Source: a virus (lineage: Duplodnaviria; Caudoviricetes). Taken from it: a DNA stretch of 64,000 nucleotides. How positions within the stretch are numbered: the stretch's first letter is position 1; every line of letters begins with the position of its first letter. Position numbers and translations under genes: made by a program. Below are positions 1 to 64,000 of this stretch, piece after piece. A model generated the notes under the pieces. It was not told the DNA's origin. It worked only from the letters and a program-made list of their open reading frames with translations, and did not search any database. The stretch lies in IMG/VR virus record IMGVR_UViG_3300037590_000079, positions 45,662 to 109,661 of that record. One strand, 5' to 3'.

Positions 1-2256
1 ATCGTTCAGTTCGCCAAGAAAAGCGACATCCTCGTCGGTCCCGGCCGTGGCTCCGTCGGTGGCTCGCTGGTCGCGTATCTGATGGGGATCACCGAGTGCG
101 ACCCCATCCGTTTCGAATTGATGTTCGAGCGCTTCATCAACCCCGAGCGGATCGACCTGCCCGACGCCGACCTCGATTTCATGTCCGAGCGGCGGCACGA
201 AGTGGTCGAATATCTCGTCTCGAAATACGGACGCTCGAAGGTCGGCGGCGTGTCGAATTATGGCAGGCTTGCCGCGGCTTCTGCAATTCGTGATGTCGGA
301 CGCATCATCGGCATTCCCGAGAAGGACTTCTCTGTCTCGAAGATGGTGCCCAAGAAGCACGGTGCGAATGTTCCCCTGCCCGAGTGCCGCGAGGCCGTTG
401 CGGAGATTGATCAGTTCGCGCAGGCGTATTCAGAAATCTGGCCTGTCATGGAGCTGCTTGAAGGCAAGGTGCGCAACATGAGCCAGCACGCGGCCGGGCT
501 GGTGATCGCGGGGGTCGATCTGTGCGACCGCGCGGTGATCGAGAAGCGCAAGGATAACGAGGTGGTCTGCTGGGACAAGCGCACGGTCGAGAACATGGGG
601 CTTGTCAAGATCGACATTCTCGGCCTGAGCAATCTCGACCATATCGCGCTCGCGCTGGAATACATCTCGGAGCGGCACGGGCACAAGCCTGCCATCGGGC
701 GCATCCCGCTCGACGACCCCGATGTGATCGACCGTTTCGCGCGGGGCAAGACAACGGGTATCTTCCAGTTCGAAAGCGGCGGCATGCGTGGTCTGCTCAA
801 GGAGCTTGGTGCGGACGGAACGCTGTCTTTCGAGGAGATCGCCGCGGCCAGTGCCCTCTATCGCCCCGGCCCGATGGAGTCGGGCATGATGGAGAGCTTT
901 TCGCGCCGCAAGCAGGGCTACGAGCCGATCGAATACGATCATCCGCTCATGGAGCCGATCCTGAAACCGACCTACGGTGTGATCGTCTACCAGGAGCAGG
1001 TCATGAAAATCTCCCAGGCGATCGCGGGCTATACCGGTCCGGAAGCGGATAACCTTCGCAAGATCATGGGGAAAAAGCTGCCCGAGAAGATGGCCAAGGA
1101 GCGCGACAAGTTCGTGCGCGGCTGCGTTGAAACCATCCAGTGCGTCGAGGAGTGGGCCGGTGCGCTTTTCGACAAGATCGAGGGCTTCGCGGGCTATGGC
1201 TTCAATCGCAGTCACTCGGTGGAGTATTCGCTGATTTCCTACCAGTCGATGTGGCTCAAGGTGCATTATCCGGTCGAATTCTACGCCGCAGCGCTTACGA
1301 TCATGCCCGAGGAGAAGCTGCCCGGCCTGATCAAGGAGGCGGCGCAAGACGGCATCACCGTCGCGATGCCCGATATCAACAAATCGACGGATCGGTTCGA
1401 GATCGTGACCGACAAGTCGCTCGCTATTCCCTTTCAGCGCGTCAAGGGTATCTCCGAAAAGACGGCTGCCGCGATCATGCAGGCGCGTTCGAGCGGTCCT
1501 TTTTCCGACAAGGCGGATTTTCTCGCGCGTGTCGAGAAGCGGCGCTGCAACATCAGGCACCAGGATATTCTCGACAGGATCGGCGCCTTCGCGCGGATCG
1601 AGCCGGGCCAGCTTCCCGCAGACCATCCGGATCGTGTCAGGGATCAGATCGAGTTGATCCCCGGCCTTGTCACGGCCAACGTGATGATCGGGCGCGACAT
1701 GCACCGTGACAAGCTGACGCGCGGAGAGCTGAGCAAGGTGGTCGATGAATACCGCGACCAGGCCGGTGACGCGTCGATGCCGGTCAAGCCGCATTTCGGT
1801 CGCAAGCCGCGCTTCATGATCGTGTCGGACGCCCCGAACAACGAGGATGATCGCAACGGCGTCATGGGTTACGGGATGTCGAACAGTGCCGTGACCGAGG
1901 CGCTGGCCGAGGCGGGGCTCGACATGACTGCCGTCTACTGGACCGCCCTGTGCAAGGTGCCCAAGGCCGATCGCCAGGTTACGCCCGAGCAGATTGCGCT
2001 ATACAGAAAGTATCTCGAAAGGGAAATCGACCTGTTGAAGCCGCCGATCATCGTCATGCTTGGGAGCGTGACCACGCGCTTCTTTCTGCCGGGCTTCAAG
2101 GGCAAGGCGTCGGACGCGGCCGGAAAGGTGGAATACAATGCCGATTTCGACGCGAACCTGATCGTCGCGTTCTCGCCCGGTGAAATCTATCACGCGCCCG
2201 AGAAGCAGGAAAACATGAACGCGGTCTTTGCGAAGGTCGCGGAACTTCTGGACTGA
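1..2256 (+). CDS. dnaE: DNA polymerase III alpha subunit (5'-truncated) with C-terminal uracil-DNA-glycosylase-like domain
   Basis: Frame open from base 1 (VGPGRGSVGGSLVAYLMGIT); motifs FERFINPER..PDADLDF, SQHAAG, GLVKIDILGL, GIFQFES, YQEQVM, FAGYGFNRSHS. Confidence 0.97.
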   Translation: MVQFAKKSDILVGPGRGSVGGSLVAYLMGITECDPIRFELMFERFINPERIDLPDADLDFMSERRHEVVEYLVSKYGRSKVGGVSNYGRLAAASAIRDVGRIIGIPEKDFSVSKMVPKKHGANVPLPECREAVAEIDQFAQAYSEIWPVMELLEGKVRNMSQHAAGLVIAGVDLCDRAVIEKRKDNEVVCWDKRTVENMGLVKIDILGLSNLDHIALALEYISERHGHKPAIGRIPLDDPDVIDRFARGKTTGIFQFESGGMRGLLKELGADGTLSFEEIAAASALYRPGPMESGMMESFSRRKQGYEPIEYDHPLMEPILKPTYGVIVYQEQVMKISQAIAGYTGPEADNLRKIMGKKLPEKMAKERDKFVRGCVETIQCVEEWAGALFDKIEGFAGYGFNRSHSVEYSLISYQSMWLKVHYPVEFYAAALTIMPEEKLPGLIKEAAQDGITVAMPDINKSTDRFEIVTDKSLAIPFQRVKGISEKTAAAIMQARSSGPFSDKADFLARVEKRRCNIRHQDILDRIGAFARIEPGQLPADHPDRVRDQIELIPGLVTANVMIGRDMHRDKLTRGELSKVVDEYRDQAGDASMPVKPHFGRKPRFMIVSDAPNNEDDRNGVMGYGMSNSAVTEALAEAGLDMTAVYWTALCKVPKADRQVTPEQIALYRKYLEREIDLLKPPIIVMLGSVTTRFFLPGFKGKASDAAGKVEYNADFDANLIVAFSPGEIYHAPEKQENMNAVFAKVAELLD

Positions 2257-2272
2257 AAAGGATAAGTAAGCC

Positions 2273-2602
2273 ATGAGTGATAATACGAACGGCCGGTTCG
2301 TCTCGCCCTGCCCGCCGCCTACGGCGCATGAAAGCGAAGTGCTGACCATCCTCATCGAGGAGGCGGCCGAGGTGCAGCAGCGCGCCACCAAGATGCTGCG
2401 CTTCGGCGTCAAGGAGATGCAGCCCGGCCAGTCCCTGTCGAACCGCGCGCGTCTGTCCGATGAGGTCGGTGATCTGATGGCCATCATCGATATGGCGAAG
2501 GGCATCGGCCTGATCGACACCTTCAGGATCAACAAGGCGCGCGCCGAGAAATTCATCAAGCTGGACAAATACATGCAGACCAATCCGGAGACCGGGAAAT
2601 GA
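2273..2602 (+). CDS. MazG-like (all-alpha) NTP pyrophosphohydrolase
   Basis: LIEEAAEV ... LSDEVGDL (EExxE / ExGD) pattern. Confidence 0.6.
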   Translation: MSDNTNGRFVSPCPPPTAHESEVLTILIEEAAEVQQRATKMLRFGVKEMQPGQSLSNRARLSDEVGDLMAIIDMAKGIGLIDTFRINKARAEKFIKLDKYMQTNPETGK

Positions 2603-3129
2603 GCGAGAATGGCAAATACGAAATCCGCGACTTCATCGACGCCGACCAGCTGCGCCGGGACATGGCCTTTTCGACCAATGACCTGACGAACGCCATGATG
2701 GAGCAGTCCTCGCTGTTCGCGCATTACGGTGTTCTGCACGCCAAGGCGCAGCGCCAGGTGGACGCGGTCAAGATGCTGCTGGAGAGCACCGAGAGCGCCG
2801 TCTACAAGGCGCTGCGCAACAAGATGGAGTCGGATGGCAAGAAGCCGACCGAGGCGCTGCTCGACAAGATGGTGACGAGCCATCCGCGCGTGGTCGGAAT
2901 GAAGCGTGCGCTCGCCGAAGCGCGGCAGGTCGAGGCAATCGGCAAGACCGCCGTAGAGGGTTTCCGGCATCGGCGCGACATGCTCATCCAGCAAGGGCTG
3001 ATCTCGCGTGAGGAGATGAAGGGCGAGGCGCGCATCGCCGAGCGCAACGCGCGCGACGACGCTTATGGCATGCAGAAGGAAAGCGTTCTCCAGCGCCTGC
3101 GCGAGCGGGATTCCGGCGCTGAAAATTGA
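2599..3129 (+). CDS. Helical protein, possibly a UvsY-like recombination mediator
   Basis: Coiled helical 176 aa with KPTEA..DKMV and RRDML motifs; next to the SSB and RecA genes. Confidence 0.5.
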   Translation: MSENGKYEIRDFIDADQLRRDMAFSTNDLTNAMMEQSSLFAHYGVLHAKAQRQVDAVKMLLESTESAVYKALRNKMESDGKKPTEALLDKMVTSHPRVVGMKRALAEARQVEAIGKTAVEGFRHRRDMLIQQGLISREEMKGEARIAERNARDDAYGMQKESVLQRLRERDSGAEN

Positions 3130-3262
3130 TCAGTAACCGCTGATTTTTTTTCGCACGCCCAGATAAGTCGTGCTATATATGATCTAGCTGTTTAGCTTGA
3201 TAGCTAGCAGCAAGAACCCAAGCAGCCGTGATGGCAGCAGGAAGCAGAAAAGGAAGTGAAAA

Positions 3263-4177
3263 ATGGCACTTGATCCGCGCCTTCGTAAGATGGTCAGTCA
3301 GTCCAAGTCGAAATACAAGAGTAACGCCGGCGACATCCTCAAGCCCAAGGATGGGCGCAATCGCTATCGGCTGATCGCGCCGCGCCCCGAGCAGGCGAGC
3401 TGGGTTCCCGCCTCGTGCCAGTTCTGGGCGGATCTCGGTGTCCACTGGATCAAGCCCGCCGAAAACGCCAAGCCGATCGCTGTCGTCGGCGACCGCGAGA
3501 TCGTCTACCAGGAGCCGAACCCGATCAACACCGCGATCAACGCGGCCATCGATTCCGCCGTGGACGAGGAGTCGCAGGAGCTCTACAAGGGCTGGCGCTC
3601 GCGGCACACCGTGCTGGTCAACGTCGTGGATCGCGACAACAACGACAACGAGGAGATCCTGGAACTCACGCGCAACACGTTCAGCGCCGTTCTGGATCTG
3701 ATGGACATGTATGCCGAGGAGGGTCAGGATATCACCGACCCGAACGAAGGCATCGATATCTTCATCACTCGCACCGGCAAGGGGCTCAACACCGAATACA
3801 CGGTGTCGATCGCGCCGGGCAAGTCGCAGCCGATTCCCGAGGAAACCGTCACCAATGCCACGAACCTGTTCGAATTCATCGAGCAGAAATTCTTCCGCAT
3901 GGGCGACGAGCAGAAGGCGCTGAACGCGATCCAGCAGATCGCCGGCGTCGCGGTGCCCTCGCTGGAGAACAAGTCGGCAGCAAGCACGCCGACGGCGGCG
4001 CTGACCTCGTCGGCCGCGACTGTCGGTGACGCCGACGAGAGCGAGCCGGAAAAGGCCAAGGCCAAGCCCGAGACCCCGCCGCAGGCCGAGACCCAGGTTT
4101 CGGACGACGAGCTGGCAGCAAGCGGCATCGACGAAGAGGATACCGATCAGATCCTCTCGGAGCTTGACGGAATCTGA
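3263..4177 (+). CDS. gp32-like single-stranded DNA-binding protein
   Basis: RYRLI..P, HWIK, DITDPNEGIDIFITRTGKGLNTEYTV; acidic C-terminal tail; own promoter and terminator. Confidence 0.75.
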   Translation: MALDPRLRKMVSQSKSKYKSNAGDILKPKDGRNRYRLIAPRPEQASWVPASCQFWADLGVHWIKPAENAKPIAVVGDREIVYQEPNPINTAINAAIDSAVDEESQELYKGWRSRHTVLVNVVDRDNNDNEEILELTRNTFSAVLDLMDMYAEEGQDITDPNEGIDIFITRTGKGLNTEYTVSIAPGKSQPIPEETVTNATNLFEFIEQKFFRMGDEQKALNAIQQIAGVAVPSLENKSAASTPTAALTSSAATVGDADESEPEKAKAKPETPPQAETQVSDDELAASGIDEEDTDQILSELDGI

Positions 4178-4220
4178 TCGCGTAGTCCCCTCACGCGGTC
4201 AGGCCACGTTCGCGTGGCGC

Positions 4221-4256
4221 AACGGGGGTGGTTCGCTTGCCACCCCCGTTTTCTTT
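4221..4256 (+). terminator. Intrinsic terminator after the SSB gene
   Basis: AACGGGGGTGG / CCACCCCCGTT stem followed by TTCTTT. Confidence 0.8.
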
Positions 4257-4270
4257 CAAGCGAGGCTATC

Positions 4271-5206
4271 ATGAAAAACTACTTCCTCGTGGATGGCAAC
4301 AGCCTCGGGCACTTCGCCAATGCAGGTGCGCGGCTGAGCATCGGTGAGCTTCCCGTTCAGGCCATCTACAATTTCCTCAAGAACCTGCGCAGAAGCACCG
4401 CGCTCGCGCAGCACTATCGTTTCGCGGTGCTCTGGGACGGCGCGTCGTGGCGCAACATGGAATATCCCGAATACAAGGCAAATCGCGAGAAGAAGGACAC
4501 GAAAAGTGAGCGCCATCTTCATGAAATGAAGGCGATGTATCACAAGCAGCGTCCTTACATCCAGAAGGCGCTGCGTCTTCTCGGCGTGACCCAGGTCAAG
4601 GCCGCGAACATGGAGGCCGACGATCTCGCCGCGATCATGGCGGATCGCTACGCGCGCAACGGCCGGGTCGTTCTCTGGACAGGTGACAAGGACTGGATCC
4701 AGCTCGTTCAGCCCAATGTGATCTGGCGCGATTTCGCCAATGACAGGCGTATCAATCACGAGAATTTCGAGGAAATGACCGGTGTGAAAACACCGCGGCA
4801 GTTCGTCGAGGTGAAGGCGCTGTCCGGCGATCAGGGTGACAATATTGCCGGTGTCGGCGGTATCGGCGAGACGGGCGCGATCCAGTTCGTCAACAAGTTC
4901 GGCAGCTTTTCCGATTTCGTGAACATGGTCACGCTGGAAAAGAGCGTCGATTTCGAGAAGCTGCCGAAGAAATACAGGGCTCTGATCGAGGACGAAACGA
5001 AGGCGCTCAGGTTCCAGGCGAATCTTGATCTGGTCGATCTGCGCACGTCCATGCGTCCCGCGCCCGTCAACTTGCAGATCGACAAGGGCGAGCCGGATGC
5101 GGAGAGATTTCGCAAGCTGTGCGACCTGTTGCTGTTCGAATCCATCACGCGTGATCTGGACGAATGGCTGTCGGTCTTTCCCGCCTGGAGAAAGGAGCCC
5201 TCATGA
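4271..5206 (+). CDS. 5'-3' exonuclease / flap endonuclease (PolI N-terminal, T4 RNase H-like)
   Basis: LVDGNS, WDG, YKANR, EADD, TGDKDWIQL, GDQGDNIAGVGGIG. Confidence 0.93.
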   Translation: MKNYFLVDGNSLGHFANAGARLSIGELPVQAIYNFLKNLRRSTALAQHYRFAVLWDGASWRNMEYPEYKANREKKDTKSERHLHEMKAMYHKQRPYIQKALRLLGVTQVKAANMEADDLAAIMADRYARNGRVVLWTGDKDWIQLVQPNVIWRDFANDRRINHENFEEMTGVKTPRQFVEVKALSGDQGDNIAGVGGIGETGAIQFVNKFGSFSDFVNMVTLEKSVDFEKLPKKYRALIEDETKALRFQANLDLVDLRTSMRPAPVNLQIDKGEPDAERFRKLCDLLLFESITRDLDEWLSVFPAWRKEPS

Positions 5207-5457
5207 TTCCGATGCGCATTTCCAATGCCACGCGCATTCTTGCCGAAAACCAGGACGAGTATCACGCCCTCGCGATCCACGACCATCAGGACGCGCAGGG
5301 TAACAACGTGATGATCTCGCTCTGGGAGCCCACCCCGGCAGAGATCGAGCATATCAAGGCGGGTGGTCATATCCGGCTCGGTATTCTCGGCCGCATCCAC
5401 CCGCCCGTTCACATCACCACGCAGGCGCCGCCTGCTGTCGAAGAAGGAGAGACGTAA
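5203..5457 (+). CDS. Hypothetical protein
   Basis: ATGA overlap with the upstream gene; AAGGAG RBS. Confidence 0.7.
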   Translation: MIPMRISNATRILAENQDEYHALAIHDHQDAQGNNVMISLWEPTPAEIEHIKAGGHIRLGILGRIHPPVHITTQAPPAVEEGET

Positions 5458-6536
5458 TGTCCAGACCCAAGGATATCGCAAGCGTTCTGGGAAGCGCGAT
5501 CGGTGGCAATGACGAGGAGAGCACCGTCACGCAGTTTCTCGAAAGCGGGTTTCCGCCTCTGAACCACGCCAGCCATGCCGCCTGGGAAGGCTGCTTTCCG
5601 GTCGGCCGCATCTCCGAGATCGCCGGTCCGGCCTCGGCCGGCAAGACCGCCTTGTCCACCATCGCCATGATCAGTGCGCAGAAGGCGGGCGGTATCGCGT
5701 GCTTCATGGATCACGAGCGCAGCTTCCAGTTCACCCTGGCCAAGAAGCTCGGGCTCGACACGTCCGAAGGCCGCTTCGTCTACAAGAAGCCCAATACCTT
5801 CGAGCAGTCCATCGATATCTTCCACCGGGTCTGCTCGACGGTGCGTGACGGGAAGCTGATCCCGAAAACCGCGCCGATCTGCTTCGTGTTCGACAGCCTT
5901 GCCGCGATGGTTCCTCAGTCGGTTCTGACTGACGCGAAAGGGAAAGAGCGCGACGCCAAGGACCGGAACATGAACGACAACACCGCCCTGGCGCGCGCCA
6001 CGAGCGCACACTTTCCGGCCGTCTCGATGCTGACCGAGGAATACGATGTGGCGACCATCTTCCTTAACCAGATGCGCAACAAGATCGGCGTGATGTTCGG
6101 CGATCCGCGCAAGACCACCGGCGGCGACGCGCCCGAGTTCTACTTCGCGCAGCGGCTGTGGCTGTCGGCGAAGCAGATCAAGAAGGGCACCGAGGTGATC
6201 GGTAACGAGGTCACGGGCAAGTTCGTCAAGAACAAGGTCTCGCGGCCCTTCGTGTCGGCGTCCTGGCGCTTCATGTTCGAGGAGGACGGCTCCGGTCGCT
6301 TCGACCAGGAGCGCTCGATGATCGACTTCCTCGAAGGCGAGGGCATCCTTGAGCAGGGCTCGAAGGCCGGCACGGTGATCTGGGAGGGCAAGCAGCGCGG
6401 TCGGCAGGAGCTTGCCGACATGATCCGCTCGGCCAATGCCTTCGACCAGCTCAAGGCGCTTCTGCCGAAGGCATACGAGCCGAAGATCGTCGAGTCCGTT
6501 CCGAAAATGACGGAGGAAGCTGAAAAGCCCGGCTGA
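5457..6536 (+). CDS. recA: RecA/UvsX-like recombinase
   Basis: GRISEIAGPASAGKT, FMDHE, VFDSLAAM, IFLNQMRNKIGVMFGDP..TTGG, VKNKV. Confidence 0.95.
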   Translation: MSRPKDIASVLGSAIGGNDEESTVTQFLESGFPPLNHASHAAWEGCFPVGRISEIAGPASAGKTALSTIAMISAQKAGGIACFMDHERSFQFTLAKKLGLDTSEGRFVYKKPNTFEQSIDIFHRVCSTVRDGKLIPKTAPICFVFDSLAAMVPQSVLTDAKGKERDAKDRNMNDNTALARATSAHFPAVSMLTEEYDVATIFLNQMRNKIGVMFGDPRKTTGGDAPEFYFAQRLWLSAKQIKKGTEVIGNEVTGKFVKNKVSRPFVSASWRFMFEEDGSGRFDQERSMIDFLEGEGILEQGSKAGTVIWEGKQRGRQELADMIRSANAFDQLKALLPKAYEPKIVESVPKMTEEAEKPG

Positions 6537-6593
6537 CCCTTCTCATGCGCGCCTGTTCTGCTATAACACCTGAAATAGCAGAACAGGCGTATC

Positions 6594-7121
6594 ATGAAGG
6601 TCATAAGCATCTGGCAGCCGTTCGCCTCTCTCGTCGTTCATGGCTGCAAGGTTTTCGAAACACGAGGATGGCCCGCGCCGCAATCGCTGATCGGTCGAGA
6701 GCTGGGTATCGCCGCGACCAAGTCGATCAATCCCGCACAGCGCGCTCACTGCGCCCAGGAGAGCTTCCAGCTGTCTTATGCTGCTACTGCCCTGCCCGAG
6801 TGGGAAACGCTTCCCAGGGGCGCTCTGCTGGGCCATGTGACGCTCTGCGCGGTCGAGGAGATCGACGAGGAGCTTCTGGAGAACGTCTCCGTGCATGAGC
6901 AGGCGTTCGGCTGGTGGGAGCCGGGTGGATACGCCTGGCGCCTGACGAACCCGGTGATCTACCCCGAGCCCGTTCCGATCCGCGGCAGGCAGGGCATCTT
7001 CGACTGGAACGGGAATCCGTATCATGTCGGATCTTCGGAGGATGAAGCAGGCCGCCAAGGAGCTGGTCCGGGGCGGCCGGACGAACCGGAGACTTTACGG
7101 CGGCATCTACGAGCTGTCTGA
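6594..7121 (+). CDS. ASCH domain protein
   Basis: MKVISIWQPFASLVVHGCKVFETRGW ... RGRQGIF. Confidence 0.85.
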   Translation: MKVISIWQPFASLVVHGCKVFETRGWPAPQSLIGRELGIAATKSINPAQRAHCAQESFQLSYAATALPEWETLPRGALLGHVTLCAVEEIDEELLENVSVHEQAFGWWEPGGYAWRLTNPVIYPEPVPIRGRQGIFDWNGNPYHVGSSEDEAGRQGAGPGRPDEPETLRRHLRAV

Positions 7122-7440
7122 CGGCCGCAACGTCTACCTCGCCTATCGCTGGCGCAAGGAGATCTTCCTCAATGGCGAGAAATCCATCAACGCGGCCCTC
7201 GACAAGGGGGTCGCGTGCTGGGCGATGGACCAGGACACCCTGTTCAACATGCGGATCAGGATGATCGAGATCGTCGGGGTCTACATGCGCGACGAGCGCA
7301 ATATCTACATCACCCGGCTGGAAAATTTCTTCGATACCGACAAGTCCAGGATCATGAATTTCGAACGGCGGGGTGGTGCGTTGCAGCGATATCTTCCGCT
7401 GCAATATTTCGACATGCTCAAGGGAAGATCGAAGATTTAG
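7024..7440 (+). CDS. Hypothetical protein
   Basis: 138-aa ORF with normal composition; overlaps the ASCH gene tail by 98 nt. Confidence 0.65.
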   Translation: MSDLRRMKQAAKELVRGGRTNRRLYGGIYELSDGRNVYLAYRWRKEIFLNGEKSINAALDKGVACWAMDQDTLFNMRIRMIEIVGVYMRDERNIYITRLENFFDTDKSRIMNFERRGGALQRYLPLQYFDMLKGRSKI

Positions 7441-7508
7441 AAGTTCCCGCGATCATTTCGTCGCGTGTTCTGCTATAAAGTAAGTAAGACATGACATAAG
7501 AGGGGCTT

Positions 7509-8231
7509 ATGAAACAGGACAAGACAGGCCAGATCGTCGCCAATCCCAACAGCAATGGCCAGGAAATGATCAAGGCTATGGACTTCGCGATGAGGGTTCG
7601 TCCCGACCTGACCAAGTCGGTTCTTTCGAGGCTCCTCGCGTGGATGCGCGAGGATGGCGTTGTCGAGATGAAGAAGGGCGACGGTCTGGGTGTCGCCTAT
7701 CACTTCGCGGAGCGCGACAAGGCCGCGTTCATGGCGTTCATTCGTGACCAGAGAAACGTCGGTGTCGCGATCTCCGAAATCTGCAAGATGTCCTCGGGCA
7801 AGCCCATCATCGACGAGGAGATCGACGGTGTTCGTCTGAGGGCCGGAACGCGCGAGGAGGCGCGGGATCTCATTCGCATGGCGTTCGGCATCAACGAACA
7901 AATAACGGACGAGAAGAATGCCCTGATCGAGCGCGTGAAAAGTCGCGACGAGGTGATCGAGGCTCTCAAGAAGGAGCTTCGGAGGGCTGGAAGGACCAAG
8001 GACGAATATTGGCGGCGCGTGCGCATTGCCGAGCACGGCAACAAGGAGCGTGACGCGCAGATCAACAACCTGCAAGAGAATGTGGGCTCGCTGATCGAGC
8101 AGATGGCGGAACAGGGAATGCGGCCGCGTCTCAAGATCCGCTCCCCTGTCCCCCTTCCCAGGAAGAAAGCGCGCCCGTCGAAAAAGATGTGCGATGTTAT
8201 CTCCGAGATCGAGAAGAGGATCATCAAGTGA
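7509..8231 (+). CDS. Hypothetical coiled-coil protein
   Basis: Downstream of a TGCTATAA promoter and operator; GAGGGG RBS. Confidence 0.75.
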   Translation: MKQDKTGQIVANPNSNGQEMIKAMDFAMRVRPDLTKSVLSRLLAWMREDGVVEMKKGDGLGVAYHFAERDKAAFMAFIRDQRNVGVAISEICKMSSGKPIIDEEIDGVRLRAGTREEARDLIRMAFGINEQITDEKNALIERVKSRDEVIEALKKELRRAGRTKDEYWRRVRIAEHGNKERDAQINNLQENVGSLIEQMAEQGMRPRLKIRSPVPLPRKKARPSKKMCDVISEIEKRIIK

Positions 8232-9304
8232 CCTATGCAGTCGTTTCCGACATTCACGCGCACGCGTGGAACCTGTTCTCCACGACGCTCGACAGCGGCG
8301 TCAACTCCCGGCTCCAGGTTGTTCTGGACGAATTGCGCAGGACGGCATCGACGCTTCGCGCAAAGGGCGGAAAGTCCCTGATCGTCGCCGGCGACGTGTT
8401 TCACAAGCGCGAATTTCTCGACCAGGAGGTGCTCAATCCGGTGCGTGCCGTGTTCCGCGAAATCGCGGAGAGCGGTATCACGGTCGTGATCATCCCCGGC
8501 AATCACGATCTCAAGTCCGAGGAGACCTGCGAGCTGTCCAGCTCGGTGCAGAATTTACGCCAGAGCACCGCGAAGGGCTCGGTGCATGTCGTCAACGAGC
8601 CCAAGATGATCGCGCTGAACGGATACATTGTCGGCCTTGTGCCCTGGCGGCCGCGGCGCGAGGATCTTCTGGCCGACATGGAAGCGCTCTCGAAGCACGG
8701 CAAGGCGGCAGAGGCCGACGTGTTCATTCATGCCGGTATCGACGGCGTGCTCTCGGGTGTGCCGGCGAACGGGCTGACGGCGTCGGATCTTGCGGCTTTC
8801 GGCTTCCGGCGCGTTTTCGCCGGGCATTATCATCATCACAAGGACATGGGCAGCGGCGTCTATTCCATCGGCGCCACGACGCATCACAACTGGGGTGACA
8901 TCGGCACGCTCGCAGGCTTTCTCACGGTCGATGAAAGCAGTGTCGAATTCCACGACACCCAGGCGCCGAAATTCATCGATATCTCCGGCATGTCCGAGGA
9001 TGACATGGAGCTTGAAGTGCCCGGCAACTACGCGCGCTTCCGTGGCCCGCAGATGTCCCAGGAGGATATCAACGCGTTTCGCAGGCAGCTGCGGGACTGG
9101 GGTGCGAAAGGTGTTTCCATCGAGGTGCCGCGCGCAGTCGTCGCCGCACGCGCACCCGCGTCATCCGGCAAGTCCCTCGCGGAGTCGCTGCGCGATTTCG
9201 TCCGGCAGGACAAGAATGTCCCGCAGCATCTCGACCGCGACAAGATCTCCGCGCGCGCCGAGGAGGTGCTGACGGAAGTCCAGAGCGTCACGGAGGATGC
9301 CTGA
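8228..9304 (+). CDS. Mre11/SbcD-like metallophosphoesterase nuclease
   Basis: GTG start; SDIH, AGDVFH, PGNHD, AGHYH motifs. Confidence 0.9.
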   Translation: MTYAVVSDIHAHAWNLFSTTLDSGVNSRLQVVLDELRRTASTLRAKGGKSLIVAGDVFHKREFLDQEVLNPVRAVFREIAESGITVVIIPGNHDLKSEETCELSSSVQNLRQSTAKGSVHVVNEPKMIALNGYIVGLVPWRPRREDLLADMEALSKHGKAAEADVFIHAGIDGVLSGVPANGLTASDLAAFGFRRVFAGHYHHHKDMGSGVYSIGATTHHNWGDIGTLAGFLTVDESSVEFHDTQAPKFIDISGMSEDDMELEVPGNYARFRGPQMSQEDINAFRRQLRDWGAKGVSIEVPRAVVAARAPASSGKSLAESLRDFVRQDKNVPQHLDRDKISARAEEVLTEVQSVTEDA

Positions 9305-9531
9305 TGGAGCAGTGGCACTGGAGCGAGTGGATCGCGCATGACGACAAGGGCTGGCCCGAGGGCGTCGAGCCCGACGAGATCGTTCTCGCCGATATCGATG
9401 GCGACATCATGACGCCCATGCCGGCATGCCGGATTTCCTGGCACTGTCCGGGCGACCCGGTGCGCCGGTTCAGGCGGCGCATCTGGTCTGCGCCTGCACA
9501 GGCCGAAAAGACCCGCGAGCATTCCGTCTAA
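9304..9531 (+). CDS. Hypothetical protein
   Basis: TGATG coupling to the upstream gene. Confidence 0.6.
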   Translation: MEQWHWSEWIAHDDKGWPEGVEPDEIVLADIDGDIMTPMPACRISWHCPGDPVRRFRRRIWSAPAQAEKTREHSV

Positions 9532-9582
9532 GTATCTGTTATAAGTGACTAAATGCAGAGACAAGCAAGAGGGGAAAGTCTC

Positions 9583-9957
9583 ATGGCGCAGCTTTACGAT
9601 ATCAGCTTCACGACCTCGAAGATCGCGAGTGTCTACGACGAGAAAGGCAATCTCACCACGCAGCGGTCGATGAACGAACCGATCCGGCTGACCGCCCTGC
9701 CCTACAGCACCGCCAAGGCGTATAGCGGCTGCGACAACTTCGAGATGGTTCCGCACGAGCCCGAGGCACGGCGTGGGCGCAAGACGCAGTCCGGCAGGGC
9801 CAAGTGGGGCGAGGCCGCGCCGCTCAAGACCGAGCGCGTGTCGAAGGGCAAGCGGACCGGCGAGATCACCGTGACCAAGGCGGGCAAGAACAGCGGCAAG
9901 TCGAGCGTGCAGCGCGCCGCCGAAACCGGCGATTATTCCGCCGCGATCAATAAGTAA
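9583..9957 (+). CDS. Hypothetical basic protein
   Basis: GAGGGG RBS; promoter-like TGTTATAAG upstream. Confidence 0.7.
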   Translation: MAQLYDISFTTSKIASVYDEKGNLTTQRSMNEPIRLTALPYSTAKAYSGCDNFEMVPHEPEARRGRKTQSGRAKWGEAAPLKTERVSKGKRTGEITVTKAGKNSGKSSVQRAAETGDYSAAINK

Positions 9958-9960
9958 GGA

Positions 9961-10182
9961 GTGACGAACATGATCGATTCCCGAATGGTCGAGGAGATGG
10001 CCGACGCCGGCTACGCACCCGATTTCGACGATACCGATCCGTGGAAGCCGGAGAGCAATGTCGATGAACATCCCATCTACACCGTCGAGGAGTGGAAGAT
10101 GGATGTCGCGCTCGACCAGACCCGGCTCGGATATCACGCCTACGTGAACAAGTGCCTGGCGCTTGAGGAAGCGGGGCGCTGA
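9961..10182 (+). CDS. Hypothetical protein
   Basis: TAAGGAG RBS; operonic. Confidence 0.65.
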   Translation: MTNMIDSRMVEEMADAGYAPDFDDTDPWKPESNVDEHPIYTVEEWKMDVALDQTRLGYHAYVNKCLALEEAGR

Positions 10183-10403
10183 TGAATGTCTCGGTTGAAA
10201 TGGCGACCGGCTTCAAGCGTAACAAGGCGCGAGTGCTTCTCGATCCCGATCGCTTCAAGCGGATCGGAGATGCCGAAGTGACGCGCGCCGATGTCGAGCG
10301 CGAGCTGGGTGAGGAGGCGGCGCTGGCCTGGGAGGATGTGCAGGCTGCGCGGCGCTCCTATTGGCGGGCCGTCGAGCGCTATCTGGAACGGAGGCGCGTA
10401 TGA
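10182..10403 (+). CDS. Hypothetical protein
   Basis: TGATG coupling. Confidence 0.6.
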
Positions 10404-11017
10404 TCACGGTAACGGCTTACACGGATGGATCGTGCAAGCGCAATCCCGGTGGTCCGGGTGGCTGGGGTGTCGTTCTGCGTGCGCGCAAGGACGGCGTTCT
10501 CGTCAAGGAAGCGGAGCTGCGCGGATATTCCTACTGCACGACCAACAATCGCATGGAGTTGATGGCCGCGATCGTGGCGCTCGAAGCGCTTGAGCATCCG
10601 GCGCAGATCAAGGTCCATTCGGACAGCAAATACGTCATTGACGGCATCTCCAAGTGGATCAAGGGCTGGAAAGCCCGGAGGTGGCGCACGAAGGCCGGCA
10701 AGGAAGTGGCGAATGTCGATCTGTGGCAGCGGCTCTGGCGCGCGCAGATGCCCCACGATGTCACCTGGAAATGGGTCAAGGGTCACAACGGGCACGAGCA
10801 GAACGAGCGCGCCGACGAGATCGCCTTCGAGATGAGCGGCGTCGCCGCAGGTGTTGTGCCGATGCCGACCTGCACGGAATGCGGCACCTCGCTCGATCAG
10901 GTGCCGTTCAACGCATGCCGCGAGCATGATCGCTTCATGCGGTTCGACATGACGGAGATGGAAATCGAGCAGGCGGTCGAGGCCGCCACGGGCGAAACAA
11001 TCGGGGAGTATATGTGA
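10400..11017 (+). CDS. rnhA: Ribonuclease HI with a C-terminal Cys/His extension
   Basis: [47 protein letters not shown]; extra CTEC...CREH tail. Confidence 0.95.
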
Positions 11018-11208
11018 TGAAAAGCGATCTTCTGGATCTGGACATGCAGATCCACGTCGAGACGGGCAAGGCGGTGCTCGCCTCGACCAGCGGTGAAAAG
11101 GACCAGGCCGTGTGGCTGCCGCTCTCGCAGATCGAGATCGAGCGCAAGGGCGATCTCGCGGTCGTGACGATGCCGGAATGGCTCGCGGTGGACAAGGAGC
11201 TGGTCTGA
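11014..11208 (+). CDS. Small conserved phage protein
   Basis: ETGKAVL ... WLPLSQIE ... MPEWLA pattern. Confidence 0.7.
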
Positions 11209-11678
11209 TGGATACGCCGAAGCCCTTCGTGCCGATCGACGTGTATTCCGAAAGGGACAACACTCGGCACGTCAACTGCTGCTGGTCGCCCGAGCGCGGC
11301 TTCTTCGAGCCGATTACCAATGTCAGTTTCGAGGATCTGCATCTGGAAGTGGTGGACTGGCACTACTCGCCGGTCACGCTTCTGCCCGGCGCGGTCGTGT
11401 CTCATCGCAAGCGTGGCACGAATTACACGGTCAAGGCCGTGTTCTTGGCCAACGCGATCACCGCTGTGAACGACACGACCGACGGAGAGACGATCACGCT
11501 GCAACCGGACGCGGGTCATCCTGATGCGCACCCGCCGCACAGGGTCATGGTGCAGCGCTCGACCACCCGGCACTCACCCGAATGGGCGCTCTACGAGAAC
11601 AAAGATGGCATGCTGTTCGCGCGTCCCCTGTCCGAGTTCACCGAGGATCGCTTCAAGATCCTCTACAACGGAGCCTGA
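11208..11678 (+). CDS. Hypothetical protein (DUF1653-like C-terminus)
   Basis: HRKRG..Y ... LYE...FARPLSEF. Confidence 0.55.
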   Translation: MDTPKPFVPIDVYSERDNTRHVNCCWSPERGFFEPITNVSFEDLHLEVVDWHYSPVTLLPGAVVSHRKRGTNYTVKAVFLANAITAVNDTTDGETITLQPDAGHPDAHPPHRVMVQRSTTRHSPEWALYENKDGMLFARPLSEFTEDRFKILYNGA

Positions 11679-11679
11679 C

Positions 11680-11979
11680 ATGGAAAGCATGGAGTTGACG
11701 CACGCGGTCGAGAATGGCCACATCGATTTTCGGATTGGCGCCGGCATCATCCATATCGACCTGATCTGGGTGGATGAGGATTCTCGCATCAGGGGTGTTG
11801 GCACCGATCTTCTTCTGAAAGTCCTGAGCCTTGCAGACAATCTCGGCTTTTCTGTGGAGCTGGAGTCGCGCGGCGATATCGACCGGGCCGTGCTTCGCGC
11901 CTTCTACGAGAAGCACGGCTTCGTGATGGTCGATAACACACCCTGGATTCAGCTTATGCGCAGAGAGGTGCAACAATGA
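11680..11979 (+). CDS. GNAT-family acetyltransferase
   Basis: IWVDEDSRIRGVGTDLL and FYEKHGF motifs. Confidence 0.75.
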   Translation: MESMELTHAVENGHIDFRIGAGIIHIDLIWVDEDSRIRGVGTDLLLKVLSLADNLGFSVELESRGDIDRAVLRAFYEKHGFVMVDNTPWIQLMRREVQQ

Positions 11980-13916
11980 AATTCCCCAAGCTCAAGATTG
12001 AAAATTTCCTGGCTATCACAGAGGCTGAAATAAGTCTTGCAGATAGGGGTTTGTGCCTTATCCAGGGCCGCAACGAGGCGGATAGCTCCGCAAAGTCGAA
12101 CGGCGCCGGCAAGTCCTCGATCGCCGACGCACTGTGCTGGTGCTGGTTCGGCACGACGGCACGCGGCGAAAGCGGTGACGATGTGATCAACGCGGGCGTC
12201 GGCAAGGGGTGTCGCGTGACGTCCACGCTCGTCGATGGTGGGATCACCTACACCGCGACCCGGCATCGCAAGCACCCCAAGGGCAAGAACCGGCTCTGGC
12301 TGGAAATGGATGATGGGCTCAAGACGACCGATCTAACCAAGGGCACCGACAAGCTGACGCAGGAGGTGGCCAACAGGATCATCGGCGCGTCCCTCGACGT
12401 GTTCACGGGCTCGATCTACGCAGGCCAGGAGAAGATGCCCGACCTGCCGGCCATGACCGACAAGACGCTCAAGATGCTGATCGAGGAGGCGGCCGGCGTC
12501 ACGCTGCTGGAGGAAGCCTACAGGAAGGCGCGCGACAACCTCGCCGGCGCGCAGGCCGCGGTTGATCATGCCACGCGCGAGGCGGACGAAATCGGCCGCA
12601 AGATCGTGGATATCGACACGCAGATCACCGACGCGGCCCAGAGCGAGACGGACTGGGAAAGTGATCGCACCCGGCGCGTCGAGGAGAAGCAGAAGGAGGC
12701 GCGCGATCTGCTGGCGATCGTCAAGCGGATCGACGCCGACATGAAGGGCTACGACCGGGCCGGTATCGAGGCCGAGATCGCGCGGATCGATGCCCGGATC
12801 GGATCGGTCTCGCAGGAAAGCGCCGAGTTGGCCCGGCTGAATCGCGAGGTGAACAGTATCGAGGTCGATCTCGAATACCACAATCGCAACTACCAGGGCG
12901 CGAAACGCAATCTGGACAATATCGAACGGCAGCTGAAAGACGTGGAGGGCAAGATCGGCCAGCCCTGTCCCAAATGCGGCCGGCCGATCACCGAGCAGGA
13001 GATGGCCGCGACGAGAAATGCCCTTGAGAAGGACGCCGCCGAGGTCAGGGACGAGGCGAAGGCGCTCAAGGATCAGATCGAGTCCGTGGAGAGCGCGCGT
13101 CAGAAGGCCGCTCAGGCGCGTGACGCGTTTGAAGGGGGTATGACCGATATCAGCGCCGAACAGCACTCACGCAAGCGCCAGGAGGCTCTGCTGGCCGATC
13201 TCAACGATCTGGAGAGTGACCGGAGGCTGCGCGTGACGCAGGCGAGGGCGCTCAAGCAATCTATCGAGGATATCAAGAGCGAGGCCAACCCCTATTCGGG
13301 CCGGGCGGAAAAACTGCGCGCCGAGAAGAAGCGCCAGGAGGCGCTGGCTGCCGATGCTGCGAAGATCGTGGCCGCGCGCCGCGAGAAATTCGAGATCGAG
13401 GAGCAGGTCGTGCGCGTGTTCAGCCCGGCCGGCGTCCGGGCGCGCGTTCTCGACGAGGTCACGCCGTTTCTCAACACGCAGACCGCGCGCTACCTCTCGG
13501 TGCTGTCCGACGGCAATCTCAGCGCCAACTGGACGACGCTCACGCCGGGCTCGAAACCCGGTGAGTTCAAGGAGAAGTTCTCCATCGAGGTGGCGAACGC
13601 GACGGGCGGCGGGAAATTCAAGCTGATCTCCGGCGGCGAGAAGCGCAAGGTCCGGATCGCGACGTCGATGGCCTTGCAGGATCTGGTGGCGACGCGCGCC
13701 TCGAAACCGATCGACCTGTTCATCGGTGACGAGATCGACGATGCGCTCGACAGTTCCGGGCTTGAGCGGCTGATGATCATCCTGGAGGAGAAGGCGCGCG
13801 AGCGTGGCTCGGTTTTCGTGATCTCCCACAATGAGTTGTCGGATCACATCAGGCAGGTGCTTACGATCAAGAAAACCGCATCCGGCGAGACCGAGATCAG
13901 CGAGGTGGCGGTATGA
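11976..13916 (+). CDS. Rad50/SbcC-like SMC ATPase
   Basis: IENFL, NGAGKSS, zinc hook CPKC in the coiled coil, ISGGEK signature, FIGDEI, VISH. Confidence 0.93.
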   Translation: MKFPKLKIENFLAITEAEISLADRGLCLIQGRNEADSSAKSNGAGKSSIADALCWCWFGTTARGESGDDVINAGVGKGCRVTSTLVDGGITYTATRHRKHPKGKNRLWLEMDDGLKTTDLTKGTDKLTQEVANRIIGASLDVFTGSIYAGQEKMPDLPAMTDKTLKMLIEEAAGVTLLEEAYRKARDNLAGAQAAVDHATREADEIGRKIVDIDTQITDAAQSETDWESDRTRRVEEKQKEARDLLAIVKRIDADMKGYDRAGIEAEIARIDARIGSVSQESAELARLNREVNSIEVDLEYHNRNYQGAKRNLDNIERQLKDVEGKIGQPCPKCGRPITEQEMAATRNALEKDAAEVRDEAKALKDQIESVESARQKAAQARDAFEGGMTDISAEQHSRKRQEALLADLNDLESDRRLRVTQARALKQSIEDIKSEANPYSGRAEKLRAEKKRQEALAADAAKIVAARREKFEIEEQVVRVFSPAGVRARVLDEVTPFLNTQTARYLSVLSDGNLSANWTTLTPGSKPGEFKEKFSIEVANATGGGKFKLISGGEKRKVRIATSMALQDLVATRASKPIDLFIGDEIDDALDSSGLERLMIILEEKARERGSVFVISHNELSDHIRQVLTIKKTASGETEISEVAV

Positions 13917-14128
13917 AGAAAACAGGACGCTATCGCTATCGCGTGATGACCATCGGCTTTCTGTGCTTCCGGCGCCGGGTTGTCGTGTTGCAGGAGGAGA
14001 TCGAGCGGCGCGAGATGCTCGCGCCCTATACGTTCGAAAAGGTTCGCCGGTGGGTGGATGCCGATCCGGAAAGCCTCATCGTCGCGCCTTTCCCTAATGA
14101 CACCCTCTCTGAATCTGCTATAAGTTAA
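13913..14128 (+). CDS. Hypothetical protein
   Basis: ATGA overlap; GAGGTG RBS. Confidence 0.55.
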   Translation: MKKTGRYRYRVMTIGFLCFRRRVVVLQEEIERREMLAPYTFEKVRRWVDADPESLIVAPFPNDTLSESAIS

Positions 14129-14140
14129 GTCAGCACTGAC
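14116..14140 (+). promoter_or_regulatory. Representative TGCTATAA promoter with GTCA-N4-TGAC operator
   Basis: TGCTATAAGTTAAGTCAGCACTGAC; about 20 similar sites across the window (see findings). Confidence 0.75.
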
Positions 14141-14150
14141 GGAGGCACGC

Positions 14151-14615
14151 ATGGCAAAAAGCAAGACCAGGAGCAAGATGTCAGATCGCGAGATCGAGGT
14201 GATCGAGACCACTGCTATCGAGGTGGTCGAGACCCTGAGCGGTCACGAATTCGAGGTCGAAAGCGATATTGTGACGAGCGTCAAATACGCCGACGGGTCG
14301 TTCAGGAAAAAGACGCTGCCGACGGGGCTCAGCTTCTTCCTCGAATACGCTTATCTGGGCGCGCGCGGAAAGACGATTTTCGGGTTCGGCCCCGAGGACT
14401 CGCAGGAATACGATTACGCCGAGTTCTCCGAGGACGAGGTTGACAAGACCTTTCCGCTCGCAGGCGCCGTGCTGGCCAAGGCTCACAATCTCGAAACGGA
14501 GAATTTCGGGCAGGCGTTCGCCAAGATGCAGACCCAGGTCGCCGAGATCGTCGAATCCGAGGAAATCGAGGATGAGGAGATCTACAAGAACAACCCCATG
14601 TGCGGAGCATTTTGA
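14151..14615 (+). CDS. Hypothetical acidic protein
   Basis: Promoter, operator and GGAGG RBS upstream. Confidence 0.8.
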   Translation: MAKSKTRSKMSDREIEVIETTAIEVVETLSGHEFEVESDIVTSVKYADGSFRKKTLPTGLSFFLEYAYLGARGKTIFGFGPEDSQEYDYAEFSEDEVDKTFPLAGAVLAKAHNLETENFGQAFAKMQTQVAEIVESEEIEDEEIYKNNPMCGAF

Positions 14616-15190
14616 TGGGAAAGATCAGGATTGCCGGTATCGACGGCTCCAAGACTAATTTCGGAATTTCGCTCTTGTCGCTCGATACCGATACGATGGC
14701 GCTGTCCGTCGAGGACTTGATTCTCGTCAAGACCGAAAAGACCAAGGTTAAGCAGGTGCGCGCGTCGTCCGACAATCTGCGCCGCGCCCGCGAGATCTAT
14801 CTCGTGACGCGCGAGGCTTTGAAGGGATGCGCCGCCGTGTTCGTGGAGGTTCCGAGCGGCGGGCAGTCGTATGACGCGGTGCTCGGCTTCGGCATCGTGA
14901 TCGGTCTTTACGCCTCGTTGGAGCTGGAGCCGATCGAGGTCTCTCCGGCCGAGACCAAGAAGGCCGCCCTCGGCACGAGCACGGCGAGCAAGAGCGAGAT
15001 GATCGAGTGGGCGGTCGAGAAGTTCCCCGAGGCGCCGTGGCGTATGCGCAAGCTCCACGGTGAAATGGTCCCCAAGAAGGACAACGAGCACCTGGCCGAT
15101 GGCGTTGCTATTGCCCATGCCGGCATCATGCTTCCCTCGTTCCGGCAGACACTGTCGATCCTGGCCGCGAATTCCGCTGTCAGCGCCTGA
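14615..15190 (+). CDS. RuvC-like Holliday junction resolvase
   Basis: IAGIDGS..NFG, VFVEVP, SPAETKKA, ASKSEMIEW, EHLADGVAI. Confidence 0.85.
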   Translation: MGKIRIAGIDGSKTNFGISLLSLDTDTMALSVEDLILVKTEKTKVKQVRASSDNLRRAREIYLVTREALKGCAAVFVEVPSGGQSYDAVLGFGIVIGLYASLELEPIEVSPAETKKAALGTSTASKSEMIEWAVEKFPEAPWRMRKLHGEMVPKKDNEHLADGVAIAHAGIMLPSFRQTLSILAANSAVSA

Positions 15191-15261
15191 TGTCAAGCCT
15201 TTTAATTCAGTCCTGACTGAATTACTGTGAGGGATCACACCAAATCTAGTAGGGATGACCC

Positions 15262-17733
15262 ATGACTGACACATTCTTTTGCCGGGAATACTTTCCCGGA
15301 ATGGGAGATGCTGTAGCCGATCGCACGATCAATCGGCGTATCTTTACCGAGGAGCAGAAGGCCGCCCTGCCCGAGCCGCTGGTTCTCAATCCGGAAGATC
15401 CGCTCTTCAAGGAATGGAAGAACGCAGCCGATCTGTCCGAACATGCCGTTCGGCTCGACAATGAAGCGCCTTTCGTCACGAAAGAGCCCGAACTGCGCAT
15501 CGAGAAATGGCGCGACGTCGCAGAGCGTGTCGCGCATGGGAACGCAAGCCTGCACCAGAGCGGCATGAAGGACGAGGGAAATCTGCGCGATCACCTGATG
15601 CGCGGCACCGTGCTTCTCTCCGGTCGTCACCTTCAGCACGGCGACGCGAACCAGAAGAACAGGCCGATGGAGGTTCTGACCAACTGTGCCACATCGGCCT
15701 CGACCTTCATCCTGTTCTATCTGCTGCTCAACGGCTCCGGCGTCGGTCGCGCCTATGACGACAGCATGATGAAGGTGGACTGGACCAGGCTGCCGCATGT
15801 GAAGGTGGTGATCGACGGCAACTACCCGGATCGCGGCATCATGGAGCCGCACTGGAACGGGGTCGAGATGGGTGAGCGGCCGAAGGTGCCGCATGTCATG
15901 ACGCCGCAGGACGCGCGTGCGGGGTATTCCGAGGACATGGATCGCGTCACCTGGTTCGAGGTGCCCGACAGTCGCGGTGGCTGGGCACAGGCCCTGGAGA
16001 TCATGGAGAACATGGCCTACGAGGGCCGCACCGACGAGGTGCTGGTGCTCGATTTCTCGAAGGTGCGGCCCTATGGCAGCCCGATCCGCGGCATGCAGAA
16101 CCGCCCCTCTTCCGGCCCCGGCCCGCTGATGTATGCGATCATGGAGATCGCCAAGCTGCGCGGCCGCGATATGGCGCCCTGGAAAGCGGCCATGTTCGCC
16201 GATCACTACGCCGCCGAGTGCGTGCTTGTCGGCGGTGCGCGCCGCGCCGCGCGCATGGCCACGAAGAACTGGCGCGATCCTGATATCCTGGAATTCATTC
16301 GGCTCAAGTGGACTCACGACCTGTGGAGCTCGAACAATTCCGTCACCATCGACGACGAGTTCCGTGAGCGCTGCAACAAGGTGCGCGACCTGATCAAGTA
16401 TCGCACCACGCCGGTCTCGCGTGACGATCCGGACGCGCTGATCACCATCGCGAAGATGATGCGGCTCTCCAACGAGATCGATCATATCGACCTGCATGCC
16501 TGGACCGTGTTGATCAACATCGCCGACAGCGCCTTCCAGGGGCCGCATGGCGAGCCCGGCCGCGGCGAGCCCGGTATCATCAACCAGGATCGGCTCAAGG
16601 TGGATGACAGCGGCATCGAGGCGTATATCGACGGGCTCTACGCGCGCTCGCTGGACTTCCAGGTCAGCGAGCGCTCCATGCCGATGATGCGCGACATGGC
16701 CCGCGAAATGCTCTCCGTGCGCTATACCATGATCACCAACCCCTGCGGCGAGATCGCCCTGCTCATGCTCGGGGGATACTGTGTGATCGCCGACAACGTG
16801 CCCTTTCATGCGCGTGACGACGATGATGCCGAAAGCGCGTTCCGCGCCTCTGTGCGCGCCCTGATGCGCGTGAACACGATGGACTCGCTCTACAATCGCG
16901 AGGTCGCGCGCACCAATCGCATCGGCGTCGGGATCACCGGCTTTCACGAATGGGCCTATGATCGCTTCGGCTTCACCTGGCACGATCTGATCGACGAGGA
17001 GAAGTCGAAGAAGCTGTGGCTCACGCTGTCGCGTTTCAGGCGGGCGATCAGCGACGAGGCGCGCAAGTATGCCGAGGTGCTCGGCGTGACGGTGCCGCAC
17101 ACCGATACGACCTTCAAGCCGGCCGGCACCACGTCGAAGCTGTTCGGCCTGTCGGAAGGGGCACACCTGCCCTCGATGCGCTGGCTGCTTCGCTGGGTCC
17201 AGTTCCGCAACGACGATCCGCTGGTGCAGGAATACATCGCCAAGGGCTACCCGTCGAAGCAGCTCAAGTCCTATTCCGGCACCACGGTGATCGGCTTCCC
17301 GACCGCGCCGGCAATCACCCGGCTCGGCGGCGGGGAATGGGTCGTGACCGCGGCCGAGGCCACGCCTGCGGAGCAGTATGAGTTCCTGCGCCTGCTGGAG
17401 AAATACTGGATTCGCGGTGTTGACGAGAACGGTGAGCCGCTCGCAGAGGACCGCGGCAACCAGATCTCCTACACGCTGAAATACGATCCCGCAAAGGTCA
17501 CTTTCGGCGATTACCTGGAGACGCTTATGAGCGGCCAGTTCTCGATCCGCTGCTGCTCGATCATGCCGCAGACCGACACGACCGGCTACGAGTATCAGCC
17601 CGAGGAGCCGATCAGCCAGGCAGAGTATGCCAGCCTGATGGCGAATATCGACGATGGCATGAAAGAGGATATCGGCTTCGAGCATGTCGATTGCGCGTCC
17701 GGGGCGTGCCCGGTCGATTTTGCAGCCGAGTGA
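15262..17733 (+). CDS. nrdJ: Class II (B12-dependent) ribonucleotide reductase
   Basis: TNC, GSGVG, VPDSRGGWA, TNPCGEI, RIGVGITG, KPAGTTSKL, C-terminal CASGACP; no beta-subunit gene nearby. Confidence 0.9.
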   Translation: MTDTFFCREYFPGMGDAVADRTINRRIFTEEQKAALPEPLVLNPEDPLFKEWKNAADLSEHAVRLDNEAPFVTKEPELRIEKWRDVAERVAHGNASLHQSGMKDEGNLRDHLMRGTVLLSGRHLQHGDANQKNRPMEVLTNCATSASTFILFYLLLNGSGVGRAYDDSMMKVDWTRLPHVKVVIDGNYPDRGIMEPHWNGVEMGERPKVPHVMTPQDARAGYSEDMDRVTWFEVPDSRGGWAQALEIMENMAYEGRTDEVLVLDFSKVRPYGSPIRGMQNRPSSGPGPLMYAIMEIAKLRGRDMAPWKAAMFADHYAAECVLVGGARRAARMATKNWRDPDILEFIRLKWTHDLWSSNNSVTIDDEFRERCNKVRDLIKYRTTPVSRDDPDALITIAKMMRLSNEIDHIDLHAWTVLINIADSAFQGPHGEPGRGEPGIINQDRLKVDDSGIEAYIDGLYARSLDFQVSERSMPMMRDMAREMLSVRYTMITNPCGEIALLMLGGYCVIADNVPFHARDDDDAESAFRASVRALMRVNTMDSLYNREVARTNRIGVGITGFHEWAYDRFGFTWHDLIDEEKSKKLWLTLSRFRRAISDEARKYAEVLGVTVPHTDTTFKPAGTTSKLFGLSEGAHLPSMRWLLRWVQFRNDDPLVQEYIAKGYPSKQLKSYSGTTVIGFPTAPAITRLGGGEWVVTAAEATPAEQYEFLRLLEKYWIRGVDENGEPLAEDRGNQISYTLKYDPAKVTFGDYLETLMSGQFSIRCCSIMPQTDTTGYEYQPEEPISQAEYASLMANIDDGMKEDIGFEHVDCASGACPVDFAAE

Positions 17734-17741
17734 TCATCGAG

Positions 17742-17770
17742 AGGGCGGCTTGCGGGCCGCCCTTTTCTTT
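17742..17770 (+). terminator. Intrinsic terminator after the RNR gene
   Basis: AGGGCGGC / GCCGCCCT stem plus T-run. Confidence 0.75.
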
Positions 17771-17785
17771 CTGCACGGAGAGGTC

Positions 17786-18031
17786 ATGTCACCCGTCATC
17801 CATGTTATTTCGAAGCGGAACTGCTCCTATTGCGCACTGGCAAAGGGCGTTCTGCGAAAGCACGGACTTCGCTTCGAGGAGAAGATCCTCGAAACCAACA
17901 CCGATATCATCTCGTTTCTGGAATCCGGCCTCAAGACCGTGCCGCAGATCTACGTGAACGGCAGCAATATCGGTGGATACGAGGATCTTCTGCACTGGAT
18001 CGAACAGCGCGAAACCGAGGCTGCGCGTTGA
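17786..18031 (+). CDS. Glutaredoxin
   Basis: CSYC active site; TVPQIYVNG..IGGYEDL. Confidence 0.9.
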   Translation: MSPVIHVISKRNCSYCALAKGVLRKHGLRFEEKILETNTDIISFLESGLKTVPQIYVNGSNIGGYEDLLHWIEQRETEAAR

Positions 18032-18096
18032 CTTTCTGCGATCAGTCAGGCATTACTTATCCGAATTTCGGACTTCACACATGAGGAGATCTTCCA

Positions 18097-18807
18097 ATGG
18101 ACCTGAGTAACAATCACTACATTCCCGAGGGTGCCGTGACCGCGCCGCTCGGGGCGCTGCGCGAGGGTCGGCTGGGTGCTCCGCGCACCATCACCGGCGG
18201 CGGGCAGAAGCACATCGTGGATATCCAGTTCACCGGCCGCCCGGTCGTCGGCGACACGCTGACCATCAACGGCGTCACCTGGACCTTCATCGCGAATGGC
18301 GGCTCGCCGGCGGGCAACGAGATCGCGCTCGGCACGACCCTGGCTACCGACCTCGACGCCATGATTGCCGCGCTCAACGGCTCGGCAGATGGCGACGTGG
18401 CTGCATTCACCTATACCGAGGACGGCAGCGACACGCTGACCGCGACGGCCGATGCGAACGCAGCCTATACCGACGACGCCTTCGCTGCCGATGTCGATGC
18501 GGGTGCGACCGTGACCGTTGCGGATGACGGCCGGGCCGATACCGAGATCACCAACAAGACCTGCAACATCGCGCTCAAGACCGACTTGGTGAGTCAGAAC
18601 CAGGCGTTTACCCTCGCCGACGGCATGGAGTTCGAGCTGAAATCCATCGTCGCCACGGGCACGCCGGGTGGGAACTTCGTGATCACCCCGGATAATATCG
18701 ACGGCGGCACCACGCTGACCTTCGACGCGGATGGGGAATACGCGGTAATGCAGTTCCTCGGTGGCAGCTGGCGCGTGCTTGCTGCGGCCGACGGTGTTCT
18801 CGGCTGA
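18097..18807 (+). CDS. Beta-rich Gly/Thr/Asp/Ala protein, probably virion-associated
   Basis: GDTLTINGVTWTF-type strands; AGGAG RBS; own terminator. Confidence 0.6.
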   Translation: MDLSNNHYIPEGAVTAPLGALREGRLGAPRTITGGGQKHIVDIQFTGRPVVGDTLTINGVTWTFIANGGSPAGNEIALGTTLATDLDAMIAALNGSADGDVAAFTYTEDGSDTLTATADANAAYTDDAFAADVDAGATVTVADDGRADTEITNKTCNIALKTDLVSQNQAFTLADGMEFELKSIVATGTPGGNFVITPDNIDGGTTLTFDADGEYAVMQFLGGSWRVLAAADGVLG

Positions 18808-18831
18808 TATCGCGCGACACCACATGACACG

Positions 18832-18863
18832 AAAGGGGGCGGTTCACCCGCCCTTTTTCTTTT
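18832..18863 (+). terminator. Intrinsic terminator
   Basis: AAAGGGGGCGG / CCGCCCTTTT stem plus T-run. Confidence 0.8.
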
Positions 18864-18933
18864 CGAAAACGCGATTCCCCGACACGATTTCTGCTATAAA
18901 GTAAGCATCAACTGATATCTGATAGGGGTCGAA

Positions 18934-19080
18934 ATGATCGGGCGCATTCTCTGCTTTTTCGGGCTGCACAAGTGGTCTGAGTTTCACTCGAAGCCGACCT
19001 CGACAAGTGCCTTTCGGCATTGCAGGCGCAGGAACTGTTTCACCACGCAGAAGATCGTAGCCCGTAGGCCCTGGTTGTAA
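18934..19080 (+). CDS. Small Cys/His protein (48 aa, DUF1660-like), below the ORF-track cut-off
   Basis: MIGRILCFFGLHKW...HCRRRNC; AGGGG RBS after a TGCTATAA promoter. Confidence 0.55.
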   Translation: MIGRILCFFGLHKWSEFHSKPTSTSAFRHCRRRNCFTTQKIVARRPWL

Positions 19081-19095
19081 TCGAGAAGGAAGAAA

Positions 19096-20046
19096 ATGAC
19101 CGTTCACACACATCCCGACCAGCCCCAGATGCAGGCCGAGGTAATTCTTGCCTCGCTTAATCAGGAGATGCCCGACGAGGCGCCGCTCGTCACGATGCGG
19201 CTGCGCTATCCGCGGTTCATTCATGCCGAGGTCATGACGCACCGGGTGTTCGGCCGCAACGCGCGGAGTTCGCGCGCCGTGCCTGTCAAGCGCATGATCG
19301 AGGAGATCGAGGAAAACCCCGTCGTGCCCTGGCACTGGGGCAAGAACCAGCGGGGTATGCAGGCCGACACGGAGTGCGACGCGAAGGTGTTGATCGACTG
19401 GGATCACGAGATCGGTCACGAGAACTGGGTGGCGCGCGAGGACGCCTGGCGCGAAGCGCGTGATCATGCGGTGCGCATTGCGCGCGGCTTCTCGGACGCA
19501 GGCTACCACAAGCAGGTGGTCAACCGGCTGCTGGAGCCCTTCATGTGGATCGACGTGCTGATCACCGCGAACCGCTGGCAGAATTTCCTCTGGCTGCGCG
19601 ACCACAAGGATGCCGAGCCGCATCTGCGTGACCTCGCGGTGCTGGTCAAGCGGGCGCTCGGTGACGCGGAGATGCAGAATCTGGCGCCTGGATACTGGCA
19701 CCTGCCCTACATCGCGCCCGAGGAGTATCGCAACGGTTCCTGGAAGAATTTCGAGGAGCGGGTCGAGTTTCTCTCCAAGATCAGCGCCGCTCGCTGCGCC
19801 CGGATCTCCTACACGCCCTTCGACGGCGACGCTTCCTACGAGCGGGAGCTGGAGCGCTACAACATGCTGGTCACGTCCGAGCGTGTGCATGCCTCGCCGC
19901 TGGAGCATCAGGCGATGCCTGACGAGTGCGTCCTGTGTCCGACCACGGGCGCGCGTGAGCGCTGGATGAACCCCGAGAAGCACGGCAACCTGCCCGGCTG
20001 GATCCAGGCGCGCAAGCTGGTGCCGAACGAGGCCAAGCATGGCTGA
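19096..20046 (+). CDS. thyX: Flavin-dependent thymidylate synthase
   Basis: PRFIHAEVMTHRVFGRNARSSRAVP, HKQVVNRLLEPF, SAARCARISY, HASPLEHQA. Confidence 0.9.
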   Translation: MTVHTHPDQPQMQAEVILASLNQEMPDEAPLVTMRLRYPRFIHAEVMTHRVFGRNARSSRAVPVKRMIEEIEENPVVPWHWGKNQRGMQADTECDAKVLIDWDHEIGHENWVAREDAWREARDHAVRIARGFSDAGYHKQVVNRLLEPFMWIDVLITANRWQNFLWLRDHKDAEPHLRDLAVLVKRALGDAEMQNLAPGYWHLPYIAPEEYRNGSWKNFEERVEFLSKISAARCARISYTPFDGDASYERELERYNMLVTSERVHASPLEHQAMPDECVLCPTTGARERWMNPEKHGNLPGWIQARKLVPNEAKHG

Positions 20047-20257
20047 TGGACAGGTGATAGCCGGAGCCAGGATCAAGCATGACGAGAACGGTCATGACGG
20101 CCCCGGCTACTACTATCAGATCATCGACGAGAGCGGAAACGAGGTCGGCGGCCCTGTCGGCCCCTTCTCGACACAAGACGAGGCGGAGGAAAATGTCCAC
20201 GCCGCAATCCGGATCATGATCGAGAACATGGTCCGGGAAGAGCTGGGACTGGAGTGA
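20039..20257 (+). CDS. Hypothetical protein
   Basis: Operonic overlap with both neighbours. Confidence 0.6.
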   Translation: MADGQVIAGARIKHDENGHDGPGYYYQIIDESGNEVGGPVGPFSTQDEAEENVHAAIRIMIENMVREELGLE

Positions 20258-20700
20258 GCATGAATACCATCAATATCAAGACCGTTCGCGTGGATGCACG
20301 GCTGCCGAAATACGCCACCGAAGGAGCAGCGGGTGCGGATGTTCACGCCTGCCTGCTCGAACCCGTGGTGATCCCTTCCGGGAAATGGCACCTGATCCCT
20401 ACGGGTCTTGTTGCGGACATTCCGCGCGATATCGAGATCCAGGTGCGCCCGCGCAGCGGCCTGGCCAACAAGTTCGGTGTCACGGTTCTGAACGCGCCCG
20501 GCACCATCGACAGCGACTATCGCGGCGAAATCATGGTGATGCTGATCAATCACGGCAAGAATGATTTTATGGTCACGCACGGGGACCGGATCGCGCAGTT
20601 GGTGGTGGCCCCGGCGCCCCAGACGGCTTTTGTCGCGACCGGCGGGTCCGTCAGTGCAACGGCGCGCGGCGCCGGCGGGTTCGGTTCCACGGGAGCTTGA
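20254..20700 (+). CDS. dut: Trimeric dUTPase
   Basis: AGADV, RPRSGLA, GTIDSDYRGEI, GDRIAQLV, RGAGGFGSTG. Confidence 0.97.
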   Translation: MSMNTINIKTVRVDARLPKYATEGAAGADVHACLLEPVVIPSGKWHLIPTGLVADIPRDIEIQVRPRSGLANKFGVTVLNAPGTIDSDYRGEIMVMLINHGKNDFMVTHGDRIAQLVVAPAPQTAFVATGGSVSATARGAGGFGSTGA

Positions 20701-20702
20701 TT

Positions 20703-21323
20703 ATGATCTACGGGCTGACAGGAGCGAGCGGCGTCGGCAAGAGCACCCTTGCCAATCTCGTCGCCGACTCGCTCGACATTACCTATCTCGTGACATCCGT
20801 CACCGAAAGCGCACGCCGGCATGGCTACGACCCGGTGCGTCCCATGACGCTCGACCAGCGGATAGACCTTCAGTTTCACCTGCTCGACGACCATGCCAAG
20901 ATGATCGACGTGACTCCTTCTCCGATGATCACGGACAGGACACCGATCGATTTCATCGGCTACATGATCGCGGAAATCGACATGCAGAGCCACGAGCGCC
21001 TGTCGAGCGAGAACATGACCCGCGTCAGCTCCTACGTGGAAAGCTGCCTTGCGCTGGCCTGCAAGCGCTACGATTTCCTCTTTCATCTTGCACCCCTGCC
21101 CTTCTACGAGCAGGCGGAAACACGCCCCGTCGAAAACGTCGCCTATCAGTGTCATGTCGATCTGGTTTTGCGCGGGGCGTTGCAAAGGCTGAACGGGCGG
21201 TGCCCGGCCGCGATCCTGAACACGACCGATCTGGATGAGCGGCAGGAATTCGTTCACAACACCATCGTTCAGCGGCTCGATTGTTTCGAGCGTCAGCGCA
21301 GAACCCATCGCAGGATTCACTGA
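20703..21323 (+). CDS. P-loop nucleoside/nucleotide kinase-like ATPase
   Basis: GASGVGKST; ITDRTPID. Confidence 0.8.
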   Translation: MIYGLTGASGVGKSTLANLVADSLDITYLVTSVTESARRHGYDPVRPMTLDQRIDLQFHLLDDHAKMIDVTPSPMITDRTPIDFIGYMIAEIDMQSHERLSSENMTRVSSYVESCLALACKRYDFLFHLAPLPFYEQAETRPVENVAYQCHVDLVLRGALQRLNGRCPAAILNTTDLDERQEFVHNTIVQRLDCFERQRRTHRRIH

Positions 21324-21401
21324 CCGCGAAATCCCGCGATCACCCCGCGATCGTTTCTGCTATAAAGTAAGTAAGCGCACACTAAAGAAAGGAACACGCT
21401 T

Positions 21402-21938
21402 ATGGCCTCCAAGGCACAGATGCTGGCCACGCTCCAGCGGATTATCGATTTCTCGGATCACGACTACCCGACCGATGGCGAGGCGCTCAAGGCTGTCGTC
21501 GAGATGGCGAGCGAGTGTCTCACCGAGAAGAAGGTCAATTCCTTCGACGAGAAGGTCAAGGAGCTGACCAAGTTCATCATGGCCGGGAACTTCAACCTGC
21601 TGTTCGAAAGCCACGAGGATATCGCGGCCAGCCTCAACAGCGCGGGCATCCTGTCGCCGTCCGGCAAGCAGTGGACCAGGACGAACGTGTCGAAGATCCT
21701 CAAGCCGGTGCGCGAGGCCGTGACCGAGCGCATGAACAGTGTCGCGGAGAATCCGGAGGCCGAACAGCCGGATCCTGCCGAGCCCACCACGCGCACCGAG
21801 GCGAAGCGGCGCAACGTCGCCGATGAAGGGATCGAGATGGGCGAGGTGGAGCCGGGCGAGATCGGCGGTGCCGGCGGTGAAGATGCCGACGATGAAGTCG
21901 GTGATCTCGAAGCCCTCGACGATCTCGAAGCCATCTGA
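21402..21938 (+). CDS. Putative DNA-binding protein with a recombinase-type HTH and acidic tail
   Basis: IAASLNSAGILSPSGKQWTRTNVSKIL. Confidence 0.55.
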   Translation: MASKAQMLATLQRIIDFSDHDYPTDGEALKAVVEMASECLTEKKVNSFDEKVKELTKFIMAGNFNLLFESHEDIAASLNSAGILSPSGKQWTRTNVSKILKPVREAVTERMNSVAENPEAEQPDPAEPTTRTEAKRRNVADEGIEMGEVEPGEIGGAGGEDADDEVGDLEALDDLEAI

Positions 21939-21994
21939 AGGTCTCGATCGACGGGAAGGGGTGTCACGCCCCTTCCCAAGCCCAGGAGGAATTC

Positions 21995-22609
21995 ATGGCT
22001 GAACGCATCAAGGACGCGGACGTCTGCATCTATCTTGCGAACGGAGGCGTCTACTACCCGCTCAACCCCAGGATGGCGGATGTCAGCATCCATGCCATCG
22101 CGCACATGCTCGCGACCAAGGCGCGCTGGAACGGGGCCACGCAGCACAAGCACTATCCGGAGCGGATGCTCTACTCCGTGGCAGAGCACTCCATCTACGT
22201 CTCGGAATACGTCGAGAAGGAGCTCAAGCGCCCCGAGCTGGCGCTGGCCGCTCTGCTGCACGACGCGACCGAGCACGTCACCGGCGACATCCTGAGTGTT
22301 CTCAAGAAGAGCCAGACGCTTGCGCCCGTGATCGAGCCCATCGAGAGCGAGAACAACGCCGTCATTGCCGCCGTTTTCGGCGTCAATACCCTGATGAACA
22401 AGGCCATCGAAATCGCGGATATGGCCGTGGCACGCGCGGAATACGAGCAGATCGTGATCAAGCCTGTCGGCGGCAAGATGAACGATCCGCGGCACGCAGA
22501 GCCGGTCAAGGCGGCCAGGGTCGATATCCAGATGCTCTCGCCCTACGAGGCGAAGGCGCTGTTCATCAGGCGCTTCAACAAGGTCATGAAGGCGAAGAGG
22601 GCGGCATGA
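21995..22609 (+). CDS. HD-domain hydrolase (YfbR-like 5'-deoxynucleotidase)
   Basis: YSVAEHS, ALLHDATE..GD, ...AD. Confidence 0.88.
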   Translation: MAERIKDADVCIYLANGGVYYPLNPRMADVSIHAIAHMLATKARWNGATQHKHYPERMLYSVAEHSIYVSEYVEKELKRPELALAALLHDATEHVTGDILSVLKKSQTLAPVIEPIESENNAVIAAVFGVNTLMNKAIEIADMAVARAEYEQIVIKPVGGKMNDPRHAEPVKAARVDIQMLSPYEAKALFIRRFNKVMKAKRAA

Positions 22610-22833
22610 CGGGGTTCGATCCTTCCGGGGAATGGCCTACGCATCGCGCCGAGCTGAGCCGCAAATCGACCAGTGTTCTCGAACACTGGTCGAACGCGTA
22701 TGACAAGGGAAAGATCTCCAAGAGGGAATTCTACATCCTCGTGACCGTGCTTTACGACACGACATCCGGGCTCGTCGAGAAGGACATCTCCGACCTGCTC
22801 GCTGAAATCCACAAGGATCTGCGCAGGAAGTGA
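22606..22833 (+). CDS. Hypothetical protein
   Basis: ATGA overlap; GAGG RBS. Confidence 0.65.
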   Translation: MTGFDPSGEWPTHRAELSRKSTSVLEHWSNAYDKGKISKREFYILVTVLYDTTSGLVEKDISDLLAEIHKDLRRK

Positions 22834-22941
22834 TCGTGTCCTTCGGCACATCCCTGCCGCTCGCATCCTGCACTAACCTGCCGATATCCGCGTCACGATC
22901 TGCTATAAGTAAGTAAGAAATGACGTAAAGAAGGGGAAGTC

Positions 22942-25395
22942 ATGAAGGTCTCGCAAATTCAGGATTACGACACGCACGCAATCGTCGGCGGCGGGCTCGC
23001 GCAGTCCTTTCGCATGGCCGAGACGGCGGAGTTTTTCACTGTTCTGTCCGACACGCTCTACACCAACAAGAAGCGCGCCATGATCCGCGAGATCGTGTGC
23101 AATGCCTGGGACGCCCATCTCATGCTCGGCAAGGCGGATGTTCCCATCGAGATCGAGGTCGGCGAGGCCGAGGTTGTCGTGCGCGATTACGGCCCTGGGA
23201 TTCCGCACGACAAGATCGTGGATGTCTACTGCGTCTACGGCGCATCGACCAAGGTTCATGACGACGAGCAGACCGGCGGTTTCGGGCTCGGCTCGAAGGC
23301 GCCTTTCGCCTACAGCGATCACTTCACCGTCGAAAACTGCCACGCCGGCCTGCGCACCGTTTACGCGATCTCGCGCGGAAGCTCGGAGACGGAAGGTCGG
23401 CCCGATATTCGCGAGATGGTCTCGGTTCCCACGGACAAGACCGGCGTGACCGTGACCGTTCCGGTGCAGAAAAAGTCGGATGCGTGGGAGTTCACCCGGA
23501 TCACGAAGAACGTGATCCGGCAGGGCGGAATGCGCGCCTTGATCAACTCGGAAGAATTCGTGGGGCTGGACTACAAGAGCGTGCGCGAAAAGGGATTCGG
23601 CTATATGACCGAACAGACCGCATACGAGATCGGCCTGACGGAGGCGAATGTCTACTGTCTTTACGGCACGGTGCTTTACCCGGTCTCGGCCTCCGACGAC
23701 CGGATCAACGAACTGATCTCGGATATCGATATGGAGATCAATCCTGACACGCGTTATAGGGGTCACTCTGTCAAGGCCGTGACGATCTTGTCGGCGCGGC
23801 CTCACAGTGTCGGTGTCACTCCTTCGCGCGAAGCGCTCTCCTACACGGACAGAACCGTTAATACGCTGAAAAGGCTTCTGAAAAAGGCTATCTTCGAGAT
23901 CAGGGCCGCAAAGAGAATGGCGGAAGACGCCGTTCGGGAAAAGTATCTTTCGGGCGAGGATTTCAGCAAAAAGCCGTGGCGTCTCAATCCTGATCGGGGA
24001 AATCATGGTCTGAAAGAGGTCATTCGCGAGTGCAGAAAGGATCACGGGCTTTGGTTCACCGAAACCGATGCCATGAACCGGTCGCCCGAAATCCTGACGG
24101 ATCAGATGGATATCGGAACGAGCGTTATGCTCAGGAAGGACGGCTTCTCGATCCTGTCCCTCAATGATCGCAGCCTTTTCTTCAAGCAGATTTCCAGGTT
24201 TGCGCCGCATCGCAAGCGGGCAGCCAGGATCTTCATGGCGAAGCGCTCTCGTCCCTTCTTCCGTTCGGACCCCTGGCGGCAGGCCCTGCTGCGCGAGGAA
24301 AAGCGGAAGATGGCTCGTATCACCCGTGATCTTGTCGATTTGCAGAAGGTCGCAATTCTTCGGCATGAACGCGGGCACGAAGCCGCGAAAAGCGTGCTTA
24401 TCAAGCGCGCGAGCGACGAGCCGGTCAGTCCCGTGATCGTGATCTCCGAAAAGAGATTTCAGGCGGAGGAGTTCATCAAGCAAAGGGACGAACTCGGTCA
24501 GGATACCGTTCTCGGCTCTCCTGATTACTCCCGTGAAATCTGGTTTTTCAGCGTTCTGATGAACCCGGATGACCAGGCTGCTATGAAAAAGATCCGCGAG
24601 CGCGCGGAGAAATTCGGCTATAGCGTTCATGTTGTGGAAAAGGTGAAAAACAGTCGGCCCTCCAAACCGAAGCGGACCGAAAAAGCCTATCCCACCTTCC
24701 TTCACCTGAATGACTATTGCAGTAATCGGAATCTTCCGAAAGCGGAACTTAGCGAAAAGGATGTGACGCACTACATTTACGAGCCGCTCGGTATGCAGGC
24801 CGTTTCGACCTGGGGAGACATTTCCCTTTTCAAGGACCATCTGAGAAAAGCATACGGCACGAATATCGCCCTTGTCACCAGGGAGAGCGACAGGAAAAGG
24901 ATCGAAAAGACGGTCGCGGTCGATCTCGTCGCCGTTCTGCGCGATCAATTTCTCGGAGCCATGAAGCACAAGGACTTCGCGCTTGCCTGGGCCATCATGA
25001 CGGAATACGCGTTCGATGAATGCGATTCGAGGTTCTCCAATCATTCGAGTTCGGTTCAGGGGTATATAACACTCAAGATCGCCAATAAAGAACCCGCTTA
25101 TATCCCCGATATCTTCAAGCGGCATGTCGTGAACAGGAACAGGCTTCTGGAGTATCTGCGTCTTGCGCGTCTTTTCGAGGAAACTCCGAGATCGCTGAAA
25201 AACTCCATGAAAATCGAGCCGAATATGGCCGAGTTCCGGGATAAAAGGAGTTCGGTTATCGAGAAAATCGGCAAGGACGAGAGGATGAAAAAGATCAGCC
25301 TCTACCTCTCGCTCTGCAAGTCCTCATACCACATGAGCGAAAACCACATCCGCGCAATCGCGAAGATCGCGGTCAACATCGACAAGGTCTTGTAA
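22942..25395 (+). CDS. rIIA: rIIA-like protein (N-terminal GHKL domain)
   Basis: LSDTLY...IREIVCNAWDAH, VRDYGPGI, YGASTK, GGFGLGSKAPFAY, VTPSREALSY; directly upstream of an rIIB-like gene. Confidence 0.85.
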   Translation: MKVSQIQDYDTHAIVGGGLAQSFRMAETAEFFTVLSDTLYTNKKRAMIREIVCNAWDAHLMLGKADVPIEIEVGEAEVVVRDYGPGIPHDKIVDVYCVYGASTKVHDDEQTGGFGLGSKAPFAYSDHFTVENCHAGLRTVYAISRGSSETEGRPDIREMVSVPTDKTGVTVTVPVQKKSDAWEFTRITKNVIRQGGMRALINSEEFVGLDYKSVREKGFGYMTEQTAYEIGLTEANVYCLYGTVLYPVSASDDRINELISDIDMEINPDTRYRGHSVKAVTILSARPHSVGVTPSREALSYTDRTVNTLKRLLKKAIFEIRAAKRMAEDAVREKYLSGEDFSKKPWRLNPDRGNHGLKEVIRECRKDHGLWFTETDAMNRSPEILTDQMDIGTSVMLRKDGFSILSLNDRSLFFKQISRFAPHRKRAARIFMAKRSRPFFRSDPWRQALLREEKRKMARITRDLVDLQKVAILRHERGHEAAKSVLIKRASDEPVSPVIVISEKRFQAEEFIKQRDELGQDTVLGSPDYSREIWFFSVLMNPDDQAAMKKIRERAEKFGYSVHVVEKVKNSRPSKPKRTEKAYPTFLHLNDYCSNRNLPKAELSEKDVTHYIYEPLGMQAVSTWGDISLFKDHLRKAYGTNIALVTRESDRKRIEKTVAVDLVAVLRDQFLGAMKHKDFALAWAIMTEYAFDECDSRFSNHSSSVQGYITLKIANKEPAYIPDIFKRHVVNRNRLLEYLRLARLFEETPRSLKNSMKIEPNMAEFRDKRSSVIEKIGKDERMKKISLYLSLCKSSYHMSENHIRAIAKIAVNIDKVL

Positions 25396-25407
25396 GGAGG
25401 AAGTGAA

Positions 25408-26748
25408 ATGAAAAAGGTGAAGGTGAAATCGGCAATCGCTGGCAGGGCTGGCGTGACGCTCTATCTCGAAAACGGAGATCAGATGAACCTGCCCGCCAAT
25501 TCCTGGCGGACGGCGGAGATCATGAACAAGGTCTCCGCGCCCCTGGCGCGGGGTGAAATCGTCTCCATCGATATCGAGTCCTATTCGGCGCACAAGATCG
25601 TCGAGGAGCAGTCCGGCGGGCTGATCCGCTTCGTCAAGCGCAAGCTGCGCTCCATTCTCGGCAGTAGCGCGAACGAAACGGCCGAGGAGAAGGTCATGGC
25701 CTACGTCAACGGCCGGGAGCTGCATGGCATCGAGAACATCGAGCGCCATATCGAGGCCGCTGTGCGCAGCGGCAATACCGAGAACGTGCGGAACTTCATC
25801 GCGCGGATGAGCAAGGTCGCGGAAAAGCGCGGCCACAGCGTCCAGGATGCGCTCGAATTCATGCGCCACGCGGATCTGCCGATCGCCCAGGACGGCTCGA
25901 TCATCGCCTACAAGATGCTCCGGAAGAGATACTCCGACGGAAAATCTTTCTTCGTGGACTGCCACACCGGCCGGGTTGCTCAGCGTGTCGGCTCGAAGGT
26001 GCAGATGGCGGACAACATGGTCGATCCCGACCGCAGGAAAGAGTGCTCGAACGGGCTGCATATCGCGCGGCGCAGCTATCTGAGAGGATTCGGCGGTGAC
26101 GCGATTGTGCTGGTTAAGATCGAGCCGGAAGATGTGATCGCTGTGCCCGAATACGACAACAGCAAGATGCGCGTCTGCGCCTATCACATCATCGCCGACG
26201 TGACCGATCTGGCCTTCTCCACGCTCAAGAGCAACAAGCCCATGACCGAAGAGCCGAGCCTTGCGAAACTGCTTGGTGAAGTGCTGGCGGGCAAGCACGC
26301 GCCGGTGAGCGAATTCGTCACGATCCGGGGGCAGAACGGAACCGATATCGAGGTCACGAGCGCCAATCCTGAATCCCGGAGCGCGCAGAAGGACGTGAAA
26401 GCGAAACCCGTCTATGCGCTCGACGACGAGCAGAACAATGGGCCGTCCTACGATATCAAGGAGCTGCGCGAAAAAACGGAGAAGGAGCGCGCGAAGGCGA
26501 AGGCCGAGAGCGAGAAGAAGCCCGATCCGGCCGATCCCGAGCCCGAGAAGAAGGCTCCGGAGAAGCGCGCAAAGGCGAAGGACGAGAGCGAGAAGAAGGC
26601 TACGAAGGAGCAGCCTCGCAAGAAGGTGCCCAAGAACATGCGCGATGCCATCGATTTCGTGCGGAGCGGCGGGTCGAAGCGCGAGGCCGAGAAGCGCTTC
26701 AAGGTGTGTCGCAAGACGCTCACGCGGCGCATGAACGAAGGCTATTGA
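25408..26748 (+). CDS. rIIB: rIIB-like protein
   Basis: DLPIAQDGSIIAYK, DCHTG, CSNGLH, VKIEPEDVIAVP.Y..SKMRVCAY; C-terminal HTH-like end. Confidence 0.88.
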   Translation: MKKVKVKSAIAGRAGVTLYLENGDQMNLPANSWRTAEIMNKVSAPLARGEIVSIDIESYSAHKIVEEQSGGLIRFVKRKLRSILGSSANETAEEKVMAYVNGRELHGIENIERHIEAAVRSGNTENVRNFIARMSKVAEKRGHSVQDALEFMRHADLPIAQDGSIIAYKMLRKRYSDGKSFFVDCHTGRVAQRVGSKVQMADNMVDPDRRKECSNGLHIARRSYLRGFGGDAIVLVKIEPEDVIAVPEYDNSKMRVCAYHIIADVTDLAFSTLKSNKPMTEEPSLAKLLGEVLAGKHAPVSEFVTIRGQNGTDIEVTSANPESRSAQKDVKAKPVYALDDEQNNGPSYDIKELREKTEKERAKAKAESEKKPDPADPEPEKKAPEKRAKAKDESEKKATKEQPRKKVPKNMRDAIDFVRSGGSKREAEKRFKVCRKTLTRRMNEGY

Positions 26749-26824
26749 TCTGCGCGGTGAAGTAAGTAACCATTGACTGTGCCCGGTAGCATGCCGGGCA
26801 CAGTCGCATCGCGAAAGGATCGAT

Positions 26825-27361
26825 ATGGGAAAGTTCCCGAAGGACAAGTGGATCGTGAGCGCGCTCAAGCGCGGCTACCTGGTCGCTCGCAAGGACGGAT
26901 CGATCTATCGCGCCAAGTCGGCAACGAAAGAAGGCGTGGTCAACAAGGAGAAGGGCTACCAGCTCGTCAAGTATCGCACCCATCCACCGACCGGCCGGGT
27001 CTATTTCAACATGACCTGGCGCGGCTTCAAGAAGTCCGTTCTGGTCAACAGGGTGATCGCGCTGCGCTTTCTGCCCAACCCGGAAAACCTGCCGCAGGTC
27101 AATCACAAGAACGGTGACAAGGCCAATAACGCGCTCGACAACCTCGAATGGTCGTCCGGGTCCGACAACGAGAAGCACGCGCACCGCACAGGGCTCAAGA
27201 GCGGCCGCGGGAGCGCCAACAGCAACGCCAAGCTGACTGTCACCGACGTTTACGCGATACGCGCCTCAGACGAGCCTGTGAGCGCTCTGGCGGCCCGCTA
27301 CGGTGTCAGTCGCTCGACCATTATCAACGTCAGAACAGGAAAGACCTGGAGCCATGTATAG
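26825..27361 (+). CDS. HNH homing-type endonuclease with C-terminal HTH
   Basis: FLPNPENLPQVNHKNGDKANNALDNLEW; NAKLT..DV..IR; LAARYGVSRSTI. Confidence 0.9.
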   Translation: MGKFPKDKWIVSALKRGYLVARKDGSIYRAKSATKEGVVNKEKGYQLVKYRTHPPTGRVYFNMTWRGFKKSVLVNRVIALRFLPNPENLPQVNHKNGDKANNALDNLEWSSGSDNEKHAHRTGLKSGRGSANSNAKLTVTDVYAIRASDEPVSALAARYGVSRSTIINVRTGKTWSHV

Positions 27362-27524
27362 AGCCATTCTGAAACTCTTGTTCAATTCCCGCCTGAGCCT
27401 TTTCGACATGACGATTCTGCTCGTCCTTCCCCATGTCGTGATGGCTTATGACAACTACTGGCTTTTCGCACTCTACATTCCCGCGGCGATATTCTCGGCT
27501 TATGTCGCGAACAAGATCCCGTGA
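27354..27524 (+). CDS. Small membrane protein
   Basis: Two hydrophobic segments; overlaps the HNH stop. Confidence 0.5.
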   Translation: MYRAILKLLFNSRLSLFDMTILLVLPHVVMAYDNYWLFALYIPAAIFSAYVANKIP

Positions 27525-27575
27525 CGGCCCCGTTCGCTGCGCGCTATAAGTAAGTCAGCACATACGGAGGCAGAC

Positions 27576-28142
27576 ATGAACGGCATGATCATCGCCGGGT
27601 TCGATCTCGAAACGACAGGGCTGCTCTCGCCCGATCACCGCATCGTGGAGATCTACCTCGATCTCTGGCGCGACGGAAAGCGGATCTGGAAGTTCGAGCA
27701 ACGGATCAATCCGCAGAGGGCGATTGCCGCGGATGCGCAGCGCGTTCACGGGATCACCAACGCCGACCTGATCGGCAAGCCGACCTTCGAGCAGGTGGCA
27801 CCCGTTATCTCGAAAGCGCTGCGCAAGGCGCATGTCGTGGTCGCGCATAACGGCGAGGAATTCGACTGGCCGTTCCTTGAGCAGGAGATGAAGCGCGCCG
27901 CGATCGCCCTGCCGCGCGTCCCGCTTTTCGACACCATGAAACGCGGCATCTGGGCGACCCCGCACGGCAAGAACCCGAGCCTCATGGAGCTGTGTTTCGC
28001 CTGCGGCGTGGAATACGACCCGGCCAAGGCGCACGCCGCGAGTTATGACGTCGAGGTCATGATCGAATGCCTGCGCAAGGGCATCGAGTGGAATTTCTTC
28101 GATCTCACCGATTGCACGGAAGGGAATAACGTCGCCGCGTGA
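27576..28142 (+). CDS. DEDDh 3'-5' exonuclease (DnaQ/epsilon-like)
   Basis: FDLETTGL, VHGIT, VAHN..FD, DTM, AHAASYDV. Confidence 0.93.
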   Translation: MNGMIIAGFDLETTGLLSPDHRIVEIYLDLWRDGKRIWKFEQRINPQRAIAADAQRVHGITNADLIGKPTFEQVAPVISKALRKAHVVVAHNGEEFDWPFLEQEMKRAAIALPRVPLFDTMKRGIWATPHGKNPSLMELCFACGVEYDPAKAHAASYDVEVMIECLRKGIEWNFFDLTDCTEGNNVAA

Positions 28143-28242
28143 CGTGCCGCGACAACCCAGCCGATTTCCTTAAATCTTTGATGTATAAAGAAAATACAAG
28201 ACAAAGCGACAAGGCAGATAAATAGCAGAAGGAGTAATCGCT

Positions 28243-29058
28243 ATGCCCGAACACACCCAGGAAGCGCAAGATCAGGATATCGACACCGCGCTCGCCGATC
28301 TCGACAGCATGGGCGACGTCCGTGACGACGAGATCGAGGAGATCGACGCCGCCGCGATCGAGGAGATCGAAGAGGTCGAGGAGGAGCAGAACGACTCCGA
28401 AGAAACCCAGGAGGCCGGTGCCGACGACGATGCCGACGACGATGCCGACGAGACCCAGGAGGCCGGCACGGACGACACGGTCAGCGACGAGGATCTTGCC
28501 GATCTGGAGATGCAGATCGACAAGGAGGAGGCTTACGCGAGCCAGACCAGCGCCGACATCGACACCGAGCCCCAGGGCACGGTCGCGAAGAAGCCGAAGA
28601 AGGCAGCCGGTGGCGGCGGCACGCGCGCGTCGGTCGATATCGACTCCCTCGACGCCAAGCACTTCGTCCTCAAGGGCGATCCGGCCTCGATGGACCAGAC
28701 GCAGATCGACCAGGCGAAGGCCGACGTGCTCAAGTCGAAGCCCGCGCAGAAGAAGGTCGCGGAGAAATTCGTCAACACGTTCCAGTCGATGGCCGCAGGC
28801 AAGGCGCCCTCGAAATATGTCGTGCAGGCGATGGAGCACCTGGACGCGGCCGGTGGCACGACCGACACGGCGGCGCTTGTCGCGGCCTTCAAGGCGTCCG
28901 GCCTCGGTGATGGCACCGCGCGCTCGCAGACCGGCCAGATCATGGTGCTCTTCCCGGTGCTCGGCATCGCGAAGCGCTCGGGCAAGACCCTGACCGCCTG
29001 CGACGACAGCAACGTCGCCGCCTACGTGCGCACCTTCTTCAAGACGCCGGCCAGCTGA
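28243..29058 (+). CDS. Hypothetical protein with a very acidic N-terminus and a folded C-terminal domain
   Basis: AAGGAG RBS; first ~105 aa dominated by D/E. Confidence 0.8.
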   Translation: MPEHTQEAQDQDIDTALADLDSMGDVRDDEIEEIDAAAIEEIEEVEEEQNDSEETQEAGADDDADDDADETQEAGTDDTVSDEDLADLEMQIDKEEAYASQTSADIDTEPQGTVAKKPKKAAGGGGTRASVDIDSLDAKHFVLKGDPASMDQTQIDQAKADVLKSKPAQKKVAEKFVNTFQSMAAGKAPSKYVVQAMEHLDAAGGTTDTAALVAAFKASGLGDGTARSQTGQIMVLFPVLGIAKRSGKTLTACDDSNVAAYVRTFFKTPAS

Positions 29059-29389
29059 ACGAGGATCGTCGGCGCGTCCCTGCCTCGACGCGCCGACGGA
29101 ACTGCGCGCTGCCGGTCTTTCAAGTTCCGCCGGCAGCGCGCCTTTTGAAAGGCTTCGAAGATGATGATCCTGTTTCTGATCATGGTGCTGGGCGTGCCGC
29201 CGCCTGTCCCGATGATCATCCGGAATCCCCGGCCCGGCGCAAGATACAAGGTGCCTTGGCGGGGTTATGCCGACACGACACAGATGCGCGCCGACGCGAT
29301 CCGTCGAGTTGAGGTCTTGATATGGATCGAGCGCAAAACGTGAAAGGGCCAGGTGTGTCGGCGCCTGGCCCGTATTTCAGGACACAAGC

Positions 29390-29770
29390 ATGGAAAATCG
29401 CGAACATCGTATCGAGAACCTGACGAAAATCGGCAGCGTGGCTTTCGACCTGGGCGCACCGCTCGAAAAGGCGGAGCAGATCCATCAGGCCATCGCCTAT
29501 GTCGAGAACAAGGAGGGCCTGACGCCTTGGCAGCTGCGTGTGCTGGACGAGGCACGCGCCGATCTCAACGAGGCTCTGGCCGAGACCGGCATCCAGCTGG
29601 GCGAGCGCGAGCTGGCCGCTGTGCTGGCGGGCCTGCGGCTTGTCCAGGCGGAAATGGGGCGCGGAGAGTTCCTGCCCCAGGGCGTGCATTCCATCTTCGA
29701 CGACGACGGCACGATCACCCCGCTCGACACGGACGAGATCGACGCCCTCTGCGAGCGCATCAACGGCTGA
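29390..29770 (+). CDS. Hypothetical protein
   Basis: AGGA RBS; typical codon usage. Confidence 0.7.
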   Translation: MENREHRIENLTKIGSVAFDLGAPLEKAEQIHQAIAYVENKEGLTPWQLRVLDEARADLNEALAETGIQLGERELAAVLAGLRLVQAEMGRGEFLPQGVHSIFDDDGTITPLDTDEIDALCERING

Positions 29771-29782
29771 AAGGAGATCGTC

Positions 29783-30142
29783 ATGCCGGTATACGAGGTC
29801 GAGGTCGCGCGCACCGACCATTTCAGTGTCACCGTCGAGGCGGATGACGAGTCCCAGGCGCGCGACATGGCGTGCGAGACGCTCGCCCATATGGAAGATC
29901 CGGTGAATTCCGATCTTTTCTCGCACTGCGACGGGTTCGAAAGCTGCGGCTGCGAGCTGGTGAACGAAATGACGCTGGATGACGCCAAGGATGCCTGGCG
30001 GGCCGGGAAGTCGAAGCGGACGGCGGCCGCCTACATGACGGCGCTCATGGAATACGAGAACGAGGGCATGATCGGCGACGAGACCTTTCGCAACGGGCTC
30101 GCCGAGATCATGAACTGGATGGAGAAGGAAACGTCCGGATGA
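29783..30142 (+). CDS. Hypothetical protein
   Basis: AAGGAG RBS; VTVEADDESQA motif common in small phage proteins. Confidence 0.7.
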   Translation: MPVYEVEVARTDHFSVTVEADDESQARDMACETLAHMEDPVNSDLFSHCDGFESCGCELVNEMTLDDAKDAWRAGKSKRTAAAYMTALMEYENEGMIGDETFRNGLAEIMNWMEKETSG

Positions 30143-30435
30143 CAAGAACGCGCGAGGAGAACGCCGCCGATCTGGCGGCCGAGGAGCAGGCGGAGAACGA
30201 GCTTGTTACGCGGGCGGCGCCCTACTGGGCGTGGCAGATCATCGACGACCTGCTGATGCGCGCAGAGACCGATCTGGATCACGAGGGTGATCTGATCGTG
30301 CCCGGCTCGGAAGGACCGGATGACGAAGTCTTGGCTCTGCGTGCCGCCAATATCGCGATGATCCGCGCCACCGAGACCGAGGATCAGCCGATCTCGCGCC
30401 GCGAAATCGACGCCCTGCTGCGCCAGTCCGGTTGA
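30139..30435 (+). CDS. Hypothetical protein
   Basis: ATGA overlap. Confidence 0.65.
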   Translation: MTRTREENAADLAAEEQAENELVTRAAPYWAWQIIDDLLMRAETDLDHEGDLIVPGSEGPDDEVLALRAANIAMIRATETEDQPISRREIDALLRQSG

Positions 30436-30532
30436 TCACCACGACCATCAGAATGCTATACGTTGCACAATACATCCTTTTTGCGACATGCTAACGTGTA
30501 GCAGATGCAGAGAAAGACAGAAGGAGACACTA

Positions 30533-30793
30533 TTGGAACTGCTCTATATCGGATCGATCGTTACCATTCTCGGAATGCAGGGGCCTGACGGCCTGCCGAC
30601 CGTGACGGTCGATCATGTCCACATCGGCACGGAGGAATTCTGCTACGAGTGGCGCGATGCCTTCTACAGCGACGTGCCGCGATCGGTCGATCCCGTCACG
30701 GGTTCTTCCATCATCGCGACCTTCTTCGAATGCACGCCCTACCCGCCGGACAAGCTGATCGAGGCCGTCGAGGAGTTTCGCTCCAAGAGCTAA
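30533..30793 (+). CDS. Hypothetical protein (TTG start)
   Basis: AAGGAG RBS upstream of the TTG. Confidence 0.55.
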   Translation: MELLYIGSIVTILGMQGPDGLPTVTVDHVHIGTEEFCYEWRDAFYSDVPRSVDPVTGSSIIATFFECTPYPPDKLIEAVEEFRSKS

Positions 30794-30975
30794 TCATCCA
30801 CTCCGGCGATGTCGATGTAAGACCTCTGAGCGAGCATCCTGATCGAGGGACAGGCTTTCGAGACCTGCTCGCTGGCTTCTTCGTGACCGTTTGCGACAAG
30901 GTGACTGGCGATCGCTTTTGCGATCTCTGCGGAGAGATCGTCAATCTTATCGAGAACCTCGAACCTGTGTGACAT
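30790..30975 (-). CDS. Hypothetical protein
   Basis: GAGGG RBS and operator copy at 30990 upstream; convergent with the preceding gene. Confidence 0.55.
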   Translation of the reverse strand: MSHRFEVLDKIDDLSAEIAKAIASHLVANGHEEASEQVSKACPSIRMLAQRSYIDIAGVDD

Positions 30976-31152
30976 GACACCCTCGTTCAGTCATTAATGA
31001 CATTAGAAACAGTGGTTATCGAGTCGGAAACAATAGGTCAACACCCCTAACACCAAAAGGAAAATCGTGATTTTCCTTTTGCGCGCAGAAAGCATCCTTT
31101 GCGCTTTCGCTATATAGAAAGCGTGAAACATGACAGACAAGGAAGGCCCACA

Positions 31153-31476
31153 ATGTCGAAAGTGAACATGATGAACCTGCCCTCGAAAGAGGAGAGCAAC
31201 CCCATCGAGGAAGGTGACGGGGTGATCATCATTAAGCCGAACGGCGACATCAAGACCATGTCCTACGGCGTGGACAAGGATCTGGTGAAGGCCGTCAGCC
31301 GCAAGGATCCGGACAAGATGAACGAGCAGGAGCAGGCCATCTTCCTCCAGGGATACATGATGTTCCTTCTCACGATGGCGGCAAGCAGCAATGAAATCAT
31401 GAAGATGCTCGCGGATATCGCCGACCAGGCCGAGTTGTCCGGTGACACGGATAAATTCGTGAACCAGATGCACTGA
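31153..31476 (+). CDS. Hypothetical protein
   Basis: GGAAGG RBS; GCTATA promoter upstream. Confidence 0.7.
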   Translation: MSKVNMMNLPSKEESNPIEEGDGVIIIKPNGDIKTMSYGVDKDLVKAVSRKDPDKMNEQEQAIFLQGYMMFLLTMAASSNEIMKMLADIADQAELSGDTDKFVNQMH

Positions 31477-31483
31477 GGCCGAT

Positions 31484-31723
31484 ATGGCGAACGGTTACAG
31501 CAAAAAGAGGGTGGCCTTCGCGGCGGAGGTCTTTCTTTCGGAGATGCGGCACAGGGCTGCGCGCACGGGGGCACATGTTTCGATCGGGCGGCTGAAGGAT
31601 TATCCGCCCGATCAGAGATCCGCCGTGATCGCCAGTGTCGAGCGCGCCCTCAACTCGCTCGACACCAGTCACGACGAAGCCTTCGGAAAGTGGGCGGAAA
31701 AGCAGCCGGGCGATCTGTCCTGA
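31484..31723 (+). CDS. Hypothetical protein
   Basis: GAGG RBS. Confidence 0.6.
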   Translation: MANGYSKKRVAFAAEVFLSEMRHRAARTGAHVSIGRLKDYPPDQRSAVIASVERALNSLDTSHDEAFGKWAEKQPGDLS

Positions 31724-31770
31724 TTTGCGCTATATAGTAAGTAAGCCCTGACGAACGAGAGGAGAGGAAA

Positions 31771-32010
31771 ATGTCGGCAAGGATGATGAAACTGATCGAG
31801 AGCGATCTCGCCCGCGAAGGGAAGAGGCTGAGCGACACCAAGGTCTGCATGATCCTGACGGAAGGATCCGAGTTGAGGTGCAGGATCGAGAGTATCGATA
31901 TCGCCAATGGCTCGATGAAGGTGACGCACGAGCAAAGCCGGACACGGGGCTATGTGATGATGGCGCACGTCATAGCCGTCCAGATCGCGCCCGAGGATGA
32001 TCATGGGTAA
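31771..32010 (+). CDS. Hypothetical protein (possible Sm/Hfq-like beta fold)
   Basis: V.MILTEGSELRCRIESID ... YVMMAHVIAV; promoter and operator upstream. Confidence 0.5.
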   Translation: MSARMMKLIESDLAREGKRLSDTKVCMILTEGSELRCRIESIDIANGSMKVTHEQSRTRGYVMMAHVIAVQIAPEDDHG

Positions 32011-32230
32011 GAGGCGAATAACCAAGGCAATGCGTGAATTCATCAAGCAGCTGAGCGGCATCACCGACGAGTTCGAACTGGACGAAAGCCGAAGGCATCC
32101 GAGGATCACATTCTGCGGAAACAGAGGCCAATCCGTCGTAACCCTTTCGAAAACCCCATCGGACAGACATGCGGTGAAAAACGCGCTCGCGCAGTGCCGA
32201 AGAGCCGCGGAGAAAGCGGGCGTGATATGA
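32003..32230 (+). CDS. HicA-like small protein
   Basis: RHPRITF ... VTLSKTPSDRHAVKN...RR pattern. Confidence 0.5.
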   Translation: MGKRRITKAMREFIKQLSGITDEFELDESRRHPRITFCGNRGQSVVTLSKTPSDRHAVKNALAQCRRAAEKAGVI

Positions 32231-32640
32231 CACCGAGCAAGAAGGAATTCGAGCGGTTACTCCAGCAGCAGTCGCTCATGGATCACATCCGGGATTCGTT
32301 CCAATATACCACTCAGAACAGCCTGATGTTGCCATCAATGCGCGCAGGCAAGACGACGGCGACGGTGCAGGCTCTCCAGAAGATGAACCAGGACAGGAGA
32401 ATGCAGGACTTCGCCAGTTCGGTCCAGACATTGCCCTCTTCGACAACCGACACGTCAAAAGTCCTGGAGGAGATGAACCGGATCGCGAAGTCCTTCAAGA
32501 ACACCAAGATTCATGGTCGGGAACTCACCAACATCTTCATTGATGAATGGACGGATATGCCCCGTGACCAGCAGAAAGACGAGATCGAGGACGAGGATGA
32601 GGACTTCTATCGTCACAATCCTGACTGCGGTCGCTTCTGA
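32227..32640 (+). CDS. Hypothetical protein
   Basis: ATGA overlap; ends EDEDFYRHNPDCGRF. Confidence 0.6.
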   Translation: MTPSKKEFERLLQQQSLMDHIRDSFQYTTQNSLMLPSMRAGKTTATVQALQKMNQDRRMQDFASSVQTLPSSTTDTSKVLEEMNRIAKSFKNTKIHGRELTNIFIDEWTDMPRDQQKDEIEDEDEDFYRHNPDCGRF

Positions 32641-32694
32641 CCTGATCTTCCCGCGAGAAATCCGTCTTGCGATCTGATAATATCTAAGTAAGCA

Positions 32695-32913
32695 ATGAGA
32701 GAAGGGAAAATCGTGATTAGCGAGCAGGAAGCATTTACATGGCTGTTTCGGCAAATCGTGCCCGGCGCCGAAAACGCCGTTGTTCACGATTTCCATGTCG
32801 GCGATGAGGATGAGCCCAATATCATCATGCGGGCGATGGTTGATGGCGAGATTGTCACGAAGATGATCGCCAAAGTCTGGATCAAGGAAGATATGGCACA
32901 CTGCTGCCAGTGA
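32695..32913 (+). CDS. Hypothetical protein
   Basis: Follows a promoter/operator; exact start uncertain. Confidence 0.55.
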   Translation: MREGKIVISEQEAFTWLFRQIVPGAENAVVHDFHVGDEDEPNIIMRAMVDGEIVTKMIAKVWIKEDMAHCCQ

Positions 32914-32924
32914 GAGGAGAGATC

Positions 32925-33428
32925 ATGCAAGAACACGGAATTCACCTGCTTGAGGGAAGCGGCCCCTGCCCCTTCTGCACCCTGAACCTTCTGTGCAAGC
33001 CCACGCCGGAACAGGTGCAGGCGCTCGCGGAGATCATCGAGCGCAACGATCCGTCCGACCCCGATGTGGCCGAGTGCCTGCACGACGGCGATCCGGTCGT
33101 GTTCGAAAACATCCTGGACGGATGCCTGCCGGGTGAGATCGGCTACTACCTCCAGAACAACGGCCTGCCCTACAGCTGGGCCTGGAGCCCGTGCGACAAG
33201 ATGGGCGCGTTCGTGGGCGGCGGCATGGAGCTGTGGAACCCCGAAAAGGGCTCCTACACCTTCCTGACGCACGAGGAACAGATCGTTCTGCCGCTCACCA
33301 AGGCGGTCAATCCCGCACTGGTGCAGGAAGCGTGCGACTGGCTCGGCTGGCTGGAAGCGCGCATCGACGAGAAGGGTGCCGAGCATCGGCGCTCGAACGA
33401 AACCTCCGAGAAAAAGGAAACGGAATGA
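32925..33428 (+). CDS. Hypothetical protein
   Basis: GAGGAG RBS. Confidence 0.7.
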   Translation: MQEHGIHLLEGSGPCPFCTLNLLCKPTPEQVQALAEIIERNDPSDPDVAECLHDGDPVVFENILDGCLPGEIGYYLQNNGLPYSWAWSPCDKMGAFVGGGMELWNPEKGSYTFLTHEEQIVLPLTKAVNPALVQEACDWLGWLEARIDEKGAEHRRSNETSEKKETE

Positions 33429-33760
33429 GGACTTTTCGCTTTATGGGTGCCGCAACGGGCCTTCTGATCTTCCTGGCCGCGATTCTTGCTGGTCCGGTCC
33501 TTCACTTTGCGACGATGAAGGAGATCCAGTTCACCGTCACCGAGAAGGAGCGGGTGACGAACAGGGATGAAAGTTACTACCTGATCTTCACCGACGGCGA
33601 GGTGTTCGAGAACACCGATACCCTGCTTTCGCTCAAGTTCAACTCCTCGGATATCTACGGCCGGCTCAAGGTCGGCGAGACGTGCCGCGCGACGGTCAAC
33701 TGGTTTCGCGTGCCGTTCCTGAGCATGTATCGCAACATCATCTCCGCGGATTGCGCGTGA
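33425..33760 (+). CDS. Membrane-anchored phage protein
   Basis: N-terminal TM; TVTEKER ... VFENTD...KFNSSDIY ... RVPFLSMYRNII. Confidence 0.75.
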   Translation: MRTFRFMGAATGLLIFLAAILAGPVLHFATMKEIQFTVTEKERVTNRDESYYLIFTDGEVFENTDTLLSLKFNSSDIYGRLKVGETCRATVNWFRVPFLSMYRNIISADCA

Positions 33761-33875
33761 CCGCGTGATTCAGTAAGGGGTGATAGAAATATCACCCCTT
33801 AACTACCCGCCCGACATCCGATTTTCGATTTGCTACATTGCAAGTGTCAGTAAGCACATATTGAGGGAAAACAGA

Positions 33876-34190
33876 ATGAGTTTCGAGAAACTGCCTCCGA
33901 ACGAACGGCGCGCGATCAACTCGATCCTCGATGCCATCAAGGATCTGGACGACGAGGAACCCGTCAAGGTCGAGGTGTTCGGCGAGCGCGAGCGCGACTA
34001 CGCCGGCGGCTTCGACCGCGCGAAGATCCTCGCGCATATCGGCAACACCGACGTCACCGACCTGCGCCTGTTCAGCACGCAGATCAACGGCCAGATCACC
34101 ATGCTGCACGGCGAGGGTGACGATTTCATCCAGGATATCTCGGGCGAGACCGAGGCCGACCTGGAGAAGATCGAGAGGCTGCTGCCATGA
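33876..34190 (+). CDS. Hypothetical protein
   Basis: GAGGG RBS. Confidence 0.65.
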   Translation: MSFEKLPPNERRAINSILDAIKDLDDEEPVKVEVFGERERDYAGGFDRAKILAHIGNTDVTDLRLFSTQINGQITMLHGEGDDFIQDISGETEADLEKIERLLP

Positions 34191-34402
34191 GCCTGATGAA
34201 GATGATCAATGCCGCCTTCGAGAGCGAGGATGGCGCCGGATTTACGCTCAATATCTGGCTACAAGGCGGTGCCCATCTGCGCAACGTCGCCATCAGGCCG
34301 CACCGCCCTGATGCCTCGTGTCTGATCGGCGAGTTCCAGGAAACGGGTAACCCGGTCTGGGTGCGCCTCAGAGACATCGCGGCGCTGGAGATCGAGTGGT
34401 GA
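34187..34402 (+). CDS. Hypothetical protein
   Basis: ATGA overlap. Confidence 0.6.
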   Translation: MSLMKMINAAFESEDGAGFTLNIWLQGGAHLRNVAIRPHRPDASCLIGEFQETGNPVWVRLRDIAALEIEW

Positions 34403-34767
34403 GGGATCTGCTCGACACCCTGCCCGACGAGGCCGCGCAGCGCCGCGAGGCGATCTTCATGCGTGTGATGAGCCGCGTGGCGATCGATCCCGCGCTGACC
34501 TTCGACGGCACGCCCTGCTGGACATGGCAAGGACCGACCAGTGGCGACGGCCGCGGCGGCGGCTATCCCAGGATGTGTCTCGACGGCCAGACCGTAGCGG
34601 TTCACCGGGTCATGTATATCAACGCCTTCGGTTACGTGCCGGGCAAGAAGCAGATCGACCACAAGTGTCGGAACCGCTGCTGCGTGAACCCCAATCACCT
34701 GGAAAAGGTGACGCACAGAATGAACCAGAAACGGCGTGCCGCGGCGCGCAATGCAGAAGGGGAATGA
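34396..34767 (+). CDS. HNH endonuclease
   Basis: CWTWQG, GYP, VHRVMY, IDHKCRNRCCVNPNHLEKVT..N. Confidence 0.9.
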   Translation: MVRDLLDTLPDEAAQRREAIFMRVMSRVAIDPALTFDGTPCWTWQGPTSGDGRGGGYPRMCLDGQTVAVHRVMYINAFGYVPGKKQIDHKCRNRCCVNPNHLEKVTHRMNQKRRAAARNAEGE

Positions 34768-35249
34768 CCATGAAAATCAAATTGAAGAACATCCGGCACA
34801 ACGCGGCCATGTCCGAGGAGACGCACTGCTTCTCGGCATCGCTCTATGTGGACGGCGTCAAGATCGGCACGATCGGCAATCGTGGCCACGGGGGCTGCGA
34901 CGAGTTTCACGGCGATCGCGACGCCTACGCGCGCGCCGACACCTGGTGCCGTGCCAATCTGCCCAAGTGGGGCACTGAGTATGACGAGAAATGGCGCGAC
35001 ACCGACCTGGAAATGCACATCTGCGACCTCGTCAACCGGCACCTGATCCGCCAGGACATGAAGCGGATGATGCGCACCAAGATCCTGTTCGTCGAGAACG
35101 GCAATCTGATGCAGGTCAGCTACAAGGGCACGCGCAAGATCGACCAGCGGCACATCGACAATTTCAGGCAGCGCCACCCCGGCGTCGTGCCGCTCAACGA
35201 CATGCCCGAGGACAAGGCGCTGGAGACGTTCCGCGCCCACGCAGCCTGA
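34764..35249 (+). CDS. Hypothetical phage protein
   Basis: SEETHCFSASLYVDG...NRGHGG motif. Confidence 0.75.
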   Translation: MTMKIKLKNIRHNAAMSEETHCFSASLYVDGVKIGTIGNRGHGGCDEFHGDRDAYARADTWCRANLPKWGTEYDEKWRDTDLEMHICDLVNRHLIRQDMKRMMRTKILFVENGNLMQVSYKGTRKIDQRHIDNFRQRHPGVVPLNDMPEDKALETFRAHAA

Positions 35250-35274
35250 ACCACCTGCCAGAAAGGAAAACGCC

Positions 35275-35775
35275 ATGAAGGCCGAAATGAGAATCGGGCT
35301 GATCGATTACGACGAAGAGGAGCCTGGCCCGCTGTCCTCGACCACCCGGATCGATCTGGAAGTGGAGAACGACGGCATCATGATGCAGATGCCCGATGAT
35401 CGCCAGGACGACAGCACCTATCCCCGCGGCGTCAAGATCGAGGTCAACTCCGATGGCGAACTGTGCGTCCTCAGCTACGCTCTCGACACCGAAGAGCCGC
35501 TACGCGTCCGGCTGCCCCGCGACGGTGGCTTCATCACCGAGGATCTCGGCGACGAGAACAATGACGTGGTGAACGAGACCGAGCGTCTGCGCCGGCAGGT
35601 CGAGGCACTGGAGGCACTGCGGCCGGTCTGGGCGCAGGGGCACACGAATGACGGCCTCGCGGCGCAGACCTTCGGCAACGCGCTCTCGGAAATCTGGCGG
35701 CTTCTCGGCGTTCGGGATCAGACCGGAGCCGTCGCCGCGATCCGCGACCTGCAACACAAGAACGGAGAGTGCTGA
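35275..35775 (+). CDS. Hypothetical protein
   Basis: AAGGA RBS. Confidence 0.7.
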   Translation: MKAEMRIGLIDYDEEEPGPLSSTTRIDLEVENDGIMMQMPDDRQDDSTYPRGVKIEVNSDGELCVLSYALDTEEPLRVRLPRDGGFITEDLGDENNDVVNETERLRRQVEALEALRPVWAQGHTNDGLAAQTFGNALSEIWRLLGVRDQTGAVAAIRDLQHKNGEC

Positions 35776-36392
35776 TGGGGATCCGTATCAGGAACTGCGT
35801 GGGCTGGGGCCTCGATCTCACCGGGCTCGACAAGACCGTGATCGGCAATCACGACCGGATCGAAAGCGAGGATCGGTTCAATCGCTGGCGCGCGGATGTG
35901 GAAAGCTACGCCATCGCCAATAACGATCTGATGGAAAAGATGATGCTCAAGTCGGCGGACAAGGTGGGTCGCGCCACTTCGCTTGCCGACATGATCGTGA
36001 TGGACGAGGAGTTCGGGCTCGCCGACAAGGCGCTTTTCGTTCCAATCGGCTATCACAAGACGTGGATCCGCTACGGCGATCTCCTCGATATCTTCGAATA
36101 CGAGGCGATGCACGATCACAAGAGCCCGGACTGGATGACGCCTGAGTGGATCGAGAAGCCGGGCACGCTCTACCCGTTCATCGGCCTGATGTGCGCGAAT
36201 CCGAACAAGCCGCTCGGTTACGAGGAGTTCTGGGAGCCCTGCTACCTGGATCGCGCGGAAACTCGTGACGCTATTCCCAAGGCACCGGCGCATCTGTGGT
36301 TTCTGATCAAGCATCTGGAGCTGGTGCCGCAGGAGCAGGTCGCGGATGTGTTCCTGCGGCTGCGGCCGACCTTCTACAGGTATTTCTCCTGA
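35775..36392 (+). CDS. Hypothetical protein
   Basis: TGATG coupling. Confidence 0.7.
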   Translation: MGIRIRNCVGWGLDLTGLDKTVIGNHDRIESEDRFNRWRADVESYAIANNDLMEKMMLKSADKVGRATSLADMIVMDEEFGLADKALFVPIGYHKTWIRYGDLLDIFEYEAMHDHKSPDWMTPEWIEKPGTLYPFIGLMCANPNKPLGYEEFWEPCYLDRAETRDAIPKAPAHLWFLIKHLELVPQEQVADVFLRLRPTFYRYFS

Positions 36393-36694
36393 TGCCCTGG
36401 GTCGTGAAGGACGGCATGGCCGAGTGGTTCGACTGGGACAGCGACGCCCTCGACGGCACGTCCCAGTGGTATGGCACGCTTGCAGGCGCTGTAGCGCACG
36501 CAGGAGTGCAGGCAACGGCCTTCGCGCACCCCTGCAAGGCCGAGACCCTTTACGACGCTCACAGGGCGCTCACAGAGCGTCTCTGGGTGCCCGTCGGTGT
36601 CATGCTCGACTATCGCATCGCCGCGATCCCGAACCGGCTCGTGCTGCCGCCCTGCTCAGCTGCCGACATAACCCAGACACAGGGCGCGTCTTGA
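36392..36694 (+). CDS. Hypothetical protein
   Basis: TGATG coupling. Confidence 0.5.
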   Translation: MPWVVKDGMAEWFDWDSDALDGTSQWYGTLAGAVAHAGVQATAFAHPCKAETLYDAHRALTERLWVPVGVMLDYRIAAIPNRLVLPPCSAADITQTQGAS

Positions 36695-36735
36695 TCTGCT
36701 ATATTGTAAGTAAGCAGTGAGAGAAGGAGCGCGAC

Positions 36736-36933
36736 ATGAAACTGGAAGATCTCAAGGAAGGCGACGTGGTGAAGGTCGATGATGGCTTTCCCTGCATCGA
36801 CGCCTTCGTCGAAAAGCGGGTTCACATCGACGCGTGGGGCAATCTCTACGTGTTCTGCAAGAAGGGCAAGCACCTCCTGGACAGCCAGGAAGATGTGGAT
36901 GGCGAACTGATCGGCATCTCGAAGGCGGCCTGA
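36736..36933 (+). CDS. Hypothetical protein
   Basis: Promoter, operator and AAGGAG RBS. Confidence 0.7.
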   Translation: MKLEDLKEGDVVKVDDGFPCIDAFVEKRVHIDAWGNLYVFCKKGKHLLDSQEDVDGELIGISKAA

Positions 36934-37102
36934 TGTGCATTCCCCGTCTGCACTACGAAATCCTGTGCGCGATCTGGGGTGAGGCGCTGGTGCGGATGTT
37001 CTACCGCCCTGCCCGGCCCGGCGCGTTCTGATCCGTCATGACCTGCGACCCCTGCGACGACTGGTCGGCACACGACCTGCGCAAGATCAAGAGGAGATAC
37101 CC

Positions 37103-37330
37103 ATGAGCGACTACAGCCAGGCCCTGCGCACCCTCAACGACGCGGTCTACGCGGCGACGCGTGCGGCCGCGGCCGCGAACCAGCGTGCCGACCAGGAGCG
37201 GCTCGCTCGTATGGCACGCGAGATCGACGACATGGTGGACGGGCGCGCGAGCGCGCTGCGCGCGCGCCGAATGAACGCCGAGCTGTCCGCCGCGGAGCGC
37301 GACCTTCTGCACCTGAAAGGCATGGCCTGA
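37103..37330 (+). CDS. Hypothetical protein
   Basis: GAGGAG RBS. Confidence 0.65.
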   Translation: MSDYSQALRTLNDAVYAATRAAAAANQRADQERLARMAREIDDMVDGRASALRARRMNAELSAAERDLLHLKGMA

Positions 37331-37498
37331 TGGGCCTGCGCCAGGAAATGGAGGACTTCGAGGCGGCGATCGCTGCGGGAAAGGTCAAGGAATGGCGCGC
37401 AGGCGAGTGGTCGCCGCGCCGCGACTACCCCACCGATCCGAGCGCGCGCGAAGGACTCAGCACGCCGCAGATGGAACGCCTGAGAGGAGACTGACGCC

Positions 37499-37948
37499 AT
37501 GAGCGAACGCACCGCGACGCTGACCCTGACGAAACACCAGCTCGGCGCGATCGAGACGGCGCTGCATGACCTGCACGAAGCCGCCAAGGAGTGCGACCCG
37601 GAGATGGTCGAGACCGGCTACGGCCAGGCGACCGCCAACTCCATCGGTCTGCTGGGCATGACGGTGACACGCGCCCTGGACCAGCTCACCTACGGATGCG
37701 TCGATTGCGCCGTGAACACCAAAGAGATCAAGGAATACTACAACGTCCACGACTTCGTCTGGGCGAAATCCGGTCTCGGTGCGCATGACGGCATGCTCTG
37801 CATCGGCTGTCTCGAAAAGCGCATCGGTCGACCCCTGGAACCCGAAGATTTCACCGGAGCACCGATCAACATGATGAACAATATATCGGAGCGCATGCGC
37901 GCCCGACTCGGCAATCACAACATTGAGAAGGAGGCGTCATGCCGCTGA
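37499..37948 (+). CDS. Putative Zn-binding protein
   Basis: CVDC ... YYNVHD.VW ... LCIGCLEKRIGR.L...DF. Confidence 0.7.
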   Translation: MSERTATLTLTKHQLGAIETALHDLHEAAKECDPEMVETGYGQATANSIGLLGMTVTRALDQLTYGCVDCAVNTKEIKEYYNVHDFVWAKSGLGAHDGMLCIGCLEKRIGRPLEPEDFTGAPINMMNNISERMRARLGNHNIEKEASCR

Positions 37949-38160
37949 TCTATCGGATGTTCGATGAGGATTCGAAGCGCGCCTGGATTGCTTTCAGCGA
38001 CCGGCGTGACCCCGAACCGCATCAGCCGCACTGCATGCGCGTCGTGATAACCGGAACACGGCGCCGTGCCGCGCATGATCGCGTCGGCGTCGTGGGCCGC
38101 ACACCCACCGAGGCGCTCTACCGCCTTCGCAAGATCGAGGAGAAGATGAAATGCCGCTGA
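37939..38160 (+). CDS. Hypothetical protein
   Basis: GGAGG RBS. Confidence 0.6.
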   Translation: MPLIYRMFDEDSKRAWIAFSDRRDPEPHQPHCMRVVITGTRRRAAHDRVGVVGRTPTEALYRLRKIEEKMKCR

Positions 38161-38537
38161 TCTACCAGCACCGCATCTACCGCAAGGATCTGCGCGCGAA
38201 CCCGCACATCCTCTATGTGTTCGGCGACAACGTGAAACGCGTCGGCCTGGGCGGCCAGGCGCGCGAAATGCGCGGTGAGCAGAACGCCGTCGGTATCGCG
38301 ACGAAATGGGAACCCGACACGCGTCCCGCGTCGTATTTCAGCGACCGGCTGATCGAGCGGGAAAAGGAGATCATCCTCAACGATCTCCTGCCGGTGATGG
38401 CCGCGCTGATGAAGGGCGAAGTCGTGATCTGGCCGCTCGACGGCATCGGCACCGGCCTGAGCGCCATGCCCGATCGCGCACCGCAGACCTGGGCATGGCT
38501 CGAAGAAGTGCGCAAGATGATGGAGAAAACGGCATGA
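38151..38537 (+). CDS. Conserved phage protein (YVFGDN...GGQA...GIGTG family)
   Basis: LYVFGDN..R.G.GGQA..MRGE.NAVGIATK; P.DGIGTGL. Confidence 0.7.
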   Translation: MPLIYQHRIYRKDLRANPHILYVFGDNVKRVGLGGQAREMRGEQNAVGIATKWEPDTRPASYFSDRLIEREKEIILNDLLPVMAALMKGEVVIWPLDGIGTGLSAMPDRAPQTWAWLEEVRKMMEKTA

Positions 38538-39049
38538 TCTTCAACACCGAAACCAGCGTGATCTTCGATATCGACGGAACGGTCGCGGATATTTCGCACA
38601 GGCTGCATTTCATAGACGGCTCGAAAGGCGAGAAGGACTGGGACAGCTTCTTCGCCGAAGAGAACCTGATCAAGGACAAGCCAATCCCGGAGACCTGGGC
38701 GATCCTGGCCGCGATCCTGCGGGTTCATCATCCGCGGGTGCTCTTTGTTACGGGGCGGCCCGAGCGCCAGCGACATGCGACCTACAGGTGGCTGACAGAC
38801 GCCAACTGCAAACATCGCCATCTCGCCGCACATTACTGGCGGTTCGAGCACCACAACAATACCCCGCTGCTGTTCATGCGCAGCGACACCGACAGACGGC
38901 CCAGTCACGAGGTGAAAGAGGATCTGGTCAGGCGGGTGCGCGCGAGCGGATTCAATCCGCGGATCGCGTTCGAGGATCGCAAGCAGGATGCGGATATGTG
39001 GCGCCGCAACGGGCTGATCTGCTACCAGGTGGCCGAGGGGGATTACTGA
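38534..39049 (+). CDS. HAD-family phosphatase (T4 PNKP 3'-phosphatase-like)
   Basis: IFDIDGTVAD, VTGRPE, LFMR..D.R....VK, FEDR; CYQVAEGDY C-terminus. Confidence 0.88.
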   Translation: MIFNTETSVIFDIDGTVADISHRLHFIDGSKGEKDWDSFFAEENLIKDKPIPETWAILAAILRVHHPRVLFVTGRPERQRHATYRWLTDANCKHRHLAAHYWRFEHHNNTPLLFMRSDTDRRPSHEVKEDLVRRVRASGFNPRIAFEDRKQDADMWRRNGLICYQVAEGDY

Positions 39050-39050
39050 C

Positions 39051-39248
39051 ATGAAGACGGTAATCAAGCCTTGCCCCTTTTGCGGAGCCAAGCCGCACAA
39101 AAATCTTGGCAAGGTCTGGCATGACCAGCTCCACGGAGAAAAGCATCAGGATACCATCATCGCCTGTCCGCACCTGTGCGCCTCGATGCGGGGTAGTGAG
39201 GACGCGGTAATAGAGCGCTGGAATACCCGTGTCGAAGGAGATCGCTGA
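39051..39248 (+). CDS. Lar-like (restriction alleviation family) zinc-finger protein
   Basis: IKPCPFCG ... CPHLC ... AVIERWNTR. Confidence 0.65.
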   Translation: MKTVIKPCPFCGAKPHKNLGKVWHDQLHGEKHQDTIIACPHLCASMRGSEDAVIERWNTRVEGDR

Positions 39249-39249
39249 C

Positions 39250-39441
39250 ATGCCCGCCAACACCGGAAGCACCATCTACGTCGATACGGTCAGCATGATC
39301 GACGGCATGATCGAGGAGATTCGGGGCTATCGCGCGACCGAACATACCGAGGCGTGGCTCGTCTACCTGTTCTCCTGCGAGACGATCCGGATTCCGACGC
39401 ACCGCGTCGCGATGGTCGTGACAACAGAGGAGAGAACCTGA
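39250..39441 (+). CDS. Hypothetical protein
   Basis: AAGGAG RBS. Confidence 0.55.
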   Translation: MPANTGSTIYVDTVSMIDGMIEEIRGYRATEHTEAWLVYLFSCETIRIPTHRVAMVVTTEERT

Positions 39442-39623
39442 TGAAGAAATCGACCAAGAAAACCGGTCGGATCGGCCGCTTTCTGTGCCGCATCGGCATG
39501 CATAAGTGGGGACCGAAGTTTCCCGCCGTGCGCACCCTGCACGGCATGAGCCTCTGGGGCACGCAGGCGCAGGACTGTCAGCGCGAAGGATGCAGCTACA
39601 GGCTCTGGCACTGGCCGTCGTGA
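39441..39623 (+). CDS. Small Cys/His protein (DUF1660-like)
   Basis: FLCRIGMHKW ... CQREGC; GAGGAG RBS. Confidence 0.55.
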   Translation: MKKSTKKTGRIGRFLCRIGMHKWGPKFPAVRTLHGMSLWGTQAQDCQREGCSYRLWHWPS

Positions 39624-39691
39624 TCGCGAGCGAGACAGGACCGGCCGGGCGTGCTATACTTCGGTCAGCGGTGACTGAGTAGGATTGCACC

Positions 39692-39916
39692 ATGTTCGAC
39701 TTTCTCACACGGATCGGCCTGCCCTGGGAGAAAGTTGCACCCGCGTGGTTACGCGGCACATCCCGTCTCATCCACAACGCCATCTGGAAAGATATGGATC
39801 AGGATCTCTGCTCGCGCGCCGTCTGGAAGGGCTGGAAGCGCTGGATACGCACCTTCGGGGTCGAGCACTGCGTGGACAGTTTCCTGCACTATCACGGCAA
39901 GAAAAAGAGCCGCTAG
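39692..39916 (+). CDS. Hypothetical protein
   Basis: TGCTATACT promoter plus a perfect operator upstream. Confidence 0.6.
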   Translation: MFDFLTRIGLPWEKVAPAWLRGTSRLIHNAIWKDMDQDLCSRAVWKGWKRWIRTFGVEHCVDSFLHYHGKKKSR

Positions 39917-39978
39917 TATCCTGCCGTAAACCGCAAGTCGCTGTTCTACAATGAGAAATAGCAACTTGTGGAGGATCT

Positions 39979-40278
39979 ATGTTCATATACGCGGACAACA
40001 GGCAGCCCTTCTCGGGCAGCATCAACGTGTGGAACTGGGACGGCACCAAGAAGTTCCTCGAACACTACGACAACTACCTCTTGCTGCACCTCTTCGCCAC
40101 CGAGGGCACGCGCGCAGAGCGCGCCCAGGCGGAAAAGGAAATCGCGATCTGCGAGCGTAAGATGCGGTTCTGGCGGCGTCACCCGAAATTCGACAGCGAC
40201 GTGGCGCAGAAGGAGATCGAGACGCGCGTGCAGCAATGGAAGGGCCGTCTTGCGAAGATTCCCAGGGCCGGCCTGTAA
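39979..40278 (+). CDS. Hypothetical protein
   Basis: GGAGG RBS. Confidence 0.7.
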   Translation: MFIYADNRQPFSGSINVWNWDGTKKFLEHYDNYLLLHLFATEGTRAERAQAEKEIAICERKMRFWRRHPKFDSDVAQKEIETRVQQWKGRLAKIPRAGL

Positions 40279-40360
40279 GCGCCGCAAGAACCCAGCCGTA
40301 AGCCTCTGATTTCTTTGCTAATTTGTGAGCATAACGCAAGCAGAGACAAGGAGTGAAATC

Positions 40361-40804
40361 ATGAGGGTGCTCAGCAAGGGCCGCGTCTGGGACAAGGAGG
40401 CGATCCAGGCGCTGATCGACAACAACGACCAGGCGGTCGCACGCGCGCTGATGGTCGTATACGCAAATCAGACCGACGACGAGCGCGCCCAATGCACGAC
40501 GCGCCACGTCAACAACGTGGGTTTCACCTCGCACGACGCGGAAGCGCTCACCGATATCGCGCAGAAGTGGAAGCGCTGGGGTCGCTGGGCATCTGCGCGC
40601 CAGTGCAACTTCGTGCGCCGCAAGGTGCGCAAGTATCACCGCCAGATCCTCGAACACATCCTGTCGATCGATCCCGAGGCGCGCAAGATCGACGCGCGCG
40701 AGGCCAAGCAGATCGCGCAGAGCGAGGACGCGCCGCAGGTGTCGCCGCAAAGCAACACAACCGAAAACGAACCGCTGACCGATTTCCATCGCTTCGCGAT
40801 GTAA
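40361..40804 (+). CDS. Conserved phage hypothetical protein
   Basis: AVARAL...Y..QT.DE...T...NNVGF...DA pattern; AAGGAG RBS. Confidence 0.75.
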   Translation: MRVLSKGRVWDKEAIQALIDNNDQAVARALMVVYANQTDDERAQCTTRHVNNVGFTSHDAEALTDIAQKWKRWGRWASARQCNFVRRKVRKYHRQILEHILSIDPEARKIDAREAKQIAQSEDAPQVSPQSNTTENEPLTDFHRFAM

Positions 40805-40832
40805 GTAGGCACTGAGTGAAAAGGAAAAGACC

Positions 40833-41072
40833 ATGACTATTCTGAACGCTGACCCATCTCCGAACCATCACTACCAGGTGGACGGATTGACTGAGCCAGG
40901 CGGTCTGGATGGGCCAGGCATGCGCGAGAGCGATCCCGAAATAGGCGTGTATCCGCCTTTCGCGATCTTCATGCCTGGCCCGCAAGACTATCTGCCCGGC
41001 ACGTTCGAAACCCGTGAGGAGGCGGAAACGATCTGCGCCACCCTGAATAACGCATGTGGAGAGCAGCCATGA
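40833..41072 (+). CDS. Hypothetical protein
   Basis: AAGGA RBS. Confidence 0.55.
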   Translation: MTILNADPSPNHHYQVDGLTEPGGLDGPGMRESDPEIGVYPPFAIFMPGPQDYLPGTFETREEAETICATLNNACGEQP

Positions 41073-41500
41073 GCGTCACGATCTACCCCGCCTCGGTGCA
41101 GGATCATCACATGGTGGATGGGCAGCTGATGCCCGTCTACGGCCCCGTCGTGGATTTCGACAGCATGGAGATGTTCGTTCTCAAGGACATGCCCGACGAT
41201 CAGCTCCAGGAGGTCGAGGATCCGTTCCGGATCAACGAGAAATTCGTGCCCGGCGCCGGTATCCACATGAGTTCGGGCAACGTCTGGAGCCTGTTCAAGA
41301 GCCTCGGCCTCGATCCGAGCGAGAACCGGTTCGACGTCGAGACCGTCTACTGCGCCATCGAGGAGTTCGGGCACGCCACGATCAAAGCCGCCCGGTCGAT
41401 CGACGAGGCGCTCTACCTGGCCGACCGCATCAGCTCCTTGCGCGCCATGATTCACCTCGCGCGCAAGCACAACGCCACCGCCATCGTCATCGCTGGCTGA
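41069..41500 (+). CDS. Hypothetical protein
   Basis: ATGA overlap; GGAG RBS. Confidence 0.7.
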   Translation: MSVTIYPASVQDHHMVDGQLMPVYGPVVDFDSMEMFVLKDMPDDQLQEVEDPFRINEKFVPGAGIHMSSGNVWSLFKSLGLDPSENRFDVETVYCAIEEFGHATIKAARSIDEALYLADRISSLRAMIHLARKHNATAIVIAG

Positions 41501-41512
41501 AAGGAGAAAGCC

Positions 41513-42142
41513 ATGTTCATCGAATGCACCTTCGTGCCCCAAGCCTGGATCAGGGACAACGCCGTGTCGGTCGATCCCGAAGGACCGACCAGATGGTTCA
41601 TACCGATGGCCGAGGTCACGCAACTGACCGGCGTCACCGACATGAACAAGATGGACGACGATCCGTTCGCCCGTGACGAACTGCGCCGGTCCAGGCACGC
41701 GCCGCAGTGGATCAAGGACTGGAGCGGTCCGTTCGAGATCGAATGGGTGATCAAAAACGGATTCAGCCTGCGCGAGACCTTTCGCACCGATCAGGATCAC
41801 AAGAGATATGACAACGAACCGTTCAAGATCATCGGCATGTGGGTGGATCCGGACGTTGGCGGAGATCATCCTGAACCGCGCTTCGTGATCCAGTTCGCCG
41901 ACGGCGCGATCCACGATCAAGTCAACCCGGAGTGCATTTTCGAGGGTTTCGATGAACCGTTCGACCGCTGGTGCGAAACGACGAGCGAGCCCTGCATCGA
42001 GAAGATGAAGGAGGATATCGTCAGCGACTGGTTCGACACCTGCATGCAGGATCGCGACTTCCTGAACGGCATTCTCCAGCAATACGTCGAGACCTACAGC
42101 GACGAGGATATCCGTCGCTCCCACCGCGACGCCTTTCAGTGA
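41513..42142 (+). CDS. Hypothetical protein
   Basis: AAGGAG RBS. Confidence 0.75.
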   Translation: MFIECTFVPQAWIRDNAVSVDPEGPTRWFIPMAEVTQLTGVTDMNKMDDDPFARDELRRSRHAPQWIKDWSGPFEIEWVIKNGFSLRETFRTDQDHKRYDNEPFKIIGMWVDPDVGGDHPEPRFVIQFADGAIHDQVNPECIFEGFDEPFDRWCETTSEPCIEKMKEDIVSDWFDTCMQDRDFLNGILQQYVETYSDEDIRRSHRDAFQ

Positions 42143-42153
42143 AGGAGAAAACC

Positions 42154-42561
42154 ATGACACGCCAAGAGGCATTCAACGCCACCGCCCGCCATCTGCTCAC
42201 CACGCGCAGCCCGAGCGGCTACATGGTGGGCGACCACTTCCTGTGCGTCTACTCGGGTTCGGGCTGCGCATTGCGGCCGTTCATCCCCGACACGCCGACG
42301 GCCCTAGACTGGGACTGCATCGGTGCGATCGCGGACATGCGCGCGATGAACGATACGCCCGCCACCGTGCCCGACTTCATCAGCGAGGACTGGGATTTCT
42401 TCGAGAGCCTCCAGGACGCGCATGACAAGCCCGCCATGAAAGTCAATGGCGACGCAGCCAAGTGGCTGCCGAAATGGAAAGACGCGATGCGCGCGGTCGC
42501 GCAGAAATACCGCCTCGACCCCTCGATCCTCGACGAAAGCGAAACGGAGACGCACGCATGA
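42154..42561 (+). CDS. Hypothetical protein, paralogue of the 43695 ORF
   Basis: QEAFN...HLL ... LC.Y..GCA...IPD ... LQDAHD. Confidence 0.7.
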   Translation: MTRQEAFNATARHLLTTRSPSGYMVGDHFLCVYSGSGCALRPFIPDTPTALDWDCIGAIADMRAMNDTPATVPDFISEDWDFFESLQDAHDKPAMKVNGDAAKWLPKWKDAMRAVAQKYRLDPSILDESETETHA

Positions 42562-42968
42562 CACCCTATCTCGAAGTCCGCGGAGGCAACATCGAAATCA
42601 GCGACCTGAACGATCCGCTGATCAAGCTGCTCGCCAAATGCGGCACCGCCGAAGAAGCCGCCGAGTGGCTCTACACGAACCGGCACATGACCTGGATGAA
42701 CAGCTCCTCGATGGACTTCTCCGACGAATACGGCTGGCCCACCGACAACGCACGCGGCGACGTGATCGAGGCACTGGAAAGGCGCCGCACGCGCGATCAC
42801 GTCTGCAAGGTCTGCAAGACCTGCGGCTCCGAGGATGTCTGGATCGACGCCAATGCCGAATGGGATGTCGAGGAGCAGTGCTGGGATCTCAAGAGCACTT
42901 TCGACGCCGCGTGGTGCGATACCTGCGGCGGCGAAACCACGATCATCGACAAGAGGAGGGATAAATGA
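42558..42968 (+). CDS. Hypothetical protein with C-terminal zinc ribbon
   Basis: CKTCGSEDVW.DA...W ... WCDTC. Confidence 0.7.
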   Translation: MTPYLEVRGGNIEISDLNDPLIKLLAKCGTAEEAAEWLYTNRHMTWMNSSSMDFSDEYGWPTDNARGDVIEALERRRTRDHVCKVCKTCGSEDVWIDANAEWDVEEQCWDLKSTFDAAWCDTCGGETTIIDKRRDK

Positions 42969-43189
42969 GCAAAATCTGCAACCTCGGCGACCGGATCCGG
43001 CTCACGCATATGGGTGAAGACCCCGATCCGATCCCTGTCGGCGCCACCGGCACCGTAACCAGTATCACCGATATGCGCACCTGGGTCCAGATCGGTGTCA
43101 AGTGGGATATCAACCGCTCGCTGTATCTCTCCTGGCCCACCGATCGCTTCGAAATCATCGAGCGGGCGGACGATCCCGCCCGCTCTTGA
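42965..43189 (+). CDS. DUF4314-like protein
   Basis: GDRIRL..M..DPDPIP.G..GTV ... VKWD..RSL.L...DRF. Confidence 0.75.
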   Translation: MSKICNLGDRIRLTHMGEDPDPIPVGATGTVTSITDMRTWVQIGVKWDINRSLYLSWPTDRFEIIERADDPARS

Positions 43190-43270
43190 CCGTCACGATC
43201 CGCACGTAATCCGTCGTCGCATCTGCTATAAATAAGCACTGACACAAGCGCAAAACGGGAGACGCACAAA

Positions 43271-43660
43271 ATGGACCTCAAGCAAGTCGCCGTCGAATTC
43301 ATCGAGAAAGACCACGCGCGGAACACGCAAACACCGAAGATCCGAGTGATCTATTTCGTGACGGAACAGGAGATCTCGGCAGACTATGGCAGCCCCTGCT
43401 GGCGCGTCGAGAACATCATCGAATTCGAAGCCGCCGAGATCGAGCGGGTGATCGAATACATGCGCGCCCTGGAGAAATCGGGACGCTGCTCGGCCGCGAC
43501 GATCTTTCAGGACATCATCATTGCGCGGAACACCGCGCGGGGCGCACGCGTCACAATCGAGCGCTGCGGCGACAACTCGCCGATGCACGACGCCGCGCCG
43601 GTGCTCGCCGCCATGCACGCCCAGTGGCTGCGCGACATGCTCGAAACCGCGAAAGCGTAA
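43271..43660 (+). CDS. Hypothetical protein
   Basis: Promoter, operator and GGAG RBS. Confidence 0.7.
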   Translation: MDLKQVAVEFIEKDHARNTQTPKIRVIYFVTEQEISADYGSPCWRVENIIEFEAAEIERVIEYMRALEKSGRCSAATIFQDIIIARNTARGARVTIERCGDNSPMHDAAPVLAAMHAQWLRDMLETAKA

Positions 43661-43694
43661 CCCGCCACCTCGCGAGAAACGAAAGGATCACGTC

Positions 43695-44315
43695 ATGCAG
43701 AAGACCTACCAGGAAGTTTTCGATTTCGTCGTCGAGAGGCTGCTCCAGCAGGGCAAGCGCGCCATGCGGAAATCCGGCGGCGAAACGCTCTGCGCCCTGC
43801 GCGGCGAAGGAAACACCAAGTGCGCCATCGGCCATCTCATTCCCGACGAGGACTACACCGCGGAGCTGGAAGATTTCAGCACCATTCATAACATCGAAGG
43901 TGAAAACTCGCTTAGCCGCGGCATGAGAAAAGTCCTGGAAAAGAACCTCGGCGAGATCACCGAGGAAGATGCGATCTTCCTGCATGAGTTCCAGTTCGCA
44001 CATGATGTGCAGGAAGAAGGACGTAGTCTCCGCGAGACAATGCGCCTTTTCGCGAAAGCCTACAATCTCGACACCAAGGTGCTCGACACCAATCCCGGAA
44101 AGGAACAGCACATGATCATCATCGGCACAGAACAGACGCCTACCACCGAATACCCCGCACAGATCGTGGAAGCGGCCAAGCTGGTCGTCACGGCGAACAC
44201 CCAGGGCGGCTACGATATTCTCAAGGACGAGCTGGGCGTCATGCAGCACATCAACGACACCTGCGGCGCCATCGACATGCTCGACCTCAAGCGCAATATC
44301 GGCGTCTACCTCTGA
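43695..44315 (+). CDS. Hypothetical protein, paralogue of the 42154 ORF with a C-terminal extension
   Basis: QEVFD.V...LL.Q ... LC..RG...KCAIG.LIPD ... FQFAHD. Confidence 0.7.
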   Translation: MQKTYQEVFDFVVERLLQQGKRAMRKSGGETLCALRGEGNTKCAIGHLIPDEDYTAELEDFSTIHNIEGENSLSRGMRKVLEKNLGEITEEDAIFLHEFQFAHDVQEEGRSLRETMRLFAKAYNLDTKVLDTNPGKEQHMIIIGTEQTPTTEYPAQIVEAAKLVVTANTQGGYDILKDELGVMQHINDTCGAIDMLDLKRNIGVYL

Positions 44316-45600
44316 CACCACAATTCACGCACGAAACGGACAAAGCCGGTGCATCAGCATCGGCTTTTCCACGTCTGCACACCGCACGGGATCAACCGAT
44401 AACGACGCCCCTTGCACGTTTCCACGGGTTTCCGAATGTAAACATTCACACTCATCCATGTTCACATTTTCCGCGAAATCTCCGTAAAATAAGAGGATCG
44501 AATGTTTGCATCTTCCGAAAACCAGGATGGCAAATGTTCCGGATGTAAACATGCAGATCGAGGAAAATCAGGAACTTAGCCTCCCGGCACACCCGAAAAA
44601 CAGCCTTTTTAGGTGTAACACGTAAGAGAACAGGACAGAAGCGGATACCTGAAAACCGTCAGAAGCGCTGAGAAGCGCACACAGTGCGCCTAAGCACTCA
44701 CGACGAGCACCGACAGCTTAAAAGAGTCGGACAGCATCAGGTGAAGCGCACAGCGAGCCCCAGACGCATAGACACCTGCTGGGCAGCACGCACAGACGCG
44801 CCGACAGCGTAAAAGCAGCACGGGAACGCGTAGAGACGACACAGAGCCGGAAGAGGTGCGTGAGAAGATAGGAGATGCAGAGACGCACAGAGAGGTCGAG
44901 CGACAGAGAGCCGAGAGAGAAAGCGTTAAGAAGAGGGTAAGAGGAGAAGAGGGGAGGATCATTATAGGAGGATTGGGTGAGACCACACTTCCCCGCAACA
45001 CACCGCACCGCCCCGGATCTCCCGAACTCCTCAAGACGCCGTCCGAAGCCGCGGCACACCGACACGAAGCGTGCGAAACCAGACGACACCCTCGCTCTGC
45101 TGTGCTACTGTGCTAGTGAGAGACAACGCGTGTCCGGACGCGTTCGTGCTGAAAGGCACACTGTTTTGCGTTGCGCATCACGAGACCGGACCGGATGATG
45201 CTAACTCCAGGAGCGTGAGCACCGTCTCACGCTCCTTTTTCTTTCGCCTGACCTGTGCCGGAGAATGTGTCGCGGAAATGGGAGCTTTGGTGCATCATTA
45301 AGAACTTATCTAAAGAAGGTATCTAAGAGTATTATATATAAAGATACAGCGCGGCTCGGGAAAAGGGAGTTTTCAGACCTCTTCCGGAAAGCCACAAAAC
45401 GCACGAAAACCCTGTAAAATCAGCGTCTAAACACCTCTCCCGGCCAAGTCCTCACTGCCGGACCAGGATTCCGATCGCCGTGCTTCCTCGGGAAAAGGGA
45501 GCTTTCAGACCCCGCGGCGCTGAAAGCCGCGCCACTCATTTCCTTGAAAATCAAGGACTTGAAGATGATCCGCCCCTAATAGGAGCTCAAGCGTCCGGTC
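44316..45600. other. Long non-coding region, candidate replication origin/control region
   Basis: No credible ORF; ATGT-NN-RCAT palindromes at 44436, 44458, 44502, 44543; AT-rich patch 45298-45346; 21-bp direct repeat at 45359 and 45491. Confidence 0.45.
45117..45244 (+). ncRNA. Candidate structured small RNA
   Basis: TGCTACTGT -10-like box at ~45103, three hairpins (one with a GAAA loop), then an 11-bp terminator stem with T-run; no ORF. Confidence 0.35.
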
Positions 45601-46009
45601 CTGGCCGGGTTAGGAATGGCTGGGTATACACGCAAAGGCATTTGCGGGTGTGGCGCGCTCCAGACCCTGAGCCACACCCCTCGGTATACCGAGACCCGCC
45701 GGTATACCGAGGATCTCCCGCGGCACGGATGTGAGCCCGGAGGGACGGCAAGGCACAGAGAGGCATCCGGAGGGATCGCTGGCCCGGCAAAAGCGGTGCG
45801 GATTGCCACGGCTCGCCCTCCCGGTGCAAATCCTGACGCCCTGCCCTCTTTCCGCTCGATTTCGACGCACCCGACGGATCGGCTCGTCCCGCGCGCTCCC
45901 TGTCCGATGCCGATCGATGCCTGCCGCTATCCTTCGCAGCGTGTCGTATTGTGCAAGTGTGATCGCGACAAGCGCGACACGCGAAAGCAAAGCAGAAAGG
46001 AAATGTCAC

Positions 46010-46648
46010 ATGGCACAGAACGACAAAGTCACCGAAAAGACCTTCGCGGAGATCATCGCAGATGTGAGCGCCGGCCGCACCAAGAAGCGGATCAGCGATT
46101 TCGAGACCGCCTTCGACGCGCGCATGGCGCACGAGACGCAGAAGGCCGCCGGCAACACCTCGATCCAGAAGGTGCTGAAGGCCGAGAAGGCGAAGCTGAC
46201 CACGCCCGCCCTTGCCGCGCTGAGCCTCGCCGCCGAGATGAGCCCGGACTTCGTCAACCGCGTCAGCCGAGGCGACGCCCGTTTCAACGTCTACGCCATC
46301 AAGAAGATCACGGACCTGATGAACGGTCTCAACGGCCAGGCCATGCGGAACGCGATCAACATCGCCATCATCAAGTCGATGCTGGCCTGCGAGAAGGCGG
46401 GCGTGCCCTTCACCGGCCAGATCGCGCAGGCCGCGGTCTCCGACAAGCTGCCGCTCAAGAAGGAACTCGACGCGATCATGACGCGGCACAATGTCGGTGC
46501 GAGCACGGCACCGACGCAGGCGTCCTCGACGATGAACGCCCTGATGATGACCGGCGTGGCGCGCAACACGGGCACGACGCGCAACCCGGTCTACGAACTC
46601 AAGGCGACGCCGCAGACCGAGGTGCTGCGCACGATGTTCGCCGCGTAA
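46010..46648 (+). CDS. Hypothetical protein (family shared with the 52481 and 28243 ORFs)
   Basis: AAAGGA RBS; normal codon usage; hairpin at 46661-46698 downstream. Confidence 0.8.
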   Translation: MAQNDKVTEKTFAEIIADVSAGRTKKRISDFETAFDARMAHETQKAAGNTSIQKVLKAEKAKLTTPALAALSLAAEMSPDFVNRVSRGDARFNVYAIKKITDLMNGLNGQAMRNAINIAIIKSMLACEKAGVPFTGQIAQAAVSDKLPLKKELDAIMTRHNVGASTAPTQASSTMNALMMTGVARNTGTTRNPVYELKATPQTEVLRTMFAA

Positions 46649-47153
46649 CACCGCAGAGACGCTGAGCGAGCCCGTGAGTGCGTTCGGGCTCACTCAGCAC
46701 CCTGACACCGAAAAAGCGCTCAGGCGCACTCAGTGAAGCGCACAGCGCCTCTCAGGCACAACAAGGGAGACACCCGTCCATGACCTGGCCCTAGCGAGAC
46801 ACCGATGATCAGCGCCACAGACACACGCGCACCAGGCACGACCTGAATTGAAGCCCACCGGGCGACAGGGGAGCACGAGACGTCTGACACCGTCCGCTCC
46901 CCTTTTTCGCGTCTGTGCGTGTGCCGCGGGCTGCCGCGGGACTGGTTGATCCGGGGAATGGATAGGGTGACAGGGACACGCCGGGAGGCGCGTATGGCAA
47001 CAATCTTTCGTTCGTCTCCGAGGAGCTGGCAACTTTTGCAAAGCGGCGTGCCCAAGGTGCGGCGGCTCCCTGCACGCGCCTTCAGAGCCCTGCCGCATCC
47101 CGGCTGCGCGCTTGCTACTGTGAAGATACGCAACGCAAGACGGAGAAAGCGAC

Positions 47154-47441
47154 ATGATGGATTATCACGAGGCGGCAGCGCAGTGGGAGCAGCTTTGCGA
47201 AGGCAGCGAGCTGCTCCGGATCTATATCGAGAACGTCGAGGTGCGCGAGGATCGCATCGTCTACAATTTCGACGGGCACATGAAGTGCGTGCTGTTCTGG
47301 AACACGGAGATCGGCAAGTGGGTCGAGCGCGGCGACGTGCGCGGCGACGAGGATCTGGTGACGATCGAGCGCGGCATTATCGCGAACACGCTGATCGAGG
47401 TGCGCGACAGGCTTGAGGAGGAGCTGCGCGACCCGCTCTGA
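47154..47441 (+). CDS. Hypothetical protein (single-gene cassette)
   Basis: ACGCAACGCAAGACGGAG leader. Confidence 0.7.
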   Translation: MMDYHEAAAQWEQLCEGSELLRIYIENVEVREDRIVYNFDGHMKCVLFWNTEIGKWVERGDVRGDEDLVTIERGIIANTLIEVRDRLEEELRDPL

Positions 47442-47682
47442 GAGCGCTCTGAAGGCGGGGCCGGGAATGGCATCGTCTTCAGGGACCGGCCGATCCGGGA
47501 ATGGCTGGCTCCGGGCGTGTGGATGGCAGGATGGACGGGTATACCGATCCGCGGTCAATTGCGGGGCGCCGGATCCCTGCCCGGCCCTGCACCGACCGTC
47601 GCGTGCCTGGCGTCACCGCGCGCAAACCGCATCTCGCTCTGCTATGTGTGAGACACGCAACACGAAGCAGAAAGAGAGAACC

Positions 47683-48075
47683 ATGCAGATCGCAGAACCG
47701 CAGAACCTCGAACTCAAGACCTATCTCAAGAACCTGTTCGATCTGACCGAAGATGATGCGCGCGAGATCGCGCTCGACCTCGAACAGGTCATGCGCGGTG
47801 ATACCGAGAGCACCCGGTATTTCGAGACGAAGAAACCGCAGCATACGGTTCGTATCAGTGACGAACTCGCACAGCGCATCGCGAACCATGTCGCAGACCT
47901 GCTCGACCGCGAGCTGCCCACTTCCATCGAGATCCCGGCCACTGACCGCGGTGTCATTCTCGACCGCGTGTCGCAGAGTTGCCGCGCGCACCTCGAAACC
48001 CACTGGGCGAAAGACGCGAGTGCGACCTTCTGCGACGCACCTGACGACCACGACATACCGTCGCGCACCGCGTGA
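47683..48075 (+). CDS. Hypothetical protein (single-gene cassette)
   Basis: CAGAAAGAGAGAACC-ATG leader. Confidence 0.7.
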   Translation: MQIAEPQNLELKTYLKNLFDLTEDDAREIALDLEQVMRGDTESTRYFETKKPQHTVRISDELAQRIANHVADLLDRELPTSIEIPATDRGVILDRVSQSCRAHLETHWAKDASATFCDAPDDHDIPSRTA

Positions 48076-48150
48076 AAACCTGATCGAGACGTGTCAGTGT
48101 AGCAATGTGTCTACACTGACACGCAACGCAGAACCTGAAAGGAACTCATC

Positions 48151-48474
48151 ATGACCGCAGAACGTCAACTCGAAACGATCCTCGATGGCCTCAAGCCGCT
48201 CGACGCCGAAAAGGCGCTCGACGGCGATCTCAGCGAGCGCTTCTCGGCCGTCGTCGGCCAGACCTTCTTGATCGACGTGATCCTCGTCGATACCGAGCAC
48301 TACCCGGACGTGTCCGTGGTTCTCGATATCTATCGTCGTGAAGGCACGCACAACATTCACGACGACTTCCGCGGTCTGAGCGATCACGTCGGCCTCTACG
48401 CGGTCCGGTCGCTGCACGACGCCGTCATGCGCATCGCGTCCGCGGTCGTCGTTCACGAAGATACCGTGATCTGA
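48151..48474 (+). CDS. Hypothetical protein
   Basis: ACGCAACGCAGA leader; AAGGA RBS. Confidence 0.7.
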   Translation: MTAERQLETILDGLKPLDAEKALDGDLSERFSAVVGQTFLIDVILVDTEHYPDVSVVLDIYRREGTHNIHDDFRGLSDHVGLYAVRSLHDAVMRIASAVVVHEDTVI

Positions 48475-48543
48475 GCGCCGCGAACGACCTGTGTGCGCCG
48501 CGGCGCACACAGGCATCAGCAAGGCAGACAGAAAGAGATAGCT

Positions 48544-48729
48544 ATGACCGACATCAACCGCATGAAAACCGGCCAGCGCGTCAAGATCGATCACCCCTTC
48601 TACGGCCAGCGCGTCGTCACGATCGAGGATTTCGACGGCCCCAAGGGCAGCACCGTGAACGATACCGGCCTTTGCACGATCGACGGCGCGCGCGTATGGT
48701 TCGATCAGGACATGATCGTCAGCGCCTGA
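48544..48729 (+). CDS. Hypothetical protein (SH3-like beta fold possible)
   Basis: CAGACAGAAAGAGA leader; GQRVKI.HPFYG..VV. Confidence 0.6.
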   Translation: MTDINRMKTGQRVKIDHPFYGQRVVTIEDFDGPKGSTVNDTGLCTIDGARVWFDQDMIVSA

Positions 48730-48735
48730 TGCGCA

Positions 48736-48764
48736 CCAAGGGCGAGCAAGGCGCTCGCCCTTGG
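48736..48764. repeat. 12-bp-stem hairpin, copy 1
   Basis: CCAAGGGCGAGC-AAGGC-GCTCGCCCTTGG. Confidence 0.8.
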
Positions 48765-48862
48765 GACCGACGGGCCTGCACGCGCCGTCACATACCTGCC
48801 GAAAACCTCGAAACGCGTCGCTATTCTGACTGCACTCGCAACGCAGACAGAAAGAGAGAACC

Positions 48863-49312
48863 ATGCTTTACGTGACCGAGAAAGACCTGCTTCACATCAA
48901 GAACGAAGACCTGCACGGTCCTGTCGTCGAGTGCCTCGGCCTCTTCGACGCTGTTCAGCGTCTGTGCAAGTCGCGCCTCACGAACGACGACCGCATCATG
49001 CTCTGGAGCCTTCACGACGCCTATGTCGATCACGAGCAGCGCGACGCCGTCTCGCGCCATGAGGCGCTGCTGATCATCGAGAGCATGATGCGCCTCATGC
49101 CTGTGACGGTCTTGCGCGAGCACAACAACGCGCTCGAATATCTGCACCTCGGCCTCGACGAGGCGCAGTCGCACGACGCGATCAACGGTTTTGTGTGGTG
49201 CAGCACGTATCTGCCTTTCGACAAGAGCGCGCCGTGCGCGACCTGCATCGCAGACGAGAGCGCCTTTCCGGAACTGATCGCGATGATCGAGGGCGCGCTC
49301 AACATCGAGTGA
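48863..49312 (+). CDS. Hypothetical protein
   Basis: CGCAACGCAGACAGAAAGAGAGAACC-ATG leader. Confidence 0.7.
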   Translation: MLYVTEKDLLHIKNEDLHGPVVECLGLFDAVQRLCKSRLTNDDRIMLWSLHDAYVDHEQRDAVSRHEALLIIESMMRLMPVTVLREHNNALEYLHLGLDEAQSHDAINGFVWCSTYLPFDKSAPCATCIADESAFPELIAMIEGALNIE

Positions 49313-49318
49313 CGAGAA

Positions 49319-49347
49319 CCGAGGGCGAGCAAGGCGCTCGCCCTCGG
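49319..49347. repeat. 12-bp-stem hairpin, copy 2
   Basis: CCGAGGGCGAGC-AAGGC-GCTCGCCCTCGG; compensatory change relative to copy 1. Confidence 0.8.
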
Positions 49348-49451
49348 GACGCGCCGGTGCGGGGCCACGGAAACGAATGGCCGCGCAGGGAGAGGTTCTG
49401 CAAGGGCTCTGACGGGCCGCGCGTCCCGCGGGCAGCCCTCCCGGCACGCAA

Positions 49452-49482
49452 GAAAAAGGGCGTGCGTCACGCACGCCCTTCT
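49452..49482 (-). terminator. Terminator between convergent genes
   Basis: AAGGGCGTGCG / CGCACGCCCTT stem with A-run on the left. Confidence 0.7.
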
Positions 49483-49490
49483 CGTCTCGC

Positions 49491-49844
49491 TTACGCGACC
49501 TCGGGCACGAGCGCGCGCTGACGTGCCTTCTCGCGCCGCCGGCGCCACACCTTCGCCCAGTAGCGCCCTTTGCGCGCCTTCATCTTCTCGCGCATCGCGA
49601 TGCGCAGATCGTGCCGCTTCGCGCTGATATAGGCGCAGGCCGCTTCCACCTGGTCGTCGTGCAGCCCCGCTTCCTCGAAGAGCCGCTCGATGCGCGCTTC
49701 GAGCGACCGCGCGCTCGCAGCGCACGCATCGCGCGCCTTGTCGCTCACGCTCTGCGAGCCCCTTTCGATGCCGCGCAGATCGCGTTCCTCACGCGCGATC
49801 TTGTCGAGAATGACACGCTGCCGGATTTCGAAGTCGGTTTTCAT
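49491..49844 (-). CDS. Hypothetical basic helical protein
   Basis: AAAGGA RBS on the minus strand. Confidence 0.65.
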   Translation of the reverse strand: MKTDFEIRQRVILDKIAREERDLRGIERGSQSVSDKARDACAASARSLEARIERLFEEAGLHDDQVEAACAYISAKRHDLRIAMREKMKARKGRYWAKVWRRRREKARQRALVPEVA

Positions 49845-49904
49845 AGCAAGTTCCTTTCTCTGCTTTGCTTGCATCTTTAGCTTTGCAGCTATCTGAGCGG
49901 ATAG

Positions 49905-50066
49905 CTATCGGTATGCAGCGGCTTGCTCAGGCGTCATCAGGCCGAGAAGGACAGAGGTGTCGGCGGGAGCGACGGTCACGGCGATCATCAGCGCCATCAG
50001 GAGCACGCCGGCGACGAGCACGGCCAGGCCGCTGAGCAGTTCGAGCAGTTCCTCCAGCACGCTCAC
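49905..50066 (-). CDS. Small membrane protein
   Basis: GTG start with GGAGG RBS; one long hydrophobic helix. Confidence 0.55.
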   Translation of the reverse strand: MSVLEELLELLSGLAVLVAGVLLMALMIAVTVAPADTSVLLGLMTPEQAAAYR

Positions 50067-50251
50067 GCCTCCTTTGCCTGAAGGGCGCTCAGCGAGCCGC
50101 GCAGACGCCGCAGCAGCGCGATTTCCTGCCGCACCAGCGGGCGCATGATCGCGTGCGCGTTGCGACCGCGAAGCCACACTCTGACGCGCGATTCCTGCGC
50201 GCTGATCGCGCCGATGAGGCGCTGCTTCTCGATTTCGTGACGGTTTTGCAT
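50063..50251 (-). CDS. Hypothetical protein
   Basis: ACGCAAGCAGAGAGCGAGA leader. Confidence 0.6.
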   Translation of the reverse strand: MQNRHEIEKQRLIGAISAQESRVRVWLRGRNAHAIMRPLVRQEIALLRRLRGSLSALQAKEA

Positions 50252-50460
50252 GGTAGTCTCGCTCTCTGCTTGCGTTTTCAGTAAGTTATGAATGACACGC
50301 GTAGAGACGGATTGCGGCAGGCATCGACAGGTGCGCGCAGGGCGTGCCAGGGGCGGCGCATCCCTGCCGCCCTGCGCGCGCCGTCTGAAGCCTGCCGACA
50401 TCCTGATTTTCGCGTGCGAGTCTGTGATTACTGACAACGCAGACAGAAAGAGAGAAGATC

Positions 50461-50724
50461 ATGACCTTCGCTAAAACGACGAAAAAGAACATCGCGCCGC
50501 ATCTCGACGAGCAAGATGAAGAGATCCTCGACGCGATGCGCAAGATCGCGGCCGCATTCTACAAGAAGGCAATCGTCAAGATGAACGACGCCGCGGTCGA
50601 GAACGTCTCGCCCGATGAGGTCTACGATCTCGTCGCGCAGTCGCGCCGCTACAGCGTGAAATCGAGCAATTACGAGCGCAAGCTGCGCCGTATTTATGAC
50701 GAGAAGCGCAAAGACGCCTTCTGA
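50461..50724 (+). CDS. Hypothetical protein (no Gly or Trp)
   Basis: ACGCAGACAGAAAGAGAGA leader. Confidence 0.7.
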   Translation: MTFAKTTKKNIAPHLDEQDEEILDAMRKIAAAFYKKAIVKMNDAAVENVSPDEVYDLVAQSRRYSVKSSNYERKLRRIYDEKRKDAF

Positions 50725-50796
50725 TACCTGCCGACATCCTTCGTCTTGCGTGTCAGTTTGTGATTACTGACACGCAAGACAGAAAGAGAGAGTATC

Positions 50797-51045
50797 ATGC
50801 CCTACACGTTTCAGAACCCGACGCTGCACATGCAAGCTGATGCGGTCATCGTCGCGATGTTCGAAGGCGACAACGAATACGCGATCATCGACGCGGGCTC
50901 GAACGGCACTGCGAATTTCGTGCTCGTCGTTGCCTCGCTCGCAGAAGGCGACGACGTGGTCGTGCTCGAAGAGCACTGCGCGCGCCTGCAAGAAGCCATC
51001 ACGCTCCTCAACGAGTTCATCGACTCTGAATACGCGGACGCTTGA
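50797..51045 (+). CDS. Hypothetical acidic protein
   Basis: ACGCAAGACAGAAAGAGAGA leader. Confidence 0.7.
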   Translation: MPYTFQNPTLHMQADAVIVAMFEGDNEYAIIDAGSNGTANFVLVVASLAEGDDVVVLEEHCARLQEAITLLNEFIDSEYADA

Positions 51046-51321
51046 GGTCTCGCTGCGCATCGAAAGGTGCGCAGCATTCCTTTCGACACCCGGCCGGGTC
51101 AGGAAAGGATAGGGTAACAGGGACCGCCCGATGCGGGCTGCCCGCCACGCCGACGCGGATACGGGCACACAGAGGCCGGCACAGGCACACCGCGGCGCAT
51201 ACAGGGCTCGACGGCTCCCGCCCCTGCCCCGCCATCCTTCAAGCGCCAGAACATGCCGCGATCTATCCGCTCTTGCGCGTGCGATGATGAGTTACTGCAA
51301 CGCAAGACAAGGAGAATACCA

Positions 51322-51615
51322 ATGACCGTCATTCTGAATATCTCGCGCGCACACTGGCGTGGCCCGGAACTCATCGACGTGCCCGTCTACCTCGAAGACG
51401 TCACCGAGGACGCTCTTGATCGCGAGTGCGTGCCCCTCGACGAGATCGAGGATCAGATCGCGTCTGCCATCTGGGAACAGGCGGATCACGAGCGACACGA
51501 CTGGATCCTCGGCGAAGACGAGATTCCCGTGCGCATGCCGGACGAGGCCGAGCGGCTCGAACTGGCGCGCGAAGGATATCTCGTCAGCGCCTATCTCGAC
51601 GAGCGCGTGCAGTAG
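51322..51615 (+). CDS. Hypothetical acidic protein
   Basis: ACGCAAGACAAGGAG leader; D/E-rich. Confidence 0.7.
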   Translation: MTVILNISRAHWRGPELIDVPVYLEDVTEDALDRECVPLDEIEDQIASAIWEQADHERHDWILGEDEIPVRMPDEAERLELAREGYLVSAYLDERVQ

Positions 51616-51853
51616 CACGCCTTGCAGGGCACGCTCTCACGCGCCCTGCGGCACTTGCGGGGACGGGAATGGATGGGTCAACAGGGACGGACCGATGCGG
51701 GGCGCGGCGCACGCCTGGGGAGGGGAATGGATTCCTCAAGGGAGCCGCCGATCTGCGGCGGGGCAGGCACGCGGAGAGCGCGCCCTACCCCTTCCTCGGC
51801 GGCTCCCTGTGGCTGGATAGCCACATGGCTGGATAGCCACACAGCCCGAAGGC

Positions 51854-52180
51854 TCAGTAGATATCCACCTGAATCCGGGTCGCCCGATCCAGCTCGCCCA
51901 GGAGCCGGAGCCTGGCAACGGGGTCGGGGATGGACGCCGCCCTGCCCGCCAGCCTGGCGTTGAGTTCCGCGGCACGGCGCTCCAGCCGCTCCACGTCCCT
52001 GGCGATCTTCTCCGCCAGTTCCTTGCTGGTCTGGTCGTAGATATCCGGCATATCCACGCCCTTCTTCCGCTGGTCGAGGATGAACCTGCGGATCGGCGGG
52101 ATGGACTTCTTCCGGGCGCGGTGCTCGGCGACCCTCTGGCTGACGGGCTTCCGGGCGGGTTTGGTCTTGCCTTCGGGCAT
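51854..52180 (-). CDS. Hypothetical basic protein
   Basis: AGGAG RBS; Arg/Lys-rich N-terminus and coiled C-terminus. Confidence 0.6.
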   Translation of the reverse strand: MPEGKTKPARKPVSQRVAEHRARKKSIPPIRRFILDQRKKGVDMPDIYDQTSKELAEKIARDVERLERRAAELNARLAGRAASIPDPVARLRLLGELDRATRIQVDIY

Positions 52181-52444
52181 GGAATGGTCTCCTATGGTCT
52201 GGGGAAAGGAATGGAGAGGTGCCGGACGGGAGCCGCCTGCCGACGGGCAGGCACATGGCTCGGCGCAGGCGCAGCGGGTAGGGACGCCCCGTGTGGCGGA
52301 AATGCCACAGTGTGATTTTCTCGTCACTATGGCATTTCTGCAACTGTGCTTTTCATGTCGCAGTGTGACATTCATGCCGTCGATCCCCCTACTGTGACAT
52401 TTTTGCAACACGCTCTCGCGTGTGCATGTTACCGAAAGTCGAAA

Positions 52445-52472
52445 CGTGCAGCGCTCTTGCGAGCGCTGCACG
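52445..52472 (-). terminator. Terminator hairpin of the GG/CC-free gene
   Basis: Perfect 12-bp stem CGTGCAGCGCTC / GAGCGCTGCACG 8 nt after the stop; TTTCGACTTT follows on the minus strand. Confidence 0.7.
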
Positions 52473-52480
52473 CTGTCACG

Positions 52481-53020
52481 TCAGCACGCGACGAAATCAG
52501 CGAATTTCTCAGCGCACGCGTCGAGCAATGCGCTGTCACGCGCTTCATACGTATGTTTCGAGATTTCGCGCATCATGTTCGCATTTTTCATCATGCTGAT
52601 AGCGAGTTGCACTTGACGTGCTGTCGAGTGTTTCGACTGACGCTCATGCACGATATGCGCGCGTTCGTCGCTCACTTTGCACGAATTCAGCATCGCGCAT
52701 TCGATATCGTGACGCGTCACGAAAGCGTCATGTGCGCGCGCGTTGAGAAGCGTCTTGATCGCGCACAGCGAATTCTGCTTCACGTCGCTTGCGCTGATAT
52801 GATCGCGCGTGACGTTGTGCGCGATGTTCACGATATCAAACGCGCAGTAGAGATCACGCGCGTTGAAATAGCGCGCGTCGATATTGCTCGCGATAAGCAT
52901 ATCGTAAACGCGCTTGTCTGCGCATTTCAGCGCAAGCGACTGCGCTTTCTTGACGTTGTTCGCGCACAGTTCGCGCTTTTCGATCAGCGACTTGAATGCT
53001 TTGCTATACTTGTTCGACAT
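52481..53020 (-). CDS. 179-aa protein without Gly, Pro or Trp, encoded in GG/CC-free DNA
   Basis: Open frame with promoter, AGAGAGAGA RBS and terminator; resembles the 46010 protein by eye. Confidence 0.75.
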   Translation of the reverse strand: MSNKYSKAFKSLIEKRELCANNVKKAQSLALKCADKRVYDMLIASNIDARYFNARDLYCAFDIVNIAHNVTRDHISASDVKQNSLCAIKTLLNARAHDAFVTRHDIECAMLNSCKVSDERAHIVHERQSKHSTARQVQLAISMMKNANMMREISKHTYEARDSALLDACAEKFADFVAC

Positions 53021-53069
53021 TGTGTCTCTCTCTCGTTTTGCGTTGCTAGCGTTGTTCGCTAGTAAGTTA

Positions 53070-53098
53070 CATCTACGCGAAACAATCGCACAATGCAA
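53070..53098 (-). promoter_or_regulatory. Sigma70-like promoter of the GG/CC-free gene
   Basis: TTGCAT-N17-TAGATG on the minus strand; a TAGCTATC box abuts the -35. Confidence 0.55.
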
Positions 53099-53470
53099 TA
53101 GCTATCTAGCTAAAAAATGTCTCAATCGTGATTTTTTTTCGATATCGTCACAGAGCGTCACAGAGCGTCATACAGTGCGCTTAGCATCTTGCGCTAGTCT
53201 GTGTCGCGAAACGACGCAATCGCACTGTGTGAAGCGCACAGCGCTTCTGTGCGCGTGCTGCGTCTCGTGCGTCTCGAAGTCTTAGAAAATCGCGAGATGC
53301 TTGAGGGGGATACCCTCTGTGTCCACCAGCTCCCGGCGTTGAAAGCTCCCATACTCTCTGTGCCACCGACATCCTGGCACAAAAGCTCCCCTGCCCCGCG
53401 CACCACAACGGATATTGCTGGATACTCCCATAGCTATCCGGCTCTGTATGGATCTACCTCGATAGCTATC

Positions 53471-53545
53471 TGGCTCCCCGGACAGGGTTCGAACCTGTAA
53501 CCTGCCGATTAACAGTCGGCTGCTCTACCGTTGAGCTACCGGGGA
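53471..53545 (-). tRNA. tRNA-Asn(GTT)
   Basis: TCCCCGG acceptor stem, CCGAC-TGTTAAT anticodon arm, GGTTCGAAC T-loop, encoded CCA. Confidence 0.95.
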
Positions 53546-53548
53546 AGA

Positions 53549-53624
<76 letters not shown>

Positions 53625-53626
53625 AA

Positions 53627-53703
53627 TGGTCCGTGTGGAGGGATTTGAACCCCCGTCTCTCCGCGTCCAAGGCGGCCACTCTACCAGGCTGAGCTACACA
53701 CGG
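53627..53703 (-). tRNA. tRNA-Pro(TGG)
   Basis: CCGTGTG acceptor stem (C1:G72, A73), loop CTTGGAC, GGTTCAAAT, ACCA end. Confidence 0.9.
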
Positions 53704-53967
53704 GATCGTGGTGATCCAGAGGCGCTGCCGGTGATGAGAGTGTGAAGCTATCTGCCAGCGCCCTGGTTCGGGCGCGATGGCGCCCGTTATGCGATGATGG
53801 GGTTGGGGTTCGGGTTCAGCTTCATGCGGCTGGGTATAGCTGGATCGTGCTTCCGTGTAAATAGCTATCTGGCTTTATACCCTTCCAGCTGGATATGGCT
53901 CAGTCAGCGTTGACTTATTCTCCTTGAAATCATAAGGTCCACGCAGGATACAGTCAGGGAGTGCAGC

Positions 53968-54240
53968 ATGCCCGAACAGATCGAAGGTTACACGCGGCCG
54001 GACCAGGAACAGATCGACCTGGTCAACTTCAACAAGCGCTTCGAGGAGCTGCTGTTGCGCCTGCTGGACGCGCACCAGGCGCAGGGTGCCTGTGATCCGC
54101 GCTTCCTGGCCGTGGCTCGGACGCACTTTCAGGAAGGATTTATGGCGCTCAATCGCAGCGTGATGCAGCCCGAGCGCATCCCCGGCGATCTGACCGCGGA
54201 TGACTTTCTTTCCATGCTTGCCGAACTGGGTGCGAAATGA
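53968..54240 (+). CDS. acb2: Acb2/Tad1-family cyclic-nucleotide sponge (anti-CBASS-like)
   Basis: IEGY...QEQIDLVN..K ... RFLAVARTHFQEGFMALNRSVMQP matches the Acb2 pattern (IKGYR.LSQEEID..N..K ... RWLAIGKT..QTG.MA..RAIAQP). Confidence 0.7.
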   Translation: MPEQIEGYTRPDQEQIDLVNFNKRFEELLLRLLDAHQAQGACDPRFLAVARTHFQEGFMALNRSVMQPERIPGDLTADDFLSMLAELGAK

Positions 54241-54788
54241 GCACCACGGAAATCAGCTTCGCCGCCGTTCTGACCTATCTGCTGGAGAACTCCGACAGCC
54301 GGTTCTTTCTCGCCGACATGATCGCGAACCACGAGGGTGTCGCGCAGGCAGAGGAGGCCGCGGGCGCGGCAGAGACGCCCTGGGACGATATCTTGCTGCG
54401 GTCCTGCACCGATCTGCTGGAATTCGAGCTCCTGACGGGCGGGAACGATCACATTGAACGGATCGCGATGCTGGCGCACGAAACCAACCGGATCTACTGC
54501 GCCAGTCTGGGCGATACCAGCCAGCCGAAATGGGAGGACGCGCCCGAGTGGCAGCGCGATAGTGCGTGCGATGGCGTGATCTTTCTGCTGCGGCACCGCG
54601 ATGCAACGCCGGAGTTCAGCCATGCGAACTGGCTGGCGCACAAGCGGAAAGAGGGCTGGGTCTACGGGCCGGTGAAGGATCCGGCCGCCAAGACGCACCC
54701 CTGCATGGTGCCCTACGCCGATCTGCCGCCCGAGCAGCGCCGCAAGGACGATTTCTTTCACGCCATCGTGCGGAGCATGCAGCCATGA
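54237..54788 (+). CDS. RyR-repeat domain protein
   Basis: SHANWLAHKRKEGWVYGPVKD..AKTHPCMVPYADLP.EQR.KD. Confidence 0.8.
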   Translation: MSTTEISFAAVLTYLLENSDSRFFLADMIANHEGVAQAEEAAGAAETPWDDILLRSCTDLLEFELLTGGNDHIERIAMLAHETNRIYCASLGDTSQPKWEDAPEWQRDSACDGVIFLLRHRDATPEFSHANWLAHKRKEGWVYGPVKDPAAKTHPCMVPYADLPPEQRRKDDFFHAIVRSMQP

Positions 54789-55225
54789 CCGTGATCGTCT
54801 ACAGGGATGGCGTGATGGCGGCCGATACGCGCGCCTGGAGCGGCGACTCGGTGCCCGTGGGCTGGAAGAAGAAGATCCGCCGGCTCGAAGATGGCCGCCT
54901 GGTGGGGTGTTCGTGCCCGGAAGTGGGTGTGCCGAATGCGTTCCTGGACTGGATCGCGGCGGGTGCGCCCGAAGATGCCAAGCCGAAGATCGACGATAAC
55001 GAGGGCTTGTCGGGGCTGGTCGTCGATGCGCAGGGGCAGGGGTGGCTCTACACGGCGAACATGCAGTGCAGCGGCCCGATCCACGCGCCCTACTTCGCGA
55101 TCGGCTCCGGCGAGAAATACGCACTGGGTGCGCTGGCGATGGGTGCCACGGCGGAAGAGGCCGTGCAGGCGGCGTGTGATCTCGACGTGTTTTCCGATCT
55201 GCCGCTGCACACGGAGCGGCACTGA
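54785..55225 (+). CDS. HslV/proteasome-beta-like Ntn hydrolase
   Basis: M-T start, MAADTR, KKI, AIGSG..YALGALAMGATAEEAV..A..LD. Confidence 0.75.
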   Translation: MTVIVYRDGVMAADTRAWSGDSVPVGWKKKIRRLEDGRLVGCSCPEVGVPNAFLDWIAAGAPEDAKPKIDDNEGLSGLVVDAQGQGWLYTANMQCSGPIHAPYFAIGSGEKYALGALAMGATAEEAVQAACDLDVFSDLPLHTERH

Positions 55226-55284
55226 GCTGTAAACGCGAATGGCTGGATAGCTAACCAGCCATTTCGCTACTTGAGGAAAGAGGC

Positions 55285-55608
55285 ATGGGTATCGATTTCG
55301 AACACAAGCGCGGCGACACGTTCGATTTCTCGGGCTTCATCGAGGTCGAGACGCCCGATGGCGTGCTGAACGATCTGACCGGCTGGACCGCGAAATCGCA
55401 GGTGCGGACGATCCATGACGTTCTGGTCGCGAACCTCGAAGTGACCTGGCTCGACATCGAGACCGGCAAGATCCGCGTTCGGGCGCAGGATACGACGGCC
55501 TGGCCGCTCTGCGAGGCGGAAATCGACATCCAGCTTACCTCGCCCGGCGGGGATCTCGTCTCGACCAAGACCAACCGCTTCGAAATCGTGCGGGATATTT
55601 CGCGATGA
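55285..55608 (+). CDS. Fibre/baseplate adaptor (BppU-N-like)
   Basis: KRGDTF ... DLTGWTAKSQVR ... DT.AWP ... DIQ. Confidence 0.65.
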   Translation: MGIDFEHKRGDTFDFSGFIEVETPDGVLNDLTGWTAKSQVRTIHDVLVANLEVTWLDIETGKIRVRAQDTTAWPLCEAEIDIQLTSPGGDLVSTKTNRFEIVRDISR

Positions 55609-55778
55609 GACTGGTGCCGCAATACGTTGTTCGGGGAAAGCTCGAAAGCTCGAATGCCAAGGCAGAGCTGGAGATGAAGCCTGCCACGAACAGGATCAGG
55701 ATCGAACTTGCGCCCTTTCTGAAGGGCGCGGACGGCACGCTTGAGGCGGGCGCGACGATAGACGGCGGCAATTTCTAA
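55605..55778 (+). CDS. Small 57-aa protein ending IDGGNF (below the ORF-track cut-off)
   Basis: ATGA overlap; fills the gap to the fibre gene. Confidence 0.55.
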   Translation: MRLVPQYVVRGKLESSNAKAELEMKPATNRIRIELAPFLKGADGTLEAGATIDGGNF

Positions 55779-55790
55779 CGGGAGACGAAG

Positions 55791-57119
55791 ATGGCCAACG
55801 AGATCAGGTTGAAACGCCGCGTCAGCGGTAATGCAGGGGCACCGGCGACGCTCAAGTCGGGCGAGCTTGCCTGGAACATGAGCGAAGGTGTCGTCTATGG
55901 CGGGGCGGGTGATGACGGCGGCGGTGGCGCGACCAGCGTCGTGGCATTGGCGGGGCAGGGGGCTTTCGTCGGCCTCGGCGGCACCCAGACGATCACAGGG
56001 ACCAAGACCTTCAGCCTGGTGCCGAAGGCGAGCCAGGATGCCAGCAGTGGCACGGATCTCGTGCGCAAGAGCCAGCTCGACACGCTGCTCGGCGGCAAGG
56101 CCGATACCGGCCACGGCCACGCCATCGGCGACATCACTAGCCTTCAGGCGACGCTCGATATCAAGGCGCCGCTGGCGAGCCCGGCACTGACCGGCACGCC
56201 GACCGCACCGACGCAGACCAGCGGCGACAACAGCACCAAGATCGCGACGACCGCCTATGTGGATTCGGCGGTGACGGCCGGGACGGTTTCGGCGATCGGA
56301 GACGTGGGCGACGTCACGATCACCACGCCGGCGGAAAATCACCTGCTGGTCTACGACAATGGTCTTGGCGAGTGGGTGAACCGGACCGCAGGCGCGGCAG
56401 GTATCGCATCTGCGACGCATGAGCACGCCGCGAGCGATATCACCAGTGGCCAGATTCCCGTGACGCGCGGCGGCACCGGAGCGGACACCGCGGCGGGTGC
56501 GCGCACCGCGCTCGGCCTGGCGATCGGCAGCGACGTGCAGGCGCATTCCGCTGTTCTGGACAGCACCACGGCCGCGTTCACCACGGCGCAGGCCACGAAG
56601 CTCGGGTATATCTCGGTTTCGCAGGCGATCGATCTCGACCAGATCGACAGCCGGGTGAACGCGCTCGACAGCGCCGTTGTGCTCAAGGGCACCTGGGATG
56701 CGAATGCCGGCACGTTCCCCGGTGCAGGGGCAGCCCAGGCGGGCGAGACCTGGATCGTGACCACGGCCGGAACGGTCGATGGTGTCGATTTCGCCGTGAA
56801 CGACCGAATTATGGCGATCACCGACAACGCCTCGGGCTCGACCTTCGCCTCGAACTGGCTGAAGCTCGACTATACCGACGCGGTGCTCTCGGTGGCCGGC
56901 AAGACCGGTGCCGTCACCCTGGCGGCTGCCGACATCCTGAGCGGAGAGTTCGCGGATGCCCGGATCAGCGCATCCAGCGTGACGCAGCACCAGGGTGCGC
57001 TGACGCTCACCCTGAGCCAGGTGAGCGACGCGGGCTCGCTCGCCGGCCAGGACGCAAGCGCGGTCAATATCACCGGCGGGACGATTGACGGTGTGACGCT
57101 CGACGGTGGCACGTTCTGA
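55791..57119 (+). CDS. Tail/auxiliary fibre protein
   Basis: HGHAIGDITSL, KAPLASPALTGTPTAPT..DNSTKIATTAYV, RGGTGA, VLSVAGKTGAVTL fibre repeats. Confidence 0.88.
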   Translation: MANEIRLKRRVSGNAGAPATLKSGELAWNMSEGVVYGGAGDDGGGGATSVVALAGQGAFVGLGGTQTITGTKTFSLVPKASQDASSGTDLVRKSQLDTLLGGKADTGHGHAIGDITSLQATLDIKAPLASPALTGTPTAPTQTSGDNSTKIATTAYVDSAVTAGTVSAIGDVGDVTITTPAENHLLVYDNGLGEWVNRTAGAAGIASATHEHAASDITSGQIPVTRGGTGADTAAGARTALGLAIGSDVQAHSAVLDSTTAAFTTAQATKLGYISVSQAIDLDQIDSRVNALDSAVVLKGTWDANAGTFPGAGAAQAGETWIVTTAGTVDGVDFAVNDRIMAITDNASGSTFASNWLKLDYTDAVLSVAGKTGAVTLAAADILSGEFADARISASSVTQHQGALTLTLSQVSDAGSLAGQDASAVNITGGTIDGVTLDGGTF

Positions 57120-57136
57120 TCGACTAGGAGGGCGGC

Positions 57137-57589
57137 ATGGCTGTTCCGTTTCAGCAGAAGCGCACCAATGTGCAGGGCAGGGTGCCGACCACCTCCGATC
57201 TCGTTCTGGGGCAGCTTGCCATCAACACCCATGACGGCAAGCTGTTCCTGAAGAAGGATGACGGCAGCGAAAGCATCGTCGAGATCGGCGGGCCGATCGA
57301 GGGTATCGAGGCGCTCTCGGGCACCACGCCGGCCCTGTCCACGGCAGCGGGCACGATCAAGACATGGACGCTGAGCGGCAACTCGACGCCGACCGACAGC
57401 CTTTCCTCGGGCGAGAGCGTCACGCTCTACATCGACGATGGCGCGGCTCACACGATCACATGGCCCTCCGTGACGTGGATGAACACGGGCGGCACCGCGC
57501 CGACGCTGGCGACGAGCGGCTACACCGTGATCGTTCTCAGCAAGGTCGGGTCTACGCTCTACGGCTTCCTCGCGGGAGACGGCACATGA
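57137..57589 (+). CDS. Fibre-associated protein
   Basis: KRT...P...L..GQLAINT.DGKLF N-terminus; TITWP.VTW...TAPTL C-terminus. Confidence 0.75.
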   Translation: MAVPFQQKRTNVQGRVPTTSDLVLGQLAINTHDGKLFLKKDDGSESIVEIGGPIEGIEALSGTTPALSTAAGTIKTWTLSGNSTPTDSLSSGESVTLYIDDGAAHTITWPSVTWMNTGGTAPTLATSGYTVIVLSKVGSTLYGFLAGDGT

Positions 57590-58812
57590 GGGGGTTGGCG
57601 CAGAAGCTGATGGGGCTGCAACAGCCCGCGGGCGATCCAGTCGATACGTCACAGATCATGTATCTGGGCGGCACCTCGACGGCGGCGAACGGCACTACGC
57701 CGATCTCCGTCGATCTGACGGGCTTCGGCCTTCAGGAGGGCGATCTGGTTGTCGTCGGTGTGAACCTCGCCAACAACGATGTTCGCGAGCCGGTCATAAA
57801 CTCGGCGGGTTACACGACGGTTGTTTCGCTGCACGGAGAGGCTTCATACGAGACCAACCTTCTCGTCGCCTACAAGGAGATGGGATCGAACCCCGACACC
57901 AGCGTCGAGATCGCCGGTGCCGGGCGCGTTTTAGAGTCGCAGGCGGCCGTGGTGAGGGTGTATCGTTACACGCACCCTTTTGTTTTCAGGTCGAACCCGC
58001 CCACCGTCACGTTTTCGGGCAGCCACACCGCAGATCCTCCGGTGATATCGCCGCTGCAACAGGGATCCGCTATTCTGGTGTTCGGGGCGACCGCCCATGT
58101 TCGCGGCGTGGAAACATACTCCTCCACCGACCTCGACGACTTCGAGACGGCGGGTGAGAACTCGAACTACGATGCGACCATCGGCTCCGGCCACATCATG
58201 GACTGGCAATCGGGCGACGTTGACCCGGCTCCCTTCGTTTTTTCCGACACCACAGACAGCAATTCGTATTCCTACGCCGCAGTGACCCTCGAACTGTTCC
58301 CGCCGGAAGCCGCTGTCACCGAAAACACGGGCTGGCTGAGGTTCGACACGGCGACGCAGTCGGGGAGCGGCGCGGACTGGACGGATGCAATCGAGGCTCT
58401 TGATGACACCGACGAGGCGTATGCACAGGTGAGCGCAGGCAACGTGAGCAAGGCTCTGGTCGCGAAAGGCGTTACCCACTCCATTCCTTCTTCCGCGAGC
58501 GTGACCGGCATCGAGTTTTCGATGAAGCACAGGGATAACGGCGGGAATATCACCGAGGAAGAGCTCAGGCTGGTGGTGGACGGCACCGCTTCCGGCACCG
58601 ACAAGGCCACCGGCGTGACGTGGCGGAATACGGTTGAGAGTGCATCACCCGAGAAGGTCTTCGGCGGCGATGCTGATACATGGGGCCTGTCATTGTCGCC
58701 GTCCGATATCGACGCTGACTTTGGCGTCTCGTTGATCGTGACAAACACGGGCTCGAAGGATCGCACAGGGCGCGTTCGTGACTTCAAGATCAGAATTCAC
58801 TACACGGGGTAG
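57586..58812 (+). CDS. Putative receptor-binding / fibre tip protein
   Basis: Beta-rich two-domain protein (GDLVVV...; IPSSASVTGIE...GG..DTWGL). Confidence 0.7.
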   Translation: MRGLAQKLMGLQQPAGDPVDTSQIMYLGGTSTAANGTTPISVDLTGFGLQEGDLVVVGVNLANNDVREPVINSAGYTTVVSLHGEASYETNLLVAYKEMGSNPDTSVEIAGAGRVLESQAAVVRVYRYTHPFVFRSNPPTVTFSGSHTADPPVISPLQQGSAILVFGATAHVRGVETYSSTDLDDFETAGENSNYDATIGSGHIMDWQSGDVDPAPFVFSDTTDSNSYSYAAVTLELFPPEAAVTENTGWLRFDTATQSGSGADWTDAIEALDDTDEAYAQVSAGNVSKALVAKGVTHSIPSSASVTGIEFSMKHRDNGGNITEEELRLVVDGTASGTDKATGVTWRNTVESASPEKVFGGDADTWGLSLSPSDIDADFGVSLIVTNTGSKDRTGRVRDFKIRIHYTG

Positions 58813-58818
58813 GTAACG

Positions 58819-59196
58819 ATGATCACCGTAAAAACGTCCGTTCAGTCGTATCTCGATGCGGCAAAGCGGCAGTCACCCGATATTCCCGATGATTGCCCGT
58901 CTTTCGAGTGGGTGCGTGCGAATTTCGATCCGAACACGCAGCTCGGCGAGGTTCTGGCCGCCCTCGCGTCGGCCCCGTCCGAAATTCGCTTCGAGGCGGC
59001 GACTTTCGCCTTCAAGTTCATGCTCACGGAGATTGATCTCGACGTCCGCGAGCACTTTGGCTTCATCGTCGTCACTAGCCCGTCTTCACTCGTTCGCAGG
59101 CTCGCGTGGTCGAGGCTGCAAAGAGCGTCAGATGCGGGTGGAGCCGAATTGTCTCAGGAAGAAAAGAGCGCCTTTGCGCAGGCATTGAGAGGATAA
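58819..59196 (+). CDS. Hypothetical protein
   Basis: Operonic within the fibre module. Confidence 0.55.
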   Translation: MITVKTSVQSYLDAAKRQSPDIPDDCPSFEWVRANFDPNTQLGEVLAALASAPSEIRFEAATFAFKFMLTEIDLDVREHFGFIVVTSPSSLVRRLAWSRLQRASDAGGAELSQEEKSAFAQALRG

Positions 59197-59199
59197 TCG

Positions 59200-59796
59200 A
59201 TGTATATCACAGTTGCGAACGGGGTTCCGAAAAAGACCACTATCAACGATCTCAGGAAGCAAAATCCTGACGTCAGCTTTCCCCGGAACCCCTCACGCGA
59301 GCTTCTTGAAGAACACGGGGTCTATCTGGTCGAAACCGACGACCGGCCGGAATACGACCGCGACAGGGAAAGCGTGAGGCTTTCCGACCCCAAGCTAATT
59401 GATGGTGTCTGGCGTCGCGTCTGGACCGTCGAAAGTGTGAATATCGAAGACCGCCGCTCGAAGATGCTGCAAATGGTTCGCGATCTCTACTCCGACGCCA
59501 TGCGCCCGATCAGCGCGGCCTATCCGCCCGAGGAGCGCGAGGGGTGGCCCGAGCAGATCGCGGCGGCGCAGGAGGTTCTGGCGGGCGGCCAGAACGCCCT
59601 GATCGACGCGCTCCGCGCGGGGACGGGCGAGACCGCCGAGGCGATGGCGCAGACGATCATCGCCAAGCGCGAGCAATTCCTGACGCTTTACGGGCAGGTA
59701 ACGAACGCACGCCGGGTCGCGGACAGTGCCGTTGCATCGGCCACGAGCCACGACGAGCTGGACCAGATCGATCTCGGCGCGATTTTCGGCTCGTAA
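59200..59796 (+). CDS. Tail fibre assembly chaperone-like protein
   Basis: LR..NP.VSFP ... W.R.WTV; YP.EERE.WP.Q..A ... II.K pattern. Confidence 0.7.
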   Translation: MYITVANGVPKKTTINDLRKQNPDVSFPRNPSRELLEEHGVYLVETDDRPEYDRDRESVRLSDPKLIDGVWRRVWTVESVNIEDRRSKMLQMVRDLYSDAMRPISAAYPPEEREGWPEQIAAAQEVLAGGQNALIDALRAGTGETAEAMAQTIIAKREQFLTLYGQVTNARRVADSAVASATSHDELDQIDLGAIFGS

Positions 59797-59797
59797 G

Positions 59798-60055
59798 CTA
59801 CCGGCCGCGATCCTTCTCGCGCTTCCACGCCTCGAAGCACTCGATCAGAAGATCCTTCATCGACATGCCGTGCAGAACCGCGGACGTCTTGAACTCCGTG
59901 TGCCAGTCGCGCGGCATGTTGAAGGTCATCGGGGCGAGCCGATCGGCATTCATGTTGTCTGCGGCACGGCCTCGGTTAATCGTCTCGGGCATGAACTTGC
60001 GGTTCGATTTCGGCGCCGGGACGTTCGCGCGCGTTTTCTTCTCCGGCTCGCTCAT
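59798..60055 (-). CDS. Ribbon-helix-helix partition protein (ParG-like)
   Basis: Flexible N-terminus then MTFNMPRDWHTEFKTSAVLHGMSMKDLL; coupled to parA. Confidence 0.8.
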   Translation of the reverse strand: MSEPEKKTRANVPAPKSNRKFMPETINRGRAADNMNADRLAPMTFNMPRDWHTEFKTSAVLHGMSMKDLLIECFEAWKREKDRGR

Positions 60056-60699
60056 GCCACTGCCTCCATGCGCTTGTTGACCCGATCGACGATCTCGGCC
60101 GCGAGAATATCCGCGTTTTCCGCGAGCTTGCCCACGTAATCCTCCACCTCCGAGAGCGTCTTGCCGAAGTTCTGTGCGCGCTGGTAGCTGATCCGCGACA
60201 CCAGCTCCTGATCGGCCACGTCGAACCCCTCAAGATAACTCCTGGCCGCGCTCACGGCCGCTGAGCCGTCATCGATCTTGTTGAGCACGAACAGGATCGC
60301 CTCGCGCTGGACGCCCTTCTCCACGAGTTCGTGCGCGAAGGCCAGCTGCGGCTCCAGGTCGTCTATCGCCGTGCCGGTCGGCAGCACGACAAGATCTGAC
60401 ACCCTGGCGATATCCAGGCTGGACTGGTCACTGTCCGGCCGGCCATCCGCGACGACCAGGTCGAAGCGCTCGCGTCGGAGCCTGGTCGGTGCGATATAGG
60501 GCTCGGCCGGGATGATGGGCTCGATCTTCATCGAACGTCGGACCTCGGCCCATTTCTTCGATGTGAGCTGCGTGGTGTTGAAATCGCAGATTTTCACCGT
60601 CCAGCCGGCGACCGCGTAGGTTCGGGCTATGAGCCGCGCAAGCGTGCTCTTTCCGACGCCGCCCTTCTGGGATAGGCACGAAATGATCAGGTCAGCCAT
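60052..60699 (-). CDS. parA: Short (type Ib) ParA partition ATPase
   Basis: SQKGGVGKST deviant Walker A; VVADG; no N-terminal HTH. Confidence 0.92.
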   Translation of the reverse strand: MADLIISCLSQKGGVGKSTLARLIARTYAVAGWTVKICDFNTTQLTSKKWAEVRRSMKIEPIIPAEPYIAPTRLRRERFDLVVADGRPDSDQSSLDIARVSDLVVLPTGTAIDDLEPQLAFAHELVEKGVQREAILFVLNKIDDGSAAVSAARSYLEGFDVADQELVSRISYQRAQNFGKTLSEVEDYVGKLAENADILAAEIVDRVNKRMEAVA

Positions 60700-60709
60700 G
60701 TTTTCCTCG

Positions 60710-60735
60710 GATAGCTATCTCGTTCGGTAGCTATC
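60710..60735. promoter_or_regulatory. Paired (GA)TAGCTATC boxes upstream of parA; candidate parS/operator
   Basis: GATAGCTATC at 60710 and GGTAGCTATC at 60726. Confidence 0.5.
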
Positions 60736-60767
60736 GGGCTACACCATTGAAACCTGATTCGTCCAGA

Positions 60768-61115
60768 TCACGCGGGCTGAAACTGATCCAAGTCGAAAAT
60801 CTCCTCGAACTGCTCCCTGGTCGGAGCGAGCACGGGCCATTTATAGATCAGGGCGTCATCCTGGTGATCCTTATAGACATCGAGATGCTCGGGTTTCGAT
60901 CCGCCACAGATCCTGATCAGCTTGTCCTCGCCATTCTCCCGCCCGAGCTCCATATCGGTCCGGGAGATCATGAGCGATCTCGTCTTGACGAGGATATCGA
61001 TTTTACGGATGTCACCGCCAAGACCGTCCATTACCGCGAGCGAGACGATCTCACCTCCGTTCCAGGGCGTATTCATGTGCCCCACGCACCGATCCTCGAA
61101 CCAGACCTGCATCAC
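60768..61115 (-). CDS. Hypothetical protein
   Basis: Overlaps the stop of the kinase gene. Confidence 0.6.
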   Translation of the reverse strand: MMQVWFEDRCVGHMNTPWNGGEIVSLAVMDGLGGDIRKIDILVKTRSLMISRTDMELGRENGEDKLIRICGGSKPEHLDVYKDHQDDALIYKWPVLAPTREQFEEIFDLDQFQPA

Positions 61116-61675
61116 GCGACCCCCGAATTGCGAATCGACCGAACCAGCTCTTCGAGAAAGTCCAGCCTGTCGCGATCGGTCTCTTCGGGACTCGGCGTGT
61201 TGCGCACCGTCACATCGACCGCTCCGCGCGAATAGCGGTCGAAGGGAAACGGGGAGTTCGGCGTGCCGGGCCGATCGATCTCGACCACAAGCGCGCCCAT
61301 TTCCTTCCAGAAATATCCCTGGTCGTGCCGAACCGACGGTATGACGTAACGCTGACGCGGATCCTGGGCGTTGGCCGACATCTGCGGCACCATGTTGGCG
61401 CCGAACTTCTCCTCGAATGCTTCGCCGATCTCGCCCAGGAGCTGGCGCACGGTGATGGTGCGCCCATTGATGCGGATCTCGCGTTTCTTGCCCGCCTGGG
61501 TGAAGACGTCGCTCTCCGAGCAGCCGAAATAGTCCATCGCAATCGCGCGCAGCGGACCGCCATCATCATGAATCCGATAACCGTGCGCCTCGGCCAGCAG
61601 ATCGGCCGCGAGAGATTTTCCGGAGCCGGGCTTGCCGCAGAGCGCGATCAGACGGGGCAGGGTGCTTTCTTTCAT
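61112..61675 (-). CDS. Deoxynucleoside monophosphate kinase
   Basis: LIALCGKPGSGKS.AA, PLR, TVRQLL..IG, VI..VR. Confidence 0.8.
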   Translation of the reverse strand: MKESTLPRLIALCGKPGSGKSLAADLLAEAHGYRIHDDGGPLRAIAMDYFGCSESDVFTQAGKKREIRINGRTITVRQLLGEIGEAFEEKFGANMVPQMSANAQDPRQRYVIPSVRHDQGYFWKEMGALVVEIDRPGTPNSPFPFDRYSRGAVDVTVRNTPSPEETDRDRLDFLEELVRSIRNSGVA

Positions 61676-61727
61676 GTCTCGATCCCTTATGTCACTACTT
61701 ACTGACATATAGCGGGAATGAACGGGA

Positions 61728-63299
61728 TCATTTCCCGGCGTGATCGAAGATGGACCAATCGAAATCGCGGCCGTCCTCGATCACGCCTTCCGCGAAGCCC
61801 GGTGTCTTCATGATGATGCTCCTGCGCATCTTGGCGTGATCGCTCAGCGTCTTGTTGAGGTAGCAGGTATAGTCCGCGATGAAGGCGAAGTTCGGGAACT
61901 TCTTCTTCTCGCGCAGACCACGCCCGACCCGCTGCCGAAGCGCGACCTGCGCCTTCCCGCCACCGGCGAGCTGCACGAGACCGATCGAGGGCACGTCAAC
62001 GCCGACATCGAGAATGTTGGTGCCGAGAATGACGTCGATCTCGCCGCTGGCAAGCTGCCTGAGCTTTCGCTTGCGGTCCTCCATGTCGTTCTCGCCGCGC
62101 AGGAACGCCGCCCTGAGCCCGGCCGCCTTCATCTCCCTGAGCAGGTTCTCGCCATGCTGCTTGCGAATGACCAGCGTCAGGACGGGCAGCTTGCGCTTCG
62201 CGGCCTGCTGCGCATCGGCAATGATCGCCGCGTGCATGCTCGGGTTCTCGGTATGGCCGAGCTTGAGCGCGCGCTCGTATGGCGAGGATTTGCGCAGCTT
62301 GTCGTGGGGCCGAACGTCGCGAAACTTGAAGAAAGGTCTGGCCAGGATTCCGCGCTCGATCAGCATCTCCTCGGAAACGTTGATCAGGATGGGGCCGAAA
62401 GCGGCCATCAGGCGCATGTTGTCTTCCGCGTCGGCACGCATGAACGGTGTCGCGGTCAGGGCGACGCGGATCGAGGCGTTCTTGCAGTGGCGCAGGATCT
62501 CGTAATAGCTCTCCCCGCCGACCTCGTGGGCTTCCTCACCGATCACGACCTCGATCATGCTCAGGAACTTGATGATGGCGTCCCGCCGGCGCTTCTTGCG
62601 TTCATATTTCGCCTGGGCCTCCTTGACGATCTCGTCGCGCGGCGTGTTCGGATCGCGATCCTTCGAATTGTGGCAGGACTTGACGATGGCGCGAATCTCT
62701 CCGTCGAGCGAAGGCTCCTGGAGCGCCTGCACGAGCGTCTGAACCATACCGAGGTTCACGCCGCGAACCGCGCGCGTCTGGCCGTCGCCGATCACGCCGG
62801 TGTTGAGGTTGATCGCGTCGAGCTGATCCTTCATCTGGTAGAGGAGGATGCCGCGCGTGGTCAGGAACAGCGTCATGCGCCGATAGCGCGTCGCGATGAG
62901 CTTCGCGATCCGGCTCTTGCCGCCACCGGTCGCCACGCGAATGATGCCGCGGCCGTGCTTTTCAACCTGCCGCAGCGCCTTGAGCTGGAAATCGTAACGC
63001 GGATCGGGGTCGAAATCGTCCACCTTCGGCGTCTCCTCGCCAAGCGGTTCGGCATTCGGTTTCGAGATGATTCTGACCTGGTGGCCGATCTTTGAAAGCT
63101 CCGCCTCCACGACATGAACGAAGCCCGCCGGAAAGGTGTTCCTGGTGACGCTGAAGAAGGAGCTTTTTCCGCTCCAGGCCCCGAAACTGTTGGACTTGAT
63201 CTGATAGGAAAGCAGCGAGTTCACGAAGGATGCGACCTTCTCGGGAGGGTCGATCAGCTTCGCGACGACGGGGTTCTTCGCAATCTGCACAACAGCCAT
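61728..63299 (-). CDS. Superfamily 2 DNA helicase
   Basis: YDFQ, ATGGGKS, EEAH, LTATP, LDVGVDVP, QRVGRGLR. Confidence 0.93.
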   Translation of the reverse strand: MAVVQIAKNPVVAKLIDPPEKVASFVNSLLSYQIKSNSFGAWSGKSSFFSVTRNTFPAGFVHVVEAELSKIGHQVRIISKPNAEPLGEETPKVDDFDPDPRYDFQLKALRQVEKHGRGIIRVATGGGKSRIAKLIATRYRRMTLFLTTRGILLYQMKDQLDAINLNTGVIGDGQTRAVRGVNLGMVQTLVQALQEPSLDGEIRAIVKSCHNSKDRDPNTPRDEIVKEAQAKYERKKRRRDAIIKFLSMIEVVIGEEAHEVGGESYYEILRHCKNASIRVALTATPFMRADAEDNMRLMAAFGPILINVSEEMLIERGILARPFFKFRDVRPHDKLRKSSPYERALKLGHTENPSMHAAIIADAQQAAKRKLPVLTLVIRKQHGENLLREMKAAGLRAAFLRGENDMEDRKRKLRQLASGEIDVILGTNILDVGVDVPSIGLVQLAGGGKAQVALRQRVGRGLREKKKFPNFAFIADYTCYLNKTLSDHAKMRRSIIMKTPGFAEGVIEDGRDFDWSIFDHAGK

Positions 63300-63386
63300 G
63301 TTTCAGGTTTTCCCTTGCATTGGTCCGGTGACTTTGAATATATCCTCAGTAACGGCTGACTTAACTGCTACCATTGGACGTGACAA

Positions 63387-64000
63387 ATGCAAGACCCGAA
63401 GATCGAATATCTCAGCGTCAAAGCGGACAGCCTCGTCAAGAACAGCTTCAACCCGAACCAGGTTTCTCCCGAAAACGAATCCAAGATCCGCGAGTCGATC
63501 CGGCGCAACGGTCTCTTCCGGCCGATCATCGTGCGCGAGATCGACACCGGTTACGAGATCATCGGTGGTGAGCATCGCTGGGAGCAGGCGGTCGAGCTGG
63601 GCTACACCGAAATCCCGATCGCGAATCTCGGCCGCGTCAGCGACGCCAAGGCGAAAGAGATCAGCGTGATCGACAATGCCCGTTACGGCATCGACGACAC
63701 GCTTTCGCTGGCCGAGGTGCTCAAGGACATCGGAGGCTCTCAGGATCTGCAAGAATTCCTTCCCTATGGCGAAGCGGATATCGACGCGATCTTTTCTTCT
63801 TCAGATATAGCGCTGGATGATCTGGGAATTGACGAGGATTTCGAGAACTCCGGCGACGAGGATGACCACGCCCCCGTCGAAAAACCTCCCAAGACGCACA
63901 CGATCCTGCGCTTCAAGGTGCCGCTGGCCGACGCGGAACGCATCACCGCGCTCGTTTCGCGCACCCAGAACGAACAGGGCCTGACCGAAGAGGATGGCCT
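63387..64000 (+). CDS. ParB/Srx-like N-terminal domain protein (3'-truncated)
   Basis: NSFNPN ... SIRRNG..RPIIVRE ... YEIIGGEHRW; open to the window end. Confidence 0.85.
   Translation, partial: MQDPKIEYLSVKADSLVKNSFNPNQVSPENESKIRESIRRNGLFRPIIVREIDTGYEIIGGEHRWEQAVELGYTEIPIANLGRVSDAKAKEISVIDNARYGIDDTLSLAEVLKDIGGSQDLQEFLPYGEADIDAIFSSSDIALDDLGIDEDFENSGDEDDHAPVEKPPKTHTILRFKVPLADAERITALVSRTQNEQGLTEEDG

Follow-up and report, generated by a model that had tools for sequence, protein, structure and literature searches.

Organisation of the locus

The window, by which we mean the whole 64,000-nucleotide stretch of viral DNA analysed here, contains two genes, O and S, whose positions in the first-pass annotation were confirmed (Table 1). 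O is an ordinary gene; its protein has 10 Gly and 7 Pro, and its coding sequence carries 86 GG/CC steps, which is a normal density. Among 96 O homologues the median Gly+Pro+Trp content is 8.7% and none is without these residues. A non-coding region of 1.1–1.7 kb precedes O in all the phages. S lies within a run of 873 bp that has neither GG nor CC on either strand; the runner-up run is 68 bp, in the window and in the whole 109,661-bp genome alike, and the earlier description of S as GG/CC-free thus held. GGN, CCN and TGG codons are impossible in this island, and S is therefore written in a 17-letter amino acid alphabet. Every recognition word containing GG or CC is likewise missing from the island, since neither step is present.

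The island encloses a complete gene unit of leader, coding sequence and hairpin, and reaches beyond the coding sequence on both sides, through 284–292 nt of non-coding DNA ahead of the S start codon and for 47 nt past the stop codon. The start of S was taken as the ATG that aligns with homologues; ORF calling extends the frame to a TTG at 53098. The leader is purine-rich and GG-free, with GAGAGAGAGACACA ahead of the ATG, and the Shine-Dalgarno sequence of all S genes is replaced by GG-free GAGAGA/GAAAGA leaders. The upstream part of the island also holds a direct triplet of CTGTGACG and a GATAGCTATC-like palindrome (53097-53106); such repeats near promoters are candidate binding sites, for which there are no binding data. 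A consensus sigma-70 scan of this upstream part gave no site, so the S promoter is inferred and remains putative. The hairpin beyond the stop codon was missed by the terminator scan because its T tail is weak; we infer that it is likely to be a terminator.

Table 1. Features of the O/S locus (positions counted from the first nucleotide of the window)
Feature	Position	Strand	Description and basis
O leader and promoter region	45925..46009	+	Cassette-type leader CGCAACGCA..CAGAAAG..ATG; alignment of eight upstream regions
Ordinary paralogue O	46010..46648	+	212 aa; N-terminal helical domain and C-terminal winged helix (predicted)
Cassette array between O and S (small cassettes, one gene each)	47154..51045		Same leader type; partial, context-dependent GG/CC depletion
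GG/CC-free island	about 52433..53304	both	GG/CC scan and natural variant contig
Hairpin 3′ of the S stop codon	52446..52471	-	11-bp stem, GCAA loop; read from sequence, within the island
Recoded paralogue S	52481..53020	-	179 aa; Gly, Pro and Trp absent; domain plan as in O
Non-coding upstream part of the island	53021..53304	-	Sequence, leader alignment, palindrome family

Homology and predicted fold of O and S

The first-pass annotation had proposed, from four colinear blocks aligned by eye, that S is a recoded paralogue of O. Profile comparison (hhalign) aligned S 3-174 with O 29-211 over 171 columns (Prob 98.9, E 3.3e-17); the reversed and eight column-shuffled controls gave E 0.31-0.78. 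The blocks agree with this alignment save for a one-residue shift in the third. BLASTP of the window S against the window O alone was not significant (E 0.13), thus the alignment by eye was right but profiles were needed as proof. Pairs involving other members of the family match directly: the L015 S is 35% identical to the window O along 174 aa (E 8e-23), the S proteins of L009 and L020 match their own O (E 5e-18 and 1e-9), and tblastn from S queries also finds O genes.

AlphaFold2 models of both proteins were obtained (pLDDT 95.9 for S, 94.8 for O). The structural neighbours of S are winged helices (Z 7-9, residues 75-179), as are those of O (Z 8-9.6, residues 100-212). The best neighbour is common to both, 2qvo_A, with Z 9.0 for S and 9.6 for O and an rmsd of 2.5-2.7 over 81-82 residues in the C-terminal ~100 residues of each protein; Z values of this size are in the range common for the fold. 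Many further winged helices are neighbours of both S 75-177 and O 109-212, and the secondary structures of the two models run parallel, although the models were not directly superposed. In each model a three-helix bundle with a helix-turn-helix is followed by a β-hairpin wing (in S, helices 82-96, 103-110 and 134-146, strands 150-154 and 157-160). In both models, then, one and the same winged helix forms the C-terminal part, in register with the sequence alignment. Paralogy would have been refuted by the lack of a profile match together with different folds; this was run and did not refute it.

Identity reaches 80% or more in nineteen columns when the O and S families are taken together, among them T-A-x-T-Q-x-S-S...A-L of the recognition helix. 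The claimed replacement of Gly and Pro was borne out too: in ten columns where Gly or Pro predominates among 19 O proteins, the 19 S proteins have Asn, Asp, Arg, His, Ala or Ser (conserved Gly gives way to Asn, Asp, Arg or His; conserved Pro to Ala, Ser or Asp). The predicted fold is unchanged despite the rewriting of S in 17 amino acids. O and S are therefore derived from a common ancestral gene, whose product was of a DNA-binding type and combined a helical N-domain with a C-terminal winged helix; DNA binding itself is inferred, there being no binding data.

The C-terminal ~100 residues of both proteins, with their predicted helix-turn-helix and β wing, resemble winged-helix regulators (ArsR/SmtB, MarR-like; AF1382, PDB 2qvo), but no named relative exists for their four-helix N-domain or for the insert of 20 residues ahead of the recognition helix. 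For O and S alike, the models of Pfam and NCBIfam stayed below their cut-offs, the profiles of the two proteins found no sequence relative in the PDB at E ≤ 0.1, and neither matched a PHROG with a function. Assignment by sequence to a named regulator family (ArsR/SmtB, MarR, DtxR) is not met, there being no match to a curated model. Replication initiators such as RepA/RepE have two tandem winged helices and are encoded next to iterons and an AT-rich origin; O does follow the non-coding region described above, but the N-domain of O and S is predicted to be all-helical and wingless, and no Rep structure stood out in fold searches with O and S.

Evolution of the pair

The pair is conserved in a group of alphaproteobacterial phage-plasmids of 110-120 kb, relatives of Rhizobium phages B1VFA and RHph_N1_10. 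In the tree one branch (SH-aLRT 100) parts 19 O from 19 S copies; the two subtrees are similar, and S and O distances are correlated (r 0.67). This single, fully supported branch indicates one old duplication or acquisition. The split is older than the radiation of the group, and the copies have co-diverged side by side since; duplication cannot be distinguished from ancient acquisition of a homologue.

The S family comprises 61 representatives (clusters at 50% identity), of which 46 have no Gly, Pro or Trp. S evolves ~1.7 times faster than O. Its DNA-reading helix is nearly as in O in the slow-evolving S lineages and has diverged in the lineage of the window. The suggestion that one function is kept in two versions is not shown, and with this divergence "same function" may fail in the window.

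The island is kept at all four Rhizobium phage loci, with a single CC inside that of RHph_X66, and at 15 of the 18 loci fetched via O. Relatives also have longer islands, of up to 1531 bp, and these contain unrelated ORFs that likewise have no Gly, Pro or Trp.

The ban acts on nucleic acid

The coding sequence of S contains no GG/CC, whereas the same protein encoded with the codon usage of the genome would be expected to bring 43 (500 draws with the protein fixed; minimum 23), so that "recoded" is an accurate description. A natural variant contig has 13 substitutions in 52865-53015, transitions and transversions mixed, and still no GG/CC; the chance that 13 random substitutions create none is 0.02. 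The ban embraces non-coding flanks, synonymous sites, codon junctions and unrelated cargo genes; its target is nucleic acid.

An explanation without selection for escape would have a locus-targeted mutational process destroy GG/CC, or a protein selected to be without Gly, Pro and Trp with the DNA merely following. The lower G+C of the island (0.46-0.52 against 0.57-0.61 around it) and the proteins of relaxed lineages, which stay poor in Gly and Pro, speak for it. Against it are the reach of the purge into non-coding, synonymous and junction sites, the mixed substitutions of the variant, and the strong over-representation, rather than loss, of CG and GC in islands (rho 1.8). A few S family members carry 6-8 Gly, and relaxed lineages regain GG/CC at silent sites first, both of which also count against it. 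We regard this explanation as all but excluded.

Alternatively, the message might have to be GG/CC-free to evade a dinucleotide-specific factor that cleaves or modifies RNA. There is precedent in CmdTAC, whose CmdT ADP-ribosylates GA in single-stranded RNA/mRNA (PMC11618068); an infection-relevant factor with two-base specificity is thus possible and would select on dinucleotide content. The GG-free leaders fit this idea, as does the extent of the island, which approximates a transcription unit and in some relatives begins just 40-70 nt upstream of the start codon. However, CmdTAC acts on GA in single-stranded RNA, whereas the island pattern is strand-symmetric. GG and CC are excluded from the message strand to an equal degree, as suits a duplex DNA step, and an RNA factor would need two specificities. 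In the window the ban also runs upstream past any likely transcript start, into DNA that is probably untranscribed. RNA-level escape is consequently very unlikely.

Relaxation of the ban follows sequence context

Some lineages have relaxed the ban. L005 and L013 have regained 32 and 59 GG/CC, while their proteins still have 3 Gly+Pro each. Silent sites are regained first and function-bearing residues stay, therefore the protein tolerates ordinary coding. In the 1281-bp unit of L016, 18 of the 20 GG/CC are ACCR/YGGT; ACCG occurs 13 times (12 expected), against 2 occurrences of the other 14 NCCN contexts (~189 expected). L005 tolerates WCC and does not tolerate GCC or CCC. The cassettes between O and S in the window show the same order of tolerance. 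Their GG/CC density is 0.59 of bulk at matched G+C (0.611 vs 0.608), with ACC at 0.91, GCC at 0.67 and both CCC and TCC at 0.37 of bulk, and eight cassettes fall under the 95% GG/CC range expected from their proteins. Relaxation thus went by sequence context with ACCR tolerated first, the evidence for these context rules being confined to two relaxed lineages and a single cassette array.

Host nucleases and self-marking as possible explanations

Host-side avoidance would have the island evade nucleases (GGCC, CCGG, CCWGG) or CRISPR (CC or NGG PAMs). Restriction is evidently a strong force on this phage, because many palindromes are fully avoided genome-wide (GTAC 0 of 136 expected, CTCGAG 0 of 94, CTGCAG 0 of 43, and others). 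An anti-defence operon with an Acb2/Tad1 sponge domain (E 3.5e-13) adjoins the island. A further point in favour is the precedent of T5 and BF23, in which pre-early DNA enters first and restriction sites within it matter; how T5 DNA escapes the destruction of host DNA is still open (PMC10644984). The first-step-transfer DNA of T5/BF23 and the leading end of T7 are short, self-contained early parts, free of target words, whose genes work before the rest is safe, and the island would by analogy be such a part of a large siphophage genome; in T5/T7 this first-entering DNA carries the first protective genes. Relatives of the present phage have terminal repeats of 3.6-3.9 kb (3.6 kb in B1VFA) and the plasmid-maintenance genes parA, parB and repC (PMC12509600). 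RHph_N1_10 is annotated with a T5-type "A1 protein", but only 73 of its 620 residues match in G000.

The island nevertheless differs from these systems. The expectation for pre-early DNA, freedom from target words of an entry nuclease, is met only for words containing GG/CC. T5/T7 avoid particular 6-bp sites, whereas here a bare dinucleotide step is avoided at the cost of three amino acids; GCGC, CGCG, TCGA, GATC, EcoRI (GAATTC) and EcoRV (GATATC) sites all occur in the island. What the island encodes is a paralogue, of winged-helix type, of a gene nearby and not a known anti-restriction protein, and where the island lies with respect to the DNA ends is unknown. GGCC and CCGG occur at 0.97 and 1.09 of expectation elsewhere in the genome, where cutting would still be lethal. 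Host-side avoidance is thus unlikely. The island does share with restriction-site avoidance and CRISPR PAM depletion the selective loss of short words that nucleases need. Classic avoidance is genome-wide, statistical and host-specific, in contrast to a ban that is absolute, local, graded by context, independent of palindrome avoidance and kept across host genera, as GTAC avoidance is not; classic restriction-site avoidance is not met.

A further possibility is self-marking, in which the phage would put a chemical mark on GG/CC words of its virion DNA and the S unit, as the sole unmarked gene on the incoming DNA, could be read at once. An example of an agent would be a cassette ahead of the terminase, conserved across the phage group. 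Lying between ParB-like genes and the terminase, it encodes an ABC ATPase (Pfam ABC_tran, E 3e-13) together with a protein of 294 aa, for which the nearest Atlas clusters are GNAT acetyltransferases (score 0.97). A phage-encoded reader would account for conservation over host genera, and changing enzyme specificity would yield lineage-specific tolerated contexts. However, L005 and L016, which have relaxed S units, retain an intact GNAT-like gene (no stops, 65-79% identity); as the gene is whole in strict and relaxed lineages alike, its presence and the trait do not go together. The 294-aa protein is not called a GNAT by Pfam, modification data exist for no member, and the heavy avoidance of restriction words points to DNA without broad protection by modification. 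Self-marking remains possible, though of low probability.

Proposed escape from a factor reading GG/CC

The explanation we lean towards, by a modest margin over its rivals taken together, is selection to escape a sequence-specific factor that would read a short GG/CC-containing word on duplex DNA. TCC and CCC would be the most dangerous words, followed by GCC, with ACC the least. The S unit would then stay intact or expressible when genes bearing GG/CC, O included, do not (there are no expression data). S would represent an O-like function, inferred to be DNA binding, in a hardened version, and the island a safe zone that shelters other small genes too. The escape part of this proposal is inferred, and neither the factor nor the biochemical role of O and S is identified. 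No candidate for the GG/CC reader was found; the one tested was the GNAT-like gene beside the ABC ATPase. The graded contexts in the relaxed lineages and in the cassettes of the window speak for a factor that reads words. A factor common to the phage group is favoured, because the trait spans several host genera and GTAC avoidance varies by lineage.

We note, as a counterpoint to escape, that it is not obvious how sparing one gene would save a genome in which the word stands in the other genes.

A bolder reading can be offered, which we hold to be slightly less probable than its negation. An undescribed factor would read a DNA word of two to three bases (roughly BCC/GGV) and disable its carriers, throughout this phage-plasmid group and perhaps in many other phages. 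The word-free safe zone would then consist of a hardened regulator duplicate in a 17-amino-acid alphabet plus changing cargo, and the specificity of the factor would drift by lineage, with the tolerated contexts tracking it.

Implications

No paper describing such GG/CC-free islands was found in the literature searched. Folded proteins made from fewer than 20 amino acids are known from experiment. S by comparison is natural, old and diverse and, unlike the experimental proteins, can be compared column by column with a sister family that uses the full alphabet. With the O/S pair, nature has thus put a 17-letter protein alphabet to the test, and the island points to an unidentified factor that would read a short DNA word.

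Results and discussion

The window makes up the last 64 kb of one virus contig from a pond metagenome (G000; 109,661 bp). G000 shares synteny with Rhizobium phage RHph_N1_10 and related phages, 115–122 kb siphophages with plasmid-type maintenance genes; terminal repeats of 3.6–3.9 kb have been described in the cultured relatives B1VFA and V1VFA-S (PMC12509600). Megablast of 44000–56000 against phages gave tRNA-sized matches only. Between 52432 and 53305 there is not one GG and not one CC. The second-longest run of this kind measures 68 bp, whether one considers the window or all of G000. Nothing comparable is seen for any other dinucleotide class. This island encloses a whole gene unit on the minus strand, encoding S, the recoded homologue of the ordinary gene O. 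A consensus promoter and terminator scan of the island found no sigma-70 site and did not call the hairpin of the unit.

Features of the O/S region and of the candidate marking cassette (window coordinates unless marked G000, the whole genome)
Feature	Position	Strand	Details
O	46010-46648	+	212 aa; Gly 10, Pro 7
S coding sequence	53020-52481	-	179 aa; Gly 0, Pro 0, Trp 0
Non-coding part of island	284 bp upstream of S coding sequence	-	carries GG-free purine-rich leader
Hairpin of island unit		-	stem 11 bp
tRNA-Asn(GTT), tRNA-Ile(GAT), tRNA-Pro(TGG)	53471-53703	-	directly upstream of island
Three-gene operon	53968-55225		adjoins island, beyond tRNA cluster
Copies of palindrome GATAGCTATC	49900, 53097, 53429, 53461, 53860, 55246, 60710, 60726
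Shared leaders	45925-46012, 47069-47156, 47598-47685, 48066-48153, 48778-48865, 50376-50463, 50712-50799, 53018-53105(-)
Candidate DNA-marking cassette	G000 194-3146 (outside window; locus L025)		ParB_N-domain protein, 134-aa unknown, soluble ABC-type ATPase, 294-aa protein

The first-pass annotation had aligned four colinear blocks by eye, read S as a recoded paralogue of O and inferred one function kept in two versions. Compared alone, the S and O of the window give a BLASTP E of only 0.13. Homologues of O number at least 96, several of them on 104–120 kb contigs from alphaproteobacterial assemblies; the assemblies with such homologues include Phaeobacter, Ancylobacter, Faunimonas, Mesorhizobium and Agrobacterium. 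S and two relatives, used as queries in a full HMMER search, defined an S family of 61 cluster representatives; 46 of these lack Gly, Pro and Trp altogether, and eight contain one or two such residues. When the S profile (55 sequences) was compared with the O profile (43 sequences), hhalign paired S 3–174 with O 29–211 over 171 columns (probability 98.9, E 3.3e-17); with the S alignment reversed or column-shuffled, E was 0.31–0.78. The relationship is also detectable pairwise in slower-evolving relatives. The S-type protein of the related locus L015 matches the O of the window at E 8e-23 (BLASTP, 35% identity, 174 residues), and S against its own O gives E 5e-18 at locus L009 and 1e-9 at L020. 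O and S are homologous, which is clear once the families are compared but not from the window pair alone. The four blocks held, hhalign recovering all of them with the third shifted by one residue, and the central reading of S as a recoded paralogue is confirmed. The persistence of one function in two versions is an untested inference, plausible in most lineages and less sure for the diverged S of the window.

Confident AlphaFold models from the two alignments (pLDDT 95.9 and 94.8) show parallel secondary structure in S and O. In an all-against-representatives search with both models, each had winged-helix AF1382 as its best structural neighbour (2qvo_A; Z 9.0 and 9.6). Further winged-helix neighbours are largely common to S 75–177 and O 109–212, exactly the segments paired by hhalign. 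Such Z values are usual for winged helices, and these neighbours therefore name a predicted fold and not a function. No family with a function was found for either protein in Pfam, PHROGs, NCBIfam or PADLOC. A PDB sequence search with both profiles gave nothing below E 0.2, Foldseek of both against the PDB gave only weak winged-helix rows and none at E ≤ 0.001, and the ESM Atlas, queried with O, returned none but unnamed clusters. Complex prediction of O with S scored 0.00 and gave no verdict either way.

Related loci were collected through O, a three-sequence S alignment having returned none from viral and genome contigs. A GG/CC-free run of 458–1531 bp lies 1–4 kb downstream of O in 15 of 18 loci (two of the 18 are duplicates of others). 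The run is present in all four Rhizobium phage loci, that of RHph_X66 being broken by one CC. In a maximum-likelihood tree built from 19 proteins of each type, a single branch separates O from S (SH-aLRT 100); the subtrees are broadly congruent and their distances correlate (r 0.67), those of S being about 1.7 times longer. The simplest reading is a single duplication, or a single acquisition of a homologue, that predates the diversification of this phage group, with both copies inherited together since. Nineteen columns are at least 80% identical across both families. They include R38, N93, Y95 and K99 as well as a recognition-helix motif, T166-A167-x-T169-Q170-x-S172-S173...A177-L178. The helix of many S lineages, NTASTQSSSSINAL, almost equals that of O, STAPTQASSTMQAL; in the S lineage of the window it has drifted to STARQVQLAISMMK. 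At the ten columns of O that are mostly Gly or Pro, S has Asn, Asp, Arg, His or Ala in place of Gly and Ala, Ser or Asp in place of Pro.

The constraint acts on the nucleic acid rather than the protein. GG and CC are absent for 284–292 nt before the start codon of S and 47 nt after its stop codon, and in 13 strict islands, those with the ban intact, a median of 145–254 nt is purged on each side. Given the amino-acid sequence of S and the codon usage of the genome, 43 GG/CC would be expected in the coding sequence (minimum 23 in 500 draws); there are none. GG and CC are excluded equally from the message strand, as expected for a duplex step. Longer islands hold extra small ORFs (59–146 aa), all without Gly, Pro or Trp. 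The possibility that these ORFs are one family was rejected, as they are mutually unrelated; unrelated cargo thus obeys the same rule, which must belong to the place and not to the S protein. Two S genes have regained GG/CC, 32 at locus L005 and 59 at L013, with only three Gly plus Pro per protein, a scarcity that is a relic of the lost rule. L005 is sister to the S of the window and L013 groups with L011 and L017; both are nested among strict relatives, and the rule has therefore been lost at least twice. In a variant contig from another pond sample 13 of 151 island positions differ and GG/CC is still zero, for which the chance under random substitutions is 0.02. This support is weak because it rests on a single contig of low depth. 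An explanation by tRNA supply, in which codons for Gly, Pro and Trp are shunned, was dropped since it leaves the out-of-frame and non-coding avoidance unexplained.

Partly relaxed units are not relaxed at random. In the 1281-bp unit of locus L016 (L016:12520–13800), 18 of the 20 GG/CC lie in the context ACCR/YGGT. Compared with expectation from the flanks, ACCG occurs 13 times (12 expected) and ACCA five times (8 expected), and only 2 cases fall in the remaining fourteen NCCN contexts, where about 189 would be expected. We note that L016 permits ACCR/YGGT alone, at normal density. The L005 unit (12040–12700) tolerates A or T before CC (ACCT 8, TCCA 7) and still avoids GCCN (5 vs 32) and CCCN (2 vs 17); at L013 (2040–2700) the ban is fully relaxed. 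The S proteins of all three loci still have almost no Gly or Pro. The cassettes at 47154–51045, small single-gene units between O and S with the same leader type as both, have GG/CC at 0.59 of bulk at a G+C of 0.611 (bulk 0.608). Relative to bulk, ACC stands at 0.91, GCC at 0.67, and CCC and TCC at 0.37, the order seen in relaxed relatives. A rule that is graded, context-dependent and variable among lineages fits a sequence-specific reader, either an enzyme or a binding protein. It is thus likely that a GG/CC-containing word is read by such a factor, which has not been identified; within 10 kb on either side in 17 loci, no gene follows the strictness of the island. G-quadruplexes or oxidation-prone GG were also considered and dropped, as neither predicts tolerance of ACCR alone.

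Avoidance of classic restriction words is extreme in G000: GTAC (136 expected), CTCGAG (94) and CTGCAG (43) are absent from the whole genome, and GTCGAC occurs once (77 expected). CCCGGG, CCATGG, AGGCCT, AAGCTT, CACGTG, GTGCAC and GGGCCC also stand at 0, and CTAG at 0.27. GGCC, CCGG, GCGC, CGCG and GATC have normal frequency. GTAC is missing from most related loci and found in L006, L009, L014, L015 and L018, so that its avoidance varies among relatives that all keep the island. With GGCC and CCGG normal as well, the island stands apart from this avoidance, and the agent behind it is probably shared across the phage group and not tied to a single host.

A rival possibility is that the GG/CC reader belongs to a self-marking system, made up of ParB-like genes, an ABC ATPase and a GNAT-like 294-aa protein encoded before the terminase. 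The nearest Atlas clusters of the 294-aa protein are GNAT acetyltransferases, and the candidate marking cassette is conserved in five of five related records searched. However, strict and relaxed genomes both carry the GNAT-like gene and the cassette in intact form, and the system, while possible, has not been linked to the trait. On balance we lean towards a mechanism in which S, as a hardened version of an O-like winged-helix protein, would be held in a DNA safe zone out of reach of the GG/CC-word reader. Among known arrangements, the site-free pre-early DNA of T5/BF23 comes closest, although the position of the island relative to the physical DNA end is not established. How the phage's own DNA survives the destruction of host DNA is still unclear for T5/BF23 (PMC10644984). 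A defence enzyme with dinucleotide specificity is known in CmdT, which recognises GA in RNA (PMC11618068). Our literature search found nothing relevant on GG-free or CC-free genes or islands; a paper on modified cytosines concerned a different Rhizobium phage.

The neighbourhood of the island is an accessory, anti-defence region. The adjoining operon encodes a 90-aa protein with an Acb2/Tad1-type hairpin (sponge) domain (Pfam E 3.5e-13), a RyR-domain protein (E 3.4e-10; PHROG 5154, E 6.5e-45) and a proteasome/HslV-like protein (weak match), probably anti-defence genes. At the position of the tRNA cluster relatives have tRNA-Asn, tRNA-Met, and tRNA-Trp(CCA) or a pseudo-tRNA(CCA). These tRNAs recall the composition of S, which is barred from three amino acids, Pro and Trp among them, and which replaces Gly most often by Asn; the parallel may be coincidence. 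The palindrome GATAGCTATC (up to one mismatch) has 11 copies against 0.94 expected, which mark the region of the putative S promoter and the surroundings of the tRNAs and also precede the Acb2-like operon and parA. It might be the operator of a single regulator linking S to the partition genes; there are no binding data. Eight genes including O and S have in common the leader ..ACGCAACGCA(A/G)(A/G)ACAGAAAGAGAGA..CATG and likely form one expression-cassette family. Directly upstream of O, about 1.7 kb (44319–46009) has no convincing ORF and contains CGGTATACCG palindromes in tandem (45682 and 45700); the O homologues of B1VFA and RHph_N1_10 are likewise preceded by 1.1–1.5 kb gaps. This stretch could serve as an origin or a control region, or could mark a DNA end. 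A further member of the phage-plasmid group, L021 (NZ_FOFG01000014.1; 109,453 bp), makes up an entire contig in the genome assembly of Faunimonas pinastri A52C2, a bacterium in culture. It carries O together with an S unit poor in GG/CC, whose longest free run is 501 bp.

Conclusions

O and S are natural, ancient and diverse sister families, one using 20 amino acids and the other 17, with the same predicted fold. The stand-ins for structural Gly and Pro can be read column by column, which is useful for protein design and for ideas on reduced alphabets. The hosts are easily handled soil bacteria and the phages B1VFA, V1VFA-S, RHph_N1_10 and RHph_X66 are in culture, making the question directly testable; the L021 element would suit such experiments. 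Strict, half-relaxed and fully relaxed lineages provide a comparative handle for finding the reader. The dinucleotide ban on this single gene unit is absolute, conserved and context-graded, and it implies an as yet unidentified activity that reads sequence and would act in phage infection or plasmid carriage.

Follow-up and report, generated by a model that had tools for sequence, protein, structure and literature searches.

Motif avoidance is known in phage genomes, both for restriction sites and as CRISPR PAM depletion (PMC4246573). The locus described here, from an RHEph10-like phage-plasmid of rhizobia-like bacteria, is similar in that short words occur on both strands far less often than chance would give, and its genome shows textbook purging of palindromes (GTAC and 12 hexamers). 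However, the words concerned are only two to three bases long, and their avoidance is local, confined to expression units, overrides the choice of amino acids and ribosome sites, and spares intergenic DNA. We know of no host system with these GG-word targets. Another relevant case is the pre-early (first-step-transfer) region of phage T5, a stretch that lacks EcoRI sites. The array resembles that region in taking up about 8% of the genome with many small genes that are annotated without function and have their own promoters. It differs in its unpurged spacers and in its setting, which combines unrelated replication genes (DnaE, RepC), a lambda-like tail and life as a plasmid prophage; we found no evidence here for two-step entry or a terminal position as in T5.

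The morons of temperate phages are also comparable. Here too most units consist of a single gene with its own promoter, and most are followed by hairpins; their composition is atypical, and they occupy a hypervariable slot between conserved genes of a temperate (plasmid prophage) family. Unlike morons, these units have in common a promoter module that arose inside this phage, and their odd composition is a specific word rule common to the neighbouring conserved gene rather than a foreign signature. Finally, an ABC-ATPase plus GNAT system (COG2401 / MK0520 type, with Mom-like logic) has been predicted to acylate a DNA base (PMC7824862), and an ABC ATPase with a GNAT-like partner is encoded here. 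The published system is a prediction that specifies neither chemistry nor target motif, and its link to GG-word avoidance is one that we infer. What is new here is the three-word target, its strand symmetry, its restriction to expression units and the absence of a gradient.

An array built from one leader module

The window, by which we mean the whole 64,000-nucleotide stretch analysed and to which all positions refer, contains 11 small ORFan genes at 47.1-51.6 kb (Table 1); the genome is 109.7 kb long and belongs to a family of phage-plasmids encoding ParA, ParB and RepC (PMC4447125). The array consists of hypervariable accessory genes of RHEph10-like phage-plasmids, located between the conserved convergent winged-helix paralogues N and M, and in this phage it now comprises 11 small ORFan genes, having expanded via re-use of one promoter/leader module. 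Homologues of N (36-48% identical) occupy the same position in the relatives G001-G003 and in plasmids of Shinella, Methylobacterium, Rhizobium and Sinorhizobium, and N matches members of the M family free of Gly, Pro and Trp at E values of 1e-22 to 1e-6. The predicted structure of M (pLDDT 87) resembles winged-helix domains in its C-terminal half (Z up to 9.7), and 98 of 152 M-family representatives contain no Gly, Pro or Trp. The GG/CC-free run around M, which includes its non-coding flanks, spans 873 bp, while the second-longest such run anywhere in the genome measures 68 bp. This unit is kept in seven relatives; the ban is absolute in G001, G002, RHEph10, B1VFA, X66 and pLM21S1, and in G003 it is narrowed to GGC/GCC and GGA/TCC.

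Table 1. Positions of the array, its borders and its spacers in the window
Feature	Positions	Strand	Coding sequence	Description
Gene N	46010..46648	+		212 aa; left array border; conserved M paralogue; normal composition; cassette-type leader
GG/CC-rich spacer	46649..47093	.		terminator-like hairpin; copy of the GGGAATGGAT...CAGGGAC repeat
Cassette A	47079..47441	+	47154-47441	95-aa acidic ORFan with leader; CAACGCAAG box at 47131
Cassette B	47608..48075	+	47683-48075	130-aa ORFan; leader with GAAAGAGAGA
Cassette C	48086..48474	+	48151-48474	107-aa ORFan; 12-bp perfect inverted repeat in leader
Cassette D	48490..48729	+	48544-48729	61-aa ORFan; leader GCAGACAGAAAGAGA, lacking the CAACGCA box
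Cassette E	48788..49312	+	48863-49312	149-aa ORFan containing Cys
Cassette F	49491..49919	-	49491-49844	117-aa basic ORFan; variant leader
Unit H-G	49905..50326	-		two genes; read directly from sequence
Gene H		-	50063-50251	62 aa; shared leader
Gene G		-	49905-50060	~51 aa, membrane-like; GTG start after AGGAGG inside the end of H
Cassette I	50386..50724	+	50461-50724	87-aa Lys-rich ORFan; canonical leader ACGCAGACAGAAAGAGAGA
Cassette J	50722..51045	+	50797-51045	82-aa acidic ORFan; 13-bp perfect inverted repeat flanking TTACTG in leader
Cassette K	51247..51615	+	51322-51615	97-aa acidic ORFan; shared box, AAGGAG ribosome site
Gene L	51854..52180	-		108 aa, basic; ordinary composition and ordinary AGGAGA site
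Similar spacers	47442-47622, 49313-49490, 51046-51261, 51616-51853, 52181-52431			
GG/CC-free unit	52432..53305	-		gene M, 285 bp upstream and 49 bp downstream; right array border
Gene M		-	52481-53020	179 aa; zero Gly, Pro, Trp
tRNA-Asn(GTT), tRNA-Ile(GAT), tRNA-Pro(TGG)	53471..53703	-		just upstream of the M unit; ARAGORN and Rfam

In most of the 11 genes the leader is a box, CAACGCA[AG], followed by a GG-less purine ribosome site, GAAAGAGAGA; seven of the nine copies of the box in the genome lie at 45.1-53.1 kb. The starts and leaders listed by the sequence-only reading are present. GAGAGA takes the place of GGAG in the leader ribosome sites, and GG is missing from the ribosome-site window of 7 of the region's 13 starts and of 4 of 110 genes elsewhere, the latter figure being biased upward because a good match to Shine-Dalgarno was the criterion for choosing starts there. 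In the 60 nt preceding each start the GG+CC ratio is 0.12-0.47. These GG-less leaders may stem from copying of one module, in which case their lack of GG is not independent evidence; the 89-nt block upstream of J is 80% identical to its counterpart at I. Folding of the leaders gave z -3.0 for C and z -6.05 for J. The description of the array as single-gene cassettes fits most of the units, but H and G form a two-gene unit in which G has an ordinary ribosome site. Repeat families D2, D6, D11 and D15 occur in the spacers. A 110.7-kb contig of Phaeobacter gallaeciensis encodes a 54% identical homologue of the E product, which indicates that E is a real gene.

Three GG words avoided in double-stranded coding DNA

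We compared GG+CC counts with those expected from base composition (O/E) and with those from synonymous resampling, in which the protein is fixed and codons follow genome usage (obs/syn). The O/E was 0.49 in A, 0.53 in B and C, 0.73 in D, 0.40 in E, 0.45 in F, 0.64 in G, 0.44 in H, 0.34 in I, 0.37 in J and 0.58 in K, as against 0.77 +/- 0.07 in baseline genes (minimum 0.56) and 0.80 +/- 0.08 in small genes (minimum 0.63); the cassettes are therefore below the genome average, as the sequence-only reading had expected. The obs/syn ratio was 0.49-0.74 in 10 of the 11 genes (A 0.70, B 0.66, E 0.59, I 0.53, J 0.49, K 0.68) and 0.92 in D, the least depleted, with a baseline of 0.88 +/- 0.07. The 10 depleted coding sequences are mutually unrelated.

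The depletion is concentrated in three words and their complements: across cassette coding DNA, GGA/TCC was observed 49 times against 121.7 expected (z -9.4), TGG/CCA 38 against 94.8 (z -9.1) and GGG/CCC 36 against 86.4 (z -6.3), with CGG, GGC, AGG and GGT near normal. On the coding strand a word and its complement are lost alike (GGA 0.49, TCC 0.47; TGG 0.57, CCA 0.41), and the strand affected differs by gene, with A, F and H losing CC and B, C, G and I losing GG. Depletion is found at codon positions 1-2 and 2-3 and across codon junctions, where G|G occurs 70 times against 143 expected (ratio 0.49; baseline 0.82). Equal loss on both strands, and at every codon position, means that the pressure acts on double-stranded DNA. 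In other words, cassette coding DNA is under strand-symmetric selection against GGA/TCC, TGG/CCA and GGG/CCC, in expression units only. Selection on DNA rather than protein had been proposed before, and synonymous sites, codon junctions and the symmetry of word and complement bear this out. The proposal of a weaker form of the rule at 52.4-53.3 kb needs amending, since the two are related but the cassettes follow a narrower three-word ban rather than a dilution of the ban on all GG/CC. Of the codon preferences claimed, avoidance of GCC (0.40 to 0.23) and of CGG+AGG (0.33 to 0.16) was recovered, but ACC is not avoided (0.51 vs 0.52); the share of TCC falls from 0.24 to 0.06.

Could the reader be RNA or the ribosome? 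Messages might avoid an endoribonuclease site or an internal Shine-Dalgarno-like GGAG, or tRNAs for Gly, Pro and Trp might be limiting or attacked. The GAGAGA leaders agree with this, as does the low combined fraction of these residues, 0.023-0.11 in 10 of 11 cassette proteins (0.145 in D) against 0.13. The lowest value is that of the I product, which has no Gly or Trp, as previously noted, and two Pro. tRNA genes also adjoin M, tRNA-Pro here and tRNA-Trp in relatives. However, the sense strand loses complements equally, codon junctions are depleted and the non-coding flanks of M are affected. No single RNA- or tRNA-level reader explains this strand symmetry, and we therefore regard such a reader as very improbable.

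The rule does not extend to the DNA between the genes. Spacers inside the array hold 338 GG/CC in 1671 bp, a pooled ratio of 0.89 at 67% G+C (range 0.72-1.01). Gene L is outside the rule (O/E 1.05, obs/syn 1.29; leader block 1.19). The coding DNA of N has obs/syn of 0.84 for GG and 0.95 for CC. Stealth of the region as a whole, as first suggested, is thus not supported, and per-gene GG+CC does not trend with distance from 53305 (Spearman 0.13, p 0.67). The contrast between spacers and genes also argues against the absence of any special selection, that is, a signature of recent foreign DNA or a side effect of local mutation bias or of small, acidic, helical proteins. The genes are ORFans, homologues were not found in relatives, and the region's composition is unlike that of the genome. 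However, the depletion survives a fixed amino-acid sequence and genome codon usage, third-position G+C is genome-like (0.74-0.88), and 10 unrelated genes are affected while the intervening spacers, which mutation bias would also hit, and gene L are not. In relatives, the non-homologous cassette adjoining M is likewise depleted (0.39-0.57). We give this explanation scant credence.

Candidate readers of the GG words

These patterns imply that some factor reads GG/CC words on DNA that must be expressed. One candidate is host defence: the DNA first to enter or to be exposed would avoid host GG/CC restriction sites or CRISPR-adjacent CC / NGG, and would encode immediate-early take-over or anti-defence proteins, as in T5 first-step transfer. 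Restriction-site purging in the family is extreme: none of the 118 GTAC sites expected is present, and 12 six-base palindromes are absent or almost absent (CTCGAG, 0 against 93). The GG/CC step corresponds precisely to a CRISPR motif of two bases, and the locus is hypervariable between conserved genes, with many small ORFans, several of them acidic, under their own promoters. However, given the GG/CC-rich spacers, the GG-rich gene L and the absent gradient, the segment is fully cuttable and targetable, and a DNA-cutting defence would still find its sites. Genome-wide, GGCC (744 against 764) and CCGG (811 against 744) are not avoided; the record's ends overlap by ~130 nt, so it does not place the physical genome ends; and cassette proteins had no matches in Pfam, PHROGs or PADLOC. 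We consider stealth of this kind decidedly unlikely; our preferred reading is that the genes escape a mark or binder on GG words which impedes transcription.

The binder would be a putative protein that coats or blocks GG words and stops transcription, from which the site-less M and the co-regulated cassettes escape, either in early infection or, with the cassettes as morons, in the resident plasmid state. Candidates are the winged-helix M or N, a ParB-like protein or a host nucleoid protein; M may be the silencer's own gene. Strand-symmetric selection on duplex DNA in expression units only is consistent with such a silencer, as are the predicted winged-helix folds of M and N, the ParA, ParB and RepC of this phage-plasmid family, and the separate promoters and hairpins of the cassettes, which also differ in composition from their neighbours. 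GGGA, AGGG and GGGG are 2-4 times over-represented in the spacers, where the repeated element GGGAATGGAT...CAGGGAC could be a candidate loading site. However, a winged-helix protein recognising just two to three bases would have very low specificity, the enrichment of tetramers in spacers is uncorrelated with their depletion in cassettes (Spearman -0.16, p 0.34), and across the genome the inverted repeat of some leaders does not exceed its chance frequency. A silencer is on balance unlikely.

Our best joint explanation, held tentatively and at somewhat less than even confidence, combines the above account of the region with a covalent mark on GG words, set by the phage's ABC-ATPase/GNAT-like module and hindering transcription. 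We propose that a factor acts on GG words in duplex DNA and impedes transcription, and that genes needing expression from DNA in that state would have lost these words, M completely and the cassettes partly. The most likely factor would be a putative mark from the phage's own conserved ParB / ABC-ATPase / GNAT-like module adjoining the terminase, a position that could allow packaged, and hence incoming, DNA to be marked. On the mark reading, M and the cassettes would be the units still readable straight after entry, which would explain their common promoter class. We infer three points here: the existence of the mark, its effect on RNA polymerase and the time at which M and the cassettes are expressed. 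The cassettes may just as well be expressed from the resident plasmid, as morons are, as be immediate-early genes with an anti-defence role.

The module adjoins ParB-like genes and the terminase, a neighbourhood that every relative shares with the nickie, SSU5, ANB28 and JGB6 groups. Its ABC ATPase (75-77% identity) and 294-aa partner (62-69%) are among the best conserved proteins compared across the family. The nearest named atlas clusters of the partner are GNAT acetyltransferases (score 0.97); it has no Pfam hits, so its GNAT assignment draws on language-model neighbours. Some depositors annotate its homologues in GenBank phages as MK0520 type (ABC ATPase fused to acyltransferase). All three outside groups checked carry the module: nickie has a 1137-bp GG/CC-free island, and SSU5 and ANB28 have only weaker islands, missing GG-containing words. 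This co-occurrence may be inherited rather than functional, because all phage groups with both share a backbone. Elimination of the GG-containing palindromes CCATGG, CCCGGG, GGGCCC and AGGCCT genome-wide, like that of GG-less ones, means that any mark would give no visible relief from restriction pressure there.

Further observations count against the mark reading: N has a cassette-type leader yet an undepleted coding sequence, the gene-to-gene difference between GG and CC loss has no explanation, and partial depletion in relatives is weak overall (pooled Mann-Whitney p 0.028). In its favour, GGA, banned in G003 and among the most depleted words of the cassettes, also lies inside TGGA, the banned word of ANB28.

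The gene slot between N and M

The eleven small genes of the array (A-K) lie between two conserved genes, N and M, which are kept in all relatives and converge on the interval that they border. The N-M distance is 1.0-1.3 kb in the relatives G001 and G002 and 5.8 kb here, and two to four small genes lie between N and M in the cultured phages RHEph10, B1VFA and X66 and in the resident plasmid pLM21S1. No homologues of A-K were found in three relatives (G001-G003). Given this absence, together with the conserved borders and variable spacing, the array is an expanded hypervariable slot. A homologue of E, 54% identical, occurs in Phaeobacter gallaeciensis. Pfam, PHROGs and PADLOC gave no match for A-F and H-K, a DNA search of GenBank phages with the array region as query gave none, and no relative was confirmed when viral or genome contigs were searched with peptide patterns of M, N and E.

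Positions of genes and other features in the window (genes as read from the sequence)
Feature	Position	Strand	Remark
N	46010-46648	+	left border
A	47154-47441	+	
B	47683-48075	+	
C	48151-48474	+	
D	48544-48729	+	
E	48863-49312	+	
F	49491-49844	-	
G	49905-50060	-	coupled to H via an ordinary AGGAGG site
H	50063-50251	-	
I	50461-50724	+	
J	50797-51045	+	
K	51322-51615	+	
L	51854-52180	-	ordinary gene
M	52481-53020	-	right border
GG/CC-free run	52432-53305		
non-coding tract 5' of M	53021-53305		285 bp
tRNA genes	53471-53703		three
61-nt block	48707-48767, 49290-49350		3' of D, 3' of E
GGGAATGGAT...CCGATGCGGG repeat sites	45604-45648, 46955-46977, 47455-47520, 51093-51151, 51657-51740, 52181-52220		GG-rich
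tract lacking a convincing gene	44320-46000		purine-rich 44840-44960; AT-rich 45300-45340
promoter-like block	45085-45245		hairpin 45209-45236
CAACGCAAAACAG box	45173		opposite strand to block

The sequence-only reading had claimed a shared, GG-poor leader before these genes. Alignment of upstream sequences bears out a single four-part module, with related copies at 12 starts, whose promoter activity is inferred. From its distal end, the module comprises a CCTGCCG..ATCC block, a TTACTG-like element with an inverted repeat around some copies (13 bp, fold z -6.0 at J; 12 bp, fold z -3.0 at C), the box CAACGCA[AG], and a purine tract GAAAGAGAGA 5' of the ATG. Seven of the nine genome copies of the box fall within 45.1-53.1 kb. 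The leaders are indeed poor in GG, as the ribosome-site window lacks GG at 7 of 13 starts in the region against 4 of 110 elsewhere, a contrast inflated by the choice of those 110 starts for a good ribosome site. Because N, the interval genes and M carry a like leader in the relatives (CAACGC followed by GAGAGA or AAGGAG), the module is ancestral to the slot and was copied here, and for this reason the low GG content of the leaders is not taken as a separate line of evidence. The exact leader pattern had one match in IMG/VR, within a 2-Mb record, which we suspect to be chance. A palindromic operator, TTGCGTG...CACGCAA, was considered, as it is strong in the J, C and B leaders, and was rejected when a loose genome scan returned chance numbers (10 vs 4-11).

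Hairpins lie 3' of five genes (N, D, E, J and K). Both D and E are followed by a 61-nt block with the GC hairpin GGGCGAGCAAGGCGCTCGCCC, which looks like a copied terminator. With their putative promoters, the units resemble morons in being independent (promoter, gene, terminator) and in lying between genes that are closer together in relatives; as a cluster of small genes with putative promoters of their own, they also resemble a T5-type first-step-transfer region. They may be early genes or lysogen-expressed morons.

Loss of GG and CC from the expression units

GG+CC stands at 0.76 of the mononucleotide expectation across the window, 0.77 in the genome outside the array, and 0.36-0.67 in 500-bp windows from 47 to 51 kb. 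Gene by gene, the observed/expected ratio (O/E) is 0.34-0.73 in A-K, against 0.77 +/- 0.07 in 89 baseline genes and 0.80 +/- 0.08 in 42 small genes, and nine of the eleven cassette genes fall under the small-gene minimum. The avoidance first noticed from the sequence is thus confirmed, with ratios below the genome average. It persists when amino acids are held fixed and codons resampled at genome usage (0.49-0.74 of the synonymous expectation, D 0.92; baseline 0.88 +/- 0.07). Gly and Pro codons occur at 0.53 and 0.65 of baseline in the cassettes and xGG + xCC codons at 0.59, and G-G junctions between codons number 70 against 143 expected (0.49; baseline genes 0.82). The codon preference originally described holds in part: the shares of GCC (0.40 to 0.23), TCC (0.24 to 0.06) and CGG+AGG (0.33 to 0.16) fall from baseline to cassettes, but that of ACC is the same in both.

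At the synonymous level, the loss is heaviest in GGA/TCC (49 observed, 121.7 expected, z -9.4), TGG/CCA (38, 94.8, z -9.1) and GGG/CCC (36, 86.4, z -6.3), which retain 0.48, 0.50 and 0.61 of expectation after baseline correction. In this respect, the description of the array as a weaker form of the rule at 52.4-53.3 kb needs amending: depletion is partial, as that description had it, but it is concentrated in these three word pairs, while CGG, GGC, AGG and GGT stand at 0.83-0.97 after the same correction. A word and its complement are lost equally from the coding strand (GGA 0.49, TCC 0.47; TGG 0.57, CCA 0.41), and the strand of loss varies by gene, with A, F and H losing mainly CC on the coding strand (0.24-0.40) and B, C, G and I mainly GG (0.36-0.55). 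The equal loss of complementary words, the loss at codon junctions and the absence of GG and CC from the non-coding sequence on either side of M show that selection works at the level of duplex DNA rather than of mRNA, tRNA or protein, in line with the DNA-level selection proposed from the sequence.

The sequence-only reading had also suggested comparing depletion with distance from 53305, and one explanation of such avoidance is region-wide stealth, in which the first DNA to enter, as in T5, is stripped of restriction or CRISPR motifs. This fits the heavy purge of restriction sites in this family. GTAC is absent from the whole genome against 118 expected, and 12 hexamer palindromes are eliminated or nearly so, among them AAGCTT, AGGCCT, CACGTG, CCATGG, CCCGGG, CTCGAG (93 expected), CTGCAG, GGGCCC and GTGCAC with no copies and GTCGAC, ATGCAT and AACGTT with one each; GANTC stands at about 0.5, and the relatives' purged sets differ from this one but overlap with it. 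As in restriction-site or PAM avoidance, the array words are under-represented on both strands against composition- and codon-aware expectations. However, the avoidance does not span all exposed DNA. The spacers of the array, at 67% G+C, carry 338 GG/CC in 1671 bp (O/E 0.72-1.01, pooled 0.89), and gene L, an ordinary gene inside the array, has an O/E of 1.05, whereas the 60 nt 5' of each cassette start range from 0.12 to 0.47. Depletion shows no trend with distance from M (Spearman 0.13, p 0.67), and GGCC and CCGG are at normal levels genome-wide. Region-wide stealth is therefore not supported. Because spacers and L are GG/CC-rich and depletion is flat, the rule tracks expression units rather than a region, and a factor that acts on duplex DNA and hinders transcription is the better fit.

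About eight copies of a repeat, GGGAATGGAT-N7-CAGGGAC-N3-CCGATGCGGG, occur at 45.6-52.2 kb, only in the spacers of the array region. The idea that spacer repeats are enriched in exactly the words that genes avoid was dropped, as the overall correlation was not significant, though G-run tetramers are 2-4 times enriched in spacers.

Gene M, its paralogue N and their family

Gene M lies in an 873-bp run with no GG or CC, and its protein has no Gly, Pro or Trp. The second-longest run of this kind in the genome measures 68 bp. The 285 bp 5' of M are GG/CC-free and non-coding, with an A/T run and a tandem TCACAGAGCG duplication, and the run stops abruptly at 53305. In every relative checked, the homologue of M sits in a run with no or almost no GG/CC: about 755 bp in G001, 775 bp in G002, 851 bp in B1VFA, 1334 bp in pLM21S1 and, with few exceptions, about 1150 bp in RHEph10. 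A profile search for the family returned 172 representatives; 98 of 152 sequences are free of Gly, Pro and Trp and 17 more contain one or two of these residues, counts that the search may favor since the profile itself lacks them. The same profile found no homologue in nickie, SSU5, ANB28 or JGB6.

The predicted structure of M (pLDDT 87, pTM 0.85) ends in a C-terminal winged helix (helix-turn-helix and beta-hairpin wing), and residues 75-179 match AF1382, ORC2 WH, MarR, PadR and ArsR domains with moderate Z scores of 7-9.7 and rmsd of 2-4 A. Sequence comparison identifies N as a paralogue of M with normal composition: N matches Gly/Pro/Trp-free members of the family at E 1e-22 to 1e-6, while N and M compared with each other by BLASTP match weakly (E 0.097), so that the paralogy is shown only via these intermediates.

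The M zone of G003 (L101 46331-47336) does contain GG/CC but has no GGC/GCC over 1005 bp and no GGA/TCC over 939 bp, and its M protein retains 11 Gly/Pro/Trp. Judged from its sequence, this zone is a natural relaxed variant of the rule, and because only these words are banned, the banned set must vary within the family. GGA is common to the words banned in G003, the TGGA banned in ANB28 and the words depleted in the cassettes.

Rfam found three tRNAs in the region and nothing else; these adjoin M. A tRNA-Pro adjoins M here and a tRNA-Trp does so in X66 (L109 8717-8965), and both decode codons that M never uses, which may be coincidence. In RHEph10 (L105), the deposited gp097 (11106-11810, + strand, 226 aa) appears to be an antisense frame of the real M homologue (11196-11810, - strand, 204 aa, one Gly/Pro/Trp), which suggests that the public record is misannotated.

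A candidate DNA-marking module and the phage that carries it

Directly 5' of the terminase stand a ParB-like gene, an ABC ATPase (PF00005, E 2.8e-13, genome 1266-1904), a small gene and a gene for a 294-aa protein. The last has no Pfam match; its nearest named atlas clusters are GNATs (score 0.97, PF00583 on 28% of members), and some depositors annotate homologues as an acyltransferase fusion. Across G001-G003 the ATPase is 75-77% identical and the 294-aa partner 62-69%, with the terminase lower. Acylation of a DNA base has been predicted for an ABC + GNAT system (PMC7824862), which the phage resembles in having an ABC-type ATPase. Homologues of the module occur in only 31 GenBank phage records (the RHEph10 group, P. 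syringae nickie-like phages, Stenotrophomonas and Xanthomonas phages, and SSU5-like phage-plasmids), with the same neighborhood in all four records inspected. Nickie has a 1137-bp GG/CC-free island with two Gly/Pro/Trp-free genes and a CGAGAGA ribosome site, and weaker islands of absent GG-containing words occur in SSU5 (95-97 kb) and ANB28 (TGGA-free for 1750 bp). Because these phage groups share a backbone, the association of module and island may simply be inherited, and comparison within the family is uninformative, as the module is present in every relative, even in G003, where the rule is relaxed.

These ParB-like, ABC-ATPase and GNAT-like genes would be the candidate source of the factor that we favor. 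Under this model, transcription of incoming DNA should begin near the CAACGCAA box and yield M and the interval genes before any others, or these alone. A bolder and rather doubtful version is that the phage chemically marks its own GG-containing words, so that word density serves as a built-in expression code and graded depletion as a DNA-encoded timing device. Units with none of the words (M) or few (the cassettes) would stay readable on marked DNA, all others would wait for unmarked copies or for the arrival of a phage factor, and the narrower set GGA, TGG and GGG would come close to the target that the writer prefers. Since GG-containing palindromes are purged like the others, a mark, if there is one, does not visibly take the place of site loss. 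A close rival to marking is a protein (M, N, the ParB-like protein or one of the host) that binds the words instead.

A literature search did not find GG/CC-free genes or Gly/Pro/Trp-free phage proteins described. What is new here is the graded, word-specific form of the rule, limited to expression units, and the expanded array that shares a promoter module. If the rule is as we propose, a defined group of phage genes would owe its codon choice, its ribosome sites and the make-up of its proteins to a short DNA word, and this would point to a previously undescribed factor that reads or writes duplex DNA. Beyond the absolute island beside it, the graded array reveals which words weigh most (GGA/TCC, TGG/CCA, GGG/CCC), and since only expression units are hit, the question moves from evading DNA cutting to remaining transcribable. 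The idea is directly testable because cultured relatives exist (RHEph10, B1VFA and X66, with pLM21S1 as a resident plasmid), and the eleven small proteins of the slot are candidates for functional screens.

The full virus record spans 109,661 bp, and an overlap of about 130 nt between its ends marks the assembly as circular or permuted. Among the proteins that the phage encodes are a DnaE-UDG fusion, a class II ribonucleotide reductase, an SbcC-like ATPase, a helicase, RepC (genome 37.5-38.7 kb) and ParA-like and ParB-like proteins. Its nearest cultured relatives are the Rhizobium phages RHEph10, RHph_X66, B1VFA and V1VFA-S, and known hosts of the relatives are Rhizobium and Sinorhizobium. Homologues of N lie on 115-119-kb plasmids of Shinella, Methylobacterium, Rhizobium, Pararhizobium and Sinorhizobium, pLM21S1 among them; pLM21S1 and RHEph10 have been described as plasmid-like prophages with RepC-type replication (PMC4447125, PMC5537653, PMC7969092). 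A RepC-type replication origin was rejected as an explanation of the array, as repC is far from it.

Left of N, about 1.7 kb hold no convincing gene, with a purine-rich tract and an AT-rich patch, and may contain an origin, a packaging site or a genome end. Within this stretch, a promoter-like block resembling the B leader is followed by about 110 nt with no ORF and ends in a strong terminator hairpin and T-run. It may encode a small RNA, and the other strand bears a CAACGCAAAACAG box.

Follow-up and report, generated by a model that had tools for sequence, protein, structure and literature searches.

Organization of the locus

The window, i.e. the whole stretch of 64,000 nucleotides analyzed here, is part of a phage genome of 109,661 bp. 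It contains two related genes, designated N and C, the second of which lies in a stretch of DNA entirely devoid of the dinucleotides GG and CC, hereafter called the island. The features of this locus are the following.

44319..46009, no strand: large non-coding region upstream of gene N; the homologous region of phage B1VFA receives the other boundary of the terminal repeat, as mapped in relatives
46010..46648, plus strand: gene N, paralogue of gene C with an ordinary composition; 212 aa including G and P; match to the family HMM with E = 2.7e-11
52433..53304, no strand: GG/CC-free island, an 873-bp gap from the CC at 52432-33 to the GG at 53305
52443..52474, minus strand: hairpin followed by a U-rich tail, located after the stop codon of gene C; 14-bp stem, -34.6 kcal/mol, z -3.65
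52481..53020, minus strand: gene C, encoding the 179-aa protein P0001 (pI 8.9), whose translation lacks Gly, Pro and Trp
53021..53039, minus strand: purine-rich leader AACGAGAGAGAGACACA, in the place of a GGAGG-type Shine-Dalgarno sequence
53070..53108, minus strand: candidate proximal promoter TTGCAT-N17-TAGATG, whose -35 hexamer is directly adjoined by the palindrome GATAGCTAT, as read from the sequence
53276..53314, minus strand: boundary motif GG(C/T)ATC-N4-TCA-N15-TCTAAGACTTC, at the outer edge of the island

A first-pass annotation of this DNA had already described an open reading frame running from 53020 to 52481, whose 179-aa product is without Gly, Pro and Trp, and the translation is in full agreement with this description. 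The leader GAGAGAGA that it had placed ahead of the ATG is present as well, and diverged relatives share a ACAGAGAGA-type leader. The downstream hairpin, the stem of which had been given as 12 bp, is real and is probably a terminator, with a stem of 14 bp. The proposed promoter TTGCAT-N17-TAGATG does exist as a sequence, at 53070-53098, and the same arrangement is found in phage RHph_N1_10 (ATAGCTAT-TGCAAT); however, a scan with the sigma-70 consensus did not detect any promoter and this element fails to pass it, so that it is retained as a candidate only. The first GG is encountered 47 nt past the stop codon of gene C. On the whole, the island corresponds approximately to one transcription unit, extending from the conserved motif to the terminator. 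A search of Rfam returned nothing beyond three tRNAs.

Genes C and N are found as a pair in every related locus, and in a phylogenetic tree the N proteins constitute a clade apart from C with a support of 99%. Judging from these sequence comparisons, C is a recoded paralogue of the ordinary phage gene N.

Extent and reality of the island

The base-by-base reading of the window gives a count of zero for GG and CC over positions 52434-53304. From 52433 back to 52390, the single CC is the one at 52432-33, and a CCCCC is located at 52386-90. The count of zero and the single CC were part of the first-pass annotation and were borne out when the coordinates were rechecked. On the basis of the local base composition, 32-45 occurrences of GG or CC are expected per 300 bp, i.e. 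about 120 across the island; the previous estimate of about 100 was of the right order. Across the genome, GG/CC is indeed the second commonest dinucleotide step, with a frequency of 0.142 per base.

Gaps between successive GG or CC were measured over all 109,661 bp of the genome. The island is the sole stretch of its kind, the runner-up being a gap of only 68 bp in the window and in the genome alike. When the genome was scanned for all the dinucleotide steps, the only other long gap, 748 bp, concerned TA and is explained by the rarity of this step (0.016 per base). For each of the remaining steps, the longest gap does not exceed 205 bp.

Mis-assembly had been considered beforehand as a possible source of this pattern. 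It is ruled against by identical contigs from other, independent pond-metagenome runs, which span the island, and by a variant contig which carries 13 substitutions in 151 bp and still contains no GG or CC at all (P = 0.02 under random substitution). The ban on GG and CC is real.

A winged-helix protein built from 17 amino acids

The absence of GG and CC from gene C is not a simple consequence of the composition of its product. At the junctions between codons, 33.6 occurrences would be expected from the codons that the gene itself uses and none is observed, which indicates a ban on nucleotides and not merely on three amino acids.

Protein C was modelled with AlphaFold2 (pLDDT 95.9). The model consists of a helical N-terminal half and a winged-helix C-terminal half, with helices up to residue 146 followed by strands at 150-154 and 157-160; the succession of a helix-turn-helix and a beta-hairpin wing is recognizable, as a likeness of fold only. 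Structural comparison gave a VIA Z of 9.0 with 2qvo and Z scores of 7-8 with the winged-helix domains of MarR, ArsR and ORC; values of 7-9 are commonplace for winged-helix folds and no function can be deduced from them. The whole protein resembles models of BrxA (TM 0.57) and of MksE/MukE in the ESM Atlas. With MarR/ArsR-like proteins and with the two-domain proteins BrxA and MksE/MukE, protein C has a fold in common and no match at the level of sequence families. Foldseek against the PDB found nothing at E <= 0.001, the BFVD returned uncharacterized relatives only, and neither Pfam nor PHROGs contains a family above threshold for C or N. According to this model, whose fold is predicted with confidence, protein C would be a small DNA-binding protein of the winged-helix type, outside the known families.

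Conservation of the ban in related phages

Comparable islands, one per locus and always at the orthologous gene, were detected in seven other loci, whose C proteins are 26-61% identical. These loci belong to the Rhizobium phages B1VFA (island of 851 bp), V1VFA-S (1279 bp) and RHph_N1_10 (840 bp, or 1146 bp with 2 hits), to phage-plasmid contigs of Ancylobacter (693 bp), Faunimonas (501+189 bp) and Methylocystis (1257 bp), and to a short Logan contig. Orthologues with a normal content of GG and CC would have spoken against the peculiarity reported by the first-pass annotation; instead, these seven diverged loci keep the island. The complete genomes that were scanned, namely that of the window, RHph_N1_10 and the Ancylobacter and Faunimonas contigs, contain exactly one island each.

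Dinucleotides were counted in six islands pooled together (5,750 bp). GG was found once against 347 expected occurrences and CC four times against 342. TA, which is rare genome-wide, reaches 0.57 of its expectation, CG and GC are increased 1.8-fold, and the rest lies between 0.9 and 1.25. The same 5,750 bp are rich in palindromes, with 136 GCGC, 109 CGCG, 56 TCGA and 31 GATC; such an abundance shows that restriction sites are not avoided in general.

The C family comprises 61 clusters of homologues, of which about 47 have a representative without Gly, Pro and Trp. The tree indicates that the ancestor of the C family already lacked G/P/W and that at least five scattered relaxations occurred secondarily; the G/P/W-free state persists while the proteins diverge to less than 25% identity. 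The ban is displayed in many host genera and in several orders of Alphaproteobacteria. It has been kept by selection across this deep divergence.

The opposite reading, in which no functional selection is involved and the island stems from mistakes in assembly or base calling, a foreign insert of low GC content or local hypermutation caused by a CC-specific deaminase, can invoke the decrease in GC content, which is 52% in the island vs 61% in the genome. It is nevertheless scarcely credible. The island recurs in Illumina-sequenced isolates, in assembled bacterial genomes and in several runs of metagenome sequencing; the enriched CG and GC are not deamination products; the gene has an uninterrupted reading frame and a conserved product, with the high model confidence given above; and the state survives the divergence just described. 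This reading is refuted as far as sequence data can refute it.

The relaxed members of the family are instructive regarding the level at which selection operates. Family members containing G or P do exist, which shows that the fold tolerates these residues. In one relaxed relative (L007), 24 of the 32 GG or CC are situated at codon 3|1 junctions, and its protein contains just 3 G/P/W residues. The constraint bears on the nucleic acid and not on the protein, since the codon junctions and the non-coding flanks are also free of GG and CC, and since relaxed relatives regain these steps at the junctions first while the fold accepts G and P. The first-pass annotation had gone further and attributed the constraint to double-stranded DNA, as opposed to protein or mRNA; the exclusion of the protein stands, whereas a constraint at the level of mRNA, discussed below, is judged improbable. 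In the relaxed L007 gene, a residual ban on GGC/GGG was considered and dropped, as it is not significant given the amino-acid make-up. The loss of RepC was likewise examined as a cause of relaxation: the relaxed contig G001 carries an RPA-type initiator instead, but this is a single case and the idea was abandoned.

Additional small genes are present within the islands of V1VFA-S, RHph_N1_10 and the loci L001 and L010. They are mutually unrelated and all of them are without G/P/W; as unrelated genes obey the ban when they occupy the same position, the ban is positional. This observation is directly relevant to self-avoidance, i.e. the possibility that C or N targets GG/CC steps in order to coat or silence DNA and that its own gene must consequently be free of sites. 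Such a role would suit the confident winged-helix DNA-binding fold of C, and the ban does accompany the C family over more than 60 sequence clusters. However, the unrelated small genes at the same position are subject to it too, at least five lineages have relaxed the ban yet keep a well-conserved C protein, and GG and CC are as frequent in the remainder of the phage genome as in that of the host, so that a protein coating these steps would silence the phage as well. Self-avoidance is for these reasons very improbable.

Several searches delimit the distribution of the pattern. Scans of viral contigs with C-family patterns yielded no confirmed relative with pattern A2 and one locus with pattern A5, and those of genome contigs and metagenome contigs yielded no relative. 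A tblastn search of the phage collection with other C-family members retrieved the same Rhizobium phages and nothing more, and literature searches for a phage gene free of GG/CC or of G/P/W returned nothing relevant.

The island adjoins a putative end of the virion DNA

The boundary motif occurs once in the genome. It is located at the outer edge of the island in eight loci with an exact conservation of its spacing, and the ban begins within a few bases of it. The Faunimonas locus is particularly informative: the motif is inverted there and lies on the other side of the gene, the gene itself is flipped, and the island still adjoins the motif. The ban is anchored to this motif.

The position of the motif relative to the ends of the packaged DNA was investigated with the lengths published for two terminal repeats, 3,605 bp in B1VFA and 3,939 bp in V1VFA-S (PMC12509600). 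These two lengths, combined with the alignment of the two genomes, point to putative repeat boundaries for B1VFA and V1VFA-S only. Among 22,200 testable start points genome-wide, 40 satisfy both lengths, and all 40 are found at positions 39,631-39,794 of the B1VFA record, which places the other end of the repeat at 43,236-43,399. This interval holds both the motif (43,246-43,256) and the edge of the island. Because the repeat boundary maps onto the motif, the island would be situated at the physical tip of the virion DNA, and the motif probably represents, by this mapping, the terminal-repeat boundary. The start of the island at a conserved motif, and the mapping of this motif to the boundary of a terminal repeat, are observations added here. 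The first-pass annotation had proposed a model of first-injected DNA; its geometric half is made more likely, as the repeat lengths of B1VFA and V1VFA-S put the boundary at the outer edge of the island.

The start of the B1VFA record falls among nucleotide-metabolism genes and is arbitrary, so that record coordinates are uninformative as regards the ends. The depths of the pond-metagenome contigs do not double across the putative repeat; these are low-depth contigs, which possibly derive from DNA in plasmid form. No 10-mer shared by the large non-coding regions was found as a candidate for the second boundary.

The density of GG and CC was also compared along the neighboring genes. After C, the seven genes with the lowest density are all situated between N and C. 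The genes adjoining the island within the putative repeat (about 51.0-52.5 kb) have a normal density, which means that the depletion is no simple gradient from the tip.

A proposed GG/CC-free leading end

Taken together, these data are compatible with the following explanation, to which we give a slightly better than even chance: the island would be a safe zone at the leading end of the packaged chromosome, directed against an activity that reads GG/CC. It would make up the last 0.7-1.3 kb at the outer end of the direct terminal repeat, starting at the unique conserved boundary motif and carrying a gene that reads inward from the DNA tip. In a new host, exposure and expression of the phage DNA would begin with the island, much as they do with the pre-early or early-entering DNA of T5 and T7, and GG and CC would be absent from it since an activity requiring them would otherwise cut, mark, bind or block the tip before the phage has taken over the cell. 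Its main cargo, C, is a recoded copy of N, the gene of which would be located on the opposite side of the terminal repeat, and this duplication would make one function expressible from DNA without GG/CC; any other small gene landing at the tip would be recoded likewise. Two parts of this explanation are inferred, as is the position of the motif at the physical end of the DNA, namely that the end bearing the island would enter the cell first and that the ban would protect against a GG/CC reader.

The candidate readers are a host nuclease or defence system, a DNA mark of the phage itself, or another factor; PAMs and restriction sites figure as candidates only. To our knowledge, no reader of the bare GG/CC step has been described in these hosts, and none was identified in the phage.

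The second of these candidates, a mark of the phage's own, had already been put forward in the first-pass annotation and deserves to be treated as an explanation in its own right. In this scheme, a modification of the virion DNA at GG/CC sites hinders host RNA polymerase or DNA binding, and the first gene to be read must be free of targets. It shares with the safe zone the geometry of a first-expressed terminal cassette and differs only in the reader. The mark could be written, for example, by the product of a conserved ParB-ParB-ABC ATPase-GNAT-like operon beside the terminase genes. Two ParB_N proteins, an ABC-type ATPase and a 294-aa protein are indeed encoded just upstream of these genes, the match of the 294-aa protein to GNAT being weak (E = 0.0065, below the Pfam cut-off), and this module, the only candidate for the writer, is kept across the family with 48-79% identity (53-79% for most genes). 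The coexistence of an ordinary and a recoded version of the same protein would suit a bootstrap from marked DNA, and the large number of host genera involved favors a cause borne by the phage over the defence of a single host. Conversely, the module is present in all the strict genomes but also in the relaxed G001 contig, the lineage L007/G001, which has lost the ban, retaining it at 55-79% identity, although its specificity may have changed there. No known gene for DNA methyltransferase, deazaguanine or glycosylation is annotated in the relatives, and the other genes of the putative repeat, rich in GG and CC, would be silent too. A cytosine modification based on the thymidylate synthase of RHph_N1_10 was dropped, the genome of the window having no homologue of this enzyme. 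A mark of this kind is on balance unlikely, even if it has to be reckoned with.

The constraint might also be exerted on the transcript. The mRNA would have to lack GG and CC, for instance against a dinucleotide-specific ribonuclease or an mRNA-modifying toxin during takeover or defence, and it would also evade GG-dependent interactions such as Shine-Dalgarno-like pairing. The limits of the island are in keeping with this idea: it spans the distance from the conserved upstream motif, a possible promoter, to just beyond the strong terminator hairpin, with GG and CC tolerated over the upstream half of this motif and present again immediately past the hairpin. The Shine-Dalgarno sequence has been given up, and most leaks within islands are sense-strand CC (13 CC vs 2 GG). 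However, GG and CC are both banned on one strand, which a single reader of double-stranded DNA explains and a single reader of RNA does not. The bias of the leaks fits the NCC codons preferred in GC-rich genomes, and a strand-specific reader was set aside for this reason. Moreover, the boundary motif, unique in the genome, coincides with the probable end of the virion DNA, and the window's island extends 185 bp upstream of the single promoter-like element in the vicinity of gene C. A constraint on the transcript is accordingly judged improbable.

Returning to the safe zone, a broader proposition can be formulated, which we regard as possible rather than probable. An undescribed and widespread activity (a nuclease, a marking enzyme or a binding factor) would recognize the bare GG/CC step on incoming double-stranded DNA, with a specificity below that of any known restriction or CRISPR PAM reader. 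Several unrelated phage lineages would answer it with a first-entering kilobase free of GG/CC and of Gly/Pro/Trp, carrying a recoded 'bootstrap' DNA-binding protein.

If the safe-zone reading is right, this would be the most extreme avoidance of a motif known, a total ban on a two-letter step over a tip of about 1 kb, which deprives functional genes of their ribosome-binding consensus and of the codons for three amino acids and is conserved down to less than 25% protein identity across several orders of Alphaproteobacteria. It would point to an undescribed GG/CC-reading factor, borne by the host or by the phage. The carriers are phage-plasmids of soil and water bacteria, with about 0.7-1.3 kb free of GG/CC at one presumed tip, and the island is a sequence signature that may help to recognize, in uncultured phages, which end leads and which genes are expressed first. 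Its proteins are natural examples of folded polypeptides built from 17 amino acids, and C and N, as a natural pair of recoded and normal paralogues, could reveal the role of the first protein of an infection.

Comparison with known systems

The layout of the locus recalls that of phage T5, in which a direct terminal repeat contains small early genes, each with its own promoter, together with long non-coding stretches. According to the annotation of the T5 record, this repeat is the first-step-transfer DNA, which enters first, and the small DNA-binding protein A2 is needed, together with A1, for the entry of the remaining DNA. The analogy with T5 drawn by the first-pass annotation holds for this layout, with pre-early genes in the terminal repeat, but it does not extend to composition: a stretch lacking some dinucleotide is not found in the first-step-transfer DNA of T5, and the longest GG/CC gap in the first 12 kb of this phage is 80 bp. 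Entry in two steps is a feature of T5 and would be conjectural for the present phages. Phage RHph_N1_10 is annotated with an 'A1 protein', a further likeness to T5; in the genome of the window, only a 73-aa match to the 'A1 protein' of relatives is present, far from the island. The gene of the island, C, gave no match to the A1 or A2 families, and neither database nor fold searches linked it to A2 of T5.

A second precedent concerns restriction. In Autographiviridae, only the motifs in the early-injected region decide the sensitivity to Type I restriction (PMC12455610). The region of gene 0.3/Ocr in T7 and the case of Murciavirus against Type I restriction (PMC12455610) resemble the island in that only the first-entering motifs matter, the early product then shielding the remaining genome. 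There, avoidance concerns the 6-8-bp site recognized by an identified host enzyme and is cheap for the phage. In the island, by contrast, a 2-bp step is avoided, without exception over about 1 kb, at the cost of three amino acids and the Shine-Dalgarno sequence, and the ban spans many host genera.

The depletion of CRISPR PAMs is reportedly weak, statistical and genome-wide. The two letters concerned can be the same as here, CC/GG: genome-wide PAM depletion is reported for, as an example, the CC PAM of type I-F (PMC4246573, PMC12174588). The ban on GG and CC in the island differs from such a depletion in being absolute, local and tied to the DNA tip.

Extent and reality of the island

Neither GG nor CC occurs between positions 52434 and 53304 of the window. 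This stretch, noticed in the first-pass annotation and confirmed here by dinucleotide count, is bounded by a CC at 52432-33 and a GG at 53305. The resulting gap is 873 bp long, and the runner-up in the whole 109,661-bp genome (60.9% GC) is 68 bp. Local base composition predicts 32-45 GG/CC per 300 bp, and GG/CC ranks second by frequency among the dinucleotide steps of this genome. Among the remaining steps TA alone shows a long gap (748 bp), which is unsurprising given its rarity (0.016 per base). The island carries the following gene, with a strong hairpin 3' of its stop codon; its translation agrees with the product described earlier.

53020..52481, minus strand: gene C, 179 aa, no Gly, Pro or Trp

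At the codon junctions of gene C, shuffling of its own codons predicts 33.6 GG/CC and none is seen. An assembly or sequencing artefact is ruled out, as several contigs from four other pond-metagenome runs span the island with zero differences, and a variant contig remains free of GG/CC despite 13 substitutions within 151 bp (P = 0.02 under random substitution). The existence of the ban on these steps, and its action at the nucleotide level, are certain.

Conservation in relatives

Homologues of protein C (26-61% identity) were found in the Rhizobium phages B1VFA, V1VFA-S, RHph_X66 and RHph_N1_10 and on short metagenomic contigs, in syntenic loci with the order parA, small regulator, HslV-like genes, tRNAs, then gene C. 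Contigs of Ancylobacter, Faunimonas and Methylocystis were located via N, a paralogue of C. Islands lie at the orthologous gene in all the relatives listed below, and exactly one is present in each complete genome scanned (the window's own, RHph_N1_10 and the Ancylobacter and Faunimonas contigs). Six islands pooled (5,750 bp) contain one GG against 347 expected and four CC against 342. The other steps stand at 0.9-1.25 of expectation, none being absent; TA, rare genome-wide, is at 0.57, and CG and GC are raised 1.8-fold in compensation. Among 1.84 billion representative proteins, a profile search retrieved 61 members of the C family, about 47 of which lack Gly, Pro and Trp altogether. Orthologues of normal GG/CC content had been named in the first-pass annotation as evidence against the ban; the islands kept at orthologous loci, together with the composition of these proteins, therefore leave it unrefuted.

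Islands at the orthologous gene and clean stretches counted inward from TCTAAGAC in the boundary motif
Genome or contig; GG/CC-free length; clean stretch from motif; early leaks
Window; 52434-53304; 853 bp; none
B1VFA; 851 bp; 847 bp; none
Ancylobacter rudongensis contig; 693 bp; 689 bp; none
V1VFA-S; 1,279 bp; 1,275 bp; none
L001 (Logan contig); 649 + 224 bp; 774 bp; a few
RHph_N1_10; 840 bp (1,146 bp allowing two GG/CC); 1,054 bp; a few
Methylocystis MAG contig; 1,257 bp; 1,293 bp; a few
Faunimonas pinastri contig; 501 + 189 bp; motif inverted (see text)

A ban attached to a place

A motif common to the islands, GGCATC-N4-TCA-N15-TCTAAGACTTC, marks their outer edges and keeps its spacing exactly. 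GG and CC are tolerated in its upstream half and spacer and cease at TCTAAGAC. It occurs once in the window's genome:

53276-53314, minus strand: boundary motif

In Faunimonas, gene C is inverted and the island still adjoins the motif, which is itself inverted and lies downstream of the gene (4 mismatches; chance about 0.002). The longer islands contain extra small genes that are mutually unrelated and all free of Gly, Pro and Trp (V1VFAS_038, 85 aa; EVB77_013, 64 aa; an ORF of L001, 52 aa; an ORF of the Methylocystis locus, 67 aa). On the basis of these unrelated co-resident genes, the motif anchoring and the Faunimonas inversion, the sequences indicate that the ban belongs to a position and not to one protein family. 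Self-avoidance, in which protein C itself would target GG/CC and its own gene would be spared, is argued against by a ban that goes with the place and extends to unrelated genes.

Position of the island in virion DNA

The published description of B1VFA and V1VFA-S gives their ends as fixed and their direct terminal repeats as 3,605 and 3,939 bp long respectively, without coordinates (PMC12509600). The two genomes align well around the island, V1VFA-S having a GG/CC-free insertion of 332 bp just downstream of gene C, and a 777-bp (plus 29-bp) indel separates them just outside the motif. The repeat was mapped by seeking starts from which 3,605 bp of B1VFA correspond to 3,939 +/- 2 bp of V1VFA-S. 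Within +/-5.5 kb, the sole qualifying start interval includes the motif and the island edge. Genome-wide, unique 15-mer anchors made 22,200 starts testable. The 40 that qualify are confined to record positions 39,631-39,794, and the other repeat end that they imply, 43,236-43,399, includes the motif (43,246-43,256) and the island edge. Since the published lengths fit one place only, the repeat would run from the middle of a large non-coding region through N, two small genes and C to the motif. The island would be its outermost part, with C read inward from the tip. By homology, the equivalent span in the window is probably about 44.3-46.0 kb to 53.3 kb. This terminal location of the island is held with good, if incomplete, confidence.

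After C, the seven genes poorest in GG/CC genome-wide (0.05-0.10 per base; median 0.143) all lie at 47154-51045, between N and C and inside the putative repeat span. Codons for Gly, Pro and Trp are few in them, and five of them were compared with Pfam without matching a family. The genes directly beside the island have normal GG/CC density.

Protein C, its paralogue N and relaxation of the ban

Protein C matched no family in Pfam or PHROG. An AlphaFold2 model built with the family alignment (pLDDT 95.9) predicts helices in the N-terminal half and a winged helix in the C-terminal half, the latter similar to 2qvo (VIA Z 9.0) and to MarR, ArsR and ORC winged helices (Z 7-8). Neighbours in the ESM Atlas include BrxA and MksE/MukE; all these predicted resemblances are at the level of the fold only. 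Every locus examined pairs constrained C with normal N:

46010-46648, plus strand: gene N, match to the C-family HMM (E = 2.7e-11), ordinary composition

N-type proteins are encoded on 105-120-kb contigs of Phaeobacter, Ancylobacter, Faunimonas, Mesorhizobium and Agrobacterium, which fits the report that B1VFA and V1VFA-S are phage-plasmids (PMC12509600). In the phylogenetic tree, N forms a single clade (99% support) and the state without Gly, Pro and Trp is ancestral in the C family, which is old and diverse, with at least five scattered secondary relaxations. In L007, the relaxed member whose DNA was read (62.9-kb IMG/VR contig), the gene has 32 GG/CC, 24 of them at codon 3|1 junctions, and the protein only three Gly, Pro or Trp residues. 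Judged from the sequence, this is the pattern expected after recent lifting of a nucleotide-level ban.

The contig of this relaxed lineage (G001) encodes an RPA-type replication initiator (L029:1226-2311; PF10134, E = 4e-87) where other family members have repC, a replicon swap within one phage-plasmid family.

Possible function and comparison with known systems

The ban is real, ancient, maintained by selection and positional, at the inferred tip of a phage-plasmid chromosome. Most likely it shields first-entering, first-expressed DNA from a putative reader of GG/CC, a reading to which slightly more than even weight is given. The first DNA exposed and expressed would have to evade something requiring GG/CC, and C would then act as a bootstrap copy of N, one that GG/CC-free DNA is able to encode. 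This reading rests on a layout like that of T5 and on a principle demonstrated for Autographiviridae facing a Type I restriction system, where only motifs in first-entering DNA matter (PMC12455610). The analogy with T5 first-step transfer, drawn in the first-pass annotation, holds for the layout, the T5 terminal repeat being first-step-transfer DNA with small pre-early genes, including that of the DNA-binding protein A2 (T5 record annotation). It fails for composition: T5 has no dinucleotide-free stretch, which places this feature of the island outside the T5 paradigm. The 368 bp without CG in the T5 first-step-transfer region (5900-6268), at a divergent promoter region, may be due to chance, CG being rare in T5. 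The window's genome matches the relatives' 620-aa 'A1 protein' only over 73 N-terminal residues and has no homologue of the RHph_N1_10 thymidylate-synthase.

General restriction-site avoidance is excluded, GCGC, CGCG, TCGA and GATC being plentiful in the islands. It was also proposed at first pass that the constraint acts on double-stranded DNA; this is favoured by the exclusion of both dinucleotides from a single strand and by the tie to the DNA tip. A less likely alternative is that mRNA rather than DNA must be GG/CC-free, the island being approximately one transcription unit. A candidate writer of a mark is the phage's own ParB-ParB-ABC-GNAT-like operon beside the terminase genes, but the relaxed lineage retains this operon too. 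It is conserved across the family at 48-79% identity (most genes 53-79%), and the window's genome contig has homologues at either end. In RHph_N1_10 (L004:16676-20793) it lies just upstream of the terminase genes, and its products are a pair of ParB_N proteins, an ATPase of the ABC type and a protein of 294 aa that matches GNAT weakly; a Tad2-like gene (Thoeris anti-defence, PF11195, E = 1e-23) is inserted in it.

Full-text literature searches retrieved no description of a phage gene free of GG/CC or of Gly, Pro and Trp. The present analysis adds a survey of the whole family, a C/N tree in which relaxation recurs, a boundary motif that is unique, the case of an inverted gene, unrelated genes that share the islands and a quantitative mapping of the terminal repeat.

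Elements in and around the island

Three 10-mers in tandem (CGTCACAGAG twice, then CGTCATACAG; 53146-53175) beside a T8 run look like iterons; they lie within the island, upstream of the proximal promoter-like element. In the window (53099-53107) as in RHph_N1_10 (L003, ~3835-3850), the -35-like TTGCA(T/A) of gene C is directly adjoined by the palindrome (G)ATAGCTAT. Copies at parA and other promoters were noted at first pass, and the palindrome may serve as a common operator or resemble a centromere site. A cluster of tRNA-Asn(GTT), tRNA-Ile(GAT) and tRNA-Pro(TGG) adjoins the island at 53471-53703; B1VFA and V1VFA-S have Met, Asn and Trp(CCA)-like tRNAs at this position, on the opposite strand relative to gene C. 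Finally, a conserved element rich in GG/CC, CCACACGGGGCGTCCC with CCATTCC-type repeats after it, begins 0.06-0.3 kb past the inner edge (window 52272-52290; downstream flanks of L001, L007 and L008). It may act as promoter or operator for the gene that follows, or as another signal.
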